A stretch of DNA of 64,000 nucleotides, from positions 1 to 64,000 of the forward strand of contig NW_021836291.1 in assembly GCF_006345805.1 (NCBI RefSeq). Reading direction: 5' to 3'. Numbering within the stretch: position 1 is the first letter of the stretch; every line of letters begins with the position of its first letter. Positions 1 through 64,000 of this stretch are shown here, piece after piece. A program made the translations under genes and the position numbers. Under the pieces are notes generated by a model that saw nothing but the letters and a program-made list of their open reading frames with translations, did not search any database and was not told where the DNA came from. The stretch is from Octopus sinensis. Lineage: Eukaryota.

Positions 1-345
1 ATGTTCGGATACGGAGCATTTCATCTGAAGTTATTCGGTTGGATTTCTAAAGACGATTTCTTTTCTTGGCCAAGGCAGACTTCCTACGACCATTAGCAGC
101 TGATGTTGGTGTTTGGGTATACTCATTGCTCTTCTTCGAGAAGTAGCAGATGGTCTTGTCCAAAGAGCTGAAGTTATTCAGATGAAAATTCTTTGATTTC
201 AAGATTTCATGGAACTGTTTGCCGCATAGTAATTGTATGCCACAGGAATTTTCCTGGTGATGATTTCCATTTTTATCCTCACCACGATCGGATTGCGTCG
301 CTTCTCGTTTTATAGAGGACTGACCAATTCATGAACCAGCGTTTC
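1..345 (-). CDS. Partial unidentified multi-exon gene running off the window start
   Basis: Minus-strand open frame TQSDRGEDKNGNHHQENSCGIQLLCGKQFHEILKSK...ALAKKRN, with a candidate ~30-nt GT-AG intron near 30-60; no family recognised. Confidence 0.3.
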
Positions 346-795
346 TCAACGGCGTCCTCAGAAAAAATAAGGGGATTCCCAGAATTTTATATTTGCAATA
401 TATTTTTTTAATGTAGTCTTTGCTTTTTTTCATAAAAATGCTCTAAATATAAAAAAAAATAAATTTTCTGTACACTTTAATAACGTTTTTTAATGTCGGA
501 TAAGAAACGATTTGATTTTTTATCCAGATTCAAAGAGGTTCCTTTATCAAATGATAAAATTTTTCGAAGAATTCAAGATATGTCTGGTGATATCTTGTCT
601 CAGATTGTTCATCGTTTTAACTGCCTCAGATTGTTTCCGATTTGAAAATTATTTTCCTCCGCAAAATTCTGTTTTTGATTAGATTGTAAACCCCTTCCTT
701 TTTCCCCATAATGTAGATAACGATGTCAAAGTTCAAGAATCCCTTATTGAATTAAAAAGTTCCCAAGTGCTTTGATATAGTTCAAAAACAGTACA

Positions 796-1018
796 TTAAT
801 GGAATTCTGGTGTGAACCATTACTCAGTTCAATAGCACTAGAGAAAATAATTCCATTTCACACAACACATCTGTTAAAACGGCAATGTCACATCTTGCAT
901 ATTTAAAGTCAAGGTATCGAAATCGTCTTAAAGTAGAAGATTTGCGTATTGCCCTATCTGAGACAAAGCCGAACATTTATATTTTAATTTCTAAAAGGTA
1001 AGAATAAAAGTCCTATTA
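796..1018 (+). mobile_element. hAT (Buster/Charlie-like) transposase C-terminal remnant
   Basis: Degenerate translation LMEFW...IALEKIIPFHTTHL..AMSHLAYLKSRYRNRLKVEDLRIALSETKPNI matches the hAT dimerisation-domain end (PF.TTYLCE..FS.L..IK..YR.RL.VEDDLR..LS...P). Confidence 0.75.
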
Positions 1019-1071
1019 GGCAGTTTAATTACATTATGAATTTTTATTAGTAAGAATTGAATTAATCCACA

Positions 1072-1720
1072 CTAGGGAGTCCCCGTTAAAGAAAGGTTGA
1101 CAAACGGTGCCATAGACGATGAGGGAGATGAAGAGCAGAGAGTTACATCAGGTGACGTAGACTCATCTGTTACTCTGAGGAAAGTCGTTGTGTTACTCAA
1201 TTGATTGTTCAGAATTGTTAAGGATTCCAAATGAGAAAGTAAAAGTTTTCCTCTCGTATGAGAAACTGAGATGACATCGATAAGGGGGTGCTTCGCATTA
1301 AAGTTCCCATAAGATGACTCCATCGACGCATGGCAGTTTAGATAAATTTAGGAGGCTATAGATCCTTGGACTAGAGCCAGGGGGTTGAATGTACACATTG
1401 ACCAGCAATAATCGCCCCTTCGTTCTACCAAGTCAGATTCCGATTATCTCAGAAGCCTCATCAGCTTCGATAAGATTTTTCACTTCTGAGGAAACGTGTG
1501 TAGATTTCAAGTTCTTTCTAATTAGCGTTGGCAGGCCACTGTCTTCTTTCGCTTTACGGTCCAACCTGATAGCCTCGGGGTATAAGTGCGTAGGATCGTT
1601 AGGAGATAATCTCTTGTATCAAGTCACGTTAGTTTTCAGTCGTGAGCGCAGTTCTCTGATTTTTCTTTAATCCCAATAATCTTTAGTTGGAGAGACGTAA
1701 TGTGATTTCTCCTTTTGCGG
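1072..1720 (-). pseudogene. Degenerate APE endonuclease domain of a non-LTR retrotransposon
   Basis: Frames read RLDRKAKEDSGLPTLIRK...LLLVNVYIQPP...GNFNAKHP...RGKLL...LTILN...TSPDVTL, the APE motifs (GDFNAH, S.PD.T), broken by stops and frameshifts. Confidence 0.75.
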
Positions 1721-2329
1721 GCTGCGGATGTCCTCCGGGAGGATTCAGTAAAGTCCGTCGTCCCATGACGAGAATGTCACCAGAAAGTTCTTTTCCTGTG
1801 AACATAAAGTGCCATTAAGCGTTAAGTCAGCCTGAATTACAATTGATTTGGTGAACCACACGCTAATTTTTTTGAAGGGATATTATTTTATTAATTAAGA
1901 AACAAAAGGCAATCGACTACTAGCCGCAGAGAGAATTGAGAGACTGTTCTCTTTAAAAAGTCGATTAAGCACGTGGGGGTCGTTTCTAATTCTTCTGAGG
2001 AGGTGGCCTCTCTCGAGTGAGAATTAGTGTTGAACACTTTAAAAGGTAGTAAACCAGCACATTCCAAGACAAATTTAATGGTCCCAACGAATTAATTTTT
2101 TGATAAAATTCTAACATGGAGTAGGACTCTCTCTTTAGATCTTCTATTTGAACTAAATTAAGTGATCTGGGTCGGGAACACAGACAACAAATAAGCAAAA
2201 ACCACTGTCAAAGCTTCTTTTTTGAAAAACAATCAAAGGCCTTTGGTATATCAAAAGAAGGATGTACATTCTATACCCATAAATTGAGAGACAGATTTTT
2301 CGTTGTAGAGCGGCCAGATCTATCTATGC

Positions 2330-2690
2330 TAGAAATCCAGCAATTGTATTATTGTTAATAAGCACACCGCAAAATAACTTTAGTAAAATTATCTCGCTTG
2401 TGCCACCCTCTCCTGTATGCGTGTTGTTAATCGCTTCCCTCTGTTCCTTGATAGTTCCCTCAGGTGCTCAAGATCGTCTGCTGATTTCAGCCCTTTTCCA
2501 ATCAAAGTTAGGTACTGGAGGGTTGGTAGAGTGATTCGTGGTCTTCCTCGAAAGTTTGTTCCCGGATGGGGCGTAGTGGTGTTCCATTGCGAGATTTGCA
2601 GGAGTTTTCCTGTCCATTCTTGACCGAATAAGCCCCATCTATTACTTCTTATTTCCAGCAATTGAAGGTCAGAGGAAATTAACATGTTTA
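2330..2690 (-). mobile_element. RTE-like LINE 3' fragment
   Basis: RWGLFGQ...RGRPRITLPTL...GKGLKSADDLEHLRELSRNRG; the same C-terminus recurs at 15123-15311 and 22700-22860. Confidence 0.7.
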
Positions 2691-2803
2691 ATTGAAATTA
2701 ACAAAATTAGAATTGTATTAGAATTTATTATATTAAATTTTATTATATTCTATTAAAAATTTAAAAGTGTAAATAAAATATTTACTAGTTTCTGTTTGTG
2801 ATA

Positions 2804-3273
2804 ATGTGGAAATTTGATGAGAAAGATTTGAATACAGCATTCGTAAAGAATTATTTTCTGGAACTTGAATTTGAACGTGATCGGTGTGAGTATTGCCACA
2901 GGATGTTGCGGAAAAAATCTGCAAGTACATATGTACTTGATGGACAGGTGCATGGTCATATAAAATGTCTGGCCATCGTATTTGGAGATGACTGTTTTGA
3001 AAAGTTTGAATCGATTAGTAGTGTATATTATAATGATTAATAATCGTTTGTGTTTCCTTATTTATTAGTTATTTTAAAGCATTTTTGGGGTGGCCTTGCG
3101 AGTCATGCGGAAGTGTGGAAGGAAATTGTTTTAAGGAAATAAAAATCTTGTTTATTCACTTGAACTGGACAAAAACGGACTTGATTATCCACCCACTTCA
3201 TTTCTCACAGGGGAGTCAATTAAAACCACTTTCATCAAAATCTCGATCTCTTTCTTCAAAAATGCTATTTTAA
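2804..3273 (+). CDS. Hypothetical Cys/His (zinc-finger-like) protein, probably two exons
   Basis: Exon with CEYC...HGHIKC and a second in-frame segment WPCESC...IH; a GT at ~3020 and an AG at ~3080 would join them in frame. Confidence 0.3.
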
Positions 3274-4076
3274 AACTATATTTCACGCGAAAATCGTTAT
3301 CAGATGGAAAAAGAGGGTTGGGAAAAACAAGAATTATCGTGCCCACAACCTTGCATTGGGAAACAACCAAATCTCCTTCTCTGATATTTACATCTGAAGT
3401 ACTTGTGATGCTAACACGTTTCCTTCATGCACAACTCATTGCCTCTTCACTTGACATTCTTTTAGGGGGTTGATTGGTCATCCACAGGGACATCTTTTCA
3501 GAGAATTGATTCTATGGACTGATGATATCATTTTCTCGTCTTAGAGACGGGTACCTATTCAAGTTGATAAATTGACTAGTATTAATGTTTTTTAATCAAA
3601 TAAATTTATTATTTTTTGATTTATAATTTGTTTTCTATCTAGATTGATGTCGATGACGCGTTCGAATCAATCACGACTTTCTGTATTAGGTCCTTAAAAA
3701 CTTTTCATAGAGGACCTTGTAACGAAGTAGATAATTAAGTTAACCGTGAACTATATTAGAACATGTTGAAACTAAATGCAGTCATTCAAAATAAAACAGT
3801 AGGATCAATAGCTACGAAATGTGGGACTACATTTTGTCATTTAATTTGGTCTCCTTGCTGCAATTTACTTGCAGACTCTTTCCTGAACAAACTACATACA
3901 AATTGCCATTTTATCAGACACTATTCTACTCCGACTTGGGCCCAACCAAATTTGATTAATCTAAAAGATGAGATGTATCACCATTGGATATGTCCTGGTC
4001 AATTAACATGCAATATATAGTTGGAGGCATCCTGGGTTTTCGATAAAAATTACCCTCTTTATGCATGCGTTTTAAA

Positions 4077-4745
4077 ATTTTCAGCTTCGTTTTTAGTTCT
4101 GCAAGAACTAGGGGAGTTATTTCGAGCGCCTTGGCATCGGATGCCAAGACACGGACAGCACCGGCAACATTTCCTTCCAATAGTTGAGCGTTAACACGTT
4201 CACGTAAGCGTATGGAGTCGCGGTTCGTTGTCTCGTCGTTCTGTGGGGCGCGTAGCTGGCGTTTCTTGCTTTTAGGTTGGGCCTTGGCGGGGACACCTAA
4301 CCAGCTGGAGAAATCCGAGGGGCATGACATATAGGCGGAGATATTGGCTTTAAATCGGGAGGTATTAGAAATGGAATGAATGTTATGGCCTTTGGGCTGC
4401 TTGGGGGTAGCCTCTTTAGGGAGGCCTAAAGCCATGATTCCGAAACAGAAAAGATGGTTCCAACTTGATGGGTCGTTGGAAGTCAGTGCATTGTTAATAA
4501 CGGAAGATAATGTGTCGGCCGCGGGAATCCGAGCAGCCTTAGGAATTTTGACTGGGATAGAGCGGACTCTTTTAGCTCGGGCAACCGACAAAAGGAAATC
4601 TTTTACAGAAATAATGGGAATGATTGGATGAGATAGATTGGAAATAGGCAGAGCAGTAGAAAATGCCAAAAAAAATAGACGTTGGTATCCTAACAGCAAT
4701 TTTAGAGATGACCAGTACAGATTTCTAAAGGGAACCCTAACCAAA
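4077..4745 (-). mobile_element. CRE-clade non-LTR retrotransposon, pre-RT region fragment
   Basis: IPKAARIPAADTLSSVI...W.HLFCF...LP...VNAQLLEGNVAGAVRVLAS is the region preceding the RT in animal CRE elements; truncated at ~4077. Confidence 0.7.
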
Positions 4746-4806
4746 CCTTAATTGCTGCACACGTATTGCTTCTTATGCAGCCTTAGGCTATGGACAATCC
4801 TAATTA

Positions 4807-5040
4807 AACCCCTAATTGTTGAAGACATATTTGATACAGTTCCCTATGAAGCCTTCGGCCGCGGTGTGTTTGATACAGACACTTTAAAAGCTTAAAGATG
4901 TGGGATTTCTAACAAAAATTCTAAAAACAATCCTAACCCTAATTGTTGAAGACGTATTTGATACAGTTCACTATGCGCCCTTCGGCCGCGGTGTGTTTGA
5001 TACAGAGTTATAGAAAGCTAAAAGATGTGAGATTTCTCGA
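4807..5040. repeat. 128-bp tandem duplication (about 1.8 copies) with AACCCTAA motifs
   Basis: ccctaattgttgaagac...ccttcggccgcggtgtgtttgatacag starts at 4809 and again at 4937. Confidence 0.85.
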
Positions 5041-5399
5041 AAAATATCACAAAAATGATCAACTTTCAGATAAATAAATCATTAAAAGAAAATACATCCT
5101 GAATTATTCCTTCTGAATCCAATTATAAAAAAATTAGAGTGTAGCAAATAATTAAGGGAGCACCACAAAGTAAATCAACAGCGTGCTCACGTTTTTTTAT
5201 CAAATTTATTTAATAAATAAAAATATTAATTATTTATAAAAATTATATAGATTTTTCATTTAATCTTCATAACTTCATAATTTGTATATTTTTCTGACAT
5301 CTATTAAAAAAATTAACGCGTCAATTAAAAAAATATAACAGTTTTTATTAAACACAAAAGAATTAATTATGTAAATTATATCTTAAATTATTTAAGAAT

Positions 5400-5990
5400 T
5401 CAGATCGTCAGTGATTTCTCTTCTTCGTTTGGAAGAAGAGTTTGCAACAAAATTCTAATCATTTTCCATTTCTGCGTCAAAGTAATTGTTCAACTGAGTG
5501 TCCTCACGACATGCCAGCTCCGCAAGTTGATTGGCGGCAGAGGCGTACTCCTCGTTGTCTACCTTCATCCCATGTCTGTGTTCAATGAGCATACTCTCTA
5601 GCGTCCTCTTCAGCACAACCGACTGGAGGTATGTCCTCGTTCTTTCTTCAATGGATAACTCGTCCATATGACTTTTAAAGAACTTTGAGACAACTCCATC
5701 CCATGTCAAGACAATTGGAATAATCTTCACTTTTGCTTCATAGAGAACCGACAGTTCGTTTGCAAGCAGGTCATATTTGTGAAATTCTCCACTTCAACTT
5801 GCTTTAAACGGTCTTGCGAGGTACCTGCCACTTCGATTAAATGAATTTCTCATTTCCTCTTGTCATAAACGAAGATATCAGGTTTATTGAATTGAACTTT
5901 CGTTTCAGTTATAATTGACGTGTCAACTCTGATTTCGACATTTTGGGTCGACATTATTGACACAACCGAATGTCCCAAAAAATAAACAAA
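5400..5990 (-). mobile_element. RLE-bearing non-LTR retrotransposon 3' fragment (R4/Dong-like)
   Basis: VEIRVDTSIITETKVQFNKPDIFVYDKRK*EIHLIEV...HKYDLLANELSVLYEAKVKIIPIVLTWDGVV is a PD-(D/E)xK endonuclease; one stop and one frameshift. Confidence 0.8.
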
Positions 5991-7390
5991 TAAAGATCAA
6001 CCAATAATAAGGAAACAAAAATAATAATGTTAGTAGTAGCCAAAATTATGACAATTAATATTATTAAAGTTAAGTTTTAATTAATTTTTTTTATTTCAGA
6101 CAAAAGTCTGTTTCTGTTATCCATATTTTTGGCGACTATAAATTTATACATATATACTGAAACATTGATCGGGTTTATATTCGTCAGTTATCACATGGTT
6201 AAGCTGTTTGTCAAACTTTTCAATTTTTTGGTTCAGTTCACTTTTAATTTTTTCACATCTAATAGCTAAAATTTAAGGAATCATAAATATACCTTCGCTG
6301 TCGGGTAAAAAAATTTTTTCCCTGGGTACAATTCTATTTAACGTTTTTTTATCAAATTCTGACACTTCTGTAGATATGTGATGCATTTTAATAAACAACG
6401 TTATTGAATTAGGTATATAGTCAAAATATACGTCACCATATGTACGCTAATAGTACAGTGAGTTTTATGATCTTTTAAAAATATTAAAAATACCCACCGA
6501 ATACAAATCAACTCGTACAAATGAACTGTTTATTTCAGATGACAGTAAAGACAGTTTAGACCGAATCATTATTTTCACAACAGAGAAATCTTTAATTACT
6601 CTCATATATAAACTTTTGGTACGTAGATGGTACATTTATGACACTTCCATCTTTATTTAATCAACTGTACATAATTCATGGGGTATAAATAATAAAGTTT
6701 TGCTTCTTTTGTATATTCAAATGTCTAAGAGAACAAACGGTAGTTATATTAACTTTTTTTAATTAAAAACTTTTAATTGTACCAAGCCATCCTATTGTTT
6801 GAAAATTCATCGACGTTTTTAATCAGAAAAAAACCAAAGAACGAAGCTAAAACTAAACAGTATTTTGCTGATACACAAAAAGCTACAAAATATAACAATA
6901 CAGATTTTAATAAAACAAAATGCTAAAATTATTAAAAAAATTAATATCCTACCATATTTTAATAGTTTAAAAAAGAAATTCAACATTTCAAAATGTGCCA
7001 TCAAAAGTTTCAAAAGTGCCACTCATGGCATGCGTGCCAGTGTTTTGCCATCCCTGGCGTAGAGCAAATGGAATGTTATTCGTTGTGAAGAAACAAAAAT
7101 CTATTTGGCTACAATATTTAAATACCGATGACAAACACATCAAAGAGAATCTTGCTTGCGAAAGAACAAATATCAAGAAAAAAATCAAAAAGTGTGTTTC
7201 CTATATGTCAAGGAAAAGATCCAGGCAATGGAATCTCTAAAGGACAATGGAAAGTATTATGAGGCAATCAGAGTACTAAGAGGACGTTAACACAGACAAC
7301 ATCTAATCATTTTAAATATTTTGTCAAATACGACCATCATTAGTCTAAAGTACTTTCTTACAGACTCGAGAAGAAAAAGATAAATCTAGT

Positions 7391-8401
7391 TATTATTATT
7401 ATTTAAGCCAAATAAAATCACCTTCTTAATCATTAACTAACACGTTCAGGTGATTCCAACACTTCTCAACAGTCGAGCCATCTTTTCACGATGTTCCGAC
7501 CGTGACCCCACACACTTTCTGTATGTACGGTGAATGGTTTGTGGTCCATTTCCACGATCCCCCCCATTTGCCTCTACGAGAGACTCCAGTGTTCTATGGA
7601 CAATTTCCCTATCGGTATGGTCCTTCAGAAGGTTGATGGATCTTTCTTGAATTTTTTCGATTTTTAGCCGATTCGTTGCCGCCAGGTTACAGCCCCAATC
7701 AGCACATGCATAGCCTATTGTTGGCTCGATATACTGCTTGTAAAGGGTCTCTACCCCTGGCGGATGAGTTCTCCCACAGTTCCAAAGGAAGGCTTTTACA
7801 AAATTGATCTTCTTTATACAGGTTGACACGATCGATTCTACGTGAGGTGAAAAACAGAGGAAAGTATCGAGCGTTACTCCCAATATCTTCTGAGTTTTCT
7901 TTTGTGGTATTGGAATTCCGTTCAACGTGACATCAATAGTTTTCGTCCCCATCTTCCTATTTTTCGTGAATAGAGTGACTGCCGACTTTTTGGAACATGC
8001 ATGTAGTCTGTTTTCATATAGCCATCCATATAAGTCGTCCAGTATTCTTTGTAGTCTCTCCTTCGCGTATTCGACATTTACATCCCTAGATGCGACAACT
8101 ATGTCATCGGCATAGGAGAGTAGTATGTCATTATTATCCATAGGAACCGGGAGATCATTCAGAAACAAGTTGAAGAGGGTCGGGGATAAAGGAGAACCCT
8201 GGGGTACACCATTGGGCAATAAGCGTGATCTTGAACTCTCGTTCCCGACGCACACTTTCCCACGACTCCGCTCAAAAAATTCGCTATCCATAGCTTCATA
8301 GGTGTAGGAATTTGTGTACCAAATATCTTTTGAATCTTCCTTGGGACTGAGTCAAACGCTTTTTGAATGTCGATAGTGCATACAATTGATTTCTCCTGCA
8401 A
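7391..8401 (-). mobile_element. 5'-truncated APE-type LINE: RT domain to 3' end with (TAA)n tail
   Basis: IDIQKAFDSV (frameshift) GVPQGSPLSPTLFNLFLNDLP...SYADD; stop at 7446; tattattatt tail at ~7391-7402; second copy of the 3' end at 48420-48668. Confidence 0.9.
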
Positions 8402-8447
8402 TTTAGGAATAGTATAAAAATAGGAATATTAATCATATAAATAATCA

Positions 8448-9215
<768 letters not shown>

Positions 9216-9472
9216 TTTAAAATACACCACGTCAGCAAATTTATTAATTTTAAATTTTTTCCAAAAATAGCAACAAAATTTTAGAAAAATAGCAGCGGAA
9301 TATTGACAAATAGTGAAGAGAGGACAATAGAGCATTAAAGTATTATGGAGGAAGGTGGATTATCAGAATAAGTAAACTCCCACTAAAGATGGAATTTAGG
9401 TGAGATGAGTTTAATACGTGGAAATCGCATAAAGAACAATTAACGAATTGGAATTAAACAAAAAATAAACTA

Positions 9473-9913
9473 CTAATATTCCCAGACAATTCGACTGGTC
9501 AAAAAGTCAATAGCGTGGGAGGGCCACATCTCCTTTACAACATGCGCTAATAACAACTCGCCCTTTTTTCGATTTTTCCTTGTATTTATAAATTACGACA
9601 ACCATCGCACTAAAAAATGAATTTCGTCATTATATTTTGCAACTCCCAGAATCGACTCGAAAATTTTGCCTTCAAATCGCGGACAAGAAGTTTGGCATTG
9701 GACAGGAACGCGGAAAGTGTCATTTTTATTCGACTGCTTTTTATCGATAACCTGCAAGCGTTTGGAGTGCTCGTAAATTGCTTCATTGATTTGGTGTTTA
9801 CTGGGTTCCCACGTGATTTGAGAGCTGAGAAAGTGAATAGACATTTACTTGTCAGATTCTCCATTTTGGTCATTTGTGTGCTCAATTTGGGATGAATCAC
9901 CATCAGAATCCAT
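9473..9913 (-). CDS. HP1/CBX-like protein with chromo-shadow domain and only a chromodomain remnant (130 aa)
   Basis: ESILGVAKYNDEIHFLVRW|KNRKKGELLLAHVVKEMWPSHAIDFLTSRIVW is a chromo-shadow domain; TWEP remnant upstream; 24-nt introns 9825-9848 and 9579-9602. Confidence 0.8.
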
Positions 9914-10699
9914 TTTGAAGGAATAGAAGGACGGTCAACGTCAACAACTATCAAATATTAAAAATAATTTTAAATTATTTGAAATTAGCTAAACGCAATA
10001 AATCACTTTACTGGTTACATATAAACAGTATACAAACATTGTCTAATTATTTGATTCATCTATTCAAAAGTCTACAATGGATATCCGCTTTCTTTTTCAA
10101 GAGTTATGCTTTTTTGAGAGCATCAAAGCGATGTATTCTCAGTTCTGATGTTTTCGTCAACAATCATTAACATACGTCTCGATAATGTGGGCAATAAACT
10201 GATCGGACGGGAGCTGCCGCGTAAGTTAATAGAGGATTTCTGATTACTCTTAATTCGGTGAATTTTCAAACGTCTCAAACATGGCTTTGTCTGATTTATG
10301 AAAATATTCTCAACAGAAATTCTTATCTTTAGCCGTCTTAGCCGATCAAAATACGATCGTGGTCTTCAGATAGGAACTATATTAAAAAATCAGACATATT
10401 TTTCAAAGAGAATGGCGTCTAGGAATTTATCGATGTTGATTTCTTGCTTGCTGACAAGGTGGGTGGCAAATAAATTCTTCCCCTTGTTTACTAGATTAGG
10501 AGACTGCGACTGTGAACCACCTGAAGAATGTAATTGATGACTTAATTCTTGAATGTTTGGTATTTACTCTTATTTTTCTATTCGAAATTCACTCGCAATC
10601 ATTTTCGGAGTTTGGTAATGTTTTGAATGCATTTCTACTCTAGAAATAAAGCAGTGTCTTTTTTATTTACTTTTATGCATCATGTGAATAGGAATATTG

Positions 10700-12537
10700 T
10701 TAATATATTATTAGATCAAATTTCTATTAATTATAAATTCAAATGCAAATTCGTTATTGACCAGATATTCATAGCAGACATGACTGCACATTGCCAGTAG
10801 GAACGCAAGTTTTTTCTTTTTCAGTTTATTCTCTAATAATTTAATAACTCGTGTCCCGTTCCCATACATCGGTCTCTCACATACTGCGCATTGATCACAT
10901 CTAAATCTGCTTAAATAACAAACTCTCTAAAAAGTTTGGTGTTTTCCCCATTTTCAAGATATGTCTGAACTATTTGAGTCGCAGCGAGATCTCTCAGTTT
11001 CTGTGAGTGTTATTTGCATGAGTTATCACATTCGGCACATTCTGGTTGTTCTCTCTGACAAAAACTGAATGTAGCATGTTCCCTCGAATGTTCAGAATGT
11101 CAATTGTCATTTCCTTCATTGCTAGTGGAAGGCCAATTAAACGATTTCCCTCTAATTGCAGTTCTTTCAGATTCCTACGTCTCTTACATCAGGTTTCACT
11201 TTAATTCTGAAATACGTTGGGATATGGAGGTTAGATCGTTGAAGGAGAGCAAAATTCGTTCGAGAGATTTGAGGGAATACATCCTGTGGGTTTTGAAATA
11301 ATATAACTTTTGTGAAATGCGGGAAATTTGACAGTAACTGGCTTCTAAACGTCGGAGATTCTTCAAAAATGAGATTTCCGGTGGGATTTCTCTGATAGGG
11401 TTAGATCGTAGTGAAAGAATTTTTAAATTTTCCATGTTAAAGATGCATTGCGGGATTTCCTTCGAAATATCTACAACTAAAACTGTGAAATTATTGTAAG
11501 ATAAGTTCAGGTTCTGGAGAAAACACGTCCTGACGAGTACTTGCATTGGCATCCTGCTAATAAAAAATCCCTATTTGCTAATTAACAATGACCAACTTGT
11601 AGGTGCAGAGTGTCGTGACCAGATGTGCAGAGAACAGTTAATTCGGCTGGAGACTGTTTGCTTGTCCCAAATAATTGTCCTGTCAGAGTTATCTCCCTCA
11701 AACCAACCGAAGGGAGAAGTACTTCTTGTTCCAAATTTAGTAAGATTAGTGCGGCTGAGAGTGTTTCCCGTATTATTTGATGGCGTTTTTGGTCGCCAAG
11801 AACTGTTCGAGGACTCTTCATCACTATAATATCTTTTCGAACATCCAAATTCATGTGTGTCGTCTAAGAGATCCTTTTTCTAAAATTGTGAATGTGTATT
11901 ACACCTTTATCAATTTGCTGGTATCATTGACTGTGCATGTAATAAAATTGGCCAAGTAGTAGTAAGGGTAGTGTTTGGATATTCTTGAAATCTTTCGAAT
12001 AAAAACTTTGCTTGAAATATTTTTGGAAGTGAGTTCTTGTTTGAACATAAAGGCTAATTCACAGAGTTTGTGATAGTCGGGAGTTGTATTCGTAAACTAT
12101 AGAGATGAAATACTTACCAACTTTACTTCTGGAATGTTTGCTGAATCGAGTGTTATGGTTGAAATGATCTCTTTTGACTTGGTAGTTATCTCCGTGAGAT
12201 GCTGAATGACTTGCCCGTAGTGACGTGTCGAAATAATATTCAACGAAGGAGCCTCCATTTGCTGGGGAGGAACGTCTCTCAAATGTTTTATTTCGAATAG
12301 ACTATTTTAATTATTAAATAATAACCAGTCCTTTAATGACTTATTTTCTTGCTTTTTATTTAACAATGCCAAAATACAGCTTTTCTTGGAAATTGATTTT
12401 GTAGTTTTTCTTTTTTCGATTTTTGGTAATTTTGTGTTTTTTTTGAGTTCAAGTTTTGTTTTAGCAAATTGCTTATTGTTTGTTTCAATTATTGGAAGAG
12501 GTCGAGTCAGCAAAAGTTTGTTTTCGTGTTTTGTCAT
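10700..12537 (-). CDS. LRRC63: Leucine-rich repeat protein, LRRC63-like
   Basis: LQNLNLSYNNF...LKILSLRSNPIREIPPEISFLKNL...; C-terminal CAVCERPMYGNGTRVIK...MCSHVCY resembles the LRRC63 end. Several mini-introns; exact ends uncertain. Confidence 0.6.
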
Positions 12538-14078
12538 AGCAATCTTACGTTTCTATGCCAACATTATTATTTATTTATTTATTAAAGACCAAACACGGGC
12601 AAAGCCAGTTAATTATAGTTATTCCCGTGATCGCCGATCCAAACGAGGGAGATCCTTCTGAAAGGTTCGATCCTGCCTGCATGATCGGCCTGAGACGACG
12701 ATGTCCCAAAGTCTGAGAGCTAAAGGTTTTTTTTCGGTAGGCATTAAGTGCCTCCTGAGCGTTGCCATATCCGAATGGAATTTTTCCAACTGACATGGTG
12801 GACCCCATAACGCCACGCTAAGACCGGAAGGTAAGAGATCCCCATTTCCAACTGTGTCGTGCCAGAAGTACTCGTTGCCTCACGGGCAGGGGAACGATAA
12901 CGAGAATAGGCCCCAGGATGAAAACTGTCCTCCTTCGGAATCGAACTCACGACTGTCCAAATTCATTATCCATAGCTTAGTCTTCAGCCAACGGGGCTGA
13001 GTCATAGGGGTTCTCGCAATAAATAAAATTAAAAATGATTTGGAATTAGTCTAAATATAATTTAAACTATTTGGAAAATCCGATCATAGGCGTGTACTGG
13101 CAAAGATAGAAGAAAAGCGTTAAGTCCCAGGGGCAAAGACGCAGTGTGCGTTGCCGCGAACAATGGCCAGACCGATGCGCTGGCGGAACCGAATTCTAAA
13201 TATTAAACAGACTTTAGGTAGATAGTCCAGTTACTACGTGATTTTGACTCTGTTGACCTACTTCATTGAGCGTAGACTCAAATTGCCTTCCAGGTTTATC
13301 AATAAACTGTGATAGACGTGTTGAGTGTTTATCTAACTACAACGAATTCGATGTGGACGGGGTTAAGCTAGAAATGGATATATTAAGTCTTTTTCATTTC
13401 CTGTCTAAAACCGCCGAGTAAAGTCTCGCTGACAAATTCGAACCTGTTCGAGTAAAACAAGTTATAGAACAAACCATCGACCTTTGTCACCTCAATGCAT
13501 ATCCGAGATCATCGTGGCAAACAGGGCAGCCTCAATATCTAAAATCAGTGCATCTTCGGCTTTCCTTTTTATCGACAAGTTCAGCATCCGAAATATTCTC
13601 AACAAAAACGGAATTTCTTTAAACCGTGCTGGAGCTCATCAAGAACTAGTTTCAGGTCAATTCATGAACATACTGGTTCTGGAATTCTGGTTCTAAAATT
13701 CTATAAATTTTGAATAAAAATAGGCTTGTATTCAATGAAGCAAGTCCCCTACGCTTACTTACAAACACAGTCTCTGCCATCTGACACCTCCTAAGAATGT
13801 TAAAAAGTGAAGGTCTAAATTAGGATTGTTTTATTAAAGAGAGTAACCAATCCAACAGTTGACTTAGAGATGCATCGTTTCCACTGATCAGCCGCATATT
13901 CAAGGATATAGTTGTTGGAAATAAATTAGTTATTAAGAATACCAAGATAGGACGCCTCGGTTTTTTAATGCATTCTGCTACGATCAGCAACTGCTTGGGG
14001 ACTCCCCTCCATAAATAAATTATTAATTCTATTATTTGTAAGTATAAAAAATAAACATATAAAACTGGATATTCTGTG

Positions 14079-14876
14079 ATGATGTACTTTATTTGGTTGT
14101 GTTATGTCCAATTATCAAATGCTCGTTCTGCTGTTTGGGCTGTGAATTGTGGTGGTCCCGAATTTACTGACAGTCATGGAATTACATATTCGGAAGACTT
14201 TCTGACTGAGGGCGTGGCTTCTGATTATGGACTTCAATATTACATACATCGAGCGAATGATGACTCTTTTCTTTACCAAACAGAACGATACTCTTTTGAG
14301 GACTTTGCCTACACCGTTCCTCTCTCTGAAGACGGAGACTATGTTGTCGTTTTAAAATTTTCGGAAGTATATTTCAGGGAAAGTGATCAGAAGGTAAATG
14401 TTCAATTCCTCAATTGAGGTGTTTGATGTCGCCATAAACGGACACGTGGTTATTAGCCGACTCGACATTTTCCGCGAGGTCGGATTTGCCACTGCCCATG
14501 ACGTGGCTGTCGAATTCTCCATCAGAGATTCCACCCTCTATTTCGACGATGCCTCATTTTTGTATGACGGCGAGTTATTAATTCAGTTCATCAGTGTCCT
14601 CACTATTCATTACATGTTTAGTTGTTCGTGGATAACCCCAAAATAAATGCAATTTCTATAATCCGCGGCACTCTTTCCGACGTCCCTCCACTTTCCCCAC
14701 TTCCAAGAAATGTTCCTGAGAGCAATCCCTTGCCGCATGTTGAGAGAGAGGAGTATTCCTATGATCCCGACTTTACTGCGGAAGGTAATCCAAACATGGT
14801 CAGATCGTTTGTAATTCTTGCTTTCACTGTAATTTTCGGACTCGTCTGTCTTGTCCTGATTATCAGAAATTTATGA
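14079..14876 (+). CDS. MLEC: Malectin
   Basis: AVNCGGPEFTDSHGITY...LYQTERY...VVLKFSEVYF..QK|VFDVAINGHVVISRLDIF.EVG..TAHD...DNPKINA plus C-terminal TM helix; introns 14394-14418 (25 nt, ends GAG) and 14596-14621 (26 nt). Confidence 0.95.
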
Positions 14877-14899
14877 ATTTGTTAAATAAATTGGTTTTT

Positions 14900-15700
14900 T
14901 TGACAATTCTCAGTGAGCAAGAACACTCAGTCAACCAACAGCGGCAGCTCACCATTGAGGCCATTCACTTTACGAAGAAATGAAAGCATTGTTTAAAAGT
15001 GACCGCTAGGTGAGTTATTCGGGGTTGCATCCATTTAAGTTTCATTTCTCAATTTGAGGTTTAACTGGGTCAATCTAAACTATTATTATTATTAAAGCAA
15101 TCTCGCGGAATCAAAAAGTTAATTAGGATTCCACTTTTGCCATCCGACTCAGGATACGCTCTGTTAGTCGTATCCACGCTCCCCTGTTACGTGCGAGGTA
15201 TCTCAGTTCGTCCAGATCATCGGCCGATTTCAGTTTCCTTCCAATCGACGTGAGATCATGGTCGAGCGTAGTCGGTAATGTTGTTCTTTGTCGGCCCCTA
15301 TATGCCGTCAATCTAAACTATATGTGGGTTAATTCACCAGTCAATAATTCTACGAATCTTATTTATGAGTAAAAAATGCGATTTTCCATCTATATCTTAA
15401 AGTAGAAAAATGTCGGGTTTGTTATTTGGGACAATGGTATTTATGACCACTTGTATCCCTACAAATTCATTAAATTGTACAGAGCGTTGGTTCAGTCTCT
15501 TAGATTTCTACACAGATTCATCTAAGGACTTGATTTGTCTCCGCAAATAATCACTGTTGAGCATCCGACCATATTTTGTAGCCGAATATGTTTAGCAGAT
15601 TTGCAATGAGTGTTCTTTGCGTGCCGAAGAATATCTTGAGCAGCATTCCCTCACTTGGAAGAGAATTATTTTTTCTGAAATAAAGTCTCAACAGATGTTG
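14900..15700 (-). pseudogene. Older, degraded copy of the RLE retrotransposon family, interrupted by an RTE insertion
   Basis: ATKYGRMLNSDYLRR...VVINTIVPNNKPDIFLL (zinc-knuckle/RLE motifs) at 15330-15640; the downstream continuation is very degenerate. Confidence 0.5.
15084..15306 (-). mobile_element. 5'-truncated RTE-like LINE 3' end with 15-bp target-site duplication
   Basis: RGRQRTTLPTTLDHDLTSIGRKLKSADDLDELRYLARNRGAW; (TAA)n tail; TSD gtcaatctaaactat at 15069-15083 and 15307-15321. Confidence 0.85.
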
Positions 15701-15991
15701 CGATAGTCATTGTAGTAAACCTAAGTTCAAGGCCCTTGAAACAGTTCTGTTCGAAATCCCAGCGTGAAAGGAAGACTGACGTTTCAAGATGTGGTGCACG
15801 TTCTTGTGAGTGGTCGATGCTTATGGTAGGGCGTCGGCATGGCGGCGTAAGATGAGCACAATGAGAATTGTCACGCCAACATGCGCAGGTGTCGTGCTTA
15901 ATAGTTGAATGTTTAAGTAAGCAAGCAATTATAAGCGAATCAGCGGCACTGTACAATGGACAAGTCTCACTATTATAATATCCATCAGAAT

Positions 15992-16809
15992 ATGTCCACT
16001 CATTCAGAGCCTGACAGTCGCTCATTAGACGGTTATACCATTAACTAATTATATTAGATAAAATCGACTATTTTGGTGTCAGGGGAAACCACGTCATATC
16101 CACCCCCACGAATTATCATTACAGTACCTGGACACCTCATTACTATGAAGAGAGTCAGTACATGTTCGAGCCTAACACATACAATGATCACCGCAGGGAT
16201 TTCGGGAATCACTTTGTAGACAAACCAAATTATTTGTATGGCAAAAAAAACAGCGATTTGTATGTTCAAATAACAACGTTACCCAAATGCATAAAAACAT
16301 GAATCCCCCGTATCCCGTGCTATCGGGGAATAACGGAAATATCAGACCTTTCGCAAGTCCCAAGTCCAATGATGTCGAGTATGAATGTAAACACAAGAAC
16401 GGGAGAGGCAAAATTAAAAAGCAGAGGAAGCCTCGGACTATTTTCACTGCATTCCAACTCGAACAGCTTTCCAAGGCATATAAAACTTCAAAGTATCTAC
16501 AATTGTCTGAAAGGGCATCCCTCGCGAATAGTCTCGGATTGACTCAAACACAGGTGACCTGCAGTCCTTGACTTTCAGGTTAAAATTTGGTATCAGAATC
16601 GGCGTTCAAAAGTAAAAAAAATGTCTTCAGTGGACGAGGGCGTCGAACAGTCCCACGTTTGTGTCGATGGGGAAAATGTGGACTTTTATAATCAGCAATA
16701 CACAGAGAGTCAAACTAATGCAACTAAATTCGAATCAAGACTGAACTACAAGGATGATTTTTATTTTACTGAGGGAAAAAACACTGATTACTACCACAAT
16801 TACATTTAA
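15992..16809 (+). CDS. Dlx: Distal-less-class homeobox protein
   Basis: [24 protein letters not shown]...[20 protein letters not shown]|[14 protein letters not shown]; 25-nt intron 16554-16578 at the conserved Q|V position; 26-nt intron 16032-16057. A frame break near 16242-16345 needs an 86-nt intron or a homopolymer error. Confidence 0.88.
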
Positions 16810-16899
16810 ATAATACTTTTTTACTTTTATCTCAGGACTTGTATGATGATATATTTATTCCAAGTACGATTTTATTTGTTTTCCCAACAATGTTTCATG

Positions 16900-17340
16900 C
16901 AGTCCTATGTCTCGTGCTGTTAGACAAATAATAGAAATAAATAAAGTTCAAGTCTTTTGAATGTATTATTGTCATAGTTCATCAGATAGCAGTCTGCTGT
17001 ATGCCATTAATGTCCATCTATAAAGTACAGCCGGGCAGGGACTTTAATCATAACTTCCTCATGTCCTGCACGAGCCTGCCTATTATACATTGATTCTTTT
17101 AATTTCCATTCTAACTCAGATTGGGAAAACGACTAATGTCTTTGAGTTGCTTACATATTAAACATGACTCTTTTATGATTCCTATCTCGGAGACCTACCA
17201 GGCAGACAATATCAGGTCAACTTTTCATAGTCATTCCACTATTCTACAAAAAACATAATTTAACAAAAAATGTCTTTGGGGATTTCTCATTGAGGAAGAC
17301 CAACTCCATCTCTCCATTGGAGACAAAAAATCCTCAATTT
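16900..17340 (-). pseudogene. Highly degenerate LINE endonuclease remnant
   Basis: KLRIFCLQW...DIVCLVGLR resembles the APE N-terminus; many stops. Confidence 0.3.
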
Positions 17341-17440
17341 TTTAGCATCTAATGAACTACTTAATTATAATTTTTAGACAAATAATTATACTAAAAATTA
17401 ATAAGCTATTGGAAGTAGACTTGTTAAACGTTGATCACAA

Positions 17441-18177
17441 ATGGCTACTGCTGTAAGTAAAATAGCAATTTTTATAAATACAAATGAGAATATAATAATT
17501 AAAGAGTGAATCTGAACTCTCGTTGGAAGGTCAAATAAATGTAACACAAATAAATGTCGAGTGTCACCCCCTCGACACAATCAACGAATCAATCTCCGAG
17601 ACATTTGTATGCCAAACTAATAGTAGCAGAAACGTGACATCAATTCGATTGGAAGTAAGGTGTGGGCAGTCCTCATTCCACGTCAAACAAGTCGCCTCCT
17701 CAATGAGTGGGACTTGTGGGGGCCTCTGATAATCGCCGTGGCACTATCCATGTATTTCCACCATTCTGAACTGCAGGATTATCAAGAAAAACCAAATGGA
17801 GTTTTCACAAATTTTCATGCTCTTTTCCGCGGCCTCGGTCGTGGTGACTCTCAACCTGAAATTGCTCAAAACAAAGATGTAAGAATGCCCTCATTCGTAG
17901 ATCCTTTTTCCAATCCTTGTGTGTGCTGGGATATTGCGCACTCCCTCTCGTCTTCTCTGCCCTTCTGTGCCTTCCCCTGTCCAAACTGTTCTTTCTCAGA
18001 CTGTTTTGTGTCGCCCTGGGAATTGTGTGGAGTTCCTATGGTTTGTCCTCCTTTATTGTCGTAGCTTCCACGGCCTTTCTGGCTGATCTGCAAGACCCCG
18101 ACAAGTCTCTGTTGGGGGTATACCCTATTTGTCTGTTCTACTCCATTTTTGGGTGGGCAGTCATAGCGACTATGTAG
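17441..18177 (+). CDS. YIPF6: Yip1-domain protein
   Basis: VLIPRQTSRLLNEWDLWGPLIIAVALS...CVLGYCALPL...VASTAFLADLQDPDKSLLGVYPICLFY; multiple mini-introns; start codon inferred. Confidence 0.9.
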
Positions 18178-18300
18178 TCTGATTACTTACTCTAATATTT
18201 GTGGGATGTCCTTTAATACTTTCGTAGTGAGTCGATAGATGTCGACGAGTCAATCCATCAGTGAGGACTATTGGAGTATAATGACATATCAACCCCCTCA

Positions 18301-19065
18301 TCACAAGAATGGAGGTTTATTTTGTAAATATAAGCAAATAAAAATGATTGCTATCACAGCTGTGGTAGTTACAGCCATTACATTCCAGAATATAGCCTTA
18401 GTCGTGTGAGGTTTGATTGCCACACCGTATTCCTCCGCATCAAATGCATTCCGAGAGTGATAGAGGGCAATGCACCCGAATAGTGGGTTTACCAAACACG
18501 ACAAATAAGAACAAAATTCGATTATTCTCATCCTCCTCCGATATTTCCCCATTTCTGATTGTTTTTCAACCAATGAACCAATATGACTTGATTCAGGAGA
18601 TTCTGACCAATTTCTGTAGTAAGTTCTAACAGGTACAATTACGTCTGTCGAGGGTACTTCTGCAGCATTTTTAATATGCGAAGATTTCGAATGTTCTATT
18701 GGTTCGCAAATATTTGAGTCTGTGCTATTAAATGAAATTTGAGTGCTTTTGTTTAACCAAGATTTCTCGATGTGTGTTTGAACTTGGTTGGTCTCATCGA
18801 TATTTTGGATGTAGGGAACTGGGATTGTAGAGTATTGTGGTTTTAAATTAGTTTTATTCCGGTGAATTGACTTGACAAATTTGGAGTAAGTAGAAATGTA
18901 TTTTCGATCTTCTTTTGGGGTGTAACTCAGGCTGTGGCTGATTATTGGGCATGTTAATATATGATTGTCATATGACCGAAGAGGATACGCATTTTTGCAC
19001 TGAGAAAACTGACTGGCTTTGTGTCTACTTTTTAAACTTTTATTTCTCTTTGAAAACTTTTGCAT
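18301..19065 (-). CDS. CD225/dispanin-family membrane protein with long low-complexity N-terminus, intronless
   Basis: C-terminal FCSYLSCLVNPLFGCIALYHS...AIFWNVMAVTTTAVIAIIFICLY (two hydrophobic segments with the CD225 Cys/Pro-Gly pattern); uninterrupted ORF. Confidence 0.6.
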   Translation of the reverse strand: MQKFSKRNKSLKSRHKASQFSQCKNAYPLRSYDNHILTCPIISHSLSYTPKEDRKYISTYSKFVKSIHRNKTNLKPQYSTIPVPYIQNIDETNQVQTHIEKSWLNKSTQISFNSTDSNICEPIEHSKSSHIKNAAEVPSTDVIVPVRTYYRNWSESPESSHIGSLVEKQSEMGKYRRRMRIIEFCSYLSCLVNPLFGCIALYHSRNAFDAEEYGVAIKPHTTKAIFWNVMAVTTTAVIAIIFICLYLQNKPPFL

Positions 19066-19259
19066 GATCAGTGTGAAACCAAGTTTAATGATCACACCAA
19101 AGTATTTATAATCACCCAAACCGCAGAGTAATTTGTAATCAAAATTAAAATTGCGATCAGCTTGTAAAGGGTATCCGACAAGTTGTGTGGTGGTGATTCA
19201 ATCTGACTTTACTAGCATTGTCTACAGGTTTTAAAGTTAAAACATAAATTTGAGAAAAT

Positions 19260-20565
19260 TCAAGTATGAGTGAGATTTTCATATTCAGGAATAGCATAAT
19301 GATGAAGACAGTACAACCCCAAATAGCACACAAATAACCAACAAGTAGACAAAGCGTGTCGATCGAACATGCCCGAATAACGATAGTGATGCATGTAAAA
19401 CAGCATTTCACAAAGAGCAGTGAGTGACAAAAAGACTCCCAAGGCAGCCGAGGAGTGATAAATGAACCTGCCGAATTGGCATTTGACCCACATGAGGAGG
19501 ATTATGTAGCAGGACACGGCGGCGTTCTGGAAAAAGTCTGAAATGATCAACTCCATGCCAATGAAGGAGAGGAGGACGGCGAAGGCTCCCCCGAATGCGG
19601 AGACAGTTCTGTTGAACTCGAGGCGATGAATGAGATTGACTAGAGTAGAGACATGACCGAACCAATGAGAATATAAATCTGGTTGTACGCAAAGTTGAGG
19701 AGGAATAATATGGAAATAGTGAACACAGAGTACGTCAGCAGAGAGAGGGCTAATAACTCGACACCCGACTGCTTCACTCCCGAGAAGCTGTAAGACACAC
19801 CAGTGAGCACGTTTCGGGCATATCCTCAAGACTGTTGCATGAAATAAGACCAGTAAAGTTGTGGGAGTATTTGGAGAGTGCTTTGAGGACGAGGATATCC
19901 GCCCCAATCAGGCCGAGGATGTACTGCCCGTAGTCCTCCCCCCCGATGAGTGAACTGTCATCTGCTGTGTTGGGCAATCAATACTAATGGAGATATGATG
20001 GACTGCAATCCCGAACATGTCCCTCAGTCGGGGGGACAGTCTCAGAAGGGAGTAGTCCCCGCTGTACTCGATTATCACTCCACTGCAGGGCAATGTCTCC
20101 CCCTCCAATGGACCTATCATATTCATTCCACACAACATTGATCAGACGACACATTTTCCATTCTTGGGAAAAAGTTGGCCAACACTCCCCCAATCTGATT
20201 GAATTCCTGCAATGAACAGACCAGTCTACTTGGAGGTAGCTGCCATGTAGCGAGCAGTTGGCATGCCCAACCTGAATCCTTATTATCTCGTCCATCAACA
20301 CCTCCCGTGGACGACTCCCCAGGAAGTGGGCGGACACATTCGCCACCAGCACGTGCGACTTAATCAACACCACGAGACTCAAAATGGCCTGTCAAACTGT
20401 GATAGTCTTATGAACCAGAAGGAGGGTCACCGTTTCAGATACTCTCCGGTAGAACGCGGACACTTTAACGTTATAGAGATGCCACAGGTATGGGAATAAG
20501 GAATCGAATAAGCCCTCTGGATTAAATGCTTGGTTTGCAATATTTTCATTATTCAAATTGGACAT
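19260..20565 (-). CDS. TMEM259: Membralin
   Basis: LFDSLF..LWHLY...FYRRVSE; IIEYSGDYSLLRLS; LLSFIGMELIISDFFQN...YIILLMW...YMHHYRYSG...ALSTCWLF...LHHYAIP match membralin; many mini-introns. Confidence 0.88.
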
Positions 20566-20949
20566 TGGACACCACAAGGACTTATGTTCTATTTTATTGC
20601 TGTTAAACCATTTATTATTTTGCTAGTAATTATGACATTTTAAAATGTTTAATCAATAGGGCCACATTTTTATTCACTTAAAAAATAAAATTGCCCTTAA
20701 AGAGTCAATTTAATTGAACGTAAAATTTTAAAAATGACCTACAAATTGACCTAAGAAATATTTATAAACTATTCTTATAACAATTTAAAGTAATTTTATA
20801 CATCGTTTATCGAGTTATTAACATCAAGTAATATTTCACATTTTCCGATTTAAAATTTGTATTCTTTGTTAAGATTTGTTTAGAATCAAAAATGATCGTT
20901 CCACTGCGTAGTCTGGCATTCAATCAATAAAGAATAGTCCGAAGGTGAA

Positions 20950-21200
20950 ATGAAATGATCATCGAAATTCATTATTTCTTTGATATCATTAGAATTCATC
21001 CTTTTTTAATATAATTTTTTATTCCAGATACGTCTTCTTAAGGTGAATATTGTGACTCCCTTCTAAGGAAGTGCATACTTGAATAACATTTGGCAGGTTT
21101 GCAGAATTGTAATAAACAGCCAGCTTCCCCATCTCGTAATTATTTGTTCTGGCGGGTACCCAATTTCTTTAAACAGTGACTTTGTTTTTGACATTTTTTG
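20950..21200 (-). mobile_element. hAT-like DNA transposase remnant
   Basis: KSLFKEIGYPPEQIITRWGSWL resembles the PP.P..TRW..WL motif of hAT-related transposases; frameshifted. Confidence 0.45.
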
Positions 21201-21312
21201 TTTTTAATGTAAATTTTAAAATCTTGGTTTTTAAAATTAGGGTTTTCTAAAAGTTAGGGCTTAATAGGCGTTTTTTTAGAGTTAGGGCTGGCTTTTAAAA
21301 ATAAGGCTCAGT

Positions 21313-21714
21313 CAGGGCTGGCGGTGTTATTAGGAAATGTATACGGTACCAAGTTCTATCGAACGCTATAGTGTCTATTTTCAACAATTCCGTTGTAAAA
21401 AACGAAATTCCATCTCTTTGGAAAAAATCACGTATCATCCCGTTAATCAAACCGAACAAACCGGCTGGCATTCCAAGCTCATACCGCCCAATCTCTCTTT
21501 TGTGCACGCTATCTAAAATCCTCGAAAGACTAATCCTTTCACGAGTCTCGAAGCACTTACCAACATCCCACACCCAACATGGCTTCAAACCACTGCACTC
21601 AACAACCACTCACTTAACAACGCTTTCCCAGTTCGTCCTGGACGGCTTCAATGAGAAGAGGCCCCCTAAACGAACAGTTCTAGCTTCCATCGACATATCT
21701 AAAGCTTCCCAGAG
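21313..21714 (+). mobile_element. Internal RT fragment of an I/Jockey-like LINE flanked by a 10-bp direct repeat
   Basis: IFNNS...WKKSRIIPLIKPNKP...SYRPISLLCTLSKILERLI...QHGFKPLHSTT...IDISKA; aaggctcagt at 21303-21312 and 21715-21724. Confidence 0.85.
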
Positions 21715-22329
21715 AAGGCTCAGTAAACGTTACGGGTGCTTTTGGTTGGGTTTGGTAAATTTAGGATTTCATTTTTTAAAAAATTGTTGGATAATTTTAA
21801 GTTTAAAGATAGCTTTAAAATGGAACTTGAGAAAATCAAGACTTATTTTATATGGATAGAATTGATTAAACGGACGGTGACATTATTTAAATTTGTATTT
21901 AAAAATTGACCAGATTGACATAAACAAACTTTTTATAAAAACTTTGTTGGACATTTTTTTGATTAATCATTATTTTTAGACTAAAATCTAACTTTGACTT
22001 GAAATTGACTTTATTGATTTGTTTTGCCTTACTAATCAATAATTTTATTGAAAAAACACGGTTCGGGTTTGGAGCTGAAATGTTCCGGAAAATAAAGGAG
22101 CAAGTCGATTCTGAAAGACCAGTGAATGGATGTCATATGTATGTGCTCTTCGGGTTGGGTAATCGGCATTTTCTTGTTGCATTCCCAATTTGGATATTGC
22201 TTCGATGAAGTTTATTATTATTAAAAGCACTCCCGAGAAGTCATAAAACTAATTAAGCTTCCCTTGTGCCGCGTGAACAACAATACTGTTCCACAACCTT
22301 CTCCAGGTGCCTCTCCTCTTTGCCAATTT

Positions 22330-22860
22330 CCTCAGGTTGAAAGCTTATGTTTTTTCAAATGAAGCCTTTAGAAACTTATGTCTATGGGGAACTAAAAAGA
22401 AGCTAACTGGAAAAACGAAAATAAGGATATACAACTCGTTTGTATTGTCAATCCTTACTTACAACTGTGGAACCTGGGGACTCATTCCCCCAATCTGATT
22501 AAATTCCTTAGTACCAATCAAAACTGGAGAATCAGAAACTAGACAATTTCCATAGATCTCAATTACGTGCAGCACTCAACATCCGCTACCCGCAGAAGAT
22601 CACAAACGACAATCTGTAAAAATTATGCAACTCAGAAATTCTTTCGATCGAAATCCTGAAATCACGATGGAGGCTATTTGGCCACATTCTGCGGATGGAC
22701 GTCGCCACTCCTGCTAACATTGCTATGGAAACATATTTTACAATGCGGAGACGCATTCCGAGGAAGACCAAGGACAACACTTCCATCGTTGCTAAATCAG
22801 GATCTCAAAACTATTGGGAGGAAACTCGAAACTGCTGATGATCTCGATGAAGTTTAATCC
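22330..22860 (+). mobile_element. RTE-like LINE 3' fragment
   Basis: TKIRIYNSFVLSILTYNCGTW...RWRLFGHILRM...KLETADDLDE with stops and frameshifts. Confidence 0.8.
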
Positions 22861-23136
22861 TTTGCAGTTCAACTTAATAAAATGGCCAATTAGTTTAAAT
22901 TGCCCTGATGGATTTCTTACAGTTTGAATGGAATTGTTGGTCATTCCGTTTCCATGGGGTGGATGGAATTGGGAGTCAGTACACTCATTCTACAAACACT
23001 GGAAATCAGGCCTTTGCAATACGTGAAAAATATCAAATATTTAAATGACTTTGTTTGATTATTATAAACACTTGCTTGTTGTCCTGGGTTCGAATCTCAC
23101 TGTCATCGTTTCGGCCGAAGGTTCCATGCATATTAC

Positions 23137-23743
23137 ATGCACCCCGGATTGACGAGTGACGCCGTCAACAGTGATACACCACTCCGGAACCGGATGTCTA
23201 TCCCAGCTACAGCTAAAAAGAAAAAACAGATGGAGCAGAGCAGATACACTTCGTTTGGATTCTCTTCGTTTGGAATCTCTTCGTTTGGATTAGCTAGTTT
23301 CTTAATAACATGTTCTCTTTCTGTCTTGATCTTATGTGACCGCACGTGCGGAAATATAACTATTATGTTTCTACGGCAGTTGCCGATAATAATAATAATT
23401 GCTTGTTGTTTAATTGACTTTGCTTGTTTGATTAATGGGTGAGAGGTGTTGGGAAATTTGCTCACTTTTGAAAGAAGAGTATCTCAGAAAATGTTCCATT
23501 CAAACCCACATTCTCCGCAATGATTGTGGGTCTGACTTGACTGAATGTCAGGTGAGGAATCTGGCGAGAAAGTGTTCCAAATTGGACTTGGAGGATTGTT
23601 ATGGAATTATAAGGGAGTATGAGGAGGAAGTGATGGCATATCGGTCGTCGGAAGAGTTATTCTCCGAGCTATTAACTCTGATCAAGAAGAGCAGCAAGAA
23701 GAAATCACTCAAACATGTAACCAACAGAGTATCCCCTCTTTGA
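23137..23743 (+). CDS. Hypothetical protein (hydrophobic ORF plus adjacent charged ORF); structure unresolved
   Basis: ORF 23137-23442 has TM-like segments and a 15-bp triplication (ttcgtttggaWtctc); ORF 23435-23743 is exon-like in composition; no family recognised. Confidence 0.3.
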
Positions 23744-23778
23744 TTCATGTTCTAATACTTAACAAATAAATAAGATTA

Positions 23779-24496
23779 TTAGCAAGTGAGAGCGAAAGTG
23801 ACAACGTCGAACAATTCCTTGGGAAATGCTTTCTCGAATTCGTAGTTGAGCAGAGTGAGTCCTGCTTCCTGGAAAATGTCACAGAACGTGTTGAAAGAAC
23901 GAATAGCCGAGTTGTCCTCTTCGAGGAAGCAGTCGTCAGTGTAGTCCAGTCCGGCAGTGTTGTCCTTCACAATGACCACTCCACTCCCCGAGACAGTCCC
24001 GCACTCCACTCGCAACCCTCGTTTTATTCTCCTGAGAAAGCGGACGAAATCCCTTCTTAGCAAGTGGCCGGACACCCACTGCACCCACACAATGTCATAA
24101 CAATTCTCTTCCGGGGAAAAGTCTCGCAAGTTTGTGCAGAACGTTCTGATGACCCTCCTATAGTCCTGTTCTCCAATGTACAGTCGGGAATTGGAAATAA
24201 AGTCGGGAGTCATGTCGACGAGATCCACTTTCTGGCACATTGGCAGGAGGACGTGTTTGGAGACTCGTCCAATGCCTGCCCCACAGTCGAGTGCGTAGGA
24301 GAAGTAGTCATTGGGGAGGCATTCCTTATTCTCGAGACACTCAATGAACCGAATTGAGCTTTGGTGGTCGGTGTGTGCAATGAAGCCATACCCCCCCAAC
24401 ATGGACTCGATTGTGGGTTCTTTCGACTGGTAGTATTTCTTTATTTTGTCGTAGTGGGGGCTCACAACCTAACAGGAACACAACCCACCATACCAT
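23779..24496 (-). CDS. NTMT1: Alpha-N-terminal protein methyltransferase
   Basis: PTIESMLGGY...ALDCGAGIGRVSKHVL...YDIVWVQWVSGHL...VIVKDN...FPKELFDV..FAL; start inferred as an ATG-only exon (24494-24496) plus a 25-nt GTATGG..AG intron (24469-24493). Confidence 0.93.
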
Positions 24497-24501
24497 CACA
24501 A

Positions 24502-25857
24502 TTAATTAATTAATATAGTTTTTATATAAGCAATAACATCTCCATTTCCCAATATCCCTCGATGATCAATGCCGGGGAAAGCCTTGAGGGTGGCCCACGG
24601 ATGTCGTTGCTTACACTCCCGGAGACTGGAGAGGAGGACAGTGCCATCCCCGTCCGAGTAGTTCATGGTGGGGGAAGCAGGGAAGTGAGTCCAGGACTCG
24701 TATCTGTCCATGTCCGAATGCCTGTTCACCTGAGAGTAGCCAGCGTGTCTATTCCCTGCGAGTAAACACAATGCAGTTGGATATCCGAGGGGACCCTAAT
24801 CTGAGGGAGGACTGTCCTGTACAGTCGGAACATGTCCAGCATGGCATCCTTGTTGGGATCCTCCAGTTTCTAGAATGAGTGGTCGACGTACATTGATGAC
24901 CTCCACGTAATCATAGCTCGTATTGCCCACCCATACGGAGTCCTCGGTCGGGAAGAGTGCAAATGTGCTGGGAAATGTCCGGAGTGTGTCTCTGAATAAC
25001 TCGTCTTCCTTCAAATGGGCAAAGTTGACCCCTGAGTAATTGGGAAAGCAATACCAATGAGGACCCCTCTCAACGAAAGAGTGGACCCGTTGAAGGGGCC
25101 GGACACACTGATGAGTCGCCGAATATACTTCCTTCTCCACTCCACCGACCGACTCTCCAAAAAACGAGCAGAAAGCAAGCAGCCGTAGCTGTGGGCGAGG
25201 AGTGTGACGGGCCCAGAAGAGGAGTAACTAATCTCGACCAGGCGGGCCAGTCGGACAAACAATTCATCAAAGTTATCTAATGTGAGTACTCAGTCTAAAC
25301 CCAGTCCCAGTCGAAAGTCGAAGGGCACGCCGAGAATGTTGTCATTCCTCACGTAGGGGAGGACAGGCTTGTGGGAGACCAGTCCAGTTATGAACTGCGA
25401 GAAGTACCCCGTGAAAAAGTGGGCTGTCCTCATTGGGGAGGGAATACCAATGTACGAATCCCCCAGGAACTCCACCGAGTCCACATCCCCCAACTTCCCA
25501 GTCTTGATTTCCACGCCTGACTGATTGACGGGCAGTTGGAGGGATCTCGACCAGAGCAGTCTACAAGTCAGGCGAGTGGGATGCCTCAAGTTGTGGTGGT
25601 AGCATTTATCCACGATTGGCAGGAATGCGTAGAGGGACAGCCAGAGGAGGTAATAGTGCTTGGTCTTGGTTCTGCAGATACTGTACTTGTGGCCCGTCTG
25701 ATTCAGTTGGGCGTACAATTTGGAGCCCCCATCCCCGGGAACTATCACTGAGGAGGGGGAGGTCACCCAAGAAGAGGGGAGACAGTGTCCCATTCTGTCT
25801 TCCCGGCCTGCCCGAGGCTAAGGCAACCAAAAGTGTGGAAATTATGATAACAATCAT
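24502..25857 (-). CDS. PLA2G15: Lysosomal phospholipase A2 / LCAT-like lipase
   Basis: Signal peptide MIVIIISTLLVALA; LFLVPGDGGSKLYA; GVPFDFR; VTLLAHSYG (nucleophile); GDGTVLLSSL; GIDHRGIL; many mini-introns. Confidence 0.9.
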
Positions 25858-25889
25858 TCACCTCAATTTTTTAAATATGAAATGATTAC

Positions 25890-26954
25890 GGTACATATGT
25901 AGTAGTTGGCGGCCACTTTTTAGCGAATTTTAAAAAAACTATATTTTTTCCAGAGGAATCATCCCAAAAAAAAAGTGTGTCGCAACGGACACCAAATGAC
26001 TTTAAACATTGGCAGCTCTCCGGCTTGGAATTGCTACAGAAGGGGCTGTCGAAGTAAATCGAGTCTAAAAACTGGTATTTATATCATTAAAACTCAACAG
26101 GAACGTGGTTAGCAGGAACCAAAGTACCATTCGAAGATATAATCCGGTTTGTCTACCTGTGGGCAAAAAATATATCTTCTATGGAGATATGCATGGAAAA
26201 TCTTGGTGGGCTTCACATACAACCGTGGACTGGTCAATGTACATGCGTGAAATTTGCATGCTATCATTGACATCTCGTCAGAGATCCAAAATAGGTGTGC
26301 GTAAATTTATAATATAATAGGCGGTGAAGGAATGATTGTGGAAATTGACGAAAGTCATTTTTCAAAAAGGAAATACAACAGAGGCAGAATGTTGCCTGAG
26401 CAATGGGTTTTCGGCGGAATCTGCAGAGAAACGAACCAATGCTTCTTAGAAGCAATACCTGACAGAACAATGAAGACCCTTACGAAGGCTATTCTTGAGA
26501 ATGTAGAAGAAGGCACCATTCTCATATCAGACTGCTGGAAGGGTTATTCAACAAAAGATCTTCAGGATGCAGGATATCAGCACCTGCAAGTGAATCACAG
26601 ATATTGTTTTGTTGATCCAACTACGGGTGCACACACCCAACATATTGAAAGGTTTCCAATTATATAATTATTCCTTAGAATGTGGAGTAGCGCCAAATGG
26701 CGTAATAGAAAACAAAGGGGAACAGTCAGACAACACCTTAATAGTTATTTTACGGAGTTCATTTGGCGACAGACAGCCAAAAAGAAAGAATTTGAAACAA
26801 TCATGGAGTGCATTAAAAAAAATAATTAATAATTTTGTATAAAAATAATTAATTTTTTTATAGTAATATTATTTAAAAAAGGTAATTATTCACCAAAAAA
26901 TATAGTTTTTTTAAAATTCGCTAAAAAGTGGCCGCCAACTACTACATATGTACC
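25890..26954 (+). mobile_element. Merlin (IS1016/ISXO2-like) DNA transposon with ~60-bp TIRs, 7-bp TSD and intron-containing transposase
   Basis: TIR GGTACATATGTAGTAGTTGGCGGCCAC... at both ends; TGATTAC on both flanks; VEIDES...WVFGG...SDCWKGY...VNH...HTQHIER|MWS...YFTEFIWR; introns 26075-26100, 26295-26320, 26652-26678; one frameshift at ~26205; stop 26829. Confidence 0.93.
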
Positions 26955-27564
26955 TGATTACTTTTTAAGCACTGTCAAAAATCAACATTTATTTTAACTA
27001 TTAACCTGAAAAGGATTCATGGACGTGTCGGGAGGAATATTAAACTCGCACTTGCGGACAGGAATATTTAATCCTTCTCAGCCTCCGGGAATTCCATGAT
27101 ATCAACGTCTGTCCCACCAATATGTAAGCAGGAAGTCAAATAGCAAAGATCAGTCTGGCTGGGCACTCCTCATTCATGTCCGCAATTGAGATTGAGGTGT
27201 ATTCGAAGCACGGATCGACCTCACCTCGAACGAGTTTGCCGATGTGGAAGAATTGGTTAAGGGCAGAGTTCTACAACGATAGAGCGTGGAAAATAATCAA
27301 TCGATGAGAATACAGTTAAGGCTGTCATGATGGGTTCATGGGGAATTGAGGTACAAATATTGCAGAACTATCGAGTAATGAACGAATAATAATATATTTC
27401 ATGTTCAGTATGCAGTTTTCATTGGCGATAAATAAAACTTATTTTAAAAGCATAGAAGAATCAGAGAATGACCAATATCCTCATAATGACTCGAAAGTGG
27501 GTAATGACCAAATGACAAATACGTTTCCATTGTTTATTATTTAGTACAGTCAAATGACCACCCT

Positions 27565-28949
27565 TCAAAGTGAGGAGGCTGCAATGGAGAACTGATAGGG
27601 GTTGAGTCCACTAGTGAATATCAACTCCTCCAATCCCTCCACTCGATGGTCTACCAATCAAGCAAGACTGGCCAACATGGACTACTCCTAATCCACCCAG
27701 CCCGCACAAAGTAGAGCCAACAATTGAACACCTCCTTCCTCGAGTAGACCCCCACTTCAATTGGAACAAATGGTTCGAGGCTGGCAAATCCCTGTTCATA
27801 TCACCAGTCAACCACCTCCTCTGTCAGCAAGTACTTTGGAAGGTAATTGTCCTTGCCCGTGGGGGTGATTGCATCCACTGAGAACACACAACTCATCCCC
27901 ACTGTCGGCCTCCTCACCAAATTAATGAAATGTCTTATCAACACAAATTTGTTGGCGTCTCTCTACCAACTGACCAGGAGATAGCACCTTCCAAAATGGT
28001 CGACTCCCAATCCGGTGATCCCGCCCATCCCACAAGGCATTAACCCCGTCCACACACACCATCAACCGGAATCTGCTGGAATGAGGGGAAAGTACTGCTT
28101 CCCAGCCTGCAGCCGCAATTCCTGGAGGACTGCCTCAACACAGTCGCAGGCGTGGATGGGTCGGGCGATTCCCTGCTCGACCACCTCGAGGAGAGGACAT
28201 CCCTCAGCACTCGTCTCCCGTCTACTCCACACTCGAGTCTTCTCTGTCCGAATCTGACAGTCAAATTGCAACAAAACATCGAGTTTGGTCAGAACTCGTC
28301 TGTTCTGTGTTCTGAAATGGGTAAGCCACTCCACAGCCTGTGCTGGCTGGGGGATGTTGAGGGGGTCACATTCCAACTGGGAGGGGGACTGATTGCTGTA
28401 CAACCAGGAGAGGGCTGTCATGTTAGTCAGAGAGTACGTTTGTGCAAATGGACGACCACCCAGTCGTTGTGGATGCAGTAGTGGAGAACGTGGGCAATGG
28501 ACATGCTCTTTCCACTCCCATTTGGCCCGTCTGGAATAATAATGGGAGTGATAACACAAAATGAATGACATGGGGAGGACTGACCGAGTCACATGTCTGA
28601 TCACCTGCAGGGAATATGGTCGAATCATGATTGGACATTCCCCCAGTGTTCGAGACTGTCCAGTCACACAACACAGTCACCAATTCGAGGTGGTATTTGT
28701 GGACTCCCCTCGGCACTATTTCTGTCATTCTTTCTGGGCTTGTCGTGTAGAAGAGTCCCACGTGAGACTCGTCGTGATCAGACTATGTAAATGACGACTG
28801 TCTACTGGGTTGTTTGTAGGACACATCACTGAAGGGTATTTTTGGAGGTTTTCGAGGTCCTGGCTTTGTATGTGACCTTGTAGTGTGGACAGCCTCCCAG
28901 TAGTCACACGGTTTTGTAATTTTTTGAAAAACCCCAAAAGACCAATCAT
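27565..28949 (-). CDS. DAP3: Mitochondrial ribosomal protein S29 / death-associated protein 3
   Basis: P-loop GPNGSGKSMSIAHVLHYC; RVWSRRETSAEGCPLLEVVEQGIAR; YLPKYLL...GFASLEPFVPIEV; many mini-introns. Confidence 0.9.
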
Positions 28950-29199
28950 GAGTTCGTTATTCTAATATTTTTATATTATAATCACAACTACATTAAATAT
29001 TAAATAAATAATAACTGATGCGTCTAATTCTACATTCTGATTGATTTCTTTCCCGAATTTTATGATAACTAAGAGGATAGTCCACCACTGTCATTTTAAT
29101 TATGCATATTCGATGAGTCTTTTTAAATAATATTTTTATTTTATCAGAATTGTGAATTTACAAATATAATTAAGATTATTCTGTCATGTGGCAAGTCAT

Positions 29200-29913
29200 C
29201 ATGCTTTTTTATCACCAAGTCATGACTAACTATTCTTCCACATATAACTTATTGATACATAAAATTCGGAAGCATAAAAGACAGGCCAGTTTATTTGCAC
29301 TCCCCGTCAACATATTTGTATGGAGGAATCCGTTCTACACATTTGTCACAATTATTTTGATTCTTCTTTCTATCAGGTGTCCACTGCCGCGTGATTATTT
29401 CAGGTTAACAGGGTACTTCCCATCTTTGTTGTTCTTCTTCGGAGTGTGTGTTATGTCCAACTTTAATTTGACTTTGCTGACAAGTTTAAAGGTCGAGTCC
29501 TCCAAATTCGTGACGAATGAGTTTGGCATGACACCACCCCTTTAGGCTTGCCGCTGAAATAATTGAAAACGAGGAGAAATCCTTATCGACCATTTTATCA
29601 ATAATGTGGGTTCTCATAATATATTTCAAAAACATGATTACTTATATAAACCTGCGGGTATTTCCTTTGTCAAATCACTATAGACGTTGGGAGTATTCTT
29701 CTACATTTCCAGTGTCTTGCTGATTATCTCTTTTATGATTTTGTACGAATGGATTGTTCCCAGTTTGTGTGTGCTGAGTATTTCGATGCGTATACGAGTA
29801 GTGTTATTCGCCACCATCTGGGCGGGGCTGAGGAGTGTCAGTTTGTGGGCGTGGTTATTGCCCAGGCGACAGGCCGTGACCGAATTGAGTAGTTTGGATC
29901 TCTCTGCCGACAT
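29200..29913 (-). CDS. Hypothetical multi-exon gene (unassigned)
   Basis: Exon-like frames MSAERSKLLNSVTACRLG... and GGVMPNSFVTNLEDSTFKLV...; no motif recognised. Confidence 0.25.
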
Positions 29914-30240
29914 GGACTGTTTTGTCGACTCGTTTGTCCCTGATGATTATTCTGGCGACTGGGACAAACAAATGTGAGGATATTTTTATGCTATCTTTTG
30001 TGTGTGTATATTTTATTTGTCTTAATTAATTTTGATGGATTATCCTGATTTTGTATTCCTCTTCTCTGTCGTATTCTCTAGTCCTTTAATTACTATCGAG
30101 TATATTTAAGACACATGTTCACATTATTAAATGTAGTGAATTAATTATAATCAGTTTTCTATCAAATTACTCAATTGAATAATGATGCCACTAATCCGAT
30201 TATTCTCATTATAAAGAACAGATATGTTAATTTTTATGAT

Positions 30241-31007
30241 TTATGTTGGCTTTGCTTCTATTCTTATTTCCAAATGTGCGAATATTAAATGACGAATTAG
30301 CATTTTTCTGGACTGACTGCCACCGAGAAGCAACAGTTCCTCGATTCGCACAATCAGCGTCGAGCAATGGTCAACCCTTCTGCCACAAATATGCAGAGAA
30401 TGGTAAAAACAACTTGCACTGATCGTCAAGAAATGGGACCAGGGTTTGGAGGACATTGCGTTCAGTTCTGCCAGAACGTGTGTATTCGAACACGTGAACT
30501 CCGGAGAAAACATCCACTTTTCGACAAGTTTATTGTGAGAGTTGAGATTGCACAGAAAAGCCTGCTCCTGAAAAGATTGTATCCTCGTTCTACAATGAAT
30601 ACAAGAACTACAACTATTCTACTAATCAATGTGAAGCAAACAAGATGTGTGGTCACTACACACAAGTACTGATTATGTAATGGTAGGTCGTCTGGGCAAA
30701 ATCAGACAAACTGGGCTGTGCTACATATTTGTGTGAAAACATAGTCATTTCTGGCAAATACCATCAGGGGTATCTCACTTTCTGCAATTACTTGAGCTTG
30801 TTTGTTATTTTCTCCATTATGGGCACAGTGGGAACTACAAAGGCGTCCGACCATACATTCCTGGGCCCTCCTGCACTCAGTGTCCTTCTACTGCTCCATA
30901 TTGCATAGATCAACTCTGTTCAGGTTACTTTATCATTAGCCTTTTAGATAGTCGGGATAACAAGTCTTCTTTCAGAAATGCAGGAAGGTCCACAAATTGG
31001 TTATTCA
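30241..31007 (-). CDS. Hypothetical multi-exon gene (unassigned)
   Basis: Chain of exon-like frames (MNNQFVDLPAFLKEDLLSRLSKR; LIYAIWSSRR...; HVLAELNAMSSKPWSHFL) separated by short GT-AG segments. Confidence 0.35.
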
Positions 31008-31470
31008 TTGCAGTTTTTCTGTCACTCGTTGCTCTCTAACATCGCCCATAATTATTATTTTGGCCTAATTTAATTTTTCTTTCGATACACACTTTGAAAC
31101 ATTTGTCACCAATTTACAATACCAAAAGCAATTGAAAAAAAATTGAGTTTGAAGGGTTTTGTTAAAAAACCAAAATTCTATCGATAAATCACAACTTTAA
31201 GGGGGAATTCGATTGAAAAACCATTACAGCTCATTAAAAGTTGGTTTTATTTTCAAAATGAGTAAACTTTGATATGCAAATTCCACAAATCAGCTTAATG
31301 CCCAGAAACAGTCGAATACTTTTGTAGAACGAGGTCACTATTATCTGCTGACTTTTGTCTGTATGAGGATATTTGCAGATCGACCACTTAGTTTGCCTGG
31401 TAGAATACATAGAGTTATCACTATTCCTTGTTTGGAAAATAAATTTTAATTAATACATTAATTAAATAAG

Positions 31471-32034
31471 ATGACTGTTTTACGTGTGGTCACTTTTCGT
31501 TTTCTATTCCCTCGATTTAGAACTCACAAGAAGGGGCCACGGGGTATATCTCATGCCACACTGACGATTAATTAGAGACTGTTTCTTTTTATAACTACCC
31601 ATACATTCCGCCAAAGCAGAGTGCCCCCTTGGAGGGGTTTTCGGCTTCCTCATATCGAGCCCACTTGGAACGACTTGGCATGGCCAATCTTGACGAGTGC
31701 TGCGCGGATGTCGACCTGCTCGTCCTCGACCAGGTTACTTCAACTGACTCGGGATATTGCGACAAGAAATGTTTTATTTGTGAAAAGAAAATCGAGATAA
31801 ACTACAAAGTAAAATATTATTTAAGTGTAGAATTCTCGACTTTTGAGTCAGTTTGTCTCGTCTGACACAGGACGGATTTATGGACGGGACAAGACTGGCC
31901 TGTGCATGCCAATGCAGAGGGAAGTCACTCGACAGATCATCAAGGCTCGTCGGTGTGGATACATGCAAATGTATTCAAAGGATCATCGCTTTTTCAAAGA
32001 TCCTCTGATTTGCTCTTCTTTTTCTAAAAAATGA
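31471..32034 (+). CDS. MRPS18C: Mitochondrial ribosomal protein S18C
   Basis: KKCFICEKKIEINYK...LSQFVSSDTGRIYGRDKTGLCMPMQREVTRQIIKARRCGYM...KDHRFFKDPLIC; 5' exons uncertain. Confidence 0.85.
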
Positions 32035-32184
32035 CTTTGGATATGTCAAAATTTAACTATTCGGCACATTACTTATAATTATTCTTCCCCAAACAACCTG
32101 TGCGGTGTCAATGGTTATGTAACAAGGAACTGTAGAATCCCAGCCTGGTCGCTTTGTTTAAGCTGACGATAAAACAACGAGATT

Positions 32185-32400
32185 AGTTAGTAGCCTCGAA
32201 CTCTCTGACATGCAGGAAGCCGGTTGCTATTAAGCGACGTACAACGTGAGCCGGTTGCTCCCAAATATATCAAAGCGGTATTGCCGGTGTACCAGAACAA
32301 GTGGTAGACGGAGATTAGATTGGAGTTAAAAGCGTGGCCGGGCCTTCTTTCTGGTTTTTATTTTATGTAATCGCGTCCGCAGAAAAGTCTTGAATCACAC
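32185..32400 (-). mobile_element. LINE 3' end, same family as 34055-35650
   Basis: Reverse complement contains gcaaccggcttcctgcatg...gctactaactaat, matching the ccggcttcctac + (TAAC)n tail at 35595-35648. Confidence 0.55.
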
Positions 32401-33068
32401 GTTCTTTTCTAGCAATAGTGATTCTGATTCATCAATTTCTGGGGGAGGTGCTTGGCTTAAGAGATTAAATAAACATTGTTGCTCATTAAGGACACACTGC
32501 TAACAATCTTTATCACTCTAGCAGACAATTTAAGGCTAAAAGAGGAAATGGAAAAGACAATTTATTTCTTCCTAAAATGATGGGTTTCCGCTCTACTTGC
32601 TCTAAAGTTTTTTTGCTGTGTTAAACAATCGCATAAAATAAAACTCTCAAATTATGAACAACAAAAACAAAAATTTGAAAGAATTTGAGCAGAAATTTGC
32701 ATGTTTCCATAAAGAGAACAAAGGCAGGTCCTCCCTCGAGTTTAATATCCTTACACCCAGTTTGGCCTGAATTTTAACTTCTTATAATTCTAGAAGAATA
32801 AAAATTGTTGGCAAAAATTTAATTTTGTAAAGATATGTTAAAAAGTCAAAACCTTCATTTTTTATTAATGTTTTTCGGGACCTCGATTAATTCTTAATAA
32901 GAGTATACGCCCTTAGTTAGAGGTCTGTATTACAAAATAGTTTGAATTTATTATTTTAAATATTATCTGTTAATAAGCAGTGCGGTTATTTATGAATTGA
33001 AAGCAGATAAAAGTAGCACTGCCATGATAATCACGTTTTTCACTAGACACAATCCTTTATTTAGATTA

Positions 33069-33579
33069 TAGGGTTTCTCGATCTATTTCAGATTTGTCGC
33101 AACCAAAATCAGATTTGTTGCAATCAAAATCAGAAAAATATTTCAATTAGTAAAAATTTAAAGTGAAAAACATTGAATCTCCAGTTTTATAGCTGATAAT
33201 GCACGAATAAATTATTATTTGGATGTAAAGGAATTTATCAGTTCTAATGATTTCAATTTGTTTTTTCTTCCCCCTTATTCGCCCTTCCCCAATCCCATCG
33301 AAAATATTTTCTCTGTTTGGAAAAATTTAGTTATAAGAGCTGAAGCTCAAAATGAAACGCAACTAAAGAACTTAATTCCCGAAAAATTACTGAAATAACC
33401 CGAGAACATTGTGATTCTTTTTATAGAAAAATACTCGGTTATATTTGTATGTCGGAGAGAGGAGAAATAATTAATGAATAAAATTTCTTTTAATAAATGT
33501 TGTTTTTAACTTTTCTGATTTTGGTTGCAACAAATCTGATTTGGTTTGCGACAATTCCGAAATAGATCGAAAAACCCTA
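33069..33579 (+). mobile_element. Internally deleted Tc1/IS630-like transposon with ~65-bp TIRs and TA TSD
   Basis: ta-tagggtttctcgatctatttc ... gaaatagatcgaaaaacccta-ta; internal IADNARI...FLPPYSPFPNPIENIFSVWK (second D and E of the DDE triad). Confidence 0.88.
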
Positions 33580-34054
33580 TAATAAAACATTTACTTGGGG
33601 ACTTTTCGATGTAGTTTCAGTCGATTTAGAATTTGAAATACTTTACTAAAACATTCACCTGTTAGATTTTCTGGTACATTTGTAGTTGTTTTTAGGATTA
33701 AAAATGAATTATAAAATTCAATAAACGAAGGAAAAGTTTGTTTTGCAAGATAATGCCAAATTGAGGCACTAACTGCACGCTTCTCCAGATTGTTTAATAA
33801 TCTTCCATTAATAAAAATTCAAAGATCATTTAAAAGTTACAATGGGGAATATCTGCGACAGTCAAATATCTTTATCCAATAATCTTATTCCCAAAAAGTT
33901 GCTTGATCGCAAAATGTTGTCGCACAGCCTACTTTATTAGTATCCGCCCAATCAGGCTAACAAATACGAAATAATTTTTACTTTCAAATACCGGTCACAA
34001 AAATAAAAACAAGAATTGGTTTCGTATTCAAATTTCTTACTTTCTTACTTTTCT

Positions 34055-35650
34055 GGAAAAAATCTGTTATCATTCCAATTCTGAGCCCAACAAAGACCCC
34101 TGCGACCCCGCTCATTCAGGCCAATCTCACTCATCTCTGTCCTATCAAAAATCTCGAAAAATTGTCCTGAATTCAATCTACCCTTTCCTCACTCTATCAA
34201 AGTCACAACATGGCTTCCGTCCGCAGCAACTCAAAAACTACACATCATCTTATCTAACAAGATTCATCGCAGACGGATTTAATAACTACTCCCCTCCCAT
34301 CGAACTATCCTGGCCTAAATTGATATCAGTAAGGCTTTTGACCGGACTTCACGACATGTCCTGAGCTCAAAAATCTACTCTTCTCTATTCCCATCATCTG
34401 AAAATCTGGCTGGGTAGCTTCTTCTGGTAGACTGGCTCAGACAAAATTCGGGTCAAAAAACTCCCGATTCCGCTACTTACCTAATGGGGTCCCTCAGGGG
34501 TCCTGTCTCTCTCCAGCCCTCTTCAATCTACACCTCAGTGATATGCCTACTAATTCGGAAACATTACTCCTCTCGTACGCTGACGACATAGTGATTGCTT
34601 CAAGAAAAAATTCCATCGAAGCTGCAACAAACTCACTTCAAGCTCTCTAGACTCTCTGACCAATGGCTAGGATCTAACCATATGACTCCTTCTGCGTCCA
34701 AATCGTCCATCACTGTTTTTACATCTGATAAAAGACAATTCAACCAAACCCAGTCCTCGATGTGGCCGGCGAAATAATTCCTGTCATAAAAAACCCGAAA
34801 ATTCTTGGAGTGTATTCGATCAATGCCTATCTTTCACGCAACACGTGGAGCTCATTTCCACCAAAGCCAAACGAAAATTGAATGCACTACGTGCCTTATC
34901 TGGACAACTTACGGCCAAGCCAAAGAATGCCTCACTTTGGTTTACAAACAATTTGTCAGAACATCTATGAACTATGCTAGTCCAGCATGGTCATGGAACT
35001 TGTCTCATTCAAACCTCCAAAAACTCCAAAGAATCCAAAACTCAGGGCTACGCACAATAACTGGCTGCCTTGCATCCACTCCCATCGATCATCTTCATTG
35101 GGAGTCCTGTATCCTTCCGGTCGATGACCATTTGACGATGAGAGGACTCCAATTCCTACAGGAAATACAAGATTCTTCTCATCCAAGTCACAAAATCTCT
35201 ATTCCAGAAAACAAAAGACACATCATTTCTACTCTGGCCGATCAATGTAGATGTCTATCAAAAATACTCTCAACCAACAATGGGAAAACTGCGAATAAAC
35301 TAATCCATGACCACATCTCCACTCGTGCTATCAGGATGCTCAAAAACAACAAACTTCTCAACTCTCCCCCCCCGCCGGTCCACTCCTCAGAGCAATCACT
35401 CGGCAGATATCTCCGTGTCCAGCTTGCTCAGATTGTGTCCAGCTTGCTCGGGACATCATCCACTGATTTTTGAAACTACCGTTCCTTCACCCCCGAAGAC
35501 CTCTTCCCCTGTCCTGGACCGCCTCACTTCTCCGCCTATTGGGATTCGGGATCTCTGGGAGCGCCCGATCTTCGCGTCTCGCTACCTGATTGCAGCCGGC
35601 TTCCTACGTTGTTAGTGAAGCCGGGGTAACATAACTAACTAACTAACTTT
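34055..35650 (+). pseudogene. 5'-truncated I/Jockey-like LINE RT pseudogene with (TAAC)n tail
   Basis: KKSVIIPIL...RPISL...QHGFR...DISKAFD...GVPQGSCLSPALFNL...SYADD...LVYKQFVRTSMNYASPAW; several frameshifts. Confidence 0.9.
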
Positions 35651-36582
35651 CATCAAAAAATTTGTATCATCTTTTCTCATCTTGAAATTAATTTCAGTTA
35701 ATTTCACCTGCTGAGAAACAATGCTTCCTGAGGAATGTTTATATTCCATATTGCAATTCTGGGTCACGTTTTGCAGCTTCTTCTAATGTTTCGTTCCATC
35801 CCTGCTGTCGTTTTTATTATTCATAACCAGAATCAACATATTTGATGCGGCTGGGCTGACGCTGAAACAATACTTGTTATGTCATTTAAAAACTGCTTTT
35901 GAATACTTTGCGAAGTGACTAACTAAATCTTTAAGTAAACTTCATACAATATTGTGGAACAAAGCTACAAAGAACAGCATTTACTGTATTCCGATAATTC
36001 ACTTTTTATATTCTGGAATGAAAAAAGTTATTTGTACTAAAAAAGGATAGTTCTTAAATGACTTTTTATAAAAGACTATAAAATTTATTTATTCATTTCG
36101 TTGTTTTTTATTCTTTGTTAAATGTAGTAGCGCAGAATGAGACATATTTTCCTCATCATAATTTTATTTTGCAATCATAATCTTATTTACAAATTAAATT
36201 GGTTTCTGGCCGAGTAAATTGAAAAAGCGATATAAATTATGAAAATTATAGAAAAATAATAAAATTACTTGACAATGTGGGATGTCATAAAATCATGGAA
36301 TGCTCAAATATTGAGTTTTATTTTTGTTGAAAAATGTAACACCTTATCTCGAACATTAGATATGAGATCAATCAAGACTTTTAAAGATTGTTACTCCAAT
36401 TATCTTGTTCAGTTTTTGTGTTTTCAAGATGATGAAAATGAATTTAAACGATCGATTAACAAAATACTCCTTCGTCAGGTAGTCATCAGAAATTAATGTT
36501 GGGAAGATATGGTAGACAATCAAGAATCAGCTCAAGCAGGTTAGCACGTGATCGTAGGTTCATAAGGATGTGATATGATTAA

Positions 36583-37134
36583 TCACCTATTAGCAACAAC
36601 TTGTCTGAATTGCGTCCTATACAAGCGAATTTTCGCACTTAAGAGTAATATGGTTATCCAATCATGCTGTTTTTGATTCTTACGACGATTCCAGCAGATT
36701 TGCGTACAAAAAGAAATACAAACACATGTAGTGCTCTTTTCACGACGTCGACCGATGCTGTAAAAACCTCCTGGCACTACGTTTGCACAACAGAGGATGA
36801 AAACAATATCCGTCGACGGTCCGCATCAAAAACAACTTTAAGGCTGACACATTTCCATACCAAGCCTTCCACAGATTCCGAACATAAGGGAGTTATTGCT
36901 TAGCAAAAGTCTGTTGGAAGAAAAAAACAACGTCTTGTATTAGTCCCAGAAATGTTGTTCATAAACCACATTCAAGCTTGTGTGTTCAAAATGGAACGTG
37001 TTTAAAATAGGACTCGGACATGATGATTGAATTGCTTTACGAGGAATAGCTAAGGGTAGGAATGGGTATAAATCCGGACAGAGGGTATAAGCGAAGACTA
37101 TCACGCCGAATAGTGTTACAAACATTCCGAACAT
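36583..37134 (-). CDS. Hypothetical membrane-anchored protein
   Basis: N-terminal hydrophobic MFGMFVTLFGVIVFAYTL; the frame continues if a 33-nt GT-AG segment containing the TAA (~36934-36966) is spliced out. Confidence 0.3.
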
Positions 37135-38046
37135 TCAGTTTTTAGATAAAGGGAATGTCGGTTGTCTTTTTCAGCTATTTTTTAGCTATTATATGAAATC
37201 AATTTATATAAACCGCAGGAAATCTATTTATGCTGTAATTAAGAATTCTAATTGTTACGCTTTGAACTGATAAAAGTAATCTTTTAAACCACAATGAGAT
37301 AGTGTTTGTCAGGAATGCAGGTATTTTAATAAACATGCTTCATTGGCGATCAAGAAGGTTTTCAACATTAGATAATATTAGTTTGATAATATGGATTTAA
37401 TTATTTTGTAAATTTACAAGGTATATTAAATAAATATTAATTGAGTTAAAAAATATTTTATTCATCATTGATTAAATCTTTAAGCATAATTAACAAACAA
37501 ATATTTAATCGGAAATTATCACTAACACAGACATTTCGAGGTCACATTTTATTCCCAACTACTTTTTAGATGTGGCTGGATTCGCCACATAGTTCGTACT
37601 AAGCGATTAATTGTTTGTATAAAAACAGCAGTTTTGGTGACATGAACAGTCGATTGAGACCCAATAATGGGCAATTGACCTAGAAATATATTTCCGTATT
37701 CATATTCAATTCTGACAACAAACTAACATCTTGTGTCTGATTATGAGGATAATAGTGCAACCACAGCTCTAATCTAACAGACGGGGTAAAAATATGATAA
37801 TTGAATGAAATAGTCTTTTATGTTAAGTAATCTTCAAATGCGGTTTGAAGTATAAATTAACAAATCAATACAAAATTAATCATGACCTGCTAAAAAGGTC
37901 ACAATATTTTGAAATAATATTGGTTTTGGAAAAGATTTTTATAATTTGTAAAAAATATATTCCTGGGTTTTTATTATTTATATTGAATAACAAGTTTCGT
38001 AATATAAAATTACTCATTATAATACATTTGTCGGCACGTGTGGCTG

Positions 38047-39765
38047 ATGGTTAAGTCTCAATCCAATGCATTCGACAAAACTACCAATAACAACGGTAAA
38101 ACTACCAACTAATGCATAATATACCACAATATATATTACCCCCACATAGTTCACTCGCACCCCACCACACAAAACTACTCGGAGCCAAAAAGTCTGCACG
38201 ACTGGGGAGTCTCCGAGGCAGTTTCTGATGTCTTTCAGCCCTTTTTTAACTCAGGTTTAAAATCTCGGACAAAACCACTCAGGGAGGCTGAAATTCTCCG
38301 AATTCGACGCTCGGGCGATCGACGCCTTCAAAAGTCTAAGTCAGAGGGACGCGGAGGACATTTCGGCGTGTTTCGAAGCCAGCGACCTCTCGCACATCTC
38401 GAACAAGAGTGCCCACCTGTGCACGTCCATCCGGCTCGTGCGGGACAGGAGAAAGAACAACGTCAGTCTGAGCAACACGGAGGTGTTCAAACCCGACGAG
38501 CAGAAGATGGAGGCCATCATCCGACGGACTGGCTACCCCTACGAACGCACGTCCGGCCAGCGGAAATATGGCCCGCCTCCCAACATGACGGACATCCCGG
38601 CCGCCAACGGACACGAGATCTACATTGGGTCGATCCCCTACTCGGTGTGTGAGGACACGTTGATCCCCATGATGGAGAAATGTGGCACTATCTACGACCT
38701 CCGAATGATGGTGGATGCCGCCACTGGACGGAACAAGGGATTCTGTTTTGTGACCTTCGTGGAGGACGACGCCGTGGACATTGCAGTCAAGAAATACAAC
38801 GGAGTGGAATTGAAGGCGGGAATGAAGATACGAGTGAATCCTTCCATCCCTAACCTCAAATTGTCGTTGTCCAATCTGCCTATGAATAAGGAGGCGAGTG
38901 AGTTGATGGAGGAGTTCAATAAGTTGTTGGATGGAGTGCTGAATGTGGAGTTGACGGGGCCTGGTTGTTGTACAATCCACTTTGATCGACACAAGAATGC
39001 TTCCTCCAGCAAAAGAAAGTTGTTTACTGGGCGAGTGAGGCCGTTCGACCAGTTGGTGGGGGTTGACTGGTTTGTGGTGAATGAGGAGAACGGGGAGGAG
39101 GATGTCAAGGTGTTGTTTGTGAGGAATATTGACGCGGACATGTCTGATGCTGAATATTCGGATATTTTCAGCAGATTTGGCAGTGTTATGCGGATAAATC
39201 GTTTTACTAATCATTTATTCGTTCATTATGTTGACCGAAAGGCAGCAGAGAAGGCACTCGGCAAAATGGATAAGAAGGTGGTGTTTGTCGACATGTCCTA
39301 GTTTGTGGGCAGTCGGGAAATTGAGGTGTCCTTCGCTCGATGTCAAAACAAGAAGGAACGACGTGACAAACAGCAGTCTCGGCACTCCGGGTGTGTGTCT
39401 TATTTAATCCCAGTGTCTCTTATTTCGACAATTCAATGTTTTTGGGGGGGAATTCCAATGGCTTCTACCAGATTCCCTCATTCTTCCAAGCGGATGGATC
39501 AGTGTCGACGATTCCAATGGCCCCGATTGCGGGGATAATTCCTGACTGTTATTACTTCCCTTCCGATCCCTACTGGATGTACGACCCTGCCACTAATGGG
39601 TCGACTGTCCCCCTGATTACTCACTTTTATGACTGTTACGGTGTGCCTCACCAATATGTGTATCCTCCATTCCTCGTCAGTGGGGATGTGCCTGTTAATG
39701 GGGAGAGAGACGGGACTGTCGAGGAGTCTGGACTCAATCCAGGTTGTGTGGTCTTGTTAGTTTAG
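38047..39765 (+). CDS. SYNCRIP: hnRNP Q/R (SYNCRIP-like) RNA-binding protein
   Basis: NURR domain (FDARAIDAF...SDLSHISNKSAHLC), TSGQRKYGPP, three RRMs (IYIGSIP, RNKGFCFVTF, VKVLFVRN), Tyr/Pro-rich tail; mini-introns; 3' end approximate. Confidence 0.92.
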
Positions 39766-40280
39766 ATGGGTGTAATGGGGGAGTTGGGAATGTTGATGAG
39801 GTGGCCAACGTGGTGTAAAATTGAGACCATTTTTAATGCGATAATCATCTTAATTAATTAATTAATTTGCTATCAATGATAGTAATAAAATATGTAGATT
39901 TATTTTGTTGTTATGTTCTATTTATTCCTGATGATCGACGAATTTAATATTACCAATGTTATTTAAGTTGTGACAAGAATCTTCACATCGTTCGATATTT
40001 CTCGCATTGTTTACTATTACGCTCTATTTCAATATGCCGGATTCTTGGCGAGGATTTTTAAAGACAACTATTTGTATTTAGACCGATTGATCAGTGAATT
40101 AGCAAAATCTAGTGTTTAAAACATGGTCTCTCCATTTTTACATATCTTATTCATAAGGATTTGAATGATTACAGTTTATAAATTATGCTAATAGAACAAG
40201 ATTATTTTGAACATTATTGAACATTATGCCAAAGTCACGAGCCATTCATCTACTTTCATTCAGAATGCTCAGCGGAAATT

Positions 40281-40346
40281 AAGTCAAACAAACTTAATCC
40301 TGATCATATTAAATACTTTCTTTATCAAATTTTGTGTGGATTGAAA
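40281..40346 (+). pseudogene. Isolated MAP-kinase fragment (subdomain VIa)
   Basis: KSNKLNPDHIKYFLYQILCGLK resembles ERK/NLK/p38 L..DH..YFLYQILRGLK; no other kinase motifs nearby. Confidence 0.6.
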
Positions 40347-41994
40347 TTATCAAATTTTGTGTGGAGCTAGCTCCTGCGGAGGCCCTGCTCGCTACGCTCG
40401 CAGTTTCCTTAAATAACTATAAATTTATGTAGATATATAAATGCGACCTGCTTTGATATAACCTTATTCTAAGGCCTGTGGATAAACGATGTCTGTGGAT
40501 AAACGATGTCCATCCTTGGCAAATATAAATAAATTTCTCTTCTACCTACCCTTGAGCACCCCACATACAGCTGGCCATGTGAAAAGCACTCGTTCTCTAA
40601 AAATAAGCCTACTACCTTTAAAGACTGTCCCTGGGCCTTGTTTATTGTCATAGCAAAACTTATCTTCAGCGGAAATTGTAGTCTCTTAAATCTATCGCAG
40701 GCCCTTTCATGGTCCATAATAACGTCGACCGATTTATATATTCTTTCTCTGCCAGGGATTTTCATTAATAAATCTAAATTTATATTAAGTACCTCATCAT
40801 TAAGTGGAGCTAATATAGCTCGTTCACGCAGCCAGTCGAAATTCACGTAGTGTTCAGATAGTTCGGAATAGACGGCATTCAATAATTCTTCTGCTGTTTC
40901 TACGAAAATACATAATTCTTCCGGTAGCCTAATTTTCTGGTCGTGCATTTCTGAAGTGATTGCCCCATTTCCAATATCTAGAAGGATTTGTGGGAATATG
41001 CTATTAACGCCTTGTAAATGTGCATGTACATTTACATCTAAGCTAACCTTTTTCACGTGTGTCCACAAATATGACGATTTGAGGCAGGCATTCAATTCAT
41101 CCGCTGGCGTCCCTCTTTGAATAATTGGCAGCGTCTGTCTAAAATCACCTGCCAATACAACCAATGCTCCCCCAAACAAATGGTCGCTACAATTCTTGAT
41201 ATCTCTATATGTTCGGTCAACTGCTTGAATGCGCCTTTATGAGCCATCGTACATTCATCCCAAACAATTAACCTAGAATGCATAATTCTATTACCCGTAG
41301 TTGAGTCTAACAGCAGTCCTGACCTTGTTCAGCTGTTGTCTAAGTTCCCTCACCATTTAAGCACATCTTCCCTCGTTTCTCTTTTTTGTTATATGGTTCA
41401 TATTCTCTTGTTTGTTAACATTCTCAGATCTCTCTTTATAGGACATTCTTATGATTTTGTAAACGCGAATCAGTAATTTATATTAAATTTTCTACGTAAA
41501 TTTATTTAGTGAAATTTATGTAAAGTGTATTATCCAATCAAAGCCATTATACTTAATTGCCTCTATGTTTAAAGGAATTGAAACTTTAGCATAATCGAAC
41601 TTGTCTGTTTCGGTAAAGAAAATGATAATCAGCTTCATCTTTGTAGTATTATAAGGAAAAAAATTAAAGCCTGTTAAATCAAGGAGATTTAAATATAGGC
41701 AAATTGAAATTTACATGACTAATTTAAATTTTATTTGCCTCTATCTTTTAAGAAATCTAAACAGTAGCATAATCGAATTTGTCAGTTTCGGCAGTTAAAA
41801 AGAATCAATTATGTAAATCTCTAATAATTTTTGCTTTTTCCTTTTTAGTGGTTTTCAAAATCTGATAATTGCACAGTATATTCATGGTCGATAACAATTA
41901 GAGCTTTTATTTTATTTTTTTAACGAAAATTTAACAAAAAAGAATTTATGTCATCGAAAAAAGATAGCTAAGCTAATTAATGGCCTCACGAGGC

Positions 41995-43348
41995 TTGAAG
42001 GTTGTGGAGGACCTCATCATGTGAGTCGAGGACTTTCTTGTCGTTCATTTTAACAAAAACGCAGAAAATAATTTTTTTAATTTTTTAGCTTGAAGGTTTT
42101 GGGGGACCACATCATGTGAGTCGAGGACTTTCTTGTTGTTCATTTTTACAAAAACGCAGAAAATAATTTTTTTTAATTTTTTGGCTTGAAGGTTTTGGGG
42201 GACCACATCATGTGAGTCGAGGACTTTCTTGTTGTTCATTTTTACAAAAACGCAGAAAATAATTTTTTTTAATTTTTTGGCTTGAAGGTTTTGGGGGACC
42301 ACATCATGTGAGTCGAGGACTTTCTTGTTGTTCATTTTTACAAAAACGCAGAAAATAATTTTTTTAATTTTTTAGCTTGAAGGTTTTGGGGGACCACATC
42401 ATGTGAGTCGAGGACTTTCTTGTTGTTCATTTTTACAAAAACGCAGAAAATAATTTTTTTTTTTAATTTTTTGGCTTGAAGGTTTTGGGGGACCACATCA
42501 TGTGAGTCGAGGACTTTCTTGTTGTTCATTTTTACAAAAACGCAGAAAATAATTTTTTTAATTTTTTAGCTTGAAGGTTTTGGGGGACCACATCATGTGA
42601 GTCGAGGACTTTCTTGTTGTTCATTTTTACAAAAACGCAGAAAATAATTTTTTTTAATTTTTTGGCTTGAAGGTTTTGGGGGACCACATCATGTGAGTCG
42701 AGGACTTTCTTGTTGTTCATTTTTACAAAAACGCAGAAAATATTTTTTTTAATTTTTTGGCTTGAAGGTTTTGGGGGACCACATCATGTGAGTCGAGGAC
42801 TTTCTTGTTGTTCATTTTAACAAAAACGCAGAAAATATTTTTTTTAATTTTTTTGCTTGAAGGTTTTGGGGGACCACATCATGTGAGTCGAGGACTTTCT
42901 TGTTGTTCATTTTAACAAAAACGCAGAAAATAATTTTTTTTAATTTTTTGGCTTGAAGGTTTTGGGGGACCACATCATGTGAGTCGAGGACTTTCTTGTT
43001 GTTCATTTTTACAAAAACGCAGAAAATAATTTTTTTTAATTTTTTGGCTTGAAGTTTTGGGGGACCACATCATGTGAGTCGAGGACTTTCTTGTTGTTCA
43101 TTTTAACAAAAACGCAGAAAATAATTTTTTTTAATTTTTTGGCTTGAAGGTTTTGGGGGACCACATCATGTGAGTCGAGGACTTTCTTGTTGTTCATTTT
43201 AACAAAAACGCAGAAAATAATTTTTTTAATTTTTTAGCTTGAAGGTTTTGGGGGACCACATCATGTGAGTCGAGGACTTTCTTGTTGTTCATTTTAAAAA
43301 AACGCAGAAAATTGACTTGAAGGTTTTGGGGGACCTCATCATCGAGGA
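41995..43348. repeat. Minisatellite, ~96-bp unit x ~14, inside the Helitron
   Basis: catcatgtgagtcgagg recurs 14 times from 42015 to 43259; units differ mainly in T-run length. Confidence 0.97.
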
Positions 43349-43480
43349 TATTCTTTCTTATTAAAATTTTTTGACAGGAAGGTTCTTAGAGGATATCAAC
43401 CTTTTATTGTGCCTCATTATCGAATAACTACAAAAGGGAAGGTTTTGACAATTTGATCTGGTTTGTAACAATTTGAATGT

Positions 43481-43530
43481 GGGTGTGCACAGACAGACAG
43501 ACAGACACACAGACAGACAGACAGACACAC
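43481..43530. repeat. (ACAG)n/(AC)n microsatellite near the Helitron 5' end
   Basis: acagacagacagacagacacacagacagacagacagacacacac seen directly. Confidence 0.9.
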
Positions 43531-43639
43531 ACCATACCATTTTATTATTAAGATTATGCCAAAGTCACGAGCCATTCATCTACTTTCATTCCGAATGCTC
43601 ATCTTCGCGGAAATTACGAATTTAGCTACCACCATACGC

Positions 43640-43810
43640 TAAGAGTCTATTCCTTCGAACCTCGTCCCAGTGGTCTAAACATGGACTTTTTAAATCATCA
43701 TCCTTTTTAGACATTTCCCTGAAGACCTCTGGAAATAAAAATTAATAGTAGCCCATTTTTTATAGCTGCCGGCTTCCTACATGATGGTGATGTCGGGTTT
43801 AATACCCAAC
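43640..43810 (+). mobile_element. LINE 3'-end remnant
   Basis: tatagctgccggcttcctacatg matches the 3' motif at ~35595. Confidence 0.4.
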
Positions 43811-44789
43811 CATCATTTAACTGCCCGATTTAACATACATTTTGATGTTTATGTGGAGTGTATTTCATCATTGTTAAAATGTTTAAGATTTTTTAAATTA
43901 ATTTAAAAACTCTGAACAGTAATCACATATTTTATCATACTCAATAAAGCTTAATTTTTTTGATTATGACCTGACTTTAATTTGTTGCATTATTTTAAAT
44001 AAAAAGAAAATTTAACTTTGAGTGCAAAATGGAACTAAATCAGTTTTTAATTTCTTTATGAATTTGACAGATTTTCGACTTTAACGTCTCCTTCTGGAGG
44101 TTCTCTTTGCCACCTAGGCACAATCCTTGTCACAAGATCAAGTTTTAGTTGAATAATTGATTTTAAGTGATCCCAACGTCAATTAAAGTTATAGTTCTTT
44201 ATCTGACACGAAAATATCAGGTTTATTGTGCTGGGCTACTAATATAATTCAAGATAGTATAGTTTTTTCAACAATTAATCTAAAATGACTTATATTTCTA
44301 ATTATTTTCGAAGAGAATTATTAAATTTAGTCAAAAAATGAGAGCGTTCCATGACTTTTTTGCCTTACTGTATATATTTTAGTATCCACACGTATCTCAG
44401 CAAAATAATTAGCTAGTGAAGTCTATAATGATATCATAAATGAAGTCCGCAGTGATCTAGTCTTTACTACGGAAAATCTAAAAACGGATTGATCGTTCAA
44501 AGTATTAGAATATTAGAAAAATATTAAATGACACTAAATCTGATATAGAAGTATGAAATCCCACAAACTAAATTGATAATTCACTTTGTTTGTTAGTTAA
44601 CTCTTCAAATTGATTACCAATGACACATTCAGATACAAATCCAATTATTTGAAGATATTAGTCGGATTTATTAAATCAATAAAAATTGAAATTTTTGAAA
44701 ATATTAGTGGTTAAGGTAATAATTAGTGTAATGAACTAATGGTGATGTCATCAGTAGGTTATCCTAAATTATTGTCCTAGTTTGTTAAA

Positions 44790-45600
44790 TTACTGCTGAA
44801 TGAAAAGTGTCGCTATTAGAACAACGACAACTTTAATGAGACCGACTCCTTTAATATTTTTATTTAACAGATATACTTGCTACATATTTGGAGTTTTCTT
44901 CTGTTACTTTAGTCGTCATTTCACTTGGCTTTGCATTGAGGTCGAATGATTTGTTCTCAGTAATATAATTTTGCGTAGTTGTGACTGTCTTTGTGCTATT
45001 TTCTTTATTGACAACTTTCGTGAGACCAACGGCTTCAATATTTTAATTTAACAGATATACTTGTTACATATTTGGAGTTTTCTTCTTTTAGTTTAGTCGT
45101 CATTTCACTTGGCTTTGCATTGAGGTCGAATGATTTGTTCTCAATAATATAATTTTGCGTAGTTGTGACTGTCTTTGTGCTATTTTCTTTATTGACAACT
45201 TTCGTGAGACCAACGGCTTCAATATTTTAATTTAACAGATATACTTGTTACATATTTGGAGTTTTCTTCTTTTAGTTTAGTCGTCATTTCACTTGGCTTT
45301 GCATTGAGGTCGAATGATTTGTTCTCAATAATATAATTTTGCGTAGTTGTGACTGTCTTTGTGCTATTTTCTTTATTGACTGATTCGGCAGCCATGGCCT
45401 CAAGTTTCTCATCCCATTTCTTTGAAGTATATTTATGCCATATTACCATTTTTAGCATATCAGCAGCTAAAGGGTTTGCGATTGATCGATATTTGTTGTG
45501 TGCATCCAAAAAATTTTTTCGGTCCTCGGGTGAAACGAGAAACTAAAACCATGAATAAACGAATTACAATATTGTGAAATAACATCAGAAAAGCAAACAT
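44790..45600 (-). CDS. Secreted/GPI-anchored protein: truncated CAP (SCP) N-terminus + 3 Thr-rich repeats + hydrophobic tail (224 aa)
   Basis: Exons 45600-45568, 45542-45447, 45419-45245, 45216-45061, 45032-44877, 44848-44790 give 675 nt in frame; FLDAHNKYRSIANPLAADMLKM|KWDEKLEAMA is the CAP start; tail VGLIKVVVVLIATLFIQQ*. Confidence 0.75.
44829..45378. repeat. 184-bp tandem repeat x3 (156-nt exon + 28-nt intron unit)
   Basis: acaactttcgtgagacc at 45011 and 45195; degenerate copy at ~44828. Confidence 0.95.
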
Positions 45601-45919
45601 TTATTGAATTAAAAAAAAATAGTTTTTATATTCAAATATGACGCGTAAATGACTGCTTGTTGTACTCCAAGGTTTTATTGCTGACGTCGTTTTTTGTTTA
45701 ATTACAATAATTGATCTAATGTGGGTTTTTAATGTGAATGACTCCGACATTGTTTAATGTGATAAAGACGGACGCTTTAAATTCTTGAGAAAGTTATTTT
45801 TGTTTGTTACATCTATGAAAATAGAGTGAACAAAAATAAAAACTGAACATGCTTTTTCTCATAAATTTACAATGGGACAATGTTGAAAATATGTCTCAAA
45901 TTTATTCTTAACATAGATT

Positions 45920-46015
45920 AAAGTATTCTAAATATCGAATTGCTAACATGGCCTGCACAAAGCCCAGATTTAAACCCTATAGAGAATGTTTGGGCCTTTA
46001 TTAAAAAAATCAAAG
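45920..46015 (+). mobile_element. Tc1 transposase remnant
   Basis: IELLTWPAQSPDLNPIENVWAFIKK. Confidence 0.75.
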
Positions 46016-46475
46016 AAAGAGAATTTTTGAAAAGGGAACATTTATTTGGAGAAATGTCATACATTTGCAGTCCCGTGCAATGAAAAGAGGCCACCTAAAG
46101 AATATTTCTAAAAATAGAAATACTCGAAAATTAAAGTATGAAATTTTCTAAAAAATTCAGCAAACTCTTTTTCTTCGTCTTAATTATCCACAAAAAACTA
46201 AATATAAAGGTTATTTTTCATTATAATGCCAATTTTATTTGATTTATTAAATTTGACCTTTTCTAGGCCATGCAATAAAAAGAGGCCACTTTATTTATTT
46301 ACTAACTTTAAATCAAAAAAACAAAGATTAGTATTTCGTCAAACTTCCTTTACAATTATAAACTGAATATATTCTTCTGGGCATCAAATTATATAATTCC
46401 CTAATAAAACTGTCATCAATTGCCTCCCATTCCTCTTTCGTAATTTTCCATAAGTCCTGTAAAAGCTCAGTCCAG

Positions 46476-48400
46476 TCCAACTCGGGGTCGGCGTGCCTGG
46501 AGGATGTGAATCTGCTGTTCATGCTATCCGCACTTCCTCAGAAGCGTGCAGGAAATCACAATGTCCAAACATTCTGATCAAGCTTGACATCAGAAATGCA
46601 ATGACAGAGTCTTAGAGGCCTGCTCTGAGTATTGTCCTTCCTTATTCGGGCTCGCTTTCCAATCATACGGCCAACCATCTTCCCTTATCTTTGATTCCGA
46701 CACTATCCCGTCTGCTTCGGGAGTCCAGCAGGGAGACCCTCTGGGGCCACTTCTTTTCTGTCTTGGAATCTCCGAGGTGACCAAGCTTCTATCTTCTCCA
46801 TTAAATCTCTGGTATCTCGACGACGCCACTCTCGGTGGCCCTCCGGACATTGTCCTGCAGGACATAATTAAAATCATCCCGGCTCTGGAGAAAATCGGCC
46901 TCATTTTAAATTCCTCCAAATGTGAAATTTCCAACCTCGGATGCTCGCAATCTATTTTCGAAGACGCTGTTTCCTCTTTCTGCGATCTTATCCCGGGAGT
47001 TCAATCTACTCCCATTGACGAACTTTTTATCCTCGGAGCCCCGGTAGCTGGCAACTCTATCGATGTGGCCCTACGCAAAAAAGAACTTTTCCTCGAAGAA
47101 GCTTTTGATCGTATCAGACAGCTGGACTCGCACACTGCATTATTCCTCCTACGGAATTGCTTTTCGATCCAAAAGCTCTCCTATCTGCTTCGCTCTTCTC
47201 CGTGTTTTGATTTTTCAGAGAGGCTTTCAGCCATTGACCTTCTTATTAGCACTTGCACTCAGAACGTATGCAATTCCCCTTTCGACGACATGGGTTGGAG
47301 ACAGGCAATCCTACCGTTATCTTTTGGAGGGCTCGGCATCCGTTCATGTTCCGACCTATCGTTGCCTGCTTACCTCTCTTCCGTCTCCGCGAGCCACACA
47401 CTTGTCATGGAAATTCTACGCTCCTTCCCTGAATTTTCCTCGGACACAAATGTGGCTCATTTCAGCGAAGTCTGGAGAGAACAAGGTCTTGACTTTCCGG
47501 AAGAGCGAATGTCTCAACGAGCCTGGGATCGAATTAGATGCAAGCAAACTTTTAATCTGCTCTCGAGTCGTCCAACCAGCACCGCCGCGCTTGCCTTCTG
47601 TCGGCAGCATCCCCGGCTAGCGGAGCTTGGCTTTGTGCATTCCCGAACGCCCCATCTGGCACTCTCCTTGACGATGAAGCGGTAAGGATCGGAGTCTCTC
47701 TGCGACTCGGACTAAGGCAATGTGTCCCGCACACGTGCCGCTGTGGCTGCACTGTTGACCCTTTCGGTCTGCACCCTTTATCGTGCAAGAGGAGTGCCGG
47801 ACGTTTCCCGAGGCACTCTGCTATGAATGACATCATACGGAGGGCCCTCGACTCGGCGGGATTTCCTTCGGTTCTCGAACCACCGGGCCTTGATCGCGGC
47901 GACGGGAAACGTCCTGACGGGATGACCCTATTCCCCTTTGAAGGCGGAAAAGGCCTCGTATGGGACGCAACCTGCTGCGACACCTTTTCTGCTTCTCACT
48001 TAACTTCGTGTGCTCTGGAAGCCAAATCCGCAGCTAAGAAGGCTGAAGATTTAAAGCTTTTAAAATATTCTGCCCTCTCGGAGAGGTTTTCCGTGGTGCC
48101 GATCGCGGCGGAGACGTCGGGTGCTCTCGGTCCAAAAACCGAAAAGTTCCTTCGCAAGCTCGGAGCCAAAATCTCAATGCGCACCCATGATCCTCGAGAG
48201 GCGAACTGGCTAATGCAACGGCTCTCGATTACCATTATCCGGGGAAACAGTTTGGCAATCCGCCAGGCTACATATCCACCATAAACATAATACAGTCTAA
48301 CCCCGGGGTGGGGCACCAAAGTGCCCCAAAAACCGGGGGTGCCCTTCCAAACAGGGGTCTAGTTCAAACTATTGAATTATAGTTCATTTAACTTAAATTT
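46476..48400 (+). mobile_element. CRE-clade non-LTR retrotransposon, RT + CCHC + RLE, 5'-truncated
   Basis: QLGVGVPGGCE...KLDIRNA; GVQQGDPLGPLLF; WYLDD; GGLGIR; CRCG..VD..GLH.LSC; KRPDG...LVWDATC...KY..L...PIAAETSG...QRLSI.I.RGN; frameshift ~47565; stop 48284. Confidence 0.92.
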
Positions 48401-48419
48401 TGATGTTTGAATAAAATTT

Positions 48420-48668
48420 ATTATTATTATTATTATTATTTAAGCCAAAAACAGAATCACCGTCTTAACCATTAACTAACGTGTTCAGGTGATTCCGACA
48501 CTTCTCAACAGTCTAGCCATCTTTTCACGATGTTCAGACCGTGACCCCACACACTTTCTGTATGTACGGTGAAATGCTTGTGGTCCATCTCCACGATCCC
48601 TCCCACTTGCCTCTACAAGAGACTCCAGTGTTCGATGGACAATTTTCATGTCGGTATGGTCCTTCAGT
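48420..48668 (-). mobile_element. LINE 3' end with (TAA)n tail; same family as 7391-8401
   Basis: Close sequence match to 7391-7630 (ttaagccaa...caggtgattcc.acacttctcaacagtc.agccatcttttcacgatgtt). Confidence 0.9.
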
Positions 48669-49074
48669 ATGTTGAATAAAATACAATTTATTTAAATGGA
48701 TATTTAACAAAAATAATGTAATTAAATCTAAATATATTTTAAATAAATAAAGTGGCCTCTTTTCATTGCATGGCCTAGAAAAGGTCAAATTTAATAAATT
48801 AAATAAAATTGGCATTATAATGAAAAATAACTTTTATATTTAGTTTTTTATGGATAATTAAGACGAAGAAAAAGAATTTGCTGAATTTTTTCGAAAATTT
48901 CATACTTTAATTTTCGAGTATTTCTATTTTTAGAAATATTCTTTAGGTGGCCTCTTTTCATTGCACGGGACTGGAATAAACTCAAAATAAAATACGCAAA
49001 AAGTCTTATTAATAGCATGCCAGGCCGAATATAGATGTAATTAGAGCTAATGGAGGACATACTACACCATTTCC

Positions 49075-49495
49075 CATACTAAATAGGATTAACACCAAAC
49101 TAAGTGGGACTAGCAGAAAACTAAATGGGATTAGCAGAAACTAAGTAGGATTAACCTTCAAACTAAGTGGGACTAGCAGAAAACTAAATGGGATTAGCAG
49201 AAACTAAGTAGGATTAACCTTCAAACTAAGTGGAATTAACGTCAAACTAAATGGGATTAGCAGAAAACTAAGTGGGATTAACGTCAAACTAAGTGGGATT
49301 AGCAGAAAACTAAGTAGGATTAACCTTCAAACTAAGTGGGAGTAATTTGCGTGGGAACAGCTGTTCCATTCGGCTTGCTGGCAGATTAATTTCTGATTAA
49401 TTTAACTTTCCTATTCTTCAAAAAAAGCTATAATCTTTAAAAAAAAAGTGGGAGTAACATCAAACTAAGTGGGATTAACGTCAAACTAAGTGGAT
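49075..49495. repeat. Left subterminal array of ~22-bp units (aactaagtgggattagcagaa variants)
   Basis: Seen directly; mirrored in inverted orientation at 50565-50730. Confidence 0.9.
49346..49445 (+). mobile_element. 100-bp retroposed insertion with A-rich tail and 12-bp TSD
   Basis: aagtgggagtaa at 49334-49345 and 49446-49457; the insert ends in an A-run and contains the palindrome ggaacagctgttcc. Confidence 0.7.
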
Positions 49496-50744
49496 TACGT
49501 TTATTATAAACATTATATTTCGACGCAGCAAATAAAAATGCCACGTAAATCATTGGAAGAGAAAAATCAAATGCATAGAAGTAGAATACATTTAATTTCA
49601 GCTGCAGAATCAGGTAGAGATTGGAAAAAAACAGCACTTGAACTCAATATCTCGAGAACAACAACATATCGTTGGATAAGGGATGGAGTTAAACCTGACA
49701 CGAGAGGTGGAAATTATAGAAAAAAGTTTGACAAAAAACATGTCGACTTTTTTATATCATGCATTGAAGACGATAGCACACTTACCCTTCATGGAATAAA
49801 AAGAAAATTTAAATTAGTTTTTCCAAAATTATCAATATCAAAATCAAGTATCGCTCGACATCTCGATCTAAGTTTGTATACATTAAAGAAAGTGAGATTC
49901 GAGCCGGAAAAAGCTAATTGTGAAATTCACAAAATCAAGAGAAAGGAATTTGTTGAATCGGAAAACAGACAAATTTGCTTTATGGATGAATCAAACTTTA
50001 ATCTCTATATCAGCAGGACAGAAGGAAGATCGCTAAAGGGAACAAGATGCACTACTCTAGCGGCTGCATCAAAAGGGTCGAATGTACATATAATTGGATG
50101 CATCTCAAATCTAGGACTCATTTACTATGAAATCCGAAGGGGAGCTTTTAAAAAAGAGCAGGCTTGTGATTGGATGAAAATTTGTTTGAGGCAAGCACGG
50201 ATTAAACATGGTGGTCCAGTTATTATAGTGTTGGACAATCCACCAGCTCACGTGGTATCGAAGAAGTTTTTCGATTGGAAAAATTTAATGATTTTCACAT
50301 TCTTCGTCTCGGTCCGTACAGCCCAATGCTTAACCCCATCGAAAATGTATGGTCAAAAGTAAAAGCTCACGTGAAAAGAGACATCGCTTCTAAAAAAACC
50401 AAATTTTATTCCAACAAGGAGAAGGCTTGTCAATTAAAGAGCATCGAAACGGATACTTGAACAAATAATTGTAGATAGAATGATAGAATGAAACAAATAT
50501 TGCCGACACACTAAATATGAAATTAAAAAAAAAATTTTTTTGTGTTAATTCAATTTAGTTTGCTATTAATCCCATATTGTTTGGTATTAATCTCACTTAG
50601 TTTGATGTTAATCCCATTTAGTTTTATGCTAATCCCACTGAGTTTTCTGCTAATCCCACTTAGTTTGATGTTAATCCCACTTAGTTTTCTGCTAATCCCA
50701 CTTAGTTTTGGTGTTAATCCCATTTAGTATGGGAAATGGTATCA

Positions 50745-51110
50745 AATCAAATCAAAATTTATTCCAAAGACCACCGTTAACCAAGAAAAAACTAACTAGG
50801 TGATCCCGACGAATTTGATCATTGCTCTCAGCTTCGCTCTGTGCTGCTCTCTTGAGCCCACACAAGATCGTTGAGGGCGGATCGTTTCTTTATACCATTG
50901 ATGCCCTTTGTATTCTTTTCAATGAGAGTTTCGAAAGAGATTGGTGGTTTGATAGTTTCACCTGTATACCACCTTTCGTTCGGTAAGTGTGAAAGCTCTT
51001 TTCTGGGTTGCGGAGATTTTACGGATGTTTGTATTCGAGATCAGTGGCCCCATGAGGCACAAACATATGAGATACATGGTTCGATATACTGTGAGTAGAG
51101 TGTTTTAAGT
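50745..51110 (-). mobile_element. LINE 3' fragment with (ATTTG)n-type tail
   Basis: WGH..R ... HRAKLRAMIKFVGIT* resembles the end of the 7446 LINE ORF; tail atcaaatcaaatcaaaat on the plus strand. Confidence 0.55.
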
Positions 51111-51896
51111 ATAGGTTGAGAAGTATAGATATTAAATAAATTTGTTCAGTTTTTTTGGGTTCTGAATTATCAATAAATGAAAAACCATATAAATATAATA
51201 TTTTTAGAAAAATAAAAAAATAAACAATACTTTATTTAATGTTTTAAATCAATAGAAGTTATTTTTTAGATATTGTTTCATAATAAATTTATAGAACTCC
51301 TCTCAGAGATTGGTTTAATCATCTCGAGGAGGAGTCACGACAGTCGTGAAACGAGCTGGCTTTTTCAGCGGATATCGTTCGCAAAAGTTCGTCTGCTACT
51401 GTCGACCACCAATTCAATTGCTTGAATCTTCCTGCGGAAAATGGCAATCGGGATTCTAACTGACTTTGTGGTGTACAGCATAAAAGACGGAGACCATGGC
51501 TGATGTTCAGGAAGGTGTAATATTCATGCCCTTTTTAATTTAAGTTTTCAAAATCGCCATTGTATTTAAATTAGTTGTTGTTTTTACTTGTTCCATAATC
51601 ATTCTAGTTTTTTCAATTTTAGCAAAAATGTCCTCCTCCATTGCTCTTGACTGGTGTCGTGAGTGTTCTTACGGACTCACTTGGCAAAATAGTTGCTGCA
51701 GTTTAAGATTCTGTTAGTTTCAATCTCAGACAGGAGCACTGATACGCATTCCCGATGACACGACTAGTTTACAATTCAAAAAGACAGCGCATGTGACATC
51801 CAAATAAACGACTTTAAAAACTGAAAACAAGCTCAACTGATTATAGCATTGAGTCACATCCGGTCTCTTCAATGTCAACAGAAGAAAGACAAGAAT

Positions 51897-52701
51897 TCAC
51901 AACGAATGCAAGTATTTATTGATAAATGCACTCCCAGCAGAGTCAATCACACTCACCCTCTCAGCTCGATGACTTCTCTGTCGCGACAAAAATTGTTCCT
52001 CCAAGTTAAGTCGACTGAGAACAGCCCTACTCCTGTTGACGTCGACGAGTATCCTCAGAACAGACATCTCCTCTTCTATCCTCCTTTCACTCAAATCACG
52101 ACTAATCCGCAGATACCGCTGTTCGTACACGTCCTCACAATACTCGCTCGTCTTCTCACTCATCACATTCTCCACACTCCACTCATTTTTCGAGTAGGGA
52201 ATACACAACTCACGCCTTTCCTCCAATTCGGCCGGATGATGACTCTCATGCTTATTTTGGAGGTGGACAAGTCGGTCTTGTGCCGCACTGAGCACACCAA
52301 GTGACTTGTCCAGTCGGCTGATGGTCGACTGAATGTCCATTTCGACATCCGCATAGACATTGTCCTCCAATAGACAGGGCCTTCTGAAGTAGTTGGAGTT
52401 ATCCACCACTCCGAGACTCCGTTTGAATGGTGTGTTGGCAGATCTTGTGGAAATTAGAAAAGTGAGTACAATTCGTCCCATTCGTTGGGCTTTTCCCACT
52501 GTGAACAGACGGTGACGTAGTTGTAGTAATAGAGGACTCCACGAGAACTCTTGTGGAGAGACCAGTTGCCGGACACGTCCAGTGCTGACTTGAGAGCCTA
52601 AAGTAGTCTTGTGACACAACCTCGGTCTTCCGGAGCAATTCAGTCGACTTTCCGTGCTTGGAAGTTGATTTTATTGGCCCTGACTTATTCATTAACTTCA
52701 T
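51897..52701 (-). CDS. WAC: WW-domain adaptor with coiled coil, WAC-like
   Basis: WSLHKSSRGVLYYYNYVTVCSQWEKPNEW (WW domain) after intron 52598-52620; intron 52444-52469; C-terminal EMSVLRILVDVNRSRAVLSRLNLEEQFLSRQ coiled coil; 3' end uncertain. Confidence 0.75.
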
Positions 52702-54096
52702 ATAAATTTCCTATTATCGGATTAGCAAAAGTTGTGTATGATTAAGTTATTAATACATCATAAATAAAAATGCTACATTAGTCACCACGTCATACAACTG
52801 TTAAATTAATAACAAAAATTAATTAAAAATATCTTTTTAAATTTTACCTTTGTTTAATAATGAAGTTAAAAGTAAATCTCTCAATATTTTGCTTGACCGG
52901 CTAATCCATCAATAGTCAGGGATGTGTAAAAAACCCGTCCAAGGTCGTCTCTCTGTGTCCAAATCTGCAGATTATGGGGAATCATAGGCGAGTTGTCTCC
53001 ATTAAATAGATCAAATAGTAACAAAAATGATAACACATAACAAGATTTTTTATCACTTAACAATCAATTTTTATTTAGTAATTTGTTAAATCATTCTGTT
53101 TATATATTAAAATTTACTAGCCAGTTTTAGTAATTGATTAATTAATTTAGAATATATCCAATTACTCTTTCAATCTTTAAGATTGTTTAATTACAGACAT
53201 AACTAATGAGCATTAAAATGAACAAATATCTGTTCACAAGTGTGATAAACTGGAGAAGGTTCTATTCGAAAATAATGTTCATAAATTGAATTTTGAAAGC
53301 ATTTTTGAGAAAAAAGATGTGAAAAAGGTAGAAACTGAGAATTTGATGGCATCTTAATGACTGACCGTGAGACTACGTCGCCCGACTTAAAGAGTTTGTT
53401 TTGTATTAACCATCTCCTAATTTGTATCTTCTAATTGAAAACAAAGAAAATATTTGTGTGGAGTCAATCGAAACTACCCAGACAATTTGGTTAATAAAGA
53501 AGCTTGAGTTTCCTACTATTCAGACCCCCGAACAATCAGAATGTAGAATCTTTAATTGGTTGGCTTTAGAAAGAAATTATTTCCCCAGTAGTGAGGCACT
53601 ATATTGTCCACTACAGTATGGGTTTTCAATCAAAAAAACATTGTGTAATCAAAAGAGAAGTGGGTCACTTGGCAACCCAGTAGGGGAAAATGCTCAACGT
53701 CATAAGACATAAACAAGTCGTCGAATTTTTCACCTGTATGTAAACAGCAAAATTACAAATTAAAAGGATACTCAACAATACTACACAAAATGTTGATTCT
53801 GCAAAACGTGCATGGTATTCAAATTAACAAAGAGGAAATAAATGCACCCAACACCCCATATTGAAGCAACCTACTAAATGCATGGAAAGTAATATAGAGT
53901 CGTAATTGATTGAGAAAGAATATAAATAAGTAGTGTTTACTATTTTGTAGTCTTAAAAAAAGACTACTCTTCAGAGGATAACGAGCGAATGGATAACTTT
54001 TAAATTAACTATTTTTAATTATTTTCTGTGATTAAAGTTAATAAAATTTGAATTAAAAAATTATTGAATCAACATTTAGACAACGTGTTAATTAAA

Positions 54097-55299
54097 ATGG
54101 TGCTCGTGTGATTTCTTTATATTGTTATTATTACTTTCTCATATAATTTACCTCTATAGTCCTGTCCACTCATCAACGTGTACAACTTGAAGGGAGAACG
54201 ATCCGAATCAACAGTAGCCTTACCAGCAGTATTCCAAACTCAAATCAGGCCTGACATTGTTTCCAAAGTGGCCGATGAAATGCGGAAGAACACCCGCCAG
54301 CCATATGCAGTCTCCAAGACAGCCGGAGTGAAGGTCACCGCCCACTCCTGGGGAACTGGGCGAGCCATGTCCAGGATTCCTCGGGTTGTCGGGTCGGGGA
54401 CTGGTCGAGCCAGTCAAGGAGCATATGGAAATATGTGTCGAGGTGGCCACATGTTCGGAGGGACCAAAATATTCCGTCGATGGTACAGAAAAATCAATCT
54501 CCGACAAAAAAGATTTGCCATTTGTTCTGCCATCGCTGCCTCGGGAGTGTCCTCGTTGGTTATGGCCAAAGGTTAGTCCGCGGGAGGCAGTTTAGGCCAC
54601 CGAGTGGAGCAAGTGCCCGAATTCCCGCTGGTCCTGGGAGACGACGTGGAGAGTTTGACCAAAACGAAGGACGCGGTCTCTGCCATGAGAAATGTGAAGG
54701 CATATGTGGACGTGGAGAAAGTGGTGGACACCAAAAGACTGAGACCTGGACGGGGCAAAATGAGGAATCGACGACATGTGCTCAAAAAGGGCCCGTTAGT
54801 TATCTACAAGGAAGATAACGGGATTACAAGAGCCTTCAGGAATATTCCTGGTTTTCCGTGTTTTTTTATTTTGTAGGAGTGGACTTGTTGCCGGTGTCTC
54901 AGCTCAATCTGAGAGTATTCGCTCCTGGTGGTCACGTGGGGAGATTTGTGATATGGACTGCGGGGGCTATTAGTAGTTTGGATGCTCTCTATGGGACGTG
55001 GTCTACGCCTTCTCTCTGCAAGGTCGATTGGAACCTCCCCCAGCCGATGATGACGGTGACGGATATTCGACGTATTCTGAGGAGTGAGGAGATTCAGAAA
55101 GAAATATGTGACCCACTTAAGATGAAGAAGAGGGCCACTAGTAAGAGGGCGAGGAAGGTCAATCCTCTCAAGAGCAGAGCCCAGATGGAGAGACTCAATC
55201 CTTGCCTGATTCAAGTTCACAGGCAAGTTCCTATGGATGTTTAATTTCTCTTAACCAGTCTCGTATTTTGTCACCTTTCATTAAATATTCCTTGTAGCC
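54097..55299 (+). CDS. RPL4: 60S ribosomal protein L4
   Basis: [14 protein letters not shown]...[16 protein letters not shown]...[10 protein letters not shown]...KG|HRVEQV...[11 protein letters not shown]...[13 protein letters not shown]; introns 54572-54595 (24 nt) and ~54851-54876; last exon approximate. Confidence 0.97.
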
Positions 55300-56199
55300 C
55301 ATTGCTAAGACCCCGTTTTTTTGCGAGGCACCTCACTAAATTGTAAGAATATAATCCAGTGACTTTAATTTTCTTGAGTACATATTTCTGTTAAATTTTG
55401 TCAGTTTCTGCATTATAAATCAACAGTTGCAATATTGTATTTTACGCAATGAATTCTCCGATAGTAGCCATTTGTGTTTTCTCTAAATTAACGACTCGTA
55501 GAATTAATGCCTTCTCAGTGATTGGTTTCATGTTCCAAGTCATGACAAATTTGGAAAAGCATTTGGTGCTGAAGACTGAGTTTATTATTTTGTGGACAAA
55601 GTCTTATATTGTTTGGCGATCACAAGTGGATATCATCCTCCGTGAGAATTTAGCAAACATTTTTATCAATTAGTTCAAATTTGCCATTCTGTTAGTTGAT
55701 ACACTGGTTGATTAATGCTTGTTCTTTGGCTCTAAACAATTGTTTAATGTATTTGTGACTAAATAAAATTCTTTATAAAAAAATTTTTCTAATTGCAAGA
55801 ATCATGTTCGCTTGCTCCTCTAATATGAGGAATTAGTGTTTAATTATTCAATTACTTGAATTAAGTAGTTTAAAATATAACATAAGGAACTTAATGGAAA
55901 TAAAAAGAATGGATGATAGACAAAAATTCCTTGACATCTTCAGATTTATATAATCCAGATTTCCAGCCGTATGGTACTTTACGTTCCCTTTTACCATTAC
56001 TCTGAAGAATTAGATGTTTGATTCTTATAAAGAAAGTTGTAATTTTTTATTAGTTGCTAGCTAGGGTTGTAAATTAAAACACTCTTTGATTAATTTGATT
56101 TTTTGTTTTTTCCAGATATTTTTCAAAATGAGAAATCCACATTCATTAAACTTAAATTAAATACTGGCATTCTCTCCCTTCAATATTAGGAAAAAGTAT

Positions 56200-57100
56200 C
56201 TCCGATTCAGTTCAAAGCATCAGTTGTGTCTTCTGAACTTCTTTCTCAATCATGCATTTTAAGTCTCTTTTCTATGATTTTAATCTCATCTTAGGTACAT
56301 AATTTTCCCATCTTCTTTCTACGATATCCACGTTGACACAATACTTCTCATTTTTAGTCATCGAACATTTTCTTGGTGCTCAGTAATCGACGTAACTTTT
56401 TCGAGCTGTTTCTTCAATTTATGTTGTTTATTTTTCATATTCTTGCTCCGGTCGCTCTTCTTGTTACGAAAATGTGAAAATACGTCATAGGTTTTCCACG
56501 TTAGGTTTCTGGGGCAATCATCACCATTTAAATAGAATTTCAAAGACACTTTCCTTGATAAAAATAACACCAAAACACTCCCAATCCAACATGTCGGTGA
56601 CCTCAAAATGATTAGATTTACTCCTTCACAAGCTGAGCTAAATACAGTCTTTGCTGACTTTGGTGCCGGTTCTCCGTCCCCTACAATCCAGACACTCAAC
56701 TCTCCATTAATGAAATGGTCTCTCTTATTGACGACAAAATTTCCAAGTGTAAAACTCAACAGTCAGTCAAAAACGCCTTCCCAGCCTTGGACTCGAAGTA
56801 CGTTCTCACGTGTGTTGTGGAAAGCTAACAAACGTTTTATTCCAATCCAGAGTTGAGGGAAAGGAGAATATAGCGGTGGTACACTGTCTCATTTATATTA
56901 CACTGCCGCCTCCATGATAAAGTAGACTTTTCTTATTGTTAAATCATACTAATAGTTCGTGTTAGTCCAGTCTTAACAGATAATGTTCCCACAACTCCTC
57001 CAATCGCACTTCTCACACACTGTCCAGTCACCAAACAACCCTACTCGGTGCCCTGTTCGTTATTTCCGTGGAGTTGCAACCATTCTTGTATTTGAATGAA
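56200..57100 (-). CDS. Hypothetical multi-exon gene (unassigned)
   Basis: Exon-like frames with short GT-AG interruptions (VPPLYSPFPQLWIGIKRLL...; basic tail KNKQHKLKKQLEK); no family recognised. Confidence 0.25.
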
Positions 57101-59096
57101 CCAGGACTATGTTAGACTATTAACCATACCTTGTCAACTCAATGTAGTCATAGCACGTGCTGTCTTCCTCTCTTTGGTCATGAATTCTATATAAGTGAGT
57201 ATAGAGTGTACACAAATGCAGTCTCATTGCTACCCCTGGCACATATAGCCGACTTGAAGGACAGACTAGGACTTGATATTAAAATAGAACTATATCTTCA
57301 ATTTGGAGGAGGCAAAGTAGAATAACTTGAAGACTAAGTGTTTTGGAATCCACCTACATTTAGTGTGCCCATTACACATATAATAATTCTGTGTTCGTTT
57401 CAAACGCGTTTCCGTGAATGAATTTGAGACCATCACACTTCTCCAGTTCTCTACATTAGTAGTGACACTCTTCTCACACTATCCACAGCTTCTTCAGATT
57501 TATCAAACTATTCTCTTGTATTGCCGTGAGAGAATTTCCGGTGCATCTACTATTCAATGGGCAATCCAACACTACAGAGATTGGAGATTACTCAATTGGG
57601 AGAATATTGGCCCGTCAGGGAAGTGGACGAATCGATGAATGGTAATGCCCGTCACCATAGGCTTTGTGTGTATGTCAAAAGTGCAATTATTGAGACTAAA
57701 CAGATAAAATTTGAACATACACTTTATTGAGGGGACAAATGGGAATATCGGACACGATGAACGAAATCAGGGTCAGCAACATTTGAATAAGTTAAAGAAT
57801 GATTATATATTTACAAATGGTTAGCCATTCCGTTTAATAGTATAAAAATAGATTATTTGAGAGAATATTATTTAATTCGATTATTCAAATGAACAATCCA
57901 CTAAAATAGTGAATATTTAATCAAGGAAAAACTAACGGACAATTTTTTTAGCTGCACCCAACAAACTTGTTAGATTGAAGAAAACCCCAATTGGTAAACA
58001 AGAATAAATCCCTGTGTTACTGTGATCTGCTTCCTTTTGTGCCAATATCTTCGACAAATTTGAACCCGATTTTGAATTTTAAGAATGCTCAGTCCTCTGT
58101 CCAGCCTTAGTCAATCTTTACAGCAGTGTCCTCCACATTCTAATATAAACAGCGAGATTAAAAACATGGCAAGTAATCGTCTCTTCTGTTCTGCGTACAT
58201 CAGTGGTTCTCAAAGTTTTTTTTCCTTGGATACCCTTTGTCATCTAAATAATTTTTCCCGTACTCCTTATGGATTTTAAAAAATTAAGGAACAAAATTAG
58301 TTAGTTAATGAGATGGATGATGTTGTTTATCAACCACTAATCTATCGATTTCTGGATCCTTCGACGAAAGACACCCGAATATCATGAACAACATTCAGCC
58401 TCTACAAAACCAATGTTGTGATATCATTTTACACCAAAATTCGCCGTACATGTTAGTTGTGAGGAGTCAAGAGACTGAGTTGAATCAAACGCACCTCTCC
58501 CCGCTTATCCCTTTGCATTCTTGGTGAATAGCGAATGCCAGTCTTCATCTCCATTTCATTTTCCAAACAGATAACCAATTTGTGTTTTTGGTTAATATCG
58601 TCCTTTTGATAAAGACTATGAATTATGAATTGAAAATACCGATCATCAATTTTCATAAATTGATTCGCTTTTTTTATCGGATAAGTCCTGAATTATTTCT
58701 CTCTTGAAAATACAATTAGGAACTGTCTTTAACTGTTTTAAAAGAATTCGTAGACTTTACGCTTATGGAAGAATATACACTTGCATTTCGCTCATCTGCA
58801 GTGCCAGTTAGTGTCGTACATACAAACAAAAAAAGTTCAAACAAAGCATAAATAAGACCTTCTACAATAAATTGTCAAGTCTGACAGGAATCCACGTCAG
58901 TCGGAGAATACCGTGAATAAAGAGTATGAGAATAGAAACAATAAAGTAGGAAAATAGTTGCATACAATCTTTCTTTATTTTCTAGTATCAGATATACCCA
59001 ATGATTTACCAGGATTCCACGTACATCAATAGTTGTATGGGCTTAAACAATTCGACTAAATTTATAATAAAATAAAAAACTTTTTCTGGTGGTGTC

Positions 59097-59588
59097 ATGT
59101 CAACTCCTGCCAGACGACGCCTTATAAAGGATTTTCAATGCCTCCGGGATGACCCTCCTGCAGGTGTAAGTGCTGTGCCAACGGATGACAATATAATGCA
59201 GTGGAATGCAGTCATATTCGGGTAGAACTGCTCAAACCAGTCTAGTCCTTGTGGGACACCCTTCCAAGACGGAATATTCAAACTGACTCTCATATTCACA
59301 GAGGACTACCCCAAGTCTCCCCCCCTCCCTCGATTCGTCACAGAAGTGTTTCATCCCAATGTGTACCAGAACGGGAATATCTGTCTCGACATCCTCCACA
59401 ACCGATGGTCGGCCACCTACGACGTCTCCGCACTGCTCACATCCCTCCAGTCCCTTCTGGACACTCCCAACACGGACTCCCCCGCCAACACATCTGCCGC
59501 CAATCTATACATTTCCGACAGGGCGGAGTACAATCGGCGGGTGAGGGACTGTGTTGAACACAGCTGGAATTGGACTGCATTCACATGA
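59097..59588 (+). CDS. UBE2A/B: Ubiquitin-conjugating enzyme E2, Rad6
   Basis: [13 protein letters not shown]...WNAVIFG|[13 protein letters not shown]...[37 protein letters not shown]; 24-nt intron 59222-59245. Confidence 0.97.
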
Positions 59589-59589
59589 C

Positions 59590-60205
59590 TTATTTCCAGT
59601 TCTTCAGTTTTTATAGCCACTGACCCTGCGCTGATTGCCGAGTCCTTGCACGTAGAGTCCCACGCGAGACATTAATCCACGTTTCTACGGACAAGCTTCA
59701 CAGCTTCCAGTTCGGTAGGGAATCCAGCGGCTTGTAAGCAGGCGAAATGATTTGGTTGATGGCGGAGTGTATGGCCGGCATTCCTTTTGCATGAAAGGGG
59801 TGTAATCCTTTACTGCCACATCGGCATTGCCCCAGACCAGACATTAAGGCCTAAGCTCATTATCTAGAAAAATGAGAGCAAGGGAGGGCATTAAGCCACA
59901 CACCACTTTTAGGTCTAGGGGCAGCATTGAAACAAGCGAGGCGGTGTTGATTGAATGTAGTTCTGATTGCGTCAATTTTAGCTTTGCTGGAAACATCATT
60001 GGCGTGAAATGTTGGATGGAATAGCCAATCCGGATGCCTTCCAGTGAAAACCCGGTCCTCTTCCAATCCGGGGAGAATAACGTAGAATGAAGACGGGGGG
60101 ACTGGCCCGTGAGGAGAGAAAAGCAGGGAGGACCATGTCCAGTGGCGAACGTAGTCCAACTCCACCAAGGCGTAGAGATAATTTGAAAGCACCACGAAGT
60201 TTCAA
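59590..60205 (-). mobile_element. Degenerate CRE retrotransposon fragment
   Basis: LSLRLGGVGLRSP; SGVWLNALPCS; LGL...CRCG..GLH; broken by frameshifts. Confidence 0.75.
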
Positions 60206-60242
60206 TCAGTTTAAATCAGCATCACAAATCGACACATTTAAA

Positions 60243-60962
60243 TCACAAAAAAGCACAAAAGTCCACATTGTGACGGGCCAGTCTCAAATCGAGTACATTT
60301 TTGACAATTCTGCTGTGGAGAGCCAGTTTGGAGTCGTCGTGCAAGTCCCACACACTTTCGGGGACCTCAGTCTCCTCTGCGGGGACATTCACCGTGAAAA
60401 TGAAGGCCGAGTTGGGCACGGCGTAGTTCTCGTGGTCACACCAAGTGAAGAACAATTCCAAGACCGACGACCCAAACTCGGAAATGTCAGCAAACACATT
60501 GACACGTGAAATATTGATGTGAGAGGAGGGGGGGTCGAACACACTGGCCGAGGGGGAGAGCACTCGGGCTATTCTGGTGGCCACGCACTTGGAGAGGGCC
60601 TTCCCCGTCGACTGGTCGTACACAATCATCAGCACTGCAGGCTCTGCACGGGCCGGGTCGTGGAAATGTCGGATGAACGACTTGATGGTCGGTTTGAGCA
60701 CATTTGGCTTGGAGGAGTCCACCAGCAAATCCAATTCCTCCATCAATTTCGAGATTTCTCCACTTTTGACTGGATTTGAGGCTCTGTGTGTGAGGTAGAC
60801 GTCCAGGCCGACGAGAATGAGCACCGTAAATGACAAAAACCAATTCATTCTGCGAGCACACCTCACTCGCTCGTAGCGAATTAAACGGCAATTCGTCCTG
60901 CCTGCATTCCTCAGTTGGGCACTTTCTAATCACATCACTATTATTATCTCACTAGCCACCAT
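60243..60962 (-). CDS. TOR1AIP: Torsin-interacting protein (LAP1/LULL1-like luminal domain)
   Basis: TM helix then EPAVLMIV...FFTWCDHENYAVPNSAFIFTV...KLALHSRIV (arginine-finger motif); start inferred via a 27-nt intron near 60926-60952. Confidence 0.82.
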
Positions 60963-60997
60963 CGACAAGAAATTATTTTAAATCATTTTAATAAAAA

Positions 60998-61753
60998 TTA
61001 TCGCAGTCCATCGGCAATGACGGAAGCCATACAAGTCAGAACAAACTTTAAATCAACAGTGACATCATCGGCCACAGTAACCTTAGCAATAAACTCCTCT
61101 TTCAAGGAATGAGGGAGTTGGATGGACTGCCCCAACTGAATATATTCACTTTGAATGAAAATATTCTGACATATTCAGACAAACAACCTTCATTCGCAAA
61201 GCCGACGAAATGTGCCAGGATTGTAACTCAAAGGAGAGGGAAGGGTTGACGGGCACTTGGAGGCGAAGGGCAGTCAGGAAATCACTAATCTGGACATTTG
61301 CAAGTGTCGAATACCTTCCGAACGTCCCGAGAGAGCATGTTAGTCCTGGCACTGTCGGGCTATCCAATCACTATGTGTCCTACCAGTCTGTTCTGCTTCC
61401 AAAAGTCCATGTTTTGGGGGGAAGGATACACGGCCAGCCCAGAGGGGTATAAATGATCACGGAATAGTGTTCGGGGCACAGTCACCACGTCTCCGCGGTA
61501 TCCATAATCTTCTGTTAATTTTTAGGCAAACCTTCAACAAAATCGGTGAGAATGCACTCGATTGGTGGTCGGGGGGTCAGATCAGTGTTCTCCACGAGTT
61601 CGTAGTGGTCGTATTCCTCTTTGTAGTCAATGTAGTCTCCTCCTTTCACGGGGATGGGGAACATTCTGCGCACAATGTGTGTCCTCTGCCAAATTAGACA
61701 TTGCAGCACACCGCTTTAGGGATAACAGACATGCGTGCCACAAAAGACAACAT
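60998..61753 (-). CDS. MRPL9: Mitochondrial ribosomal protein L9
   Basis: IECILTDFVE|DYGYRGDVVTVPRTLFRDHLYPSGLAVYPSPQN; several mini-introns. Confidence 0.9.
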
Positions 61754-62175
61754 TGAGATTATATTTATTCGAATTATTAATTAGTTCATCAGTCCAGCAC
61801 TCCAAATAATCATATCTGTTATTTGTAAATACTCACCTCCCCAGGAAAATGCTGACTGGCCACAATATTTGCTATGTAAATCCAGACTGATATTATCAAG
61901 ATGGGAATTATTTTGGCATAATCCCAGATTGGACAAGTAATATTTATACTGGGCAACGGAAACAGACTTCAGCCAGCCTAAAAGATGAACGAACTGGGAT
62001 GCCTGCTAGCATAGTTAAGGCGAAAACCCTTACACGATAGAGCTCTTAACTAACTCTCAGTCGCCTGCTCTGTAGATCCCGAATTTAGAAGAAATAACAC
62101 ATTTATACCACCTTGTCTACTTGCAACATTTCCTAAGCAGACATGATGTTATAGAAATGGTAAAAACACAGAATA

Positions 62176-63147
62176 TCAGTCAGATTCGACAAAGTCATCC
62201 TCGTATAAGGCCTCCTCGTATATCCCCACCTCCTTCACTTCGGGCTTGCTAATGACCACTTGAACAGTCTCAGAGAGATCGTGGGCGAGTCTACCACTGT
62301 CGTAAAACGAGTTACCTTCTGAATGACGAAAGCGAAACCGCAACCTGGGATTGTACATCACGGAAAAATAAAACGACAGAATTCCGTAAAAAACCCAGCA
62401 ACTGAGACTTGTGTCGACTCCTGTGAGGAATGATGGAATATTCGTAGAGATCCGCGAGACTATTTAATGAGAGTTGACGTCACCTTAAAATAAGTTCGCC
62501 AGGAATGGCTTTAAACCCGCAGACTCGTGCCAACTGCCATAAAACGGTCACGGAATCCGCAGCCAAGCCTACAGAAGACTCAAAACTCGCGGAAATTCCG
62601 TGGATAACCTGACCATCTTAAAACACACTGACCAAATGTGCCATTCCATAAAACTCGTTCACGTCTTTCTGTAAATCCACAAACTGGCGGAACTTGTTGG
62701 TGATTTCCTCGCACACCAAATCGTCATTGCCGTACAGTCCGCAAAAGTTGGCCAAGTTGTCGAATGTAAAGATTTTTTGCAGACCAGCGCACTCCTCGGT
62801 GATTTTCTGCATTATTGTTAATAAATTAGACTGATAGACGGAGAATTATCAAAAACACAAATTGGTGTATTTTTTCGTTGAGACGGCGAATGTTGAGGGG
62901 GAGACTGTCCAGTTCAAAGTGTCTATCACTGAAACGAGGTCGCCTACCTTGGGGATTCCAGAAGATATGAGCGAATTAGCTCTGAGAGTTCCGGAAATTT
63001 GAATTCCTTGCAGAATTCGTGGGGATTTAGTTTGAGCAGCGAGTTTAAATCTTGGGAAATGCATTCGAGGTATTCCTCCCAGTCGACTTTGGAAGCAGAA
63101 AGAGGCGATTTGTATTTCAAATAGGCAAACCTCCCCAAGACAGACAT
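62176..63147 (-). CDS. ASCC2: ASCC2-like protein, strongly shortened
   Basis: YKSP...EEYLE.ISQDLNSLLKL...SYLLESPR; HQFVFLIILRLS; LANFCGLYG; LADLYEYSIIP; terminal LYEDDF motif; several mini-introns. Confidence 0.72.
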
Positions 63148-63653
63148 CAAACGTGAAAATTAATATAATTTTTAAATATATTAAATCTAGAATTATATGT
63201 TGAGTTCTCCTAAATATCGTTTTATTTTTTACGCACATATAGTGGAGGACATTAGTAGGGTGAAATATGATGGGTTATTGTCGTCAGGTGACTATAAGAG
63301 ACAATATGTCTGAAGAATGTAAAGTAGTTAATTATCTTTAGTTAGTACAATCCGATTGGGTTAATAGAATGTCATTAATTATTCTAGAAGAATAAGGTCA
63401 GTTGCCAATATAATGCAGCTTTAAACCAAAATGATGATTTGATCGAATTTTGAAATTTATTATTTTTGTTTGTCTCAGTGGAAAGGGCATTCTGAGGTGG
63501 CAAAGTTGTCTCTAAAGTGCTTGATTCGATCTCAGTGCCAGGGATAGCCTGAGGTGGTAGAGTAGTCTTTTATGTATTACTCAATTAAAGATACTTACAT
63601 TTGGCTTTACGATTGGGTTACTCAGAGATTCTTAAATATCTGTGAAATGAATA

Positions 63654-64000
63654 CTAACCTTCACAAATTGTCATTAATTTAGTGTTAGTATCTTCTGAAA
63701 TATAAATATTACCATTTTCAATAACGAATCCGTCATCTATTGAATGTCGGACTGCCCCAAATAATATTTCCCTCCTAACGACAAATCTATTTGTGTTGAA
63801 ACGATTCATACTTTGTAGATACTGTCGAACTGAATCTCCAACAGCCGCGGCCAATTTAGCGTTGTACATTTCGCATTTATTTTTCTGGGAAATGAAATTT
63901 TTTGGTTTTTCCAACGTGAAAAAACACTTGTCCTCAATACAATGCCGGCTCCCTAAATGTGATGTATTATGCATTTACGCTGGGGACTCAAAGTAGTCCT
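63654..64000 (-). CDS. Partial hypothetical gene at the window end
   Basis: 106-aa open frame; no family recognised. Confidence 0.25.

Follow-up and report, generated by a model that had tools for sequence, protein, structure and literature searches.

A predicted start-codon-only exon of NTMT1 five nucleotides behind the PLA2G15 stop codon in dicyemid DNA

In the DNA of a dicyemid parasite, two genes that are both read on the minus strand seem to be separated by only 5 nt. The upstream gene belongs to the PLA2G15/LCAT family, the downstream gene encodes an NTMT1-type methyltransferase, and between the stop codon of the first and the predicted start codon of the second lies the spacer TTGTG (24497-24501). 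This start codon (24494-24496) would constitute the entire first coding exon of NTMT1 and would be followed at once by a putative mini-intron of 25 nt, GTATGG..GTTAG (24469-24493), which joins the ATG in frame to the NTMT1 sequence. With such a gap, the control signals of each gene are expected to lie within the coding sequence of its neighbour. We tentatively favour a reading in which the genes form separate transcription units that abut and carry their signals within one another, supported by a PLA2G15 C-terminus and an NTMT1 N-terminus that are fixed by homology; where transcription starts and poly(A) is added, which acceptor is used and that the transcripts are independent are predictions from the sequence. 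All positions refer to the window, the whole stretch of 64 kb that was analysed.

The contig, 482 kb in length, is filed under Octopus sinensis, and it is dicyemid parasite DNA within the octopus assembly. Thirty introns in the window measure 21-27 nt, and the encoded RPL4 is closest to that of Dicyema, with 76% identity to D. japonicum in a search of the protein collection, as compared to 61% for the next-best match and 57% for Octopus; the D. japonicum protein, a UniRef/nr entry, is the only dicyemid RPL4 in that collection. Spliceosomal introns of dicyemids are about 22-27 nt long and have a weak splice-site consensus (PMC2222250, PMC6543705, PMC2483917, PMC13644364); a branch-point signature is absent from the published ones (PMC2483917). 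About 13 genes are present in the 64 kb of the window, with retrotransposon fragments between them, and repeats make up 49% of the D. japonicum genome (PMC6736024). The remaining gene spacers, including those between co-directional genes, are at least 0.5 kb long, and a general operon packing is therefore not indicated. Together, the spacers, the transposon fragments and the repeats do not describe a genome that is compacted throughout. The earlier note on this DNA had said that signals buried in the exons of a neighbouring gene would be unusual for an animal. The 5-nt gap is exceptional in the window; the size of the intron is normal for a dicyemid (21-27 nt). A converging ORF at 23435-23743 is at most a candidate for a third packed gene, as it has no Pfam match and only two weak matches among 1.8 billion proteins. 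On the organisation of dicyemid transcription units, nothing published was found in the literature searched.

The PLA2G15/LCAT-family gene occupies positions 24502-25857 on the minus strand and ends with the stop codon TAA at 24504-24502. Its introns lie at 25766-25748 or 25766-25742 (19 or 25 nt), 25300-25277 (24 nt), 25054-25032 (23 nt), 24891-24870 (22 nt) and 24729-24704 (26 nt), and the exon joins were checked by translation. The start is probably the ATG at 25857, further upstream, which adds the signal peptide MIVIIISTLLVALASG; with this signal peptide, the mRNA is expected to be translated at the ER. The upstream protein matches the LCAT family of Pfam (PF02450, E=6e-30) and the structure of human PLA2G15 (PDB 4x90, E=8e-40), residues 13-397 of 398 in the query being aligned with residues 6-378 of 380 in the chain. 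The match thus spans the whole protein to its C-terminus, in a comparison that covers the AHSxG, GDGDGTV-type and His motifs. Since the alignment with 4x90 reaches the last residues, the TAA at 24504-24502 marks the natural C-terminus of PLA2G15.

The main exon of NTMT1 (23779-24468, minus strand) comprises 229 codons, is free of introns and ends with the stop codon TAA at 23781-23779. Its product matches PDB 2ex4 (E=3e-47), with alignment of the DCGAGIGR motif and of residues of the catalytic region, and Pfam PF05891 (E=3.5e-61) over profile positions 5-218 of 218, which is the full length of the profile, homology beginning at residue 6. The N-terminal xY..A..YW motif aligns with 30 homologues. 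The 4x90, 2ex4 and Pfam matches back both gene calls of the earlier note. No relative with more than 41% identity was present in the protein collection, except for the shortened call from the window itself, and no transcript-derived dicyemid protein for NTMT1 or RPL4 turned up there. Upstream, the frame of NTMT1 is closed by an in-frame TAG (24471-24469), and the following in-frame ATG is found at 24402 (MLGGYG), downstream of the conserved HYDKIKKYY, in agreement with the earlier note. The 22 codons that precede Met 24402 contribute 15 bits to the family HMM score, which argues that they are translated, and on these grounds Met 24402 was ruled out as the start of NTMT1.

An NTMT1 that is not full-length is quite improbable. 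Its translation could begin at Met 24402 or at the near-cognate codon GTG (24465-63), the gene could be silent, or the junction could result from faulty assembly. The database gene call (P0001) has 144 aa and begins still deeper in the ORF, the protein collection lacks a transcript-derived NTMT1 protein, and the junction consists of low-complexity sequence, in which a misassembly might arise. Against this, the ORF of 229 codons is intact with its family motifs complete, the codons before Met 24402 carry their 15 bits and include the near-invariant Tyr of xY..A..YW, and the contig extends over 482 kb.

The junction itself is arranged as had been reported on the minus strand, with the TAA at 24504-24502, the TTGTG, the ATG at 24496-24494 and a 25-nt GTATGG..AG all in place. 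The PLA2G15 stop is part of a three-frame stop, TTAATTAATTAA (24502-24513), that has stop codons in all frames; eight matches to this motif with at most one mismatch occur where 1.1 are expected. The ATG lies downstream of the three-frame stop and ahead of the conserved region, with a G at -3 and a G at +4. It is followed by a GT donor and an in-phase AG behind which homology resumes, and the 25 nt fit the 21-27 nt span of the 30 introns in the window. A second ATG, mentioned before as the alternative with a 10-nt gap, is present at 24491-24489 and is followed by a GT..AG of 20 nt. No ATG occurs from 24537 to 24497 on the minus strand, so that a short NTMT1 leader would contain no ATG ahead of the start codon.

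Could this arrangement be fortuitous? The window contains 6,980 AG sites, of which 0.33% have an ATG with an adjoining GT 22-26 nt in front of them; when the distance is widened to 19-30 nt, the share is 1.0%. Among 26 long ORFs opened by a TAG, such an ATGGT is found in NTMT1 and RPL4 only. The combination of ATGGT and in-phase AG exceeds chance. What counts against the 25-nt model is an unusual interior: the putative intron has no internal A, while the 30 other introns all carry an A no more than 9 nt from their 3' end. With 23% A in the base composition, nearly all introns have an internal A by chance, and the A-less candidate is therefore merely unusual; the 30 of 30 were dropped as proof of a requirement. 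Other acceptors may be used from the same ATG, with an intron of 28 nt (24488-24461, product M-V-C-PHY..) or 55 nt (24493-24439, product M-KYYQ..) in place of 25 nt. In the family HMM, the models that keep HYDKIK score 4 bits above the 55-nt model, and introns of 55 and 67 nt, 4 and 9 bits lower with loss of the near-invariant Tyr, were set aside as possible but inferior.

RPL4 would provide a second start-codon-only first coding exon in the window, and thereby a second instance of a start codon followed at once by an intron. On the plus strand, its ATG (54097-54099) is followed by a 60-nt GT..AG (54100-54159) and the frame SCPLINVY, and the product has an N-terminus equal in length to that of D. 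japonicum RPL4, MAGPLVNVY. The chance of an ATGGT of this type at 18-70 nt is 4.6%. Introns directly behind the ATG are known from ribosomal protein genes of microsporidia and nucleomorphs. With other start-codon-only first exons, in which a phase-0 intron follows the ATG, NTMT1 shares the ATG-GT and the acceptor joined to codon 2. It differs from them in that the predicted intron has 25 nt, is rich in G+T and lacks A, and in that the exon is only 5 nt from the stop codon of a neighbour.

The claim that the start must be located here was slightly too strong. The ATG at 24496 is favoured, but other 5' exons are formally possible: the ATG at 24545 in the exon ATGGAGAT, from which an intron of 77 nt would lead to the AG at 24461; an exon far upstream; or a PLA2G15-NTMT1 fusion, in frame through a 69-nt intron (24537-24469). 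We regard a different 5' exon as improbable. The joins are open and in frame, the longer introns do contain A residues, and first introns elsewhere in the window measure 50-60 nt. On the other hand, introns of 69-77 nt exceed the range observed in the window, and the ATGGT at 25 nt would be left as a coincidence (0.3-1%). The fusion, which is the output of a gene finder, was dismissed on biological grounds, as it would place a nuclear/cytosolic methyltransferase behind a signal peptide, route it to the secretory pathway and cost PLA2G15 its conserved C-terminal helix.

If the two genes are separate transcription units, their signals may be sought in the composition of the sequence around the junction. 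The last 15 codons of PLA2G15, GNGDVIAYIKTILIN (24505-24549), invariably have A or T as their third base. With the stop codon included (48 nt), they contain 81% A+T, in an exon with 58% GC, and they encode a peptide that is conserved with human PLA2G15. Given this peptide and the codon usage, the probability of 15 A/T-ending codons out of 15 is 7.7e-7, and among 1,621 windows of 10 codons from six coding sequences, a GC3 of 0 was found for the terminal codons of PLA2G15 alone. A TATAAA (24521-24526) is contained in these codons, 30 nt before the NTMT1 ATG; it is a candidate for the TATA box of NTMT1, for a variant poly(A) hexamer of PLA2G15, or for both. Comparable A/T motifs are located at -28 to -34 from the ATGs of UBE2A, the hnRNP-Q-like gene and membralin. 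The A/T recoding suits a poly(A) signal equally well as a promoter.

On the other side of the stop codon, a tract of 41 nt with 85% G+T (24461-24501) spans the ATG and the putative mini-intron and includes TGTGTTCC at 24482-24475; equally G+T-rich windows of 41 nt constitute 0.014% of all. It is a candidate GU-rich downstream element for the poly(A) site of PLA2G15, and near their stop codons, other genes of the window likewise have a hexamer with a G/T-rich tract behind it. Neither YGTGTTYY nor TTGTGATG is enriched in the window, and both motifs were dropped as specific signals, the overall G+T richness being alone significant. Another possible poly(A) signal for PLA2G15, on weak evidence, is an AATAAA (24440-24445) in codons 10-12 of NTMT1, 57 nt past the PLA2G15 stop. 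As proof of polyadenylation it was downgraded, since the hexamer occurs elsewhere inside coding sequence too. Motifs that resemble a TATA box or a poly(A) signal are frequent in A/T-rich DNA.

With two abutting units, a minimal core promoter of NTMT1 would be embedded in the PLA2G15 coding sequence, within its final ~45 nt and with the TATAAA at -30, and the NTMT1 mRNA would start a few bases from the PLA2G15 stop codon. Its first coding exon would consist of the ATG at 24496-24494 alone, to be linked to the conserved frame by removal of the mini-intron (25 nt to the AG at 24469, or 28 nt to the AG at 24461). The PLA2G15 mRNA would be cleaved and polyadenylated at or just past its stop codon, with the A/T-rich stretch and the G+T tract as signals, or, alternatively, downstream of the AATAAA at 24445. 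The A/T-ending run (P=7.7e-7) and the G+T tract lend strong indirect support to signals embedded in a neighbour's coding sequence, and a regulatory role is predicted for both. In a more specific version, which is somewhat unlikely, one synonymously recoded A/T stretch would both direct the polyadenylation of PLA2G15 and act as a TATA-type core promoter of NTMT1, with mRNAs that abut and an NTMT1 transcript that is nearly leaderless. A promoter embedded where an active gene ends would suffer from read-through interference, and embedded signals in general have against them the frequency of TATA-like and poly(A)-like motifs and the lack of enrichment of the G/T motifs.

As to mechanism, the earlier note had offered either reinitiation on a dicistronic mRNA or a promoter and poly(A) site buried in the coding exons of the neighbour. 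The latter is favoured by the A/T-ending codons, the TATAAA at -30 and the G+T tract, and the former is left without positive support. Dicistronic and operon arrangements, taken together, are unlikely. For a dicistronic mRNA, in which the mini-intron would be spliced and NTMT1 translated by termination-reinitiation 5 nt past the PLA2G15 stop, the chance is rather small. The short distance from stop to start, the shared direction of the genes and the good context of the ATG (G at -3 and at +4) are in accordance with it, and the NTMT1 promoter is a candidate only. Yet reinitiation in eukaryotes past an ORF of 398-430 codons is very inefficient barring special elements, and at the junction (24560-24430) there is no stable RNA fold (z=+1.03). 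The succession of A/T-rich and G/T-rich composition resembles a processing or initiation site rather than a read-through region, and the PLA2G15 mRNA, with its signal peptide, would be translated at the ER. Animals do have dicistronic genes that are expressed by reinitiation or internal entry, such as stoned and Adh/Adhr in Drosophila and GDF1/CERS1 and SNURF-SNRPN in mammals. These likewise comprise two ORFs on the same strand with a very short gap. Here, in contrast, the functions of the two proteins are unrelated, their destinations are different compartments, and a shared mRNA is hypothetical.

An operon of the type that has no intercistronic sequence is very improbable. In such an operon, PLA2G15 would be polyadenylated at its stop and a spliced leader, joined at the AG at 24469 or 24461, would bring the AUG. 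In SL1-type operons of C. elegans and in operons of Ciona intestinalis, the poly(A) region of the upstream gene abuts the downstream gene (PMC12582326), and the terminal AUG of flatworm leaders can initiate translation (Cheng et al. 2006, cited in PMC12582326; PMC9851317). The pair described here shares with these systems the common direction, the abutting genes and an in-phase AG before codon 2, a phase-0 acceptor that is seen in both NTMT1 and RPL4. The A/T hexamer region, the G/T tract and the AG acceptor look like a poly(A) site abutting a trans-splice acceptor, and A residues further upstream could serve as branch point, which would explain the A-less 25 nt. The earlier note excluded trans-splicing because the spacer contains no AG. 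The AG is indeed absent, and going upstream from the ATG, the first one is met 46 nt inside PLA2G15, but the argument was incomplete, since the AG at 24470-69 could accept a leader that supplies the AUG. This is unlikely in view of the cis ATGGT. Unlike the genes of these operons, NTMT1 has its own cis ATG and GT donor, and the joint chance of an ATG+GT at suitable distance in both NTMT1 and RPL4 is ~1e-4 to 5e-4. Ordinary cis ATGs are found in UBE2A, PLA2G15 and the hnRNP-Q-like gene, and the other genes of the window, co-directional ones included, are far apart (at least 0.5 kb). No report of dicyemid spliced leaders, operons or UTRs was found in the literature searched, and Rfam and tRNA scans of the 64-kb window gave zero matches, hence no SL RNA gene there. 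A bolder variant, in which dicyemids would possess operons and resolve them with a spliced leader that, as in flatworms, brings the AUG, has a very slight likelihood at most.

Two abutting units with embedded signals, the reading that we prefer, have their closest counterparts in compact genomes. In microsporidia (Encephalitozoon cuniculi, Antonospora locustae) and nucleomorphs, spacers are likewise too short for UTRs and a promoter, and transcripts start or end in the neighbouring gene and have very short 5' leaders; here, the likeness is drawn from the DNA alone. The introns of these compact genomes are tiny and located at the 5' end (PMC3629993), as is predicted for NTMT1. The dicyemid genome, in contrast, is not compact, and what is found is one exceptional pair in an animal instead of a genome-wide habit.

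The NTMT1-PLA2G15 pair indicates that a gene-sparse and repeat-rich animal genome can nonetheless place two genes 5 nt apart, with visible recoding of the final codons of PLA2G15. For annotation, there are consequences as well: standard gene callers cut NTMT1 to 144 aa, the two genes are fused by a splice-aware search in which longer introns are permitted, and 482 kb of dicyemid DNA sit under the name of Octopus sinensis. The locus is a natural test case for the minimal size of promoters and poly(A) sites in animals, and also for the efficiency with which start-codon-only exons with introns of 25 nt are spliced.

The window carries DNA of a dicyemid, a parasite of the octopus kidney, and not octopus DNA. 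In a protein search its RPL4 is 76% identical to that of Dicyema japonicum, with runners-up at 61% and Octopus vulgaris at 57%. Introns in the window measure 22-26 nt where confirmed by homology and 21-27 nt for 30 introns overall; among animals, introns this short have been described only in dicyemids and myxobolid cnidarians (PMC13644364, PMC2222250, PMC6543705). The GC content of 38.6% overall and the presence of reverse-transcriptase fragments are in keeping with the D. japonicum genome (36.7% GC, 49% repeats; PMC6736024). RPL4 identity, intron size, composition and repeats thus point to a dicyemid, and the species differs from D. japonicum. The window is the first 64 kb of contig VCDQ01001777.1 (482,653 bp), which carries a truncated NTMT1 record; GCA_006345805.1 is an Octopus sinensis assembly (10.1101/2023.05.16.540928), and 482 kb of dicyemid parasite DNA are filed there under the name of the host.

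Two minus-strand genes abut in this DNA. The upstream PLA2G15/LCAT-family gene, PLA2G15, matches human PLA2G15 when joined across its four mini-introns (PDB 4x90, E=8e-40). The aligned residues run from 13 to 397 of 398, so the stop TAA (24504-24502) is its natural end, and the catalytic motifs AHSYG, SDGDGTV and DH are found. Translation probably starts at ATG 25857, which gives a typical signal peptide, MIVIIISTLLVALASG, followed by a 19- or 25-nt intron from 25766 (5' end, 25857-25742, minus strand); an alternative ATG at 25793 leads to a protein lacking the signal peptide. The downstream alpha-N-terminal methyltransferase gene, NTMT1, matches PDB 2ex4 (E=3e-47) and Pfam PF05891 (E=3.5e-61; profile positions 5-218 of 218, from residue 6). 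These identities agree with the earlier note, and the junction reads as it described: the stop, the spacer TTGTG, ATG 24496-24494, a 25-nt GTATGG...GTTAG (24493-24469), a second ATG at 24491-24489, an in-frame TAG (24471-24469) that blocks the NTMT1 frame, and the next in-frame ATG at 24402.

The element TTAATTAATTAA (24513-24502, minus strand) places stop codons in all three frames, so that no frame is readable through the junction. It is palindromic and has eight matches with at most one mismatch in the window, against 1.1 expected (24502-24513, 39850-39865 and six near-matches); one doubled copy lies 32 nt past the stop of the hnRNP-Q-like gene. An NTMT1 that has another 5' exon or is fused to PLA2G15 is quite unlikely; an in-frame join through a 69-nt intron can formally be drawn, as can one from ATG 24545 with a 77-nt intron, and fusing a secreted hydrolase to a nuclear or cytosolic methyltransferase makes little biological sense.

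It had been claimed that NTMT1 must start directly after the spacer. With these joins formally open that wording is slightly too firm, and ATG 24496 (or 24491) is accepted as the rather probable start. A family HMM built from 237 homologues gives ATG 24496 197.5 bits with the 25-nt intron, 193.3 with a 55-nt and 188.1 with a 67-nt intron. The internal Met 24402 is rejected as the start, having the lowest score (182.1 vs 197.5 bits). The scores indicate that the 22 codons ahead of this Met are coding, and the near-invariant Tyr of the xY..A..YW motif falls among them. An ATG directly before a GT lies 22-26 nt ahead of only 0.33% of the 6,980 AG sites in the window (1.0% for 19-30 nt, 4.6% for 18-70 nt). 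Such an ATGGT precedes two of 26 TAG-opened ORFs of at least 90 codons, NTMT1 and RPL4. In RPL4 (plus strand), ATG 54097-54099 is followed by a 60-nt GT...AG intron (54100-54159) and SCPLINVY, and the N-terminus MSCPLINVY equals D. japonicum MAGPLVNVY in length. An ATG-only first coding exon therefore occurs twice among about 13 genes. These two cis-encoded ATGGT occurrences count against an operon resolved by an AUG-donating leader, as in flatworms (PMC12582326, PMC9851317), which is highly improbable; no dicyemid spliced leader is reported in the literature searched.

The candidate 25-nt intron is typical in length and in its TTAG end, and lacks an internal A, a base that each of the 30 other introns carries within 3-9 nt of its 3' end; with 23% A this is expected by chance, and a branch-point signature is absent from published dicyemid introns (PMC2483917), so that the intron is odd and still admissible. 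From the same ATG, a 28-nt intron (24488-24461, minus strand; A at -10; product MVCPHYDK...) and the 55-nt one are alternatives. The first introns of RPL4, the hnRNP-Q-like gene (38096-38149, plus strand, 54 nt) and DAP3 (28580-28531, minus strand, about 50 nt), the latter two from our own gene models only, exceed the internal introns of 21-27 nt.

The composition of the junction is unusual. In the final 15 PLA2G15 codons, GNGDVIAYIKTILIN (24549-24505, minus strand), every third base is A or T, against a gene-set GC3 of about 0.64-0.69 (P = 7.7e-7, given peptide and codon usage), and among 1,621 ten-codon windows GC3 is zero only within them. Since the peptide can be aligned to the C-terminus of the human protein, the A/T run is a recoding of synonymous sites and not recruited non-coding DNA. 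Inside it, TATAAA (24526-24521, minus strand) lies 30 nt ahead of the NTMT1 ATG, and no ATG occurs between 24537 and 24497. The stop is directly followed by 41 nt of 85% G+T (24501-24461, minus strand; top 0.014% of windows), a tract that holds the NTMT1 ATG and mini-intron. Metazoan poly(A) sites usually consist of a hexamer region rich in A/T with a G/U-rich tract behind it. A hexamer with a G/T- or T-rich tract is also found near the stops of other genes in the window, and the start codons of UBE2A, the hnRNP-Q-like gene and membralin have A/T motifs at about -30 as well, a hint of very short leaders. As single motifs, AATAAA at 24445, YGTGTTYY and TTGTGATG have no significance in the window, and no stable RNA fold was found at the junction.

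From the sequence, we tentatively regard PLA2G15 and NTMT1 as separate, abutting transcription units, at odds a little short of even. The recoded A/T stretch would serve as a minimal NTMT1 promoter, as the PLA2G15 poly(A) hexamer, or both, with the G+T tract as the downstream element. On this reading the NTMT1 mRNA would begin with a very short leader, and its first exon would consist of the ATG only. That the two genes share a dicistronic mRNA, with NTMT1 translated by reinitiation, is unlikely. The arrangement resembles operons without intercistronic sequence (PMC12582326) and, unlike these, has no acceptor ahead of the start codon. That NTMT1 is truncated, silent or misassembled is very unlikely. 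Part of the probability is assigned to none of these readings. A search of the protein collection found, for these genes, no dicyemid protein derived from a transcript.

Pfam identifies ArfGAP (8561-9168, -), malectin (14055-14646, +), membralin (19260-20565, -), DAP3/MRPS29 (27565-28728, -), an hnRNP-Q-like RRM protein (38047-39818, +) and MRPL9 (60998-61664, -). A WW-domain protein (51897-52692, -) and an intronless LAP1-like protein (60243-60848, -) fall under the Pfam threshold, and 59097-59588 (+) is putatively UBE2A/B, by resemblance to the human sequence. All except the LAP1-like gene have mini-introns; several 5' ends are provisional. An ORF of 102 codons (23435-23743, +) converges on NTMT1, with 35 nt between the two stop codons; no Pfam family matches it, and a search of 1.8 billion proteins gave only two weak matches (E about 1e-4). 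Transposon-derived ORFs lie between genes (7449-8351, -; 21305-21856, 46521-48284, 26305-26664 and 49490-50359, +; Pfam check for two of the five); among them are a transposase-like ORF, fragments of reverse transcriptase and, immediately upstream of PLA2G15, a DDE_Tnp_IS1595 domain. In a region of 31% GC, the ORF at 42048-42371 (-) contains about 30 codons that are directly duplicated, so that KIKKIIFCVFVKMNNKKVLDSHDVVPQN occurs two times; it is probably a tandem repeat and not a gene. Two CAP/SCP-like ORFs, named by eye (30301-30669, +, LDSHNQRRAMVNP...; 45222-45542, -, FLDAHNKYRSIANP...), may be fragments of secreted-protein genes.

In how it works, the PLA2G15-NTMT1 arrangement is comparable to overlapping or abutting genes in microsporidia and nucleomorphs (PMC3629993); unlike these, it sits in a gene-sparse genome, where the other spacers measure 0.5 kb or more. 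As a single locus it lends itself well to testing dicyemid transcription, and it is a caution for annotation.

Follow-up and report, generated by a model that had tools for sequence, protein, structure and literature searches.

A truncated CAP gene with a triplicated exon-plus-intron unit on a probably dicyemid scaffold of the Octopus sinensis assembly

The locus and its CAP-family neighbours

The 64-kb window considered here, i.e., the whole stretch of DNA that was analysed, is the first 64 kb of VCDQ01001777.1, an unplaced scaffold of 482,653 bp in the Octopus (O.) sinensis assembly GCA_006345805.1; the positions given here are also those of the scaffold record. A tblastn search of this window with the product of a truncated CAP gene (referred to as T) revealed two relatives, an intact paralogue (A) at a distance of 14 kb from T and a copy (C) located between them (Table 1). 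The model of T, which is encoded on the minus strand, was rebuilt by script from the reverse complement and is composed of six exons and five introns; all junctions are of the GT-AG type and the product has 224 residues. A six-exon, 224-residue frame had been proposed earlier from the sequence alone, and that proposal was found to be exact, with GT-AG junctions at each of the positions that it named. An in-frame stop codon is found immediately 5' of the ATG in exon 1, and the start codon, the 224 codons and the ten splice sites are all free of disabling lesions. On the opposite strand of the locus, open reading frames (ORFs) do not exceed 65 residues and none of them has a Pfam match, and a search of the entire window against Rfam gave no match.

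Table 1. Positions of the truncated CAP gene (T), its tandem array, its relatives (A and C) and one further ORF in the 64-kb window
Feature	Position	Strand	Length	Description
T, entire gene	44790..45600	-		Truncated CAP gene
T exon 1	45568..45600	-	33 nt	ATG at 45600-45598; MFAFLMLFHNI, start of the hydrophobic N-terminus
T intron 1	45543..45567	-	25 nt	GT-AG
T exon 2	45447..45542	-	96 nt	FLVSPEDRKNFLDAHNKYRSIANPLAADMLKM; beginning of CAP helix 1
T intron 2	45420..45446	-	27 nt	GT-AG; in frame and stop-free; position common to A and C
T exon 3	45245..45419	-	175 nt	End of the CAP stub (KWDEKLEAMAAES), then first Thr/Lys/Asn-rich unit; repeat from 45380
T intron 3	45217..45244	-	28 nt	GT-AG; phase 1; in-frame TGA
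T exon 4	45061..45216	-	156 nt	Phase 1/1; second unit
T intron 4	45033..45060	-	28 nt	GT-AG; same sequence as intron 3
T exon 5	44877..45032	-	156 nt	Phase 1/1; third unit; four non-synonymous differences from units 1/2
T intron 5	44849..44876	-	28 nt	GT-AG; 2 differences from introns 3/4
T exon 6	44790..44848	-	59 nt, including stop	RVGLIKVVVVLIATLFIQQ; hydrophobic tail; repeat unit extends 20 nt into this exon
T stop codon	44792-44790	-		TAA
Tandem array in T	44826..45380	-	184 bp x 3.0	97% matches, no indels (TRF)
Paralogue A	30224..31039	+		Intact CAP gene; introns of 28/28/21/29/24 nt; GPI-like tail ending ..NAGRSTNWLFIAVFLSLVAL
Copy C	35980..33888	-		CAP pseudogene; 3' limit about 33888
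NTMT1-like ORF	23779-24465			Matches a window-encoded 144-aa protein

Dinucleotide shuffles were used to estimate the chance of finding such open frames. For the 156-nt exon, the required frame remained open in 2.8% of the shuffles and any frame in 8%, while the 360-nt non-duplicated coding sequence of T is open in 0.025%, a figure that ignores the freedom in the choice of splice sites. The repeat exon has a single open frame, and its two other frames are crowded with stop codons.

Two stretches of the product are hydrophobic, i.e., residues 1-15 (Kyte-Doolittle values of 1.8-2.2), as had been read from the sequence, and residues 204-222. The N-terminal stretch is not preceded by a basic n-region. 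The C-terminal tail is short, with 11-16 hydrophobic residues and a Lys among them, and it offers no ideal omega site; the candidates (S and A) are associated with poor omega+2 residues. By the usual rules, the tail of A, in which NAG is followed by 13 hydrophobic residues, is predicted to be a good GPI-type signal and a better one than that of T. A hydrophobic tail had also been noted earlier, and it is of a type carried by A and by PI16-like relatives. Six N-glycosylation sequons are found in the product, NST at residues 61, 113 and 165 and NKS at residues 76, 128 and 180.

Paralogue A matches the Pfam CAP profile with an E-value of 6.5e-16 over profile positions 1-108 and contains all core motifs as well as the conserved cysteines. 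Its best database matches are a sturgeon-type PI16 (42% identity) and GLIPR1-like proteins (36-39%). The first exon of this gene is uncertain and comprises either 21 nt, followed by a 56-nt GT-AG intron, or 54 nt, followed by a 23-nt GC-AG intron. No gap interrupts the alignment of A with its database matches at four of its five exon junctions; the fifth is located just outside the aligned region, and this uninterrupted homology across the junctions validates the use of mini-introns in this genome.

Copy C is disrupted in several ways. Its exon 2 is 95 rather than 96 nt, which results in a frameshift, there are in-frame stop codons, the HYTQ motif has decayed to RYLK, and the copy is split by about 1.7 kb of foreign, reverse-transcriptase-like DNA. 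As read from the alignments, eight of the 11 invariant N-terminal residues are found in C, while R30, M43 and D46 are lost. Both C and T have a 33-nt exon 1 (encoding MLFFVALFHNI and MFAFLMLFHNI, respectively) followed by a 25-nt intron 1. All three copies harbor an intron at the same site, after "..M" and before "KWD/WNE", and the last intron is in phase 1 in T and A alike. These common intron positions lend good support to the descent of T from a GLIPR1/PI16-like gene, an origin that the sequence-only reading had suggested. At the DNA level, comparison of the T locus (±1 kb) with the remainder of the window gave matches of only 14-37 bases, none with an E-value below 0.006. Hence, T was not recently copied from A or C; because the three copies show no similarity at the DNA level, the duplications that produced them are old and T is an old member of the CAP cluster.

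Probable origin of the scaffold

Taken together, A and T contain ten introns of 21-29 nt. In dicyemids the median intron length is 27 bp (PMC6543705), and among animals introns as short as these have been reported for Dicyema and myxobolid myxozoans only (PMC13644364). The renal sac of O. sinensis is the habitat of Dicyema japonicum, whose genome has a GC content of 36.7%, with 49% repeats including LINEs (PMC6736024). The GC content of the window is about 38%, and the window is rich in transposon remnants, which include reverse transcriptase, a Tc1/mariner-type DDE_3 domain and a PIF1-like helicase domain that may be Helitron-derived. The proteins encoded in the window are very divergent. For the NTMT1-like ORF, the next best matches after the window-encoded protein, at 40%, are those of a sea star and mites, and no cephalopod protein is found among the matches listed.

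The short introns, the divergence of the proteins and the cephalopod host together indicate that the scaffold is very probably dicyemid DNA that was carried into the assembly of the host. A parasite setting had been proposed for the gene from the sequence alone, and a dicyemid is the likely form of that setting. For users of the assembly and its annotation it matters that at least 482 kb of this widely used octopus reference, in the form of one scaffold, probably derive from a parasite, and this observation may be of more practical use than gene T itself.

The CAP stub and the tandem repeat

Residues 23-65 of the T product match positions 1-38 of the 117 positions in the Pfam CAP profile (PF00188), with a score of 23.7 bits (cut-off 21.1) and an E-value of 9.1e-5. 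In a six-sequence alignment of the family, all 11 invariant N-terminal positions are retained in T, and the CAP N-terminal motif kept is FLD.HN.YR...P.A..M..M.WD..L...A. The product is devoid of the GENL, HYTQ-VVW, VGCA and CNY motifs and of any cysteine. Remnants of the missing core were sought with a CAP profile derived from A together with 19 homologues, which was run with filters off against all open stretches of at least 8 residues in six frames. The matches were confined to the exons of A, the fragments of C and the stub of T; no remnant of the core (GENL, HYTQ, VGC) was detected in or near the T locus, and nothing else matched within kilobases of T. The core is therefore gone rather than hidden, and the truncation of the CAP domain that had been read from the sequence is supported by both the Pfam match and the profile search. 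Weak tblastn matches at 44235-44117, considered as a possible CAP remnant, are noise (E 44).

The CAP tetrad is composed of two His and two Glu residues. Both His positions fall in the absent part of the domain, and the only possible tetrad Glu residues in T are E75 and E95, which are placed there by an alignment that is not significant. Lacking both core and tetrad, T does not qualify structurally as a CAP-domain protein; a 45-residue stub cannot adopt the CAP fold.

Downstream of the stub, the stretch that extends to the tail exon has been amplified by two 184-bp tandem duplications with breakpoints in the neighbouring exons. Each 184-bp unit is equivalent to one 156-nt phase-1/1 exon and one 28-nt intron, and in terms of register it runs from the 3' 136 nt of an exon through the 28-nt intron into the 5' 20 nt of the exon that follows. 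The three copies of this unit, which had been recognized before, are seen both with TRF and in an alignment of the copies. Units 1 and 2 are identical at all 184 bases, while unit 3 differs at 11 of 184. The array starts directly after ..GCCGAATCA|GTC, and its other end, within the tail exon, is ..AAAGTT|GTC, so that the junction has a GTC microhomology. The unspliced unit is not a multiple of three nucleotides and its intron carries an in-frame TGA; since each duplication added a 156-nt exon together with a 28-nt intron, splicing of the mini-introns is required to maintain the reading frame. The three internal splice junctions share phase 1, which allows 156-nt exons to be gained, lost or skipped without any change of frame.

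The identity of units 1 and 2, base for base, and the unplaced, probably contaminant nature of the scaffold could be taken to mean that the copy number, or the locus as such, is an assembly artefact, e.g., a mis-expanded repeat in a long-read assembly or a chimaeric join. Such an artefact is highly unlikely, given that the array is free of indels and in clean register, that it is flanked by unique sequence and that the divergence of copy 3 makes at least two units real.

In the product, the array corresponds to three units of 52 residues that are rich in Thr, Lys and Asn and contain two sequons each; the occurrence of both NST and NKS in every unit agrees with what had been noted previously. 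The unit VNKENSTKTVTTTQNYIIENKSFDLNAKPSEMTTKLKEENSKYVTTVGLTKV contains 19.5% Thr, 14.8% Lys, 12.1% Asn, 10.1% Glu, 8.1% Ser and 2% Pro. As a rule of thumb, mucin-like repeats combine Ser/Thr with Pro and have a content of Ser plus Thr of roughly 40% or more. With 27.5% Ser plus Thr and 2% Pro, the repeat of T is not a mucin by composition, and the term "mucin-like" used in the sequence-only reading does not hold for a unit in which Lys, Asn and Glu are abundant. An AlphaFold prediction from the single sequence of exon 3 alone yielded two helices with a pLDDT of 77 and a pTM of 0.34, which constitutes weak evidence.

Searches for relatives of the product were made in several collections. The whole 224-residue product had no match at E ≤1 in a word-indexed database of 5.8 billion clusters. 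In an exhaustive HMMER pass over 1.84 billion representative proteins with a contiguous-frame query of 107 residues, the repeat unit had no relative and the real matches involved only the CAP stub, which is similar to a 6xCAP protein from Octopus vulgaris (45%) and to a 2xCAP protein in ENA (49%). A third match in this pass is an artefact in which the alignment covers the translation of the retained intron 2, and a fourth is an artefact caused by a low-complexity bacterial repeat. Neither the T ORF nor a neighbouring RRM ORF is recorded in public assemblies according to an exact look-up, and no gene call or matching protein for T was found in public collections. This lack of a public protein says little about T because intact A has none either.

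The repeat unit could also be regarded as a degenerate CAP segment, bounded by the GENL loop and the "W..E...Y" helix, such that a half-domain has been triplicated, a view that is compatible with either a working or a decaying gene. Alignments with HMMER and MAFFT do set IIENKSF under GENl and KEENSKY under nE..dY at a spacing within the range of the family, and E75, N76, E95 and Y99 then fall in invariant columns. However, shuffled units score as well in 154 of 1000 cases when the anchor is kept and in 241 of 1000 when the unit is used alone, i.e., the similarity is not significant; the three EN dipeptides in the unit make chance matches easy, the Pfam alignment ends at profile position 38, and an intron that A has in this segment would have to have been lost. 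Because 15-24% of the shuffled units score equally, this explanation was not adopted and we consider it quite unlikely.

A working gene or a young pseudogene

Gene T retains exon 1, exon 2 and the first 13 codons of exon 3 of the family, together with the intron positions and the terminal exon that encodes the hydrophobic tail. It is best described as a CAP-derived stub-and-stalk gene. We view T as a lineage-specific derivative of a small GLIPR1/PI16-like cluster whose CAP genes are membrane-tethered, in a genome that is most likely that of a dicyemid of O. sinensis, and the structural and evolutionary parts of this explanation are held with high confidence.

In the simplest reading, the ancestral gene would have been laid out like A. 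An internal deletion would then have joined codon 56, in exon 3, to sequence preceding the last phase-1 intron, which would have left a signal peptide, a stub of helix 1, a spacer of 45 residues (the stalk), an intron and the tail exon. A first 184-bp duplication, with its ends in exon 3 and the tail exon, then created a new internal exon, and after about 6% divergence a second, very recent duplication gave rise to the two identical units; the duplications are evident from the sequence, whereas the deletion is inferred. In the product, the N-terminus would direct the polypeptide into the ER, where up to six Asn sequons may be N-glycosylated, possibly along with clusters of Thr. The tail may be exchanged for a GPI anchor or may serve as a short membrane span at the cell surface, and the repeats could act as a spacer that keeps the small helical stub at a distance from the membrane or as a plain hydrophilic coat. 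Each unit carries its own intron, which would allow the number of units to be altered by unequal crossing-over; alternatively, the number in the product may shift through skipping of the symmetric exons. The variable length proposed in the sequence-only reading is a prediction from a single assembly.

The intact frame and the five canonical introns, which are in the size range of the homology-verified introns of A (21-29 nt), support T as a gene. The layout of signal peptide, CAP domain, linker and hydrophobic tail in A and PI16-like relatives, together with the hydrophobic ends of T, is consistent with a membrane-tethered product. Whether T is a working, expressed gene is, as judged from its sequence, an evenly balanced matter.

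The substitutions that separate the repeat copies bear on this question. Unit 3 differs from units 1 and 2 by seven non-synonymous and two synonymous changes, corresponding to an omega of 0.95; with these nine changes only, values of omega ≤0.2 are rejected (p = 0.035) while a value of 0.5 is not. Five of the nine coding changes are located within the 20 nt that lead into the tail, where the role of the sequence is different. The divergence between the copies in the exon, 9/156 (5.8%), equals that in the intron, 2/28 (7.1%). Fast-evolving surface proteins can display a substitution pattern similar to the neutral one. An omega near 0.95 and equal exon and intron divergence make a young decaying relic a serious rival of the working gene. 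According to this alternative, T is a young, unprocessed pseudogene in which a deletion broke the CAP domain, the 184-bp duplications arose from neutral slippage or unequal crossing-over, and the frame is open merely because too little time has elapsed. The identity of copies 1 and 2 indicates that the last duplication was very recent, neighbour C is clearly dead, the surroundings of T are rich in transposons, one third of random duplications of such a kind would be expected to remain in frame, and the repeat unit is without a homologue in any of the databases searched; all of these observations fit a pseudogene.

They have to be weighed against the lesion-free start codon, reading frame and splice sites of T, the preservation of all 11 family-invariant N-terminal residues as compared with eight in C, and the retention of both hydrophobic termini. 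The open frame counts for little in this respect, because over about 6% divergence only about one stop codon would be expected by chance (a rough estimate); as the truncated layout is only about 6% neutral divergence old, an open frame could persist in the absence of selection. The sequence-only reading had named an intact CAP paralogue as a finding that would mark T as an unexpressed, decayed duplicate. An intact paralogue does exist, in the form of A, but its presence alone is no proof that T is unexpressed. On balance, a pseudogene is a real possibility, although we incline against it.

The layout of the gene has known parallels. The vertebrate tethered CAP proteins PI16, GLIPR1 and GLIPR1L1 have the same layout as A, i.e., signal peptide, CAP domain, linker and hydrophobic C-terminus. 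PI16 and GLIPR1L1 are GPI-anchored. T differs from these proteins in that it has only the first third of the profile and a linker composed of the triplicated 52-residue unit. In helminths, the VAL/ASP genes are members of the CAP family that form tandem clusters in parasites and are often secreted or located at the surface. The VAL proteins keep a complete CAP domain, in contrast to T. In Saccharomyces cerevisiae, Pry3 is composed of a signal sequence, a CAP domain, an S/T-rich region and a GPI signal, and a natural transcript of the gene encodes the S/T-rich part without CAP; this CAP-less form is inactive in a mating assay (PMC7340583). Apart from being fungal, Pry3 differs from T in that its S/T region is longer than 600 residues and in that its CAP-less form is produced by alternative transcription, whereas that of T results from truncation of the gene.

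A parallel to the repeat is found in the SmPoMuc mucins of Schistosoma mansoni, where the tandem unit is an exon with its flanking intron, the frame is kept and the copy number varies (PMC2576457). SmPoMuc resembles T in having a genomic repeat of exon plus intron with a frame-keeping exon, and it is a parasite glycoprotein that encounters a mollusc host. The two are not homologous, and SmPoMuc is a true mucin with demonstrated expression and polymorphism, its unit of about 1 kb containing a 27-bp exon and occurring in as many as about 20 copies, while in T the unit is 184 bp with a 156-nt exon in three copies. In its overall layout T resembles the PI16/GLIPR1L1 and Pry3 type (signal, CAP, S/T linker and lipid anchor), and in its repeat mechanism it resembles SmPoMuc.

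A more specific proposal is that T encodes an expressed, fast-evolving, dicyemid-specific surface glycoprotein at the contact with the renal epithelium or urine of the octopus, derived from a CAP gene reduced to signal peptide, short helix, glycosylated stalk and lipid anchor, with a stalk that would vary in length between individuals or species as units of exon plus mini-intron are gained or lost; at present we consider this rather unlikely. No mention of CAP, GPI or mucin genes was found in the dicyemid genome and expression studies searched. Should T be expressed at the host contact, it would be the first candidate host-interface molecule for Dicyemida. If it is a pseudogene, the locus is an unremarkable instance of birth and death among the members of a small gene family. 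In genomes with introns of 25-30 nt, a unit of exon plus intron is small enough to expand in the manner of a minisatellite while the frame is kept. If expressed, T would illustrate how a folded CAP ectodomain can give way to a surface protein with a simple repeat stalk.

The CAP genes and the protein nearest to the T remnant

The gene with the truncated CAP domain and the triplicated repeat unit (T) carries an N-terminal CAP remnant, for which a HMMER search of 1.84 billion representative proteins returned a nearest protein with 49% identity. In this 435-aa protein, two CAP domains are accompanied by Ser/Thr linkers, and the tail is hydrophobic (coordinates of this and all other features are listed in the table).

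The first intron of the intact paralogue, A, is either a 56-nt GT-AG intron, with seven codons in the exon ahead of it, or one of 23 nt with GC-AG ends; this second choice yields a much better signal peptide, MLIFMIYVGFASILISKC. A stretch of reverse-transcriptase-like DNA, ~1.7 kb long, interrupts the pseudogene C. In the block 34001-36000, the GC skew is unusual at -0.28.

Features of the window and the nearest protein to the T remnant
Feature	Position	Strand	Remarks
Reverse-transcriptase fragment	7446-8291	-	Pfam support
RT-like ORF	21371-21859	+	RT likeness by eye only
NTMT1-like methyltransferase	23779-24465	-	
LCAT/PLA2G15-like fragment	25290-25793	-	
A, intact GLIPR1/PI16-like CAP gene	30224-31039	+	five mini-introns; good GPI-type tail
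C, CAP pseudogene	33888-35980	-	exon 2 short by 1-nt deletion; several stops; HYTQ motif degraded
Protein with two RRM domains	38438-39301	+	resembles hnRNP-Q/R by eye
PIF1-like helicase fragment	40469-41179	-	Pfam support
95-bp satellite	41992-43312		13.8 copies, 97% identity; 1.5 kb downstream of T
(ACAG)n run	43488-43531		
Mariner-like remnant	45900-46000		..WPAQSPDLNPIENVW..
Long ORFs beyond the remnant	46777-48284	+	without Pfam matches
21-bp subrepeat array	49078-49341		
Tc1/mariner-type ORF	49490-50362		DDE_3 and HTH domains
21-bp subrepeat array	50539-50728		opposite orientation to the other array
LAP1_C-like ORF	60243-60866	-	weak
Nearest protein to T remnant	L002 10001-11308		gene without introns; ENA ERZ25067582, contig ctg12235_25x_l (1.2 Mb)

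Neighboring genes and mobile elements

Four housekeeping-type, host-independent genes (the NTMT1-like, LCAT/PLA2G15-like, two-RRM and LAP1_C-like entries) adjoin the CAP cluster. The GC content reaches 50% in the 24-26 kb block.

On its upstream side, T is bordered by the mariner-like remnant, which starts ~300 bp from the start codon, and therefore the space for a promoter is only ~300 bp. The long ORFs beyond this remnant may derive from a retroelement. The two 21-bp subrepeat arrays on either side of the Tc1/mariner-type ORF look like long terminal inverted repeats composed of short direct repeats, and the PIF1-like helicase fragment is possibly Helitron-derived. This helicase fragment and the two RT-type sequences listed in the table are in line with the description of the Dicyema genome as rich in repeats (PMC6736024).

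Origin of the scaffold

The window constitutes positions 1-64000 of the 482,653-bp contig VCDQ01001777.1 of the Octopus sinensis assembly GCA_006345805.1. Because the introns of its genes are only 21-29 nt long and its proteins display only ~40% identity to any named animal protein, the scaffold is, as judged from sequence, probably DNA of a dicyemid parasite inside the host assembly. VCDQ01001777.1 is on record under two samples, and the second record may be the RefSeq copy; if so, the octopus annotation could include parasite genes.
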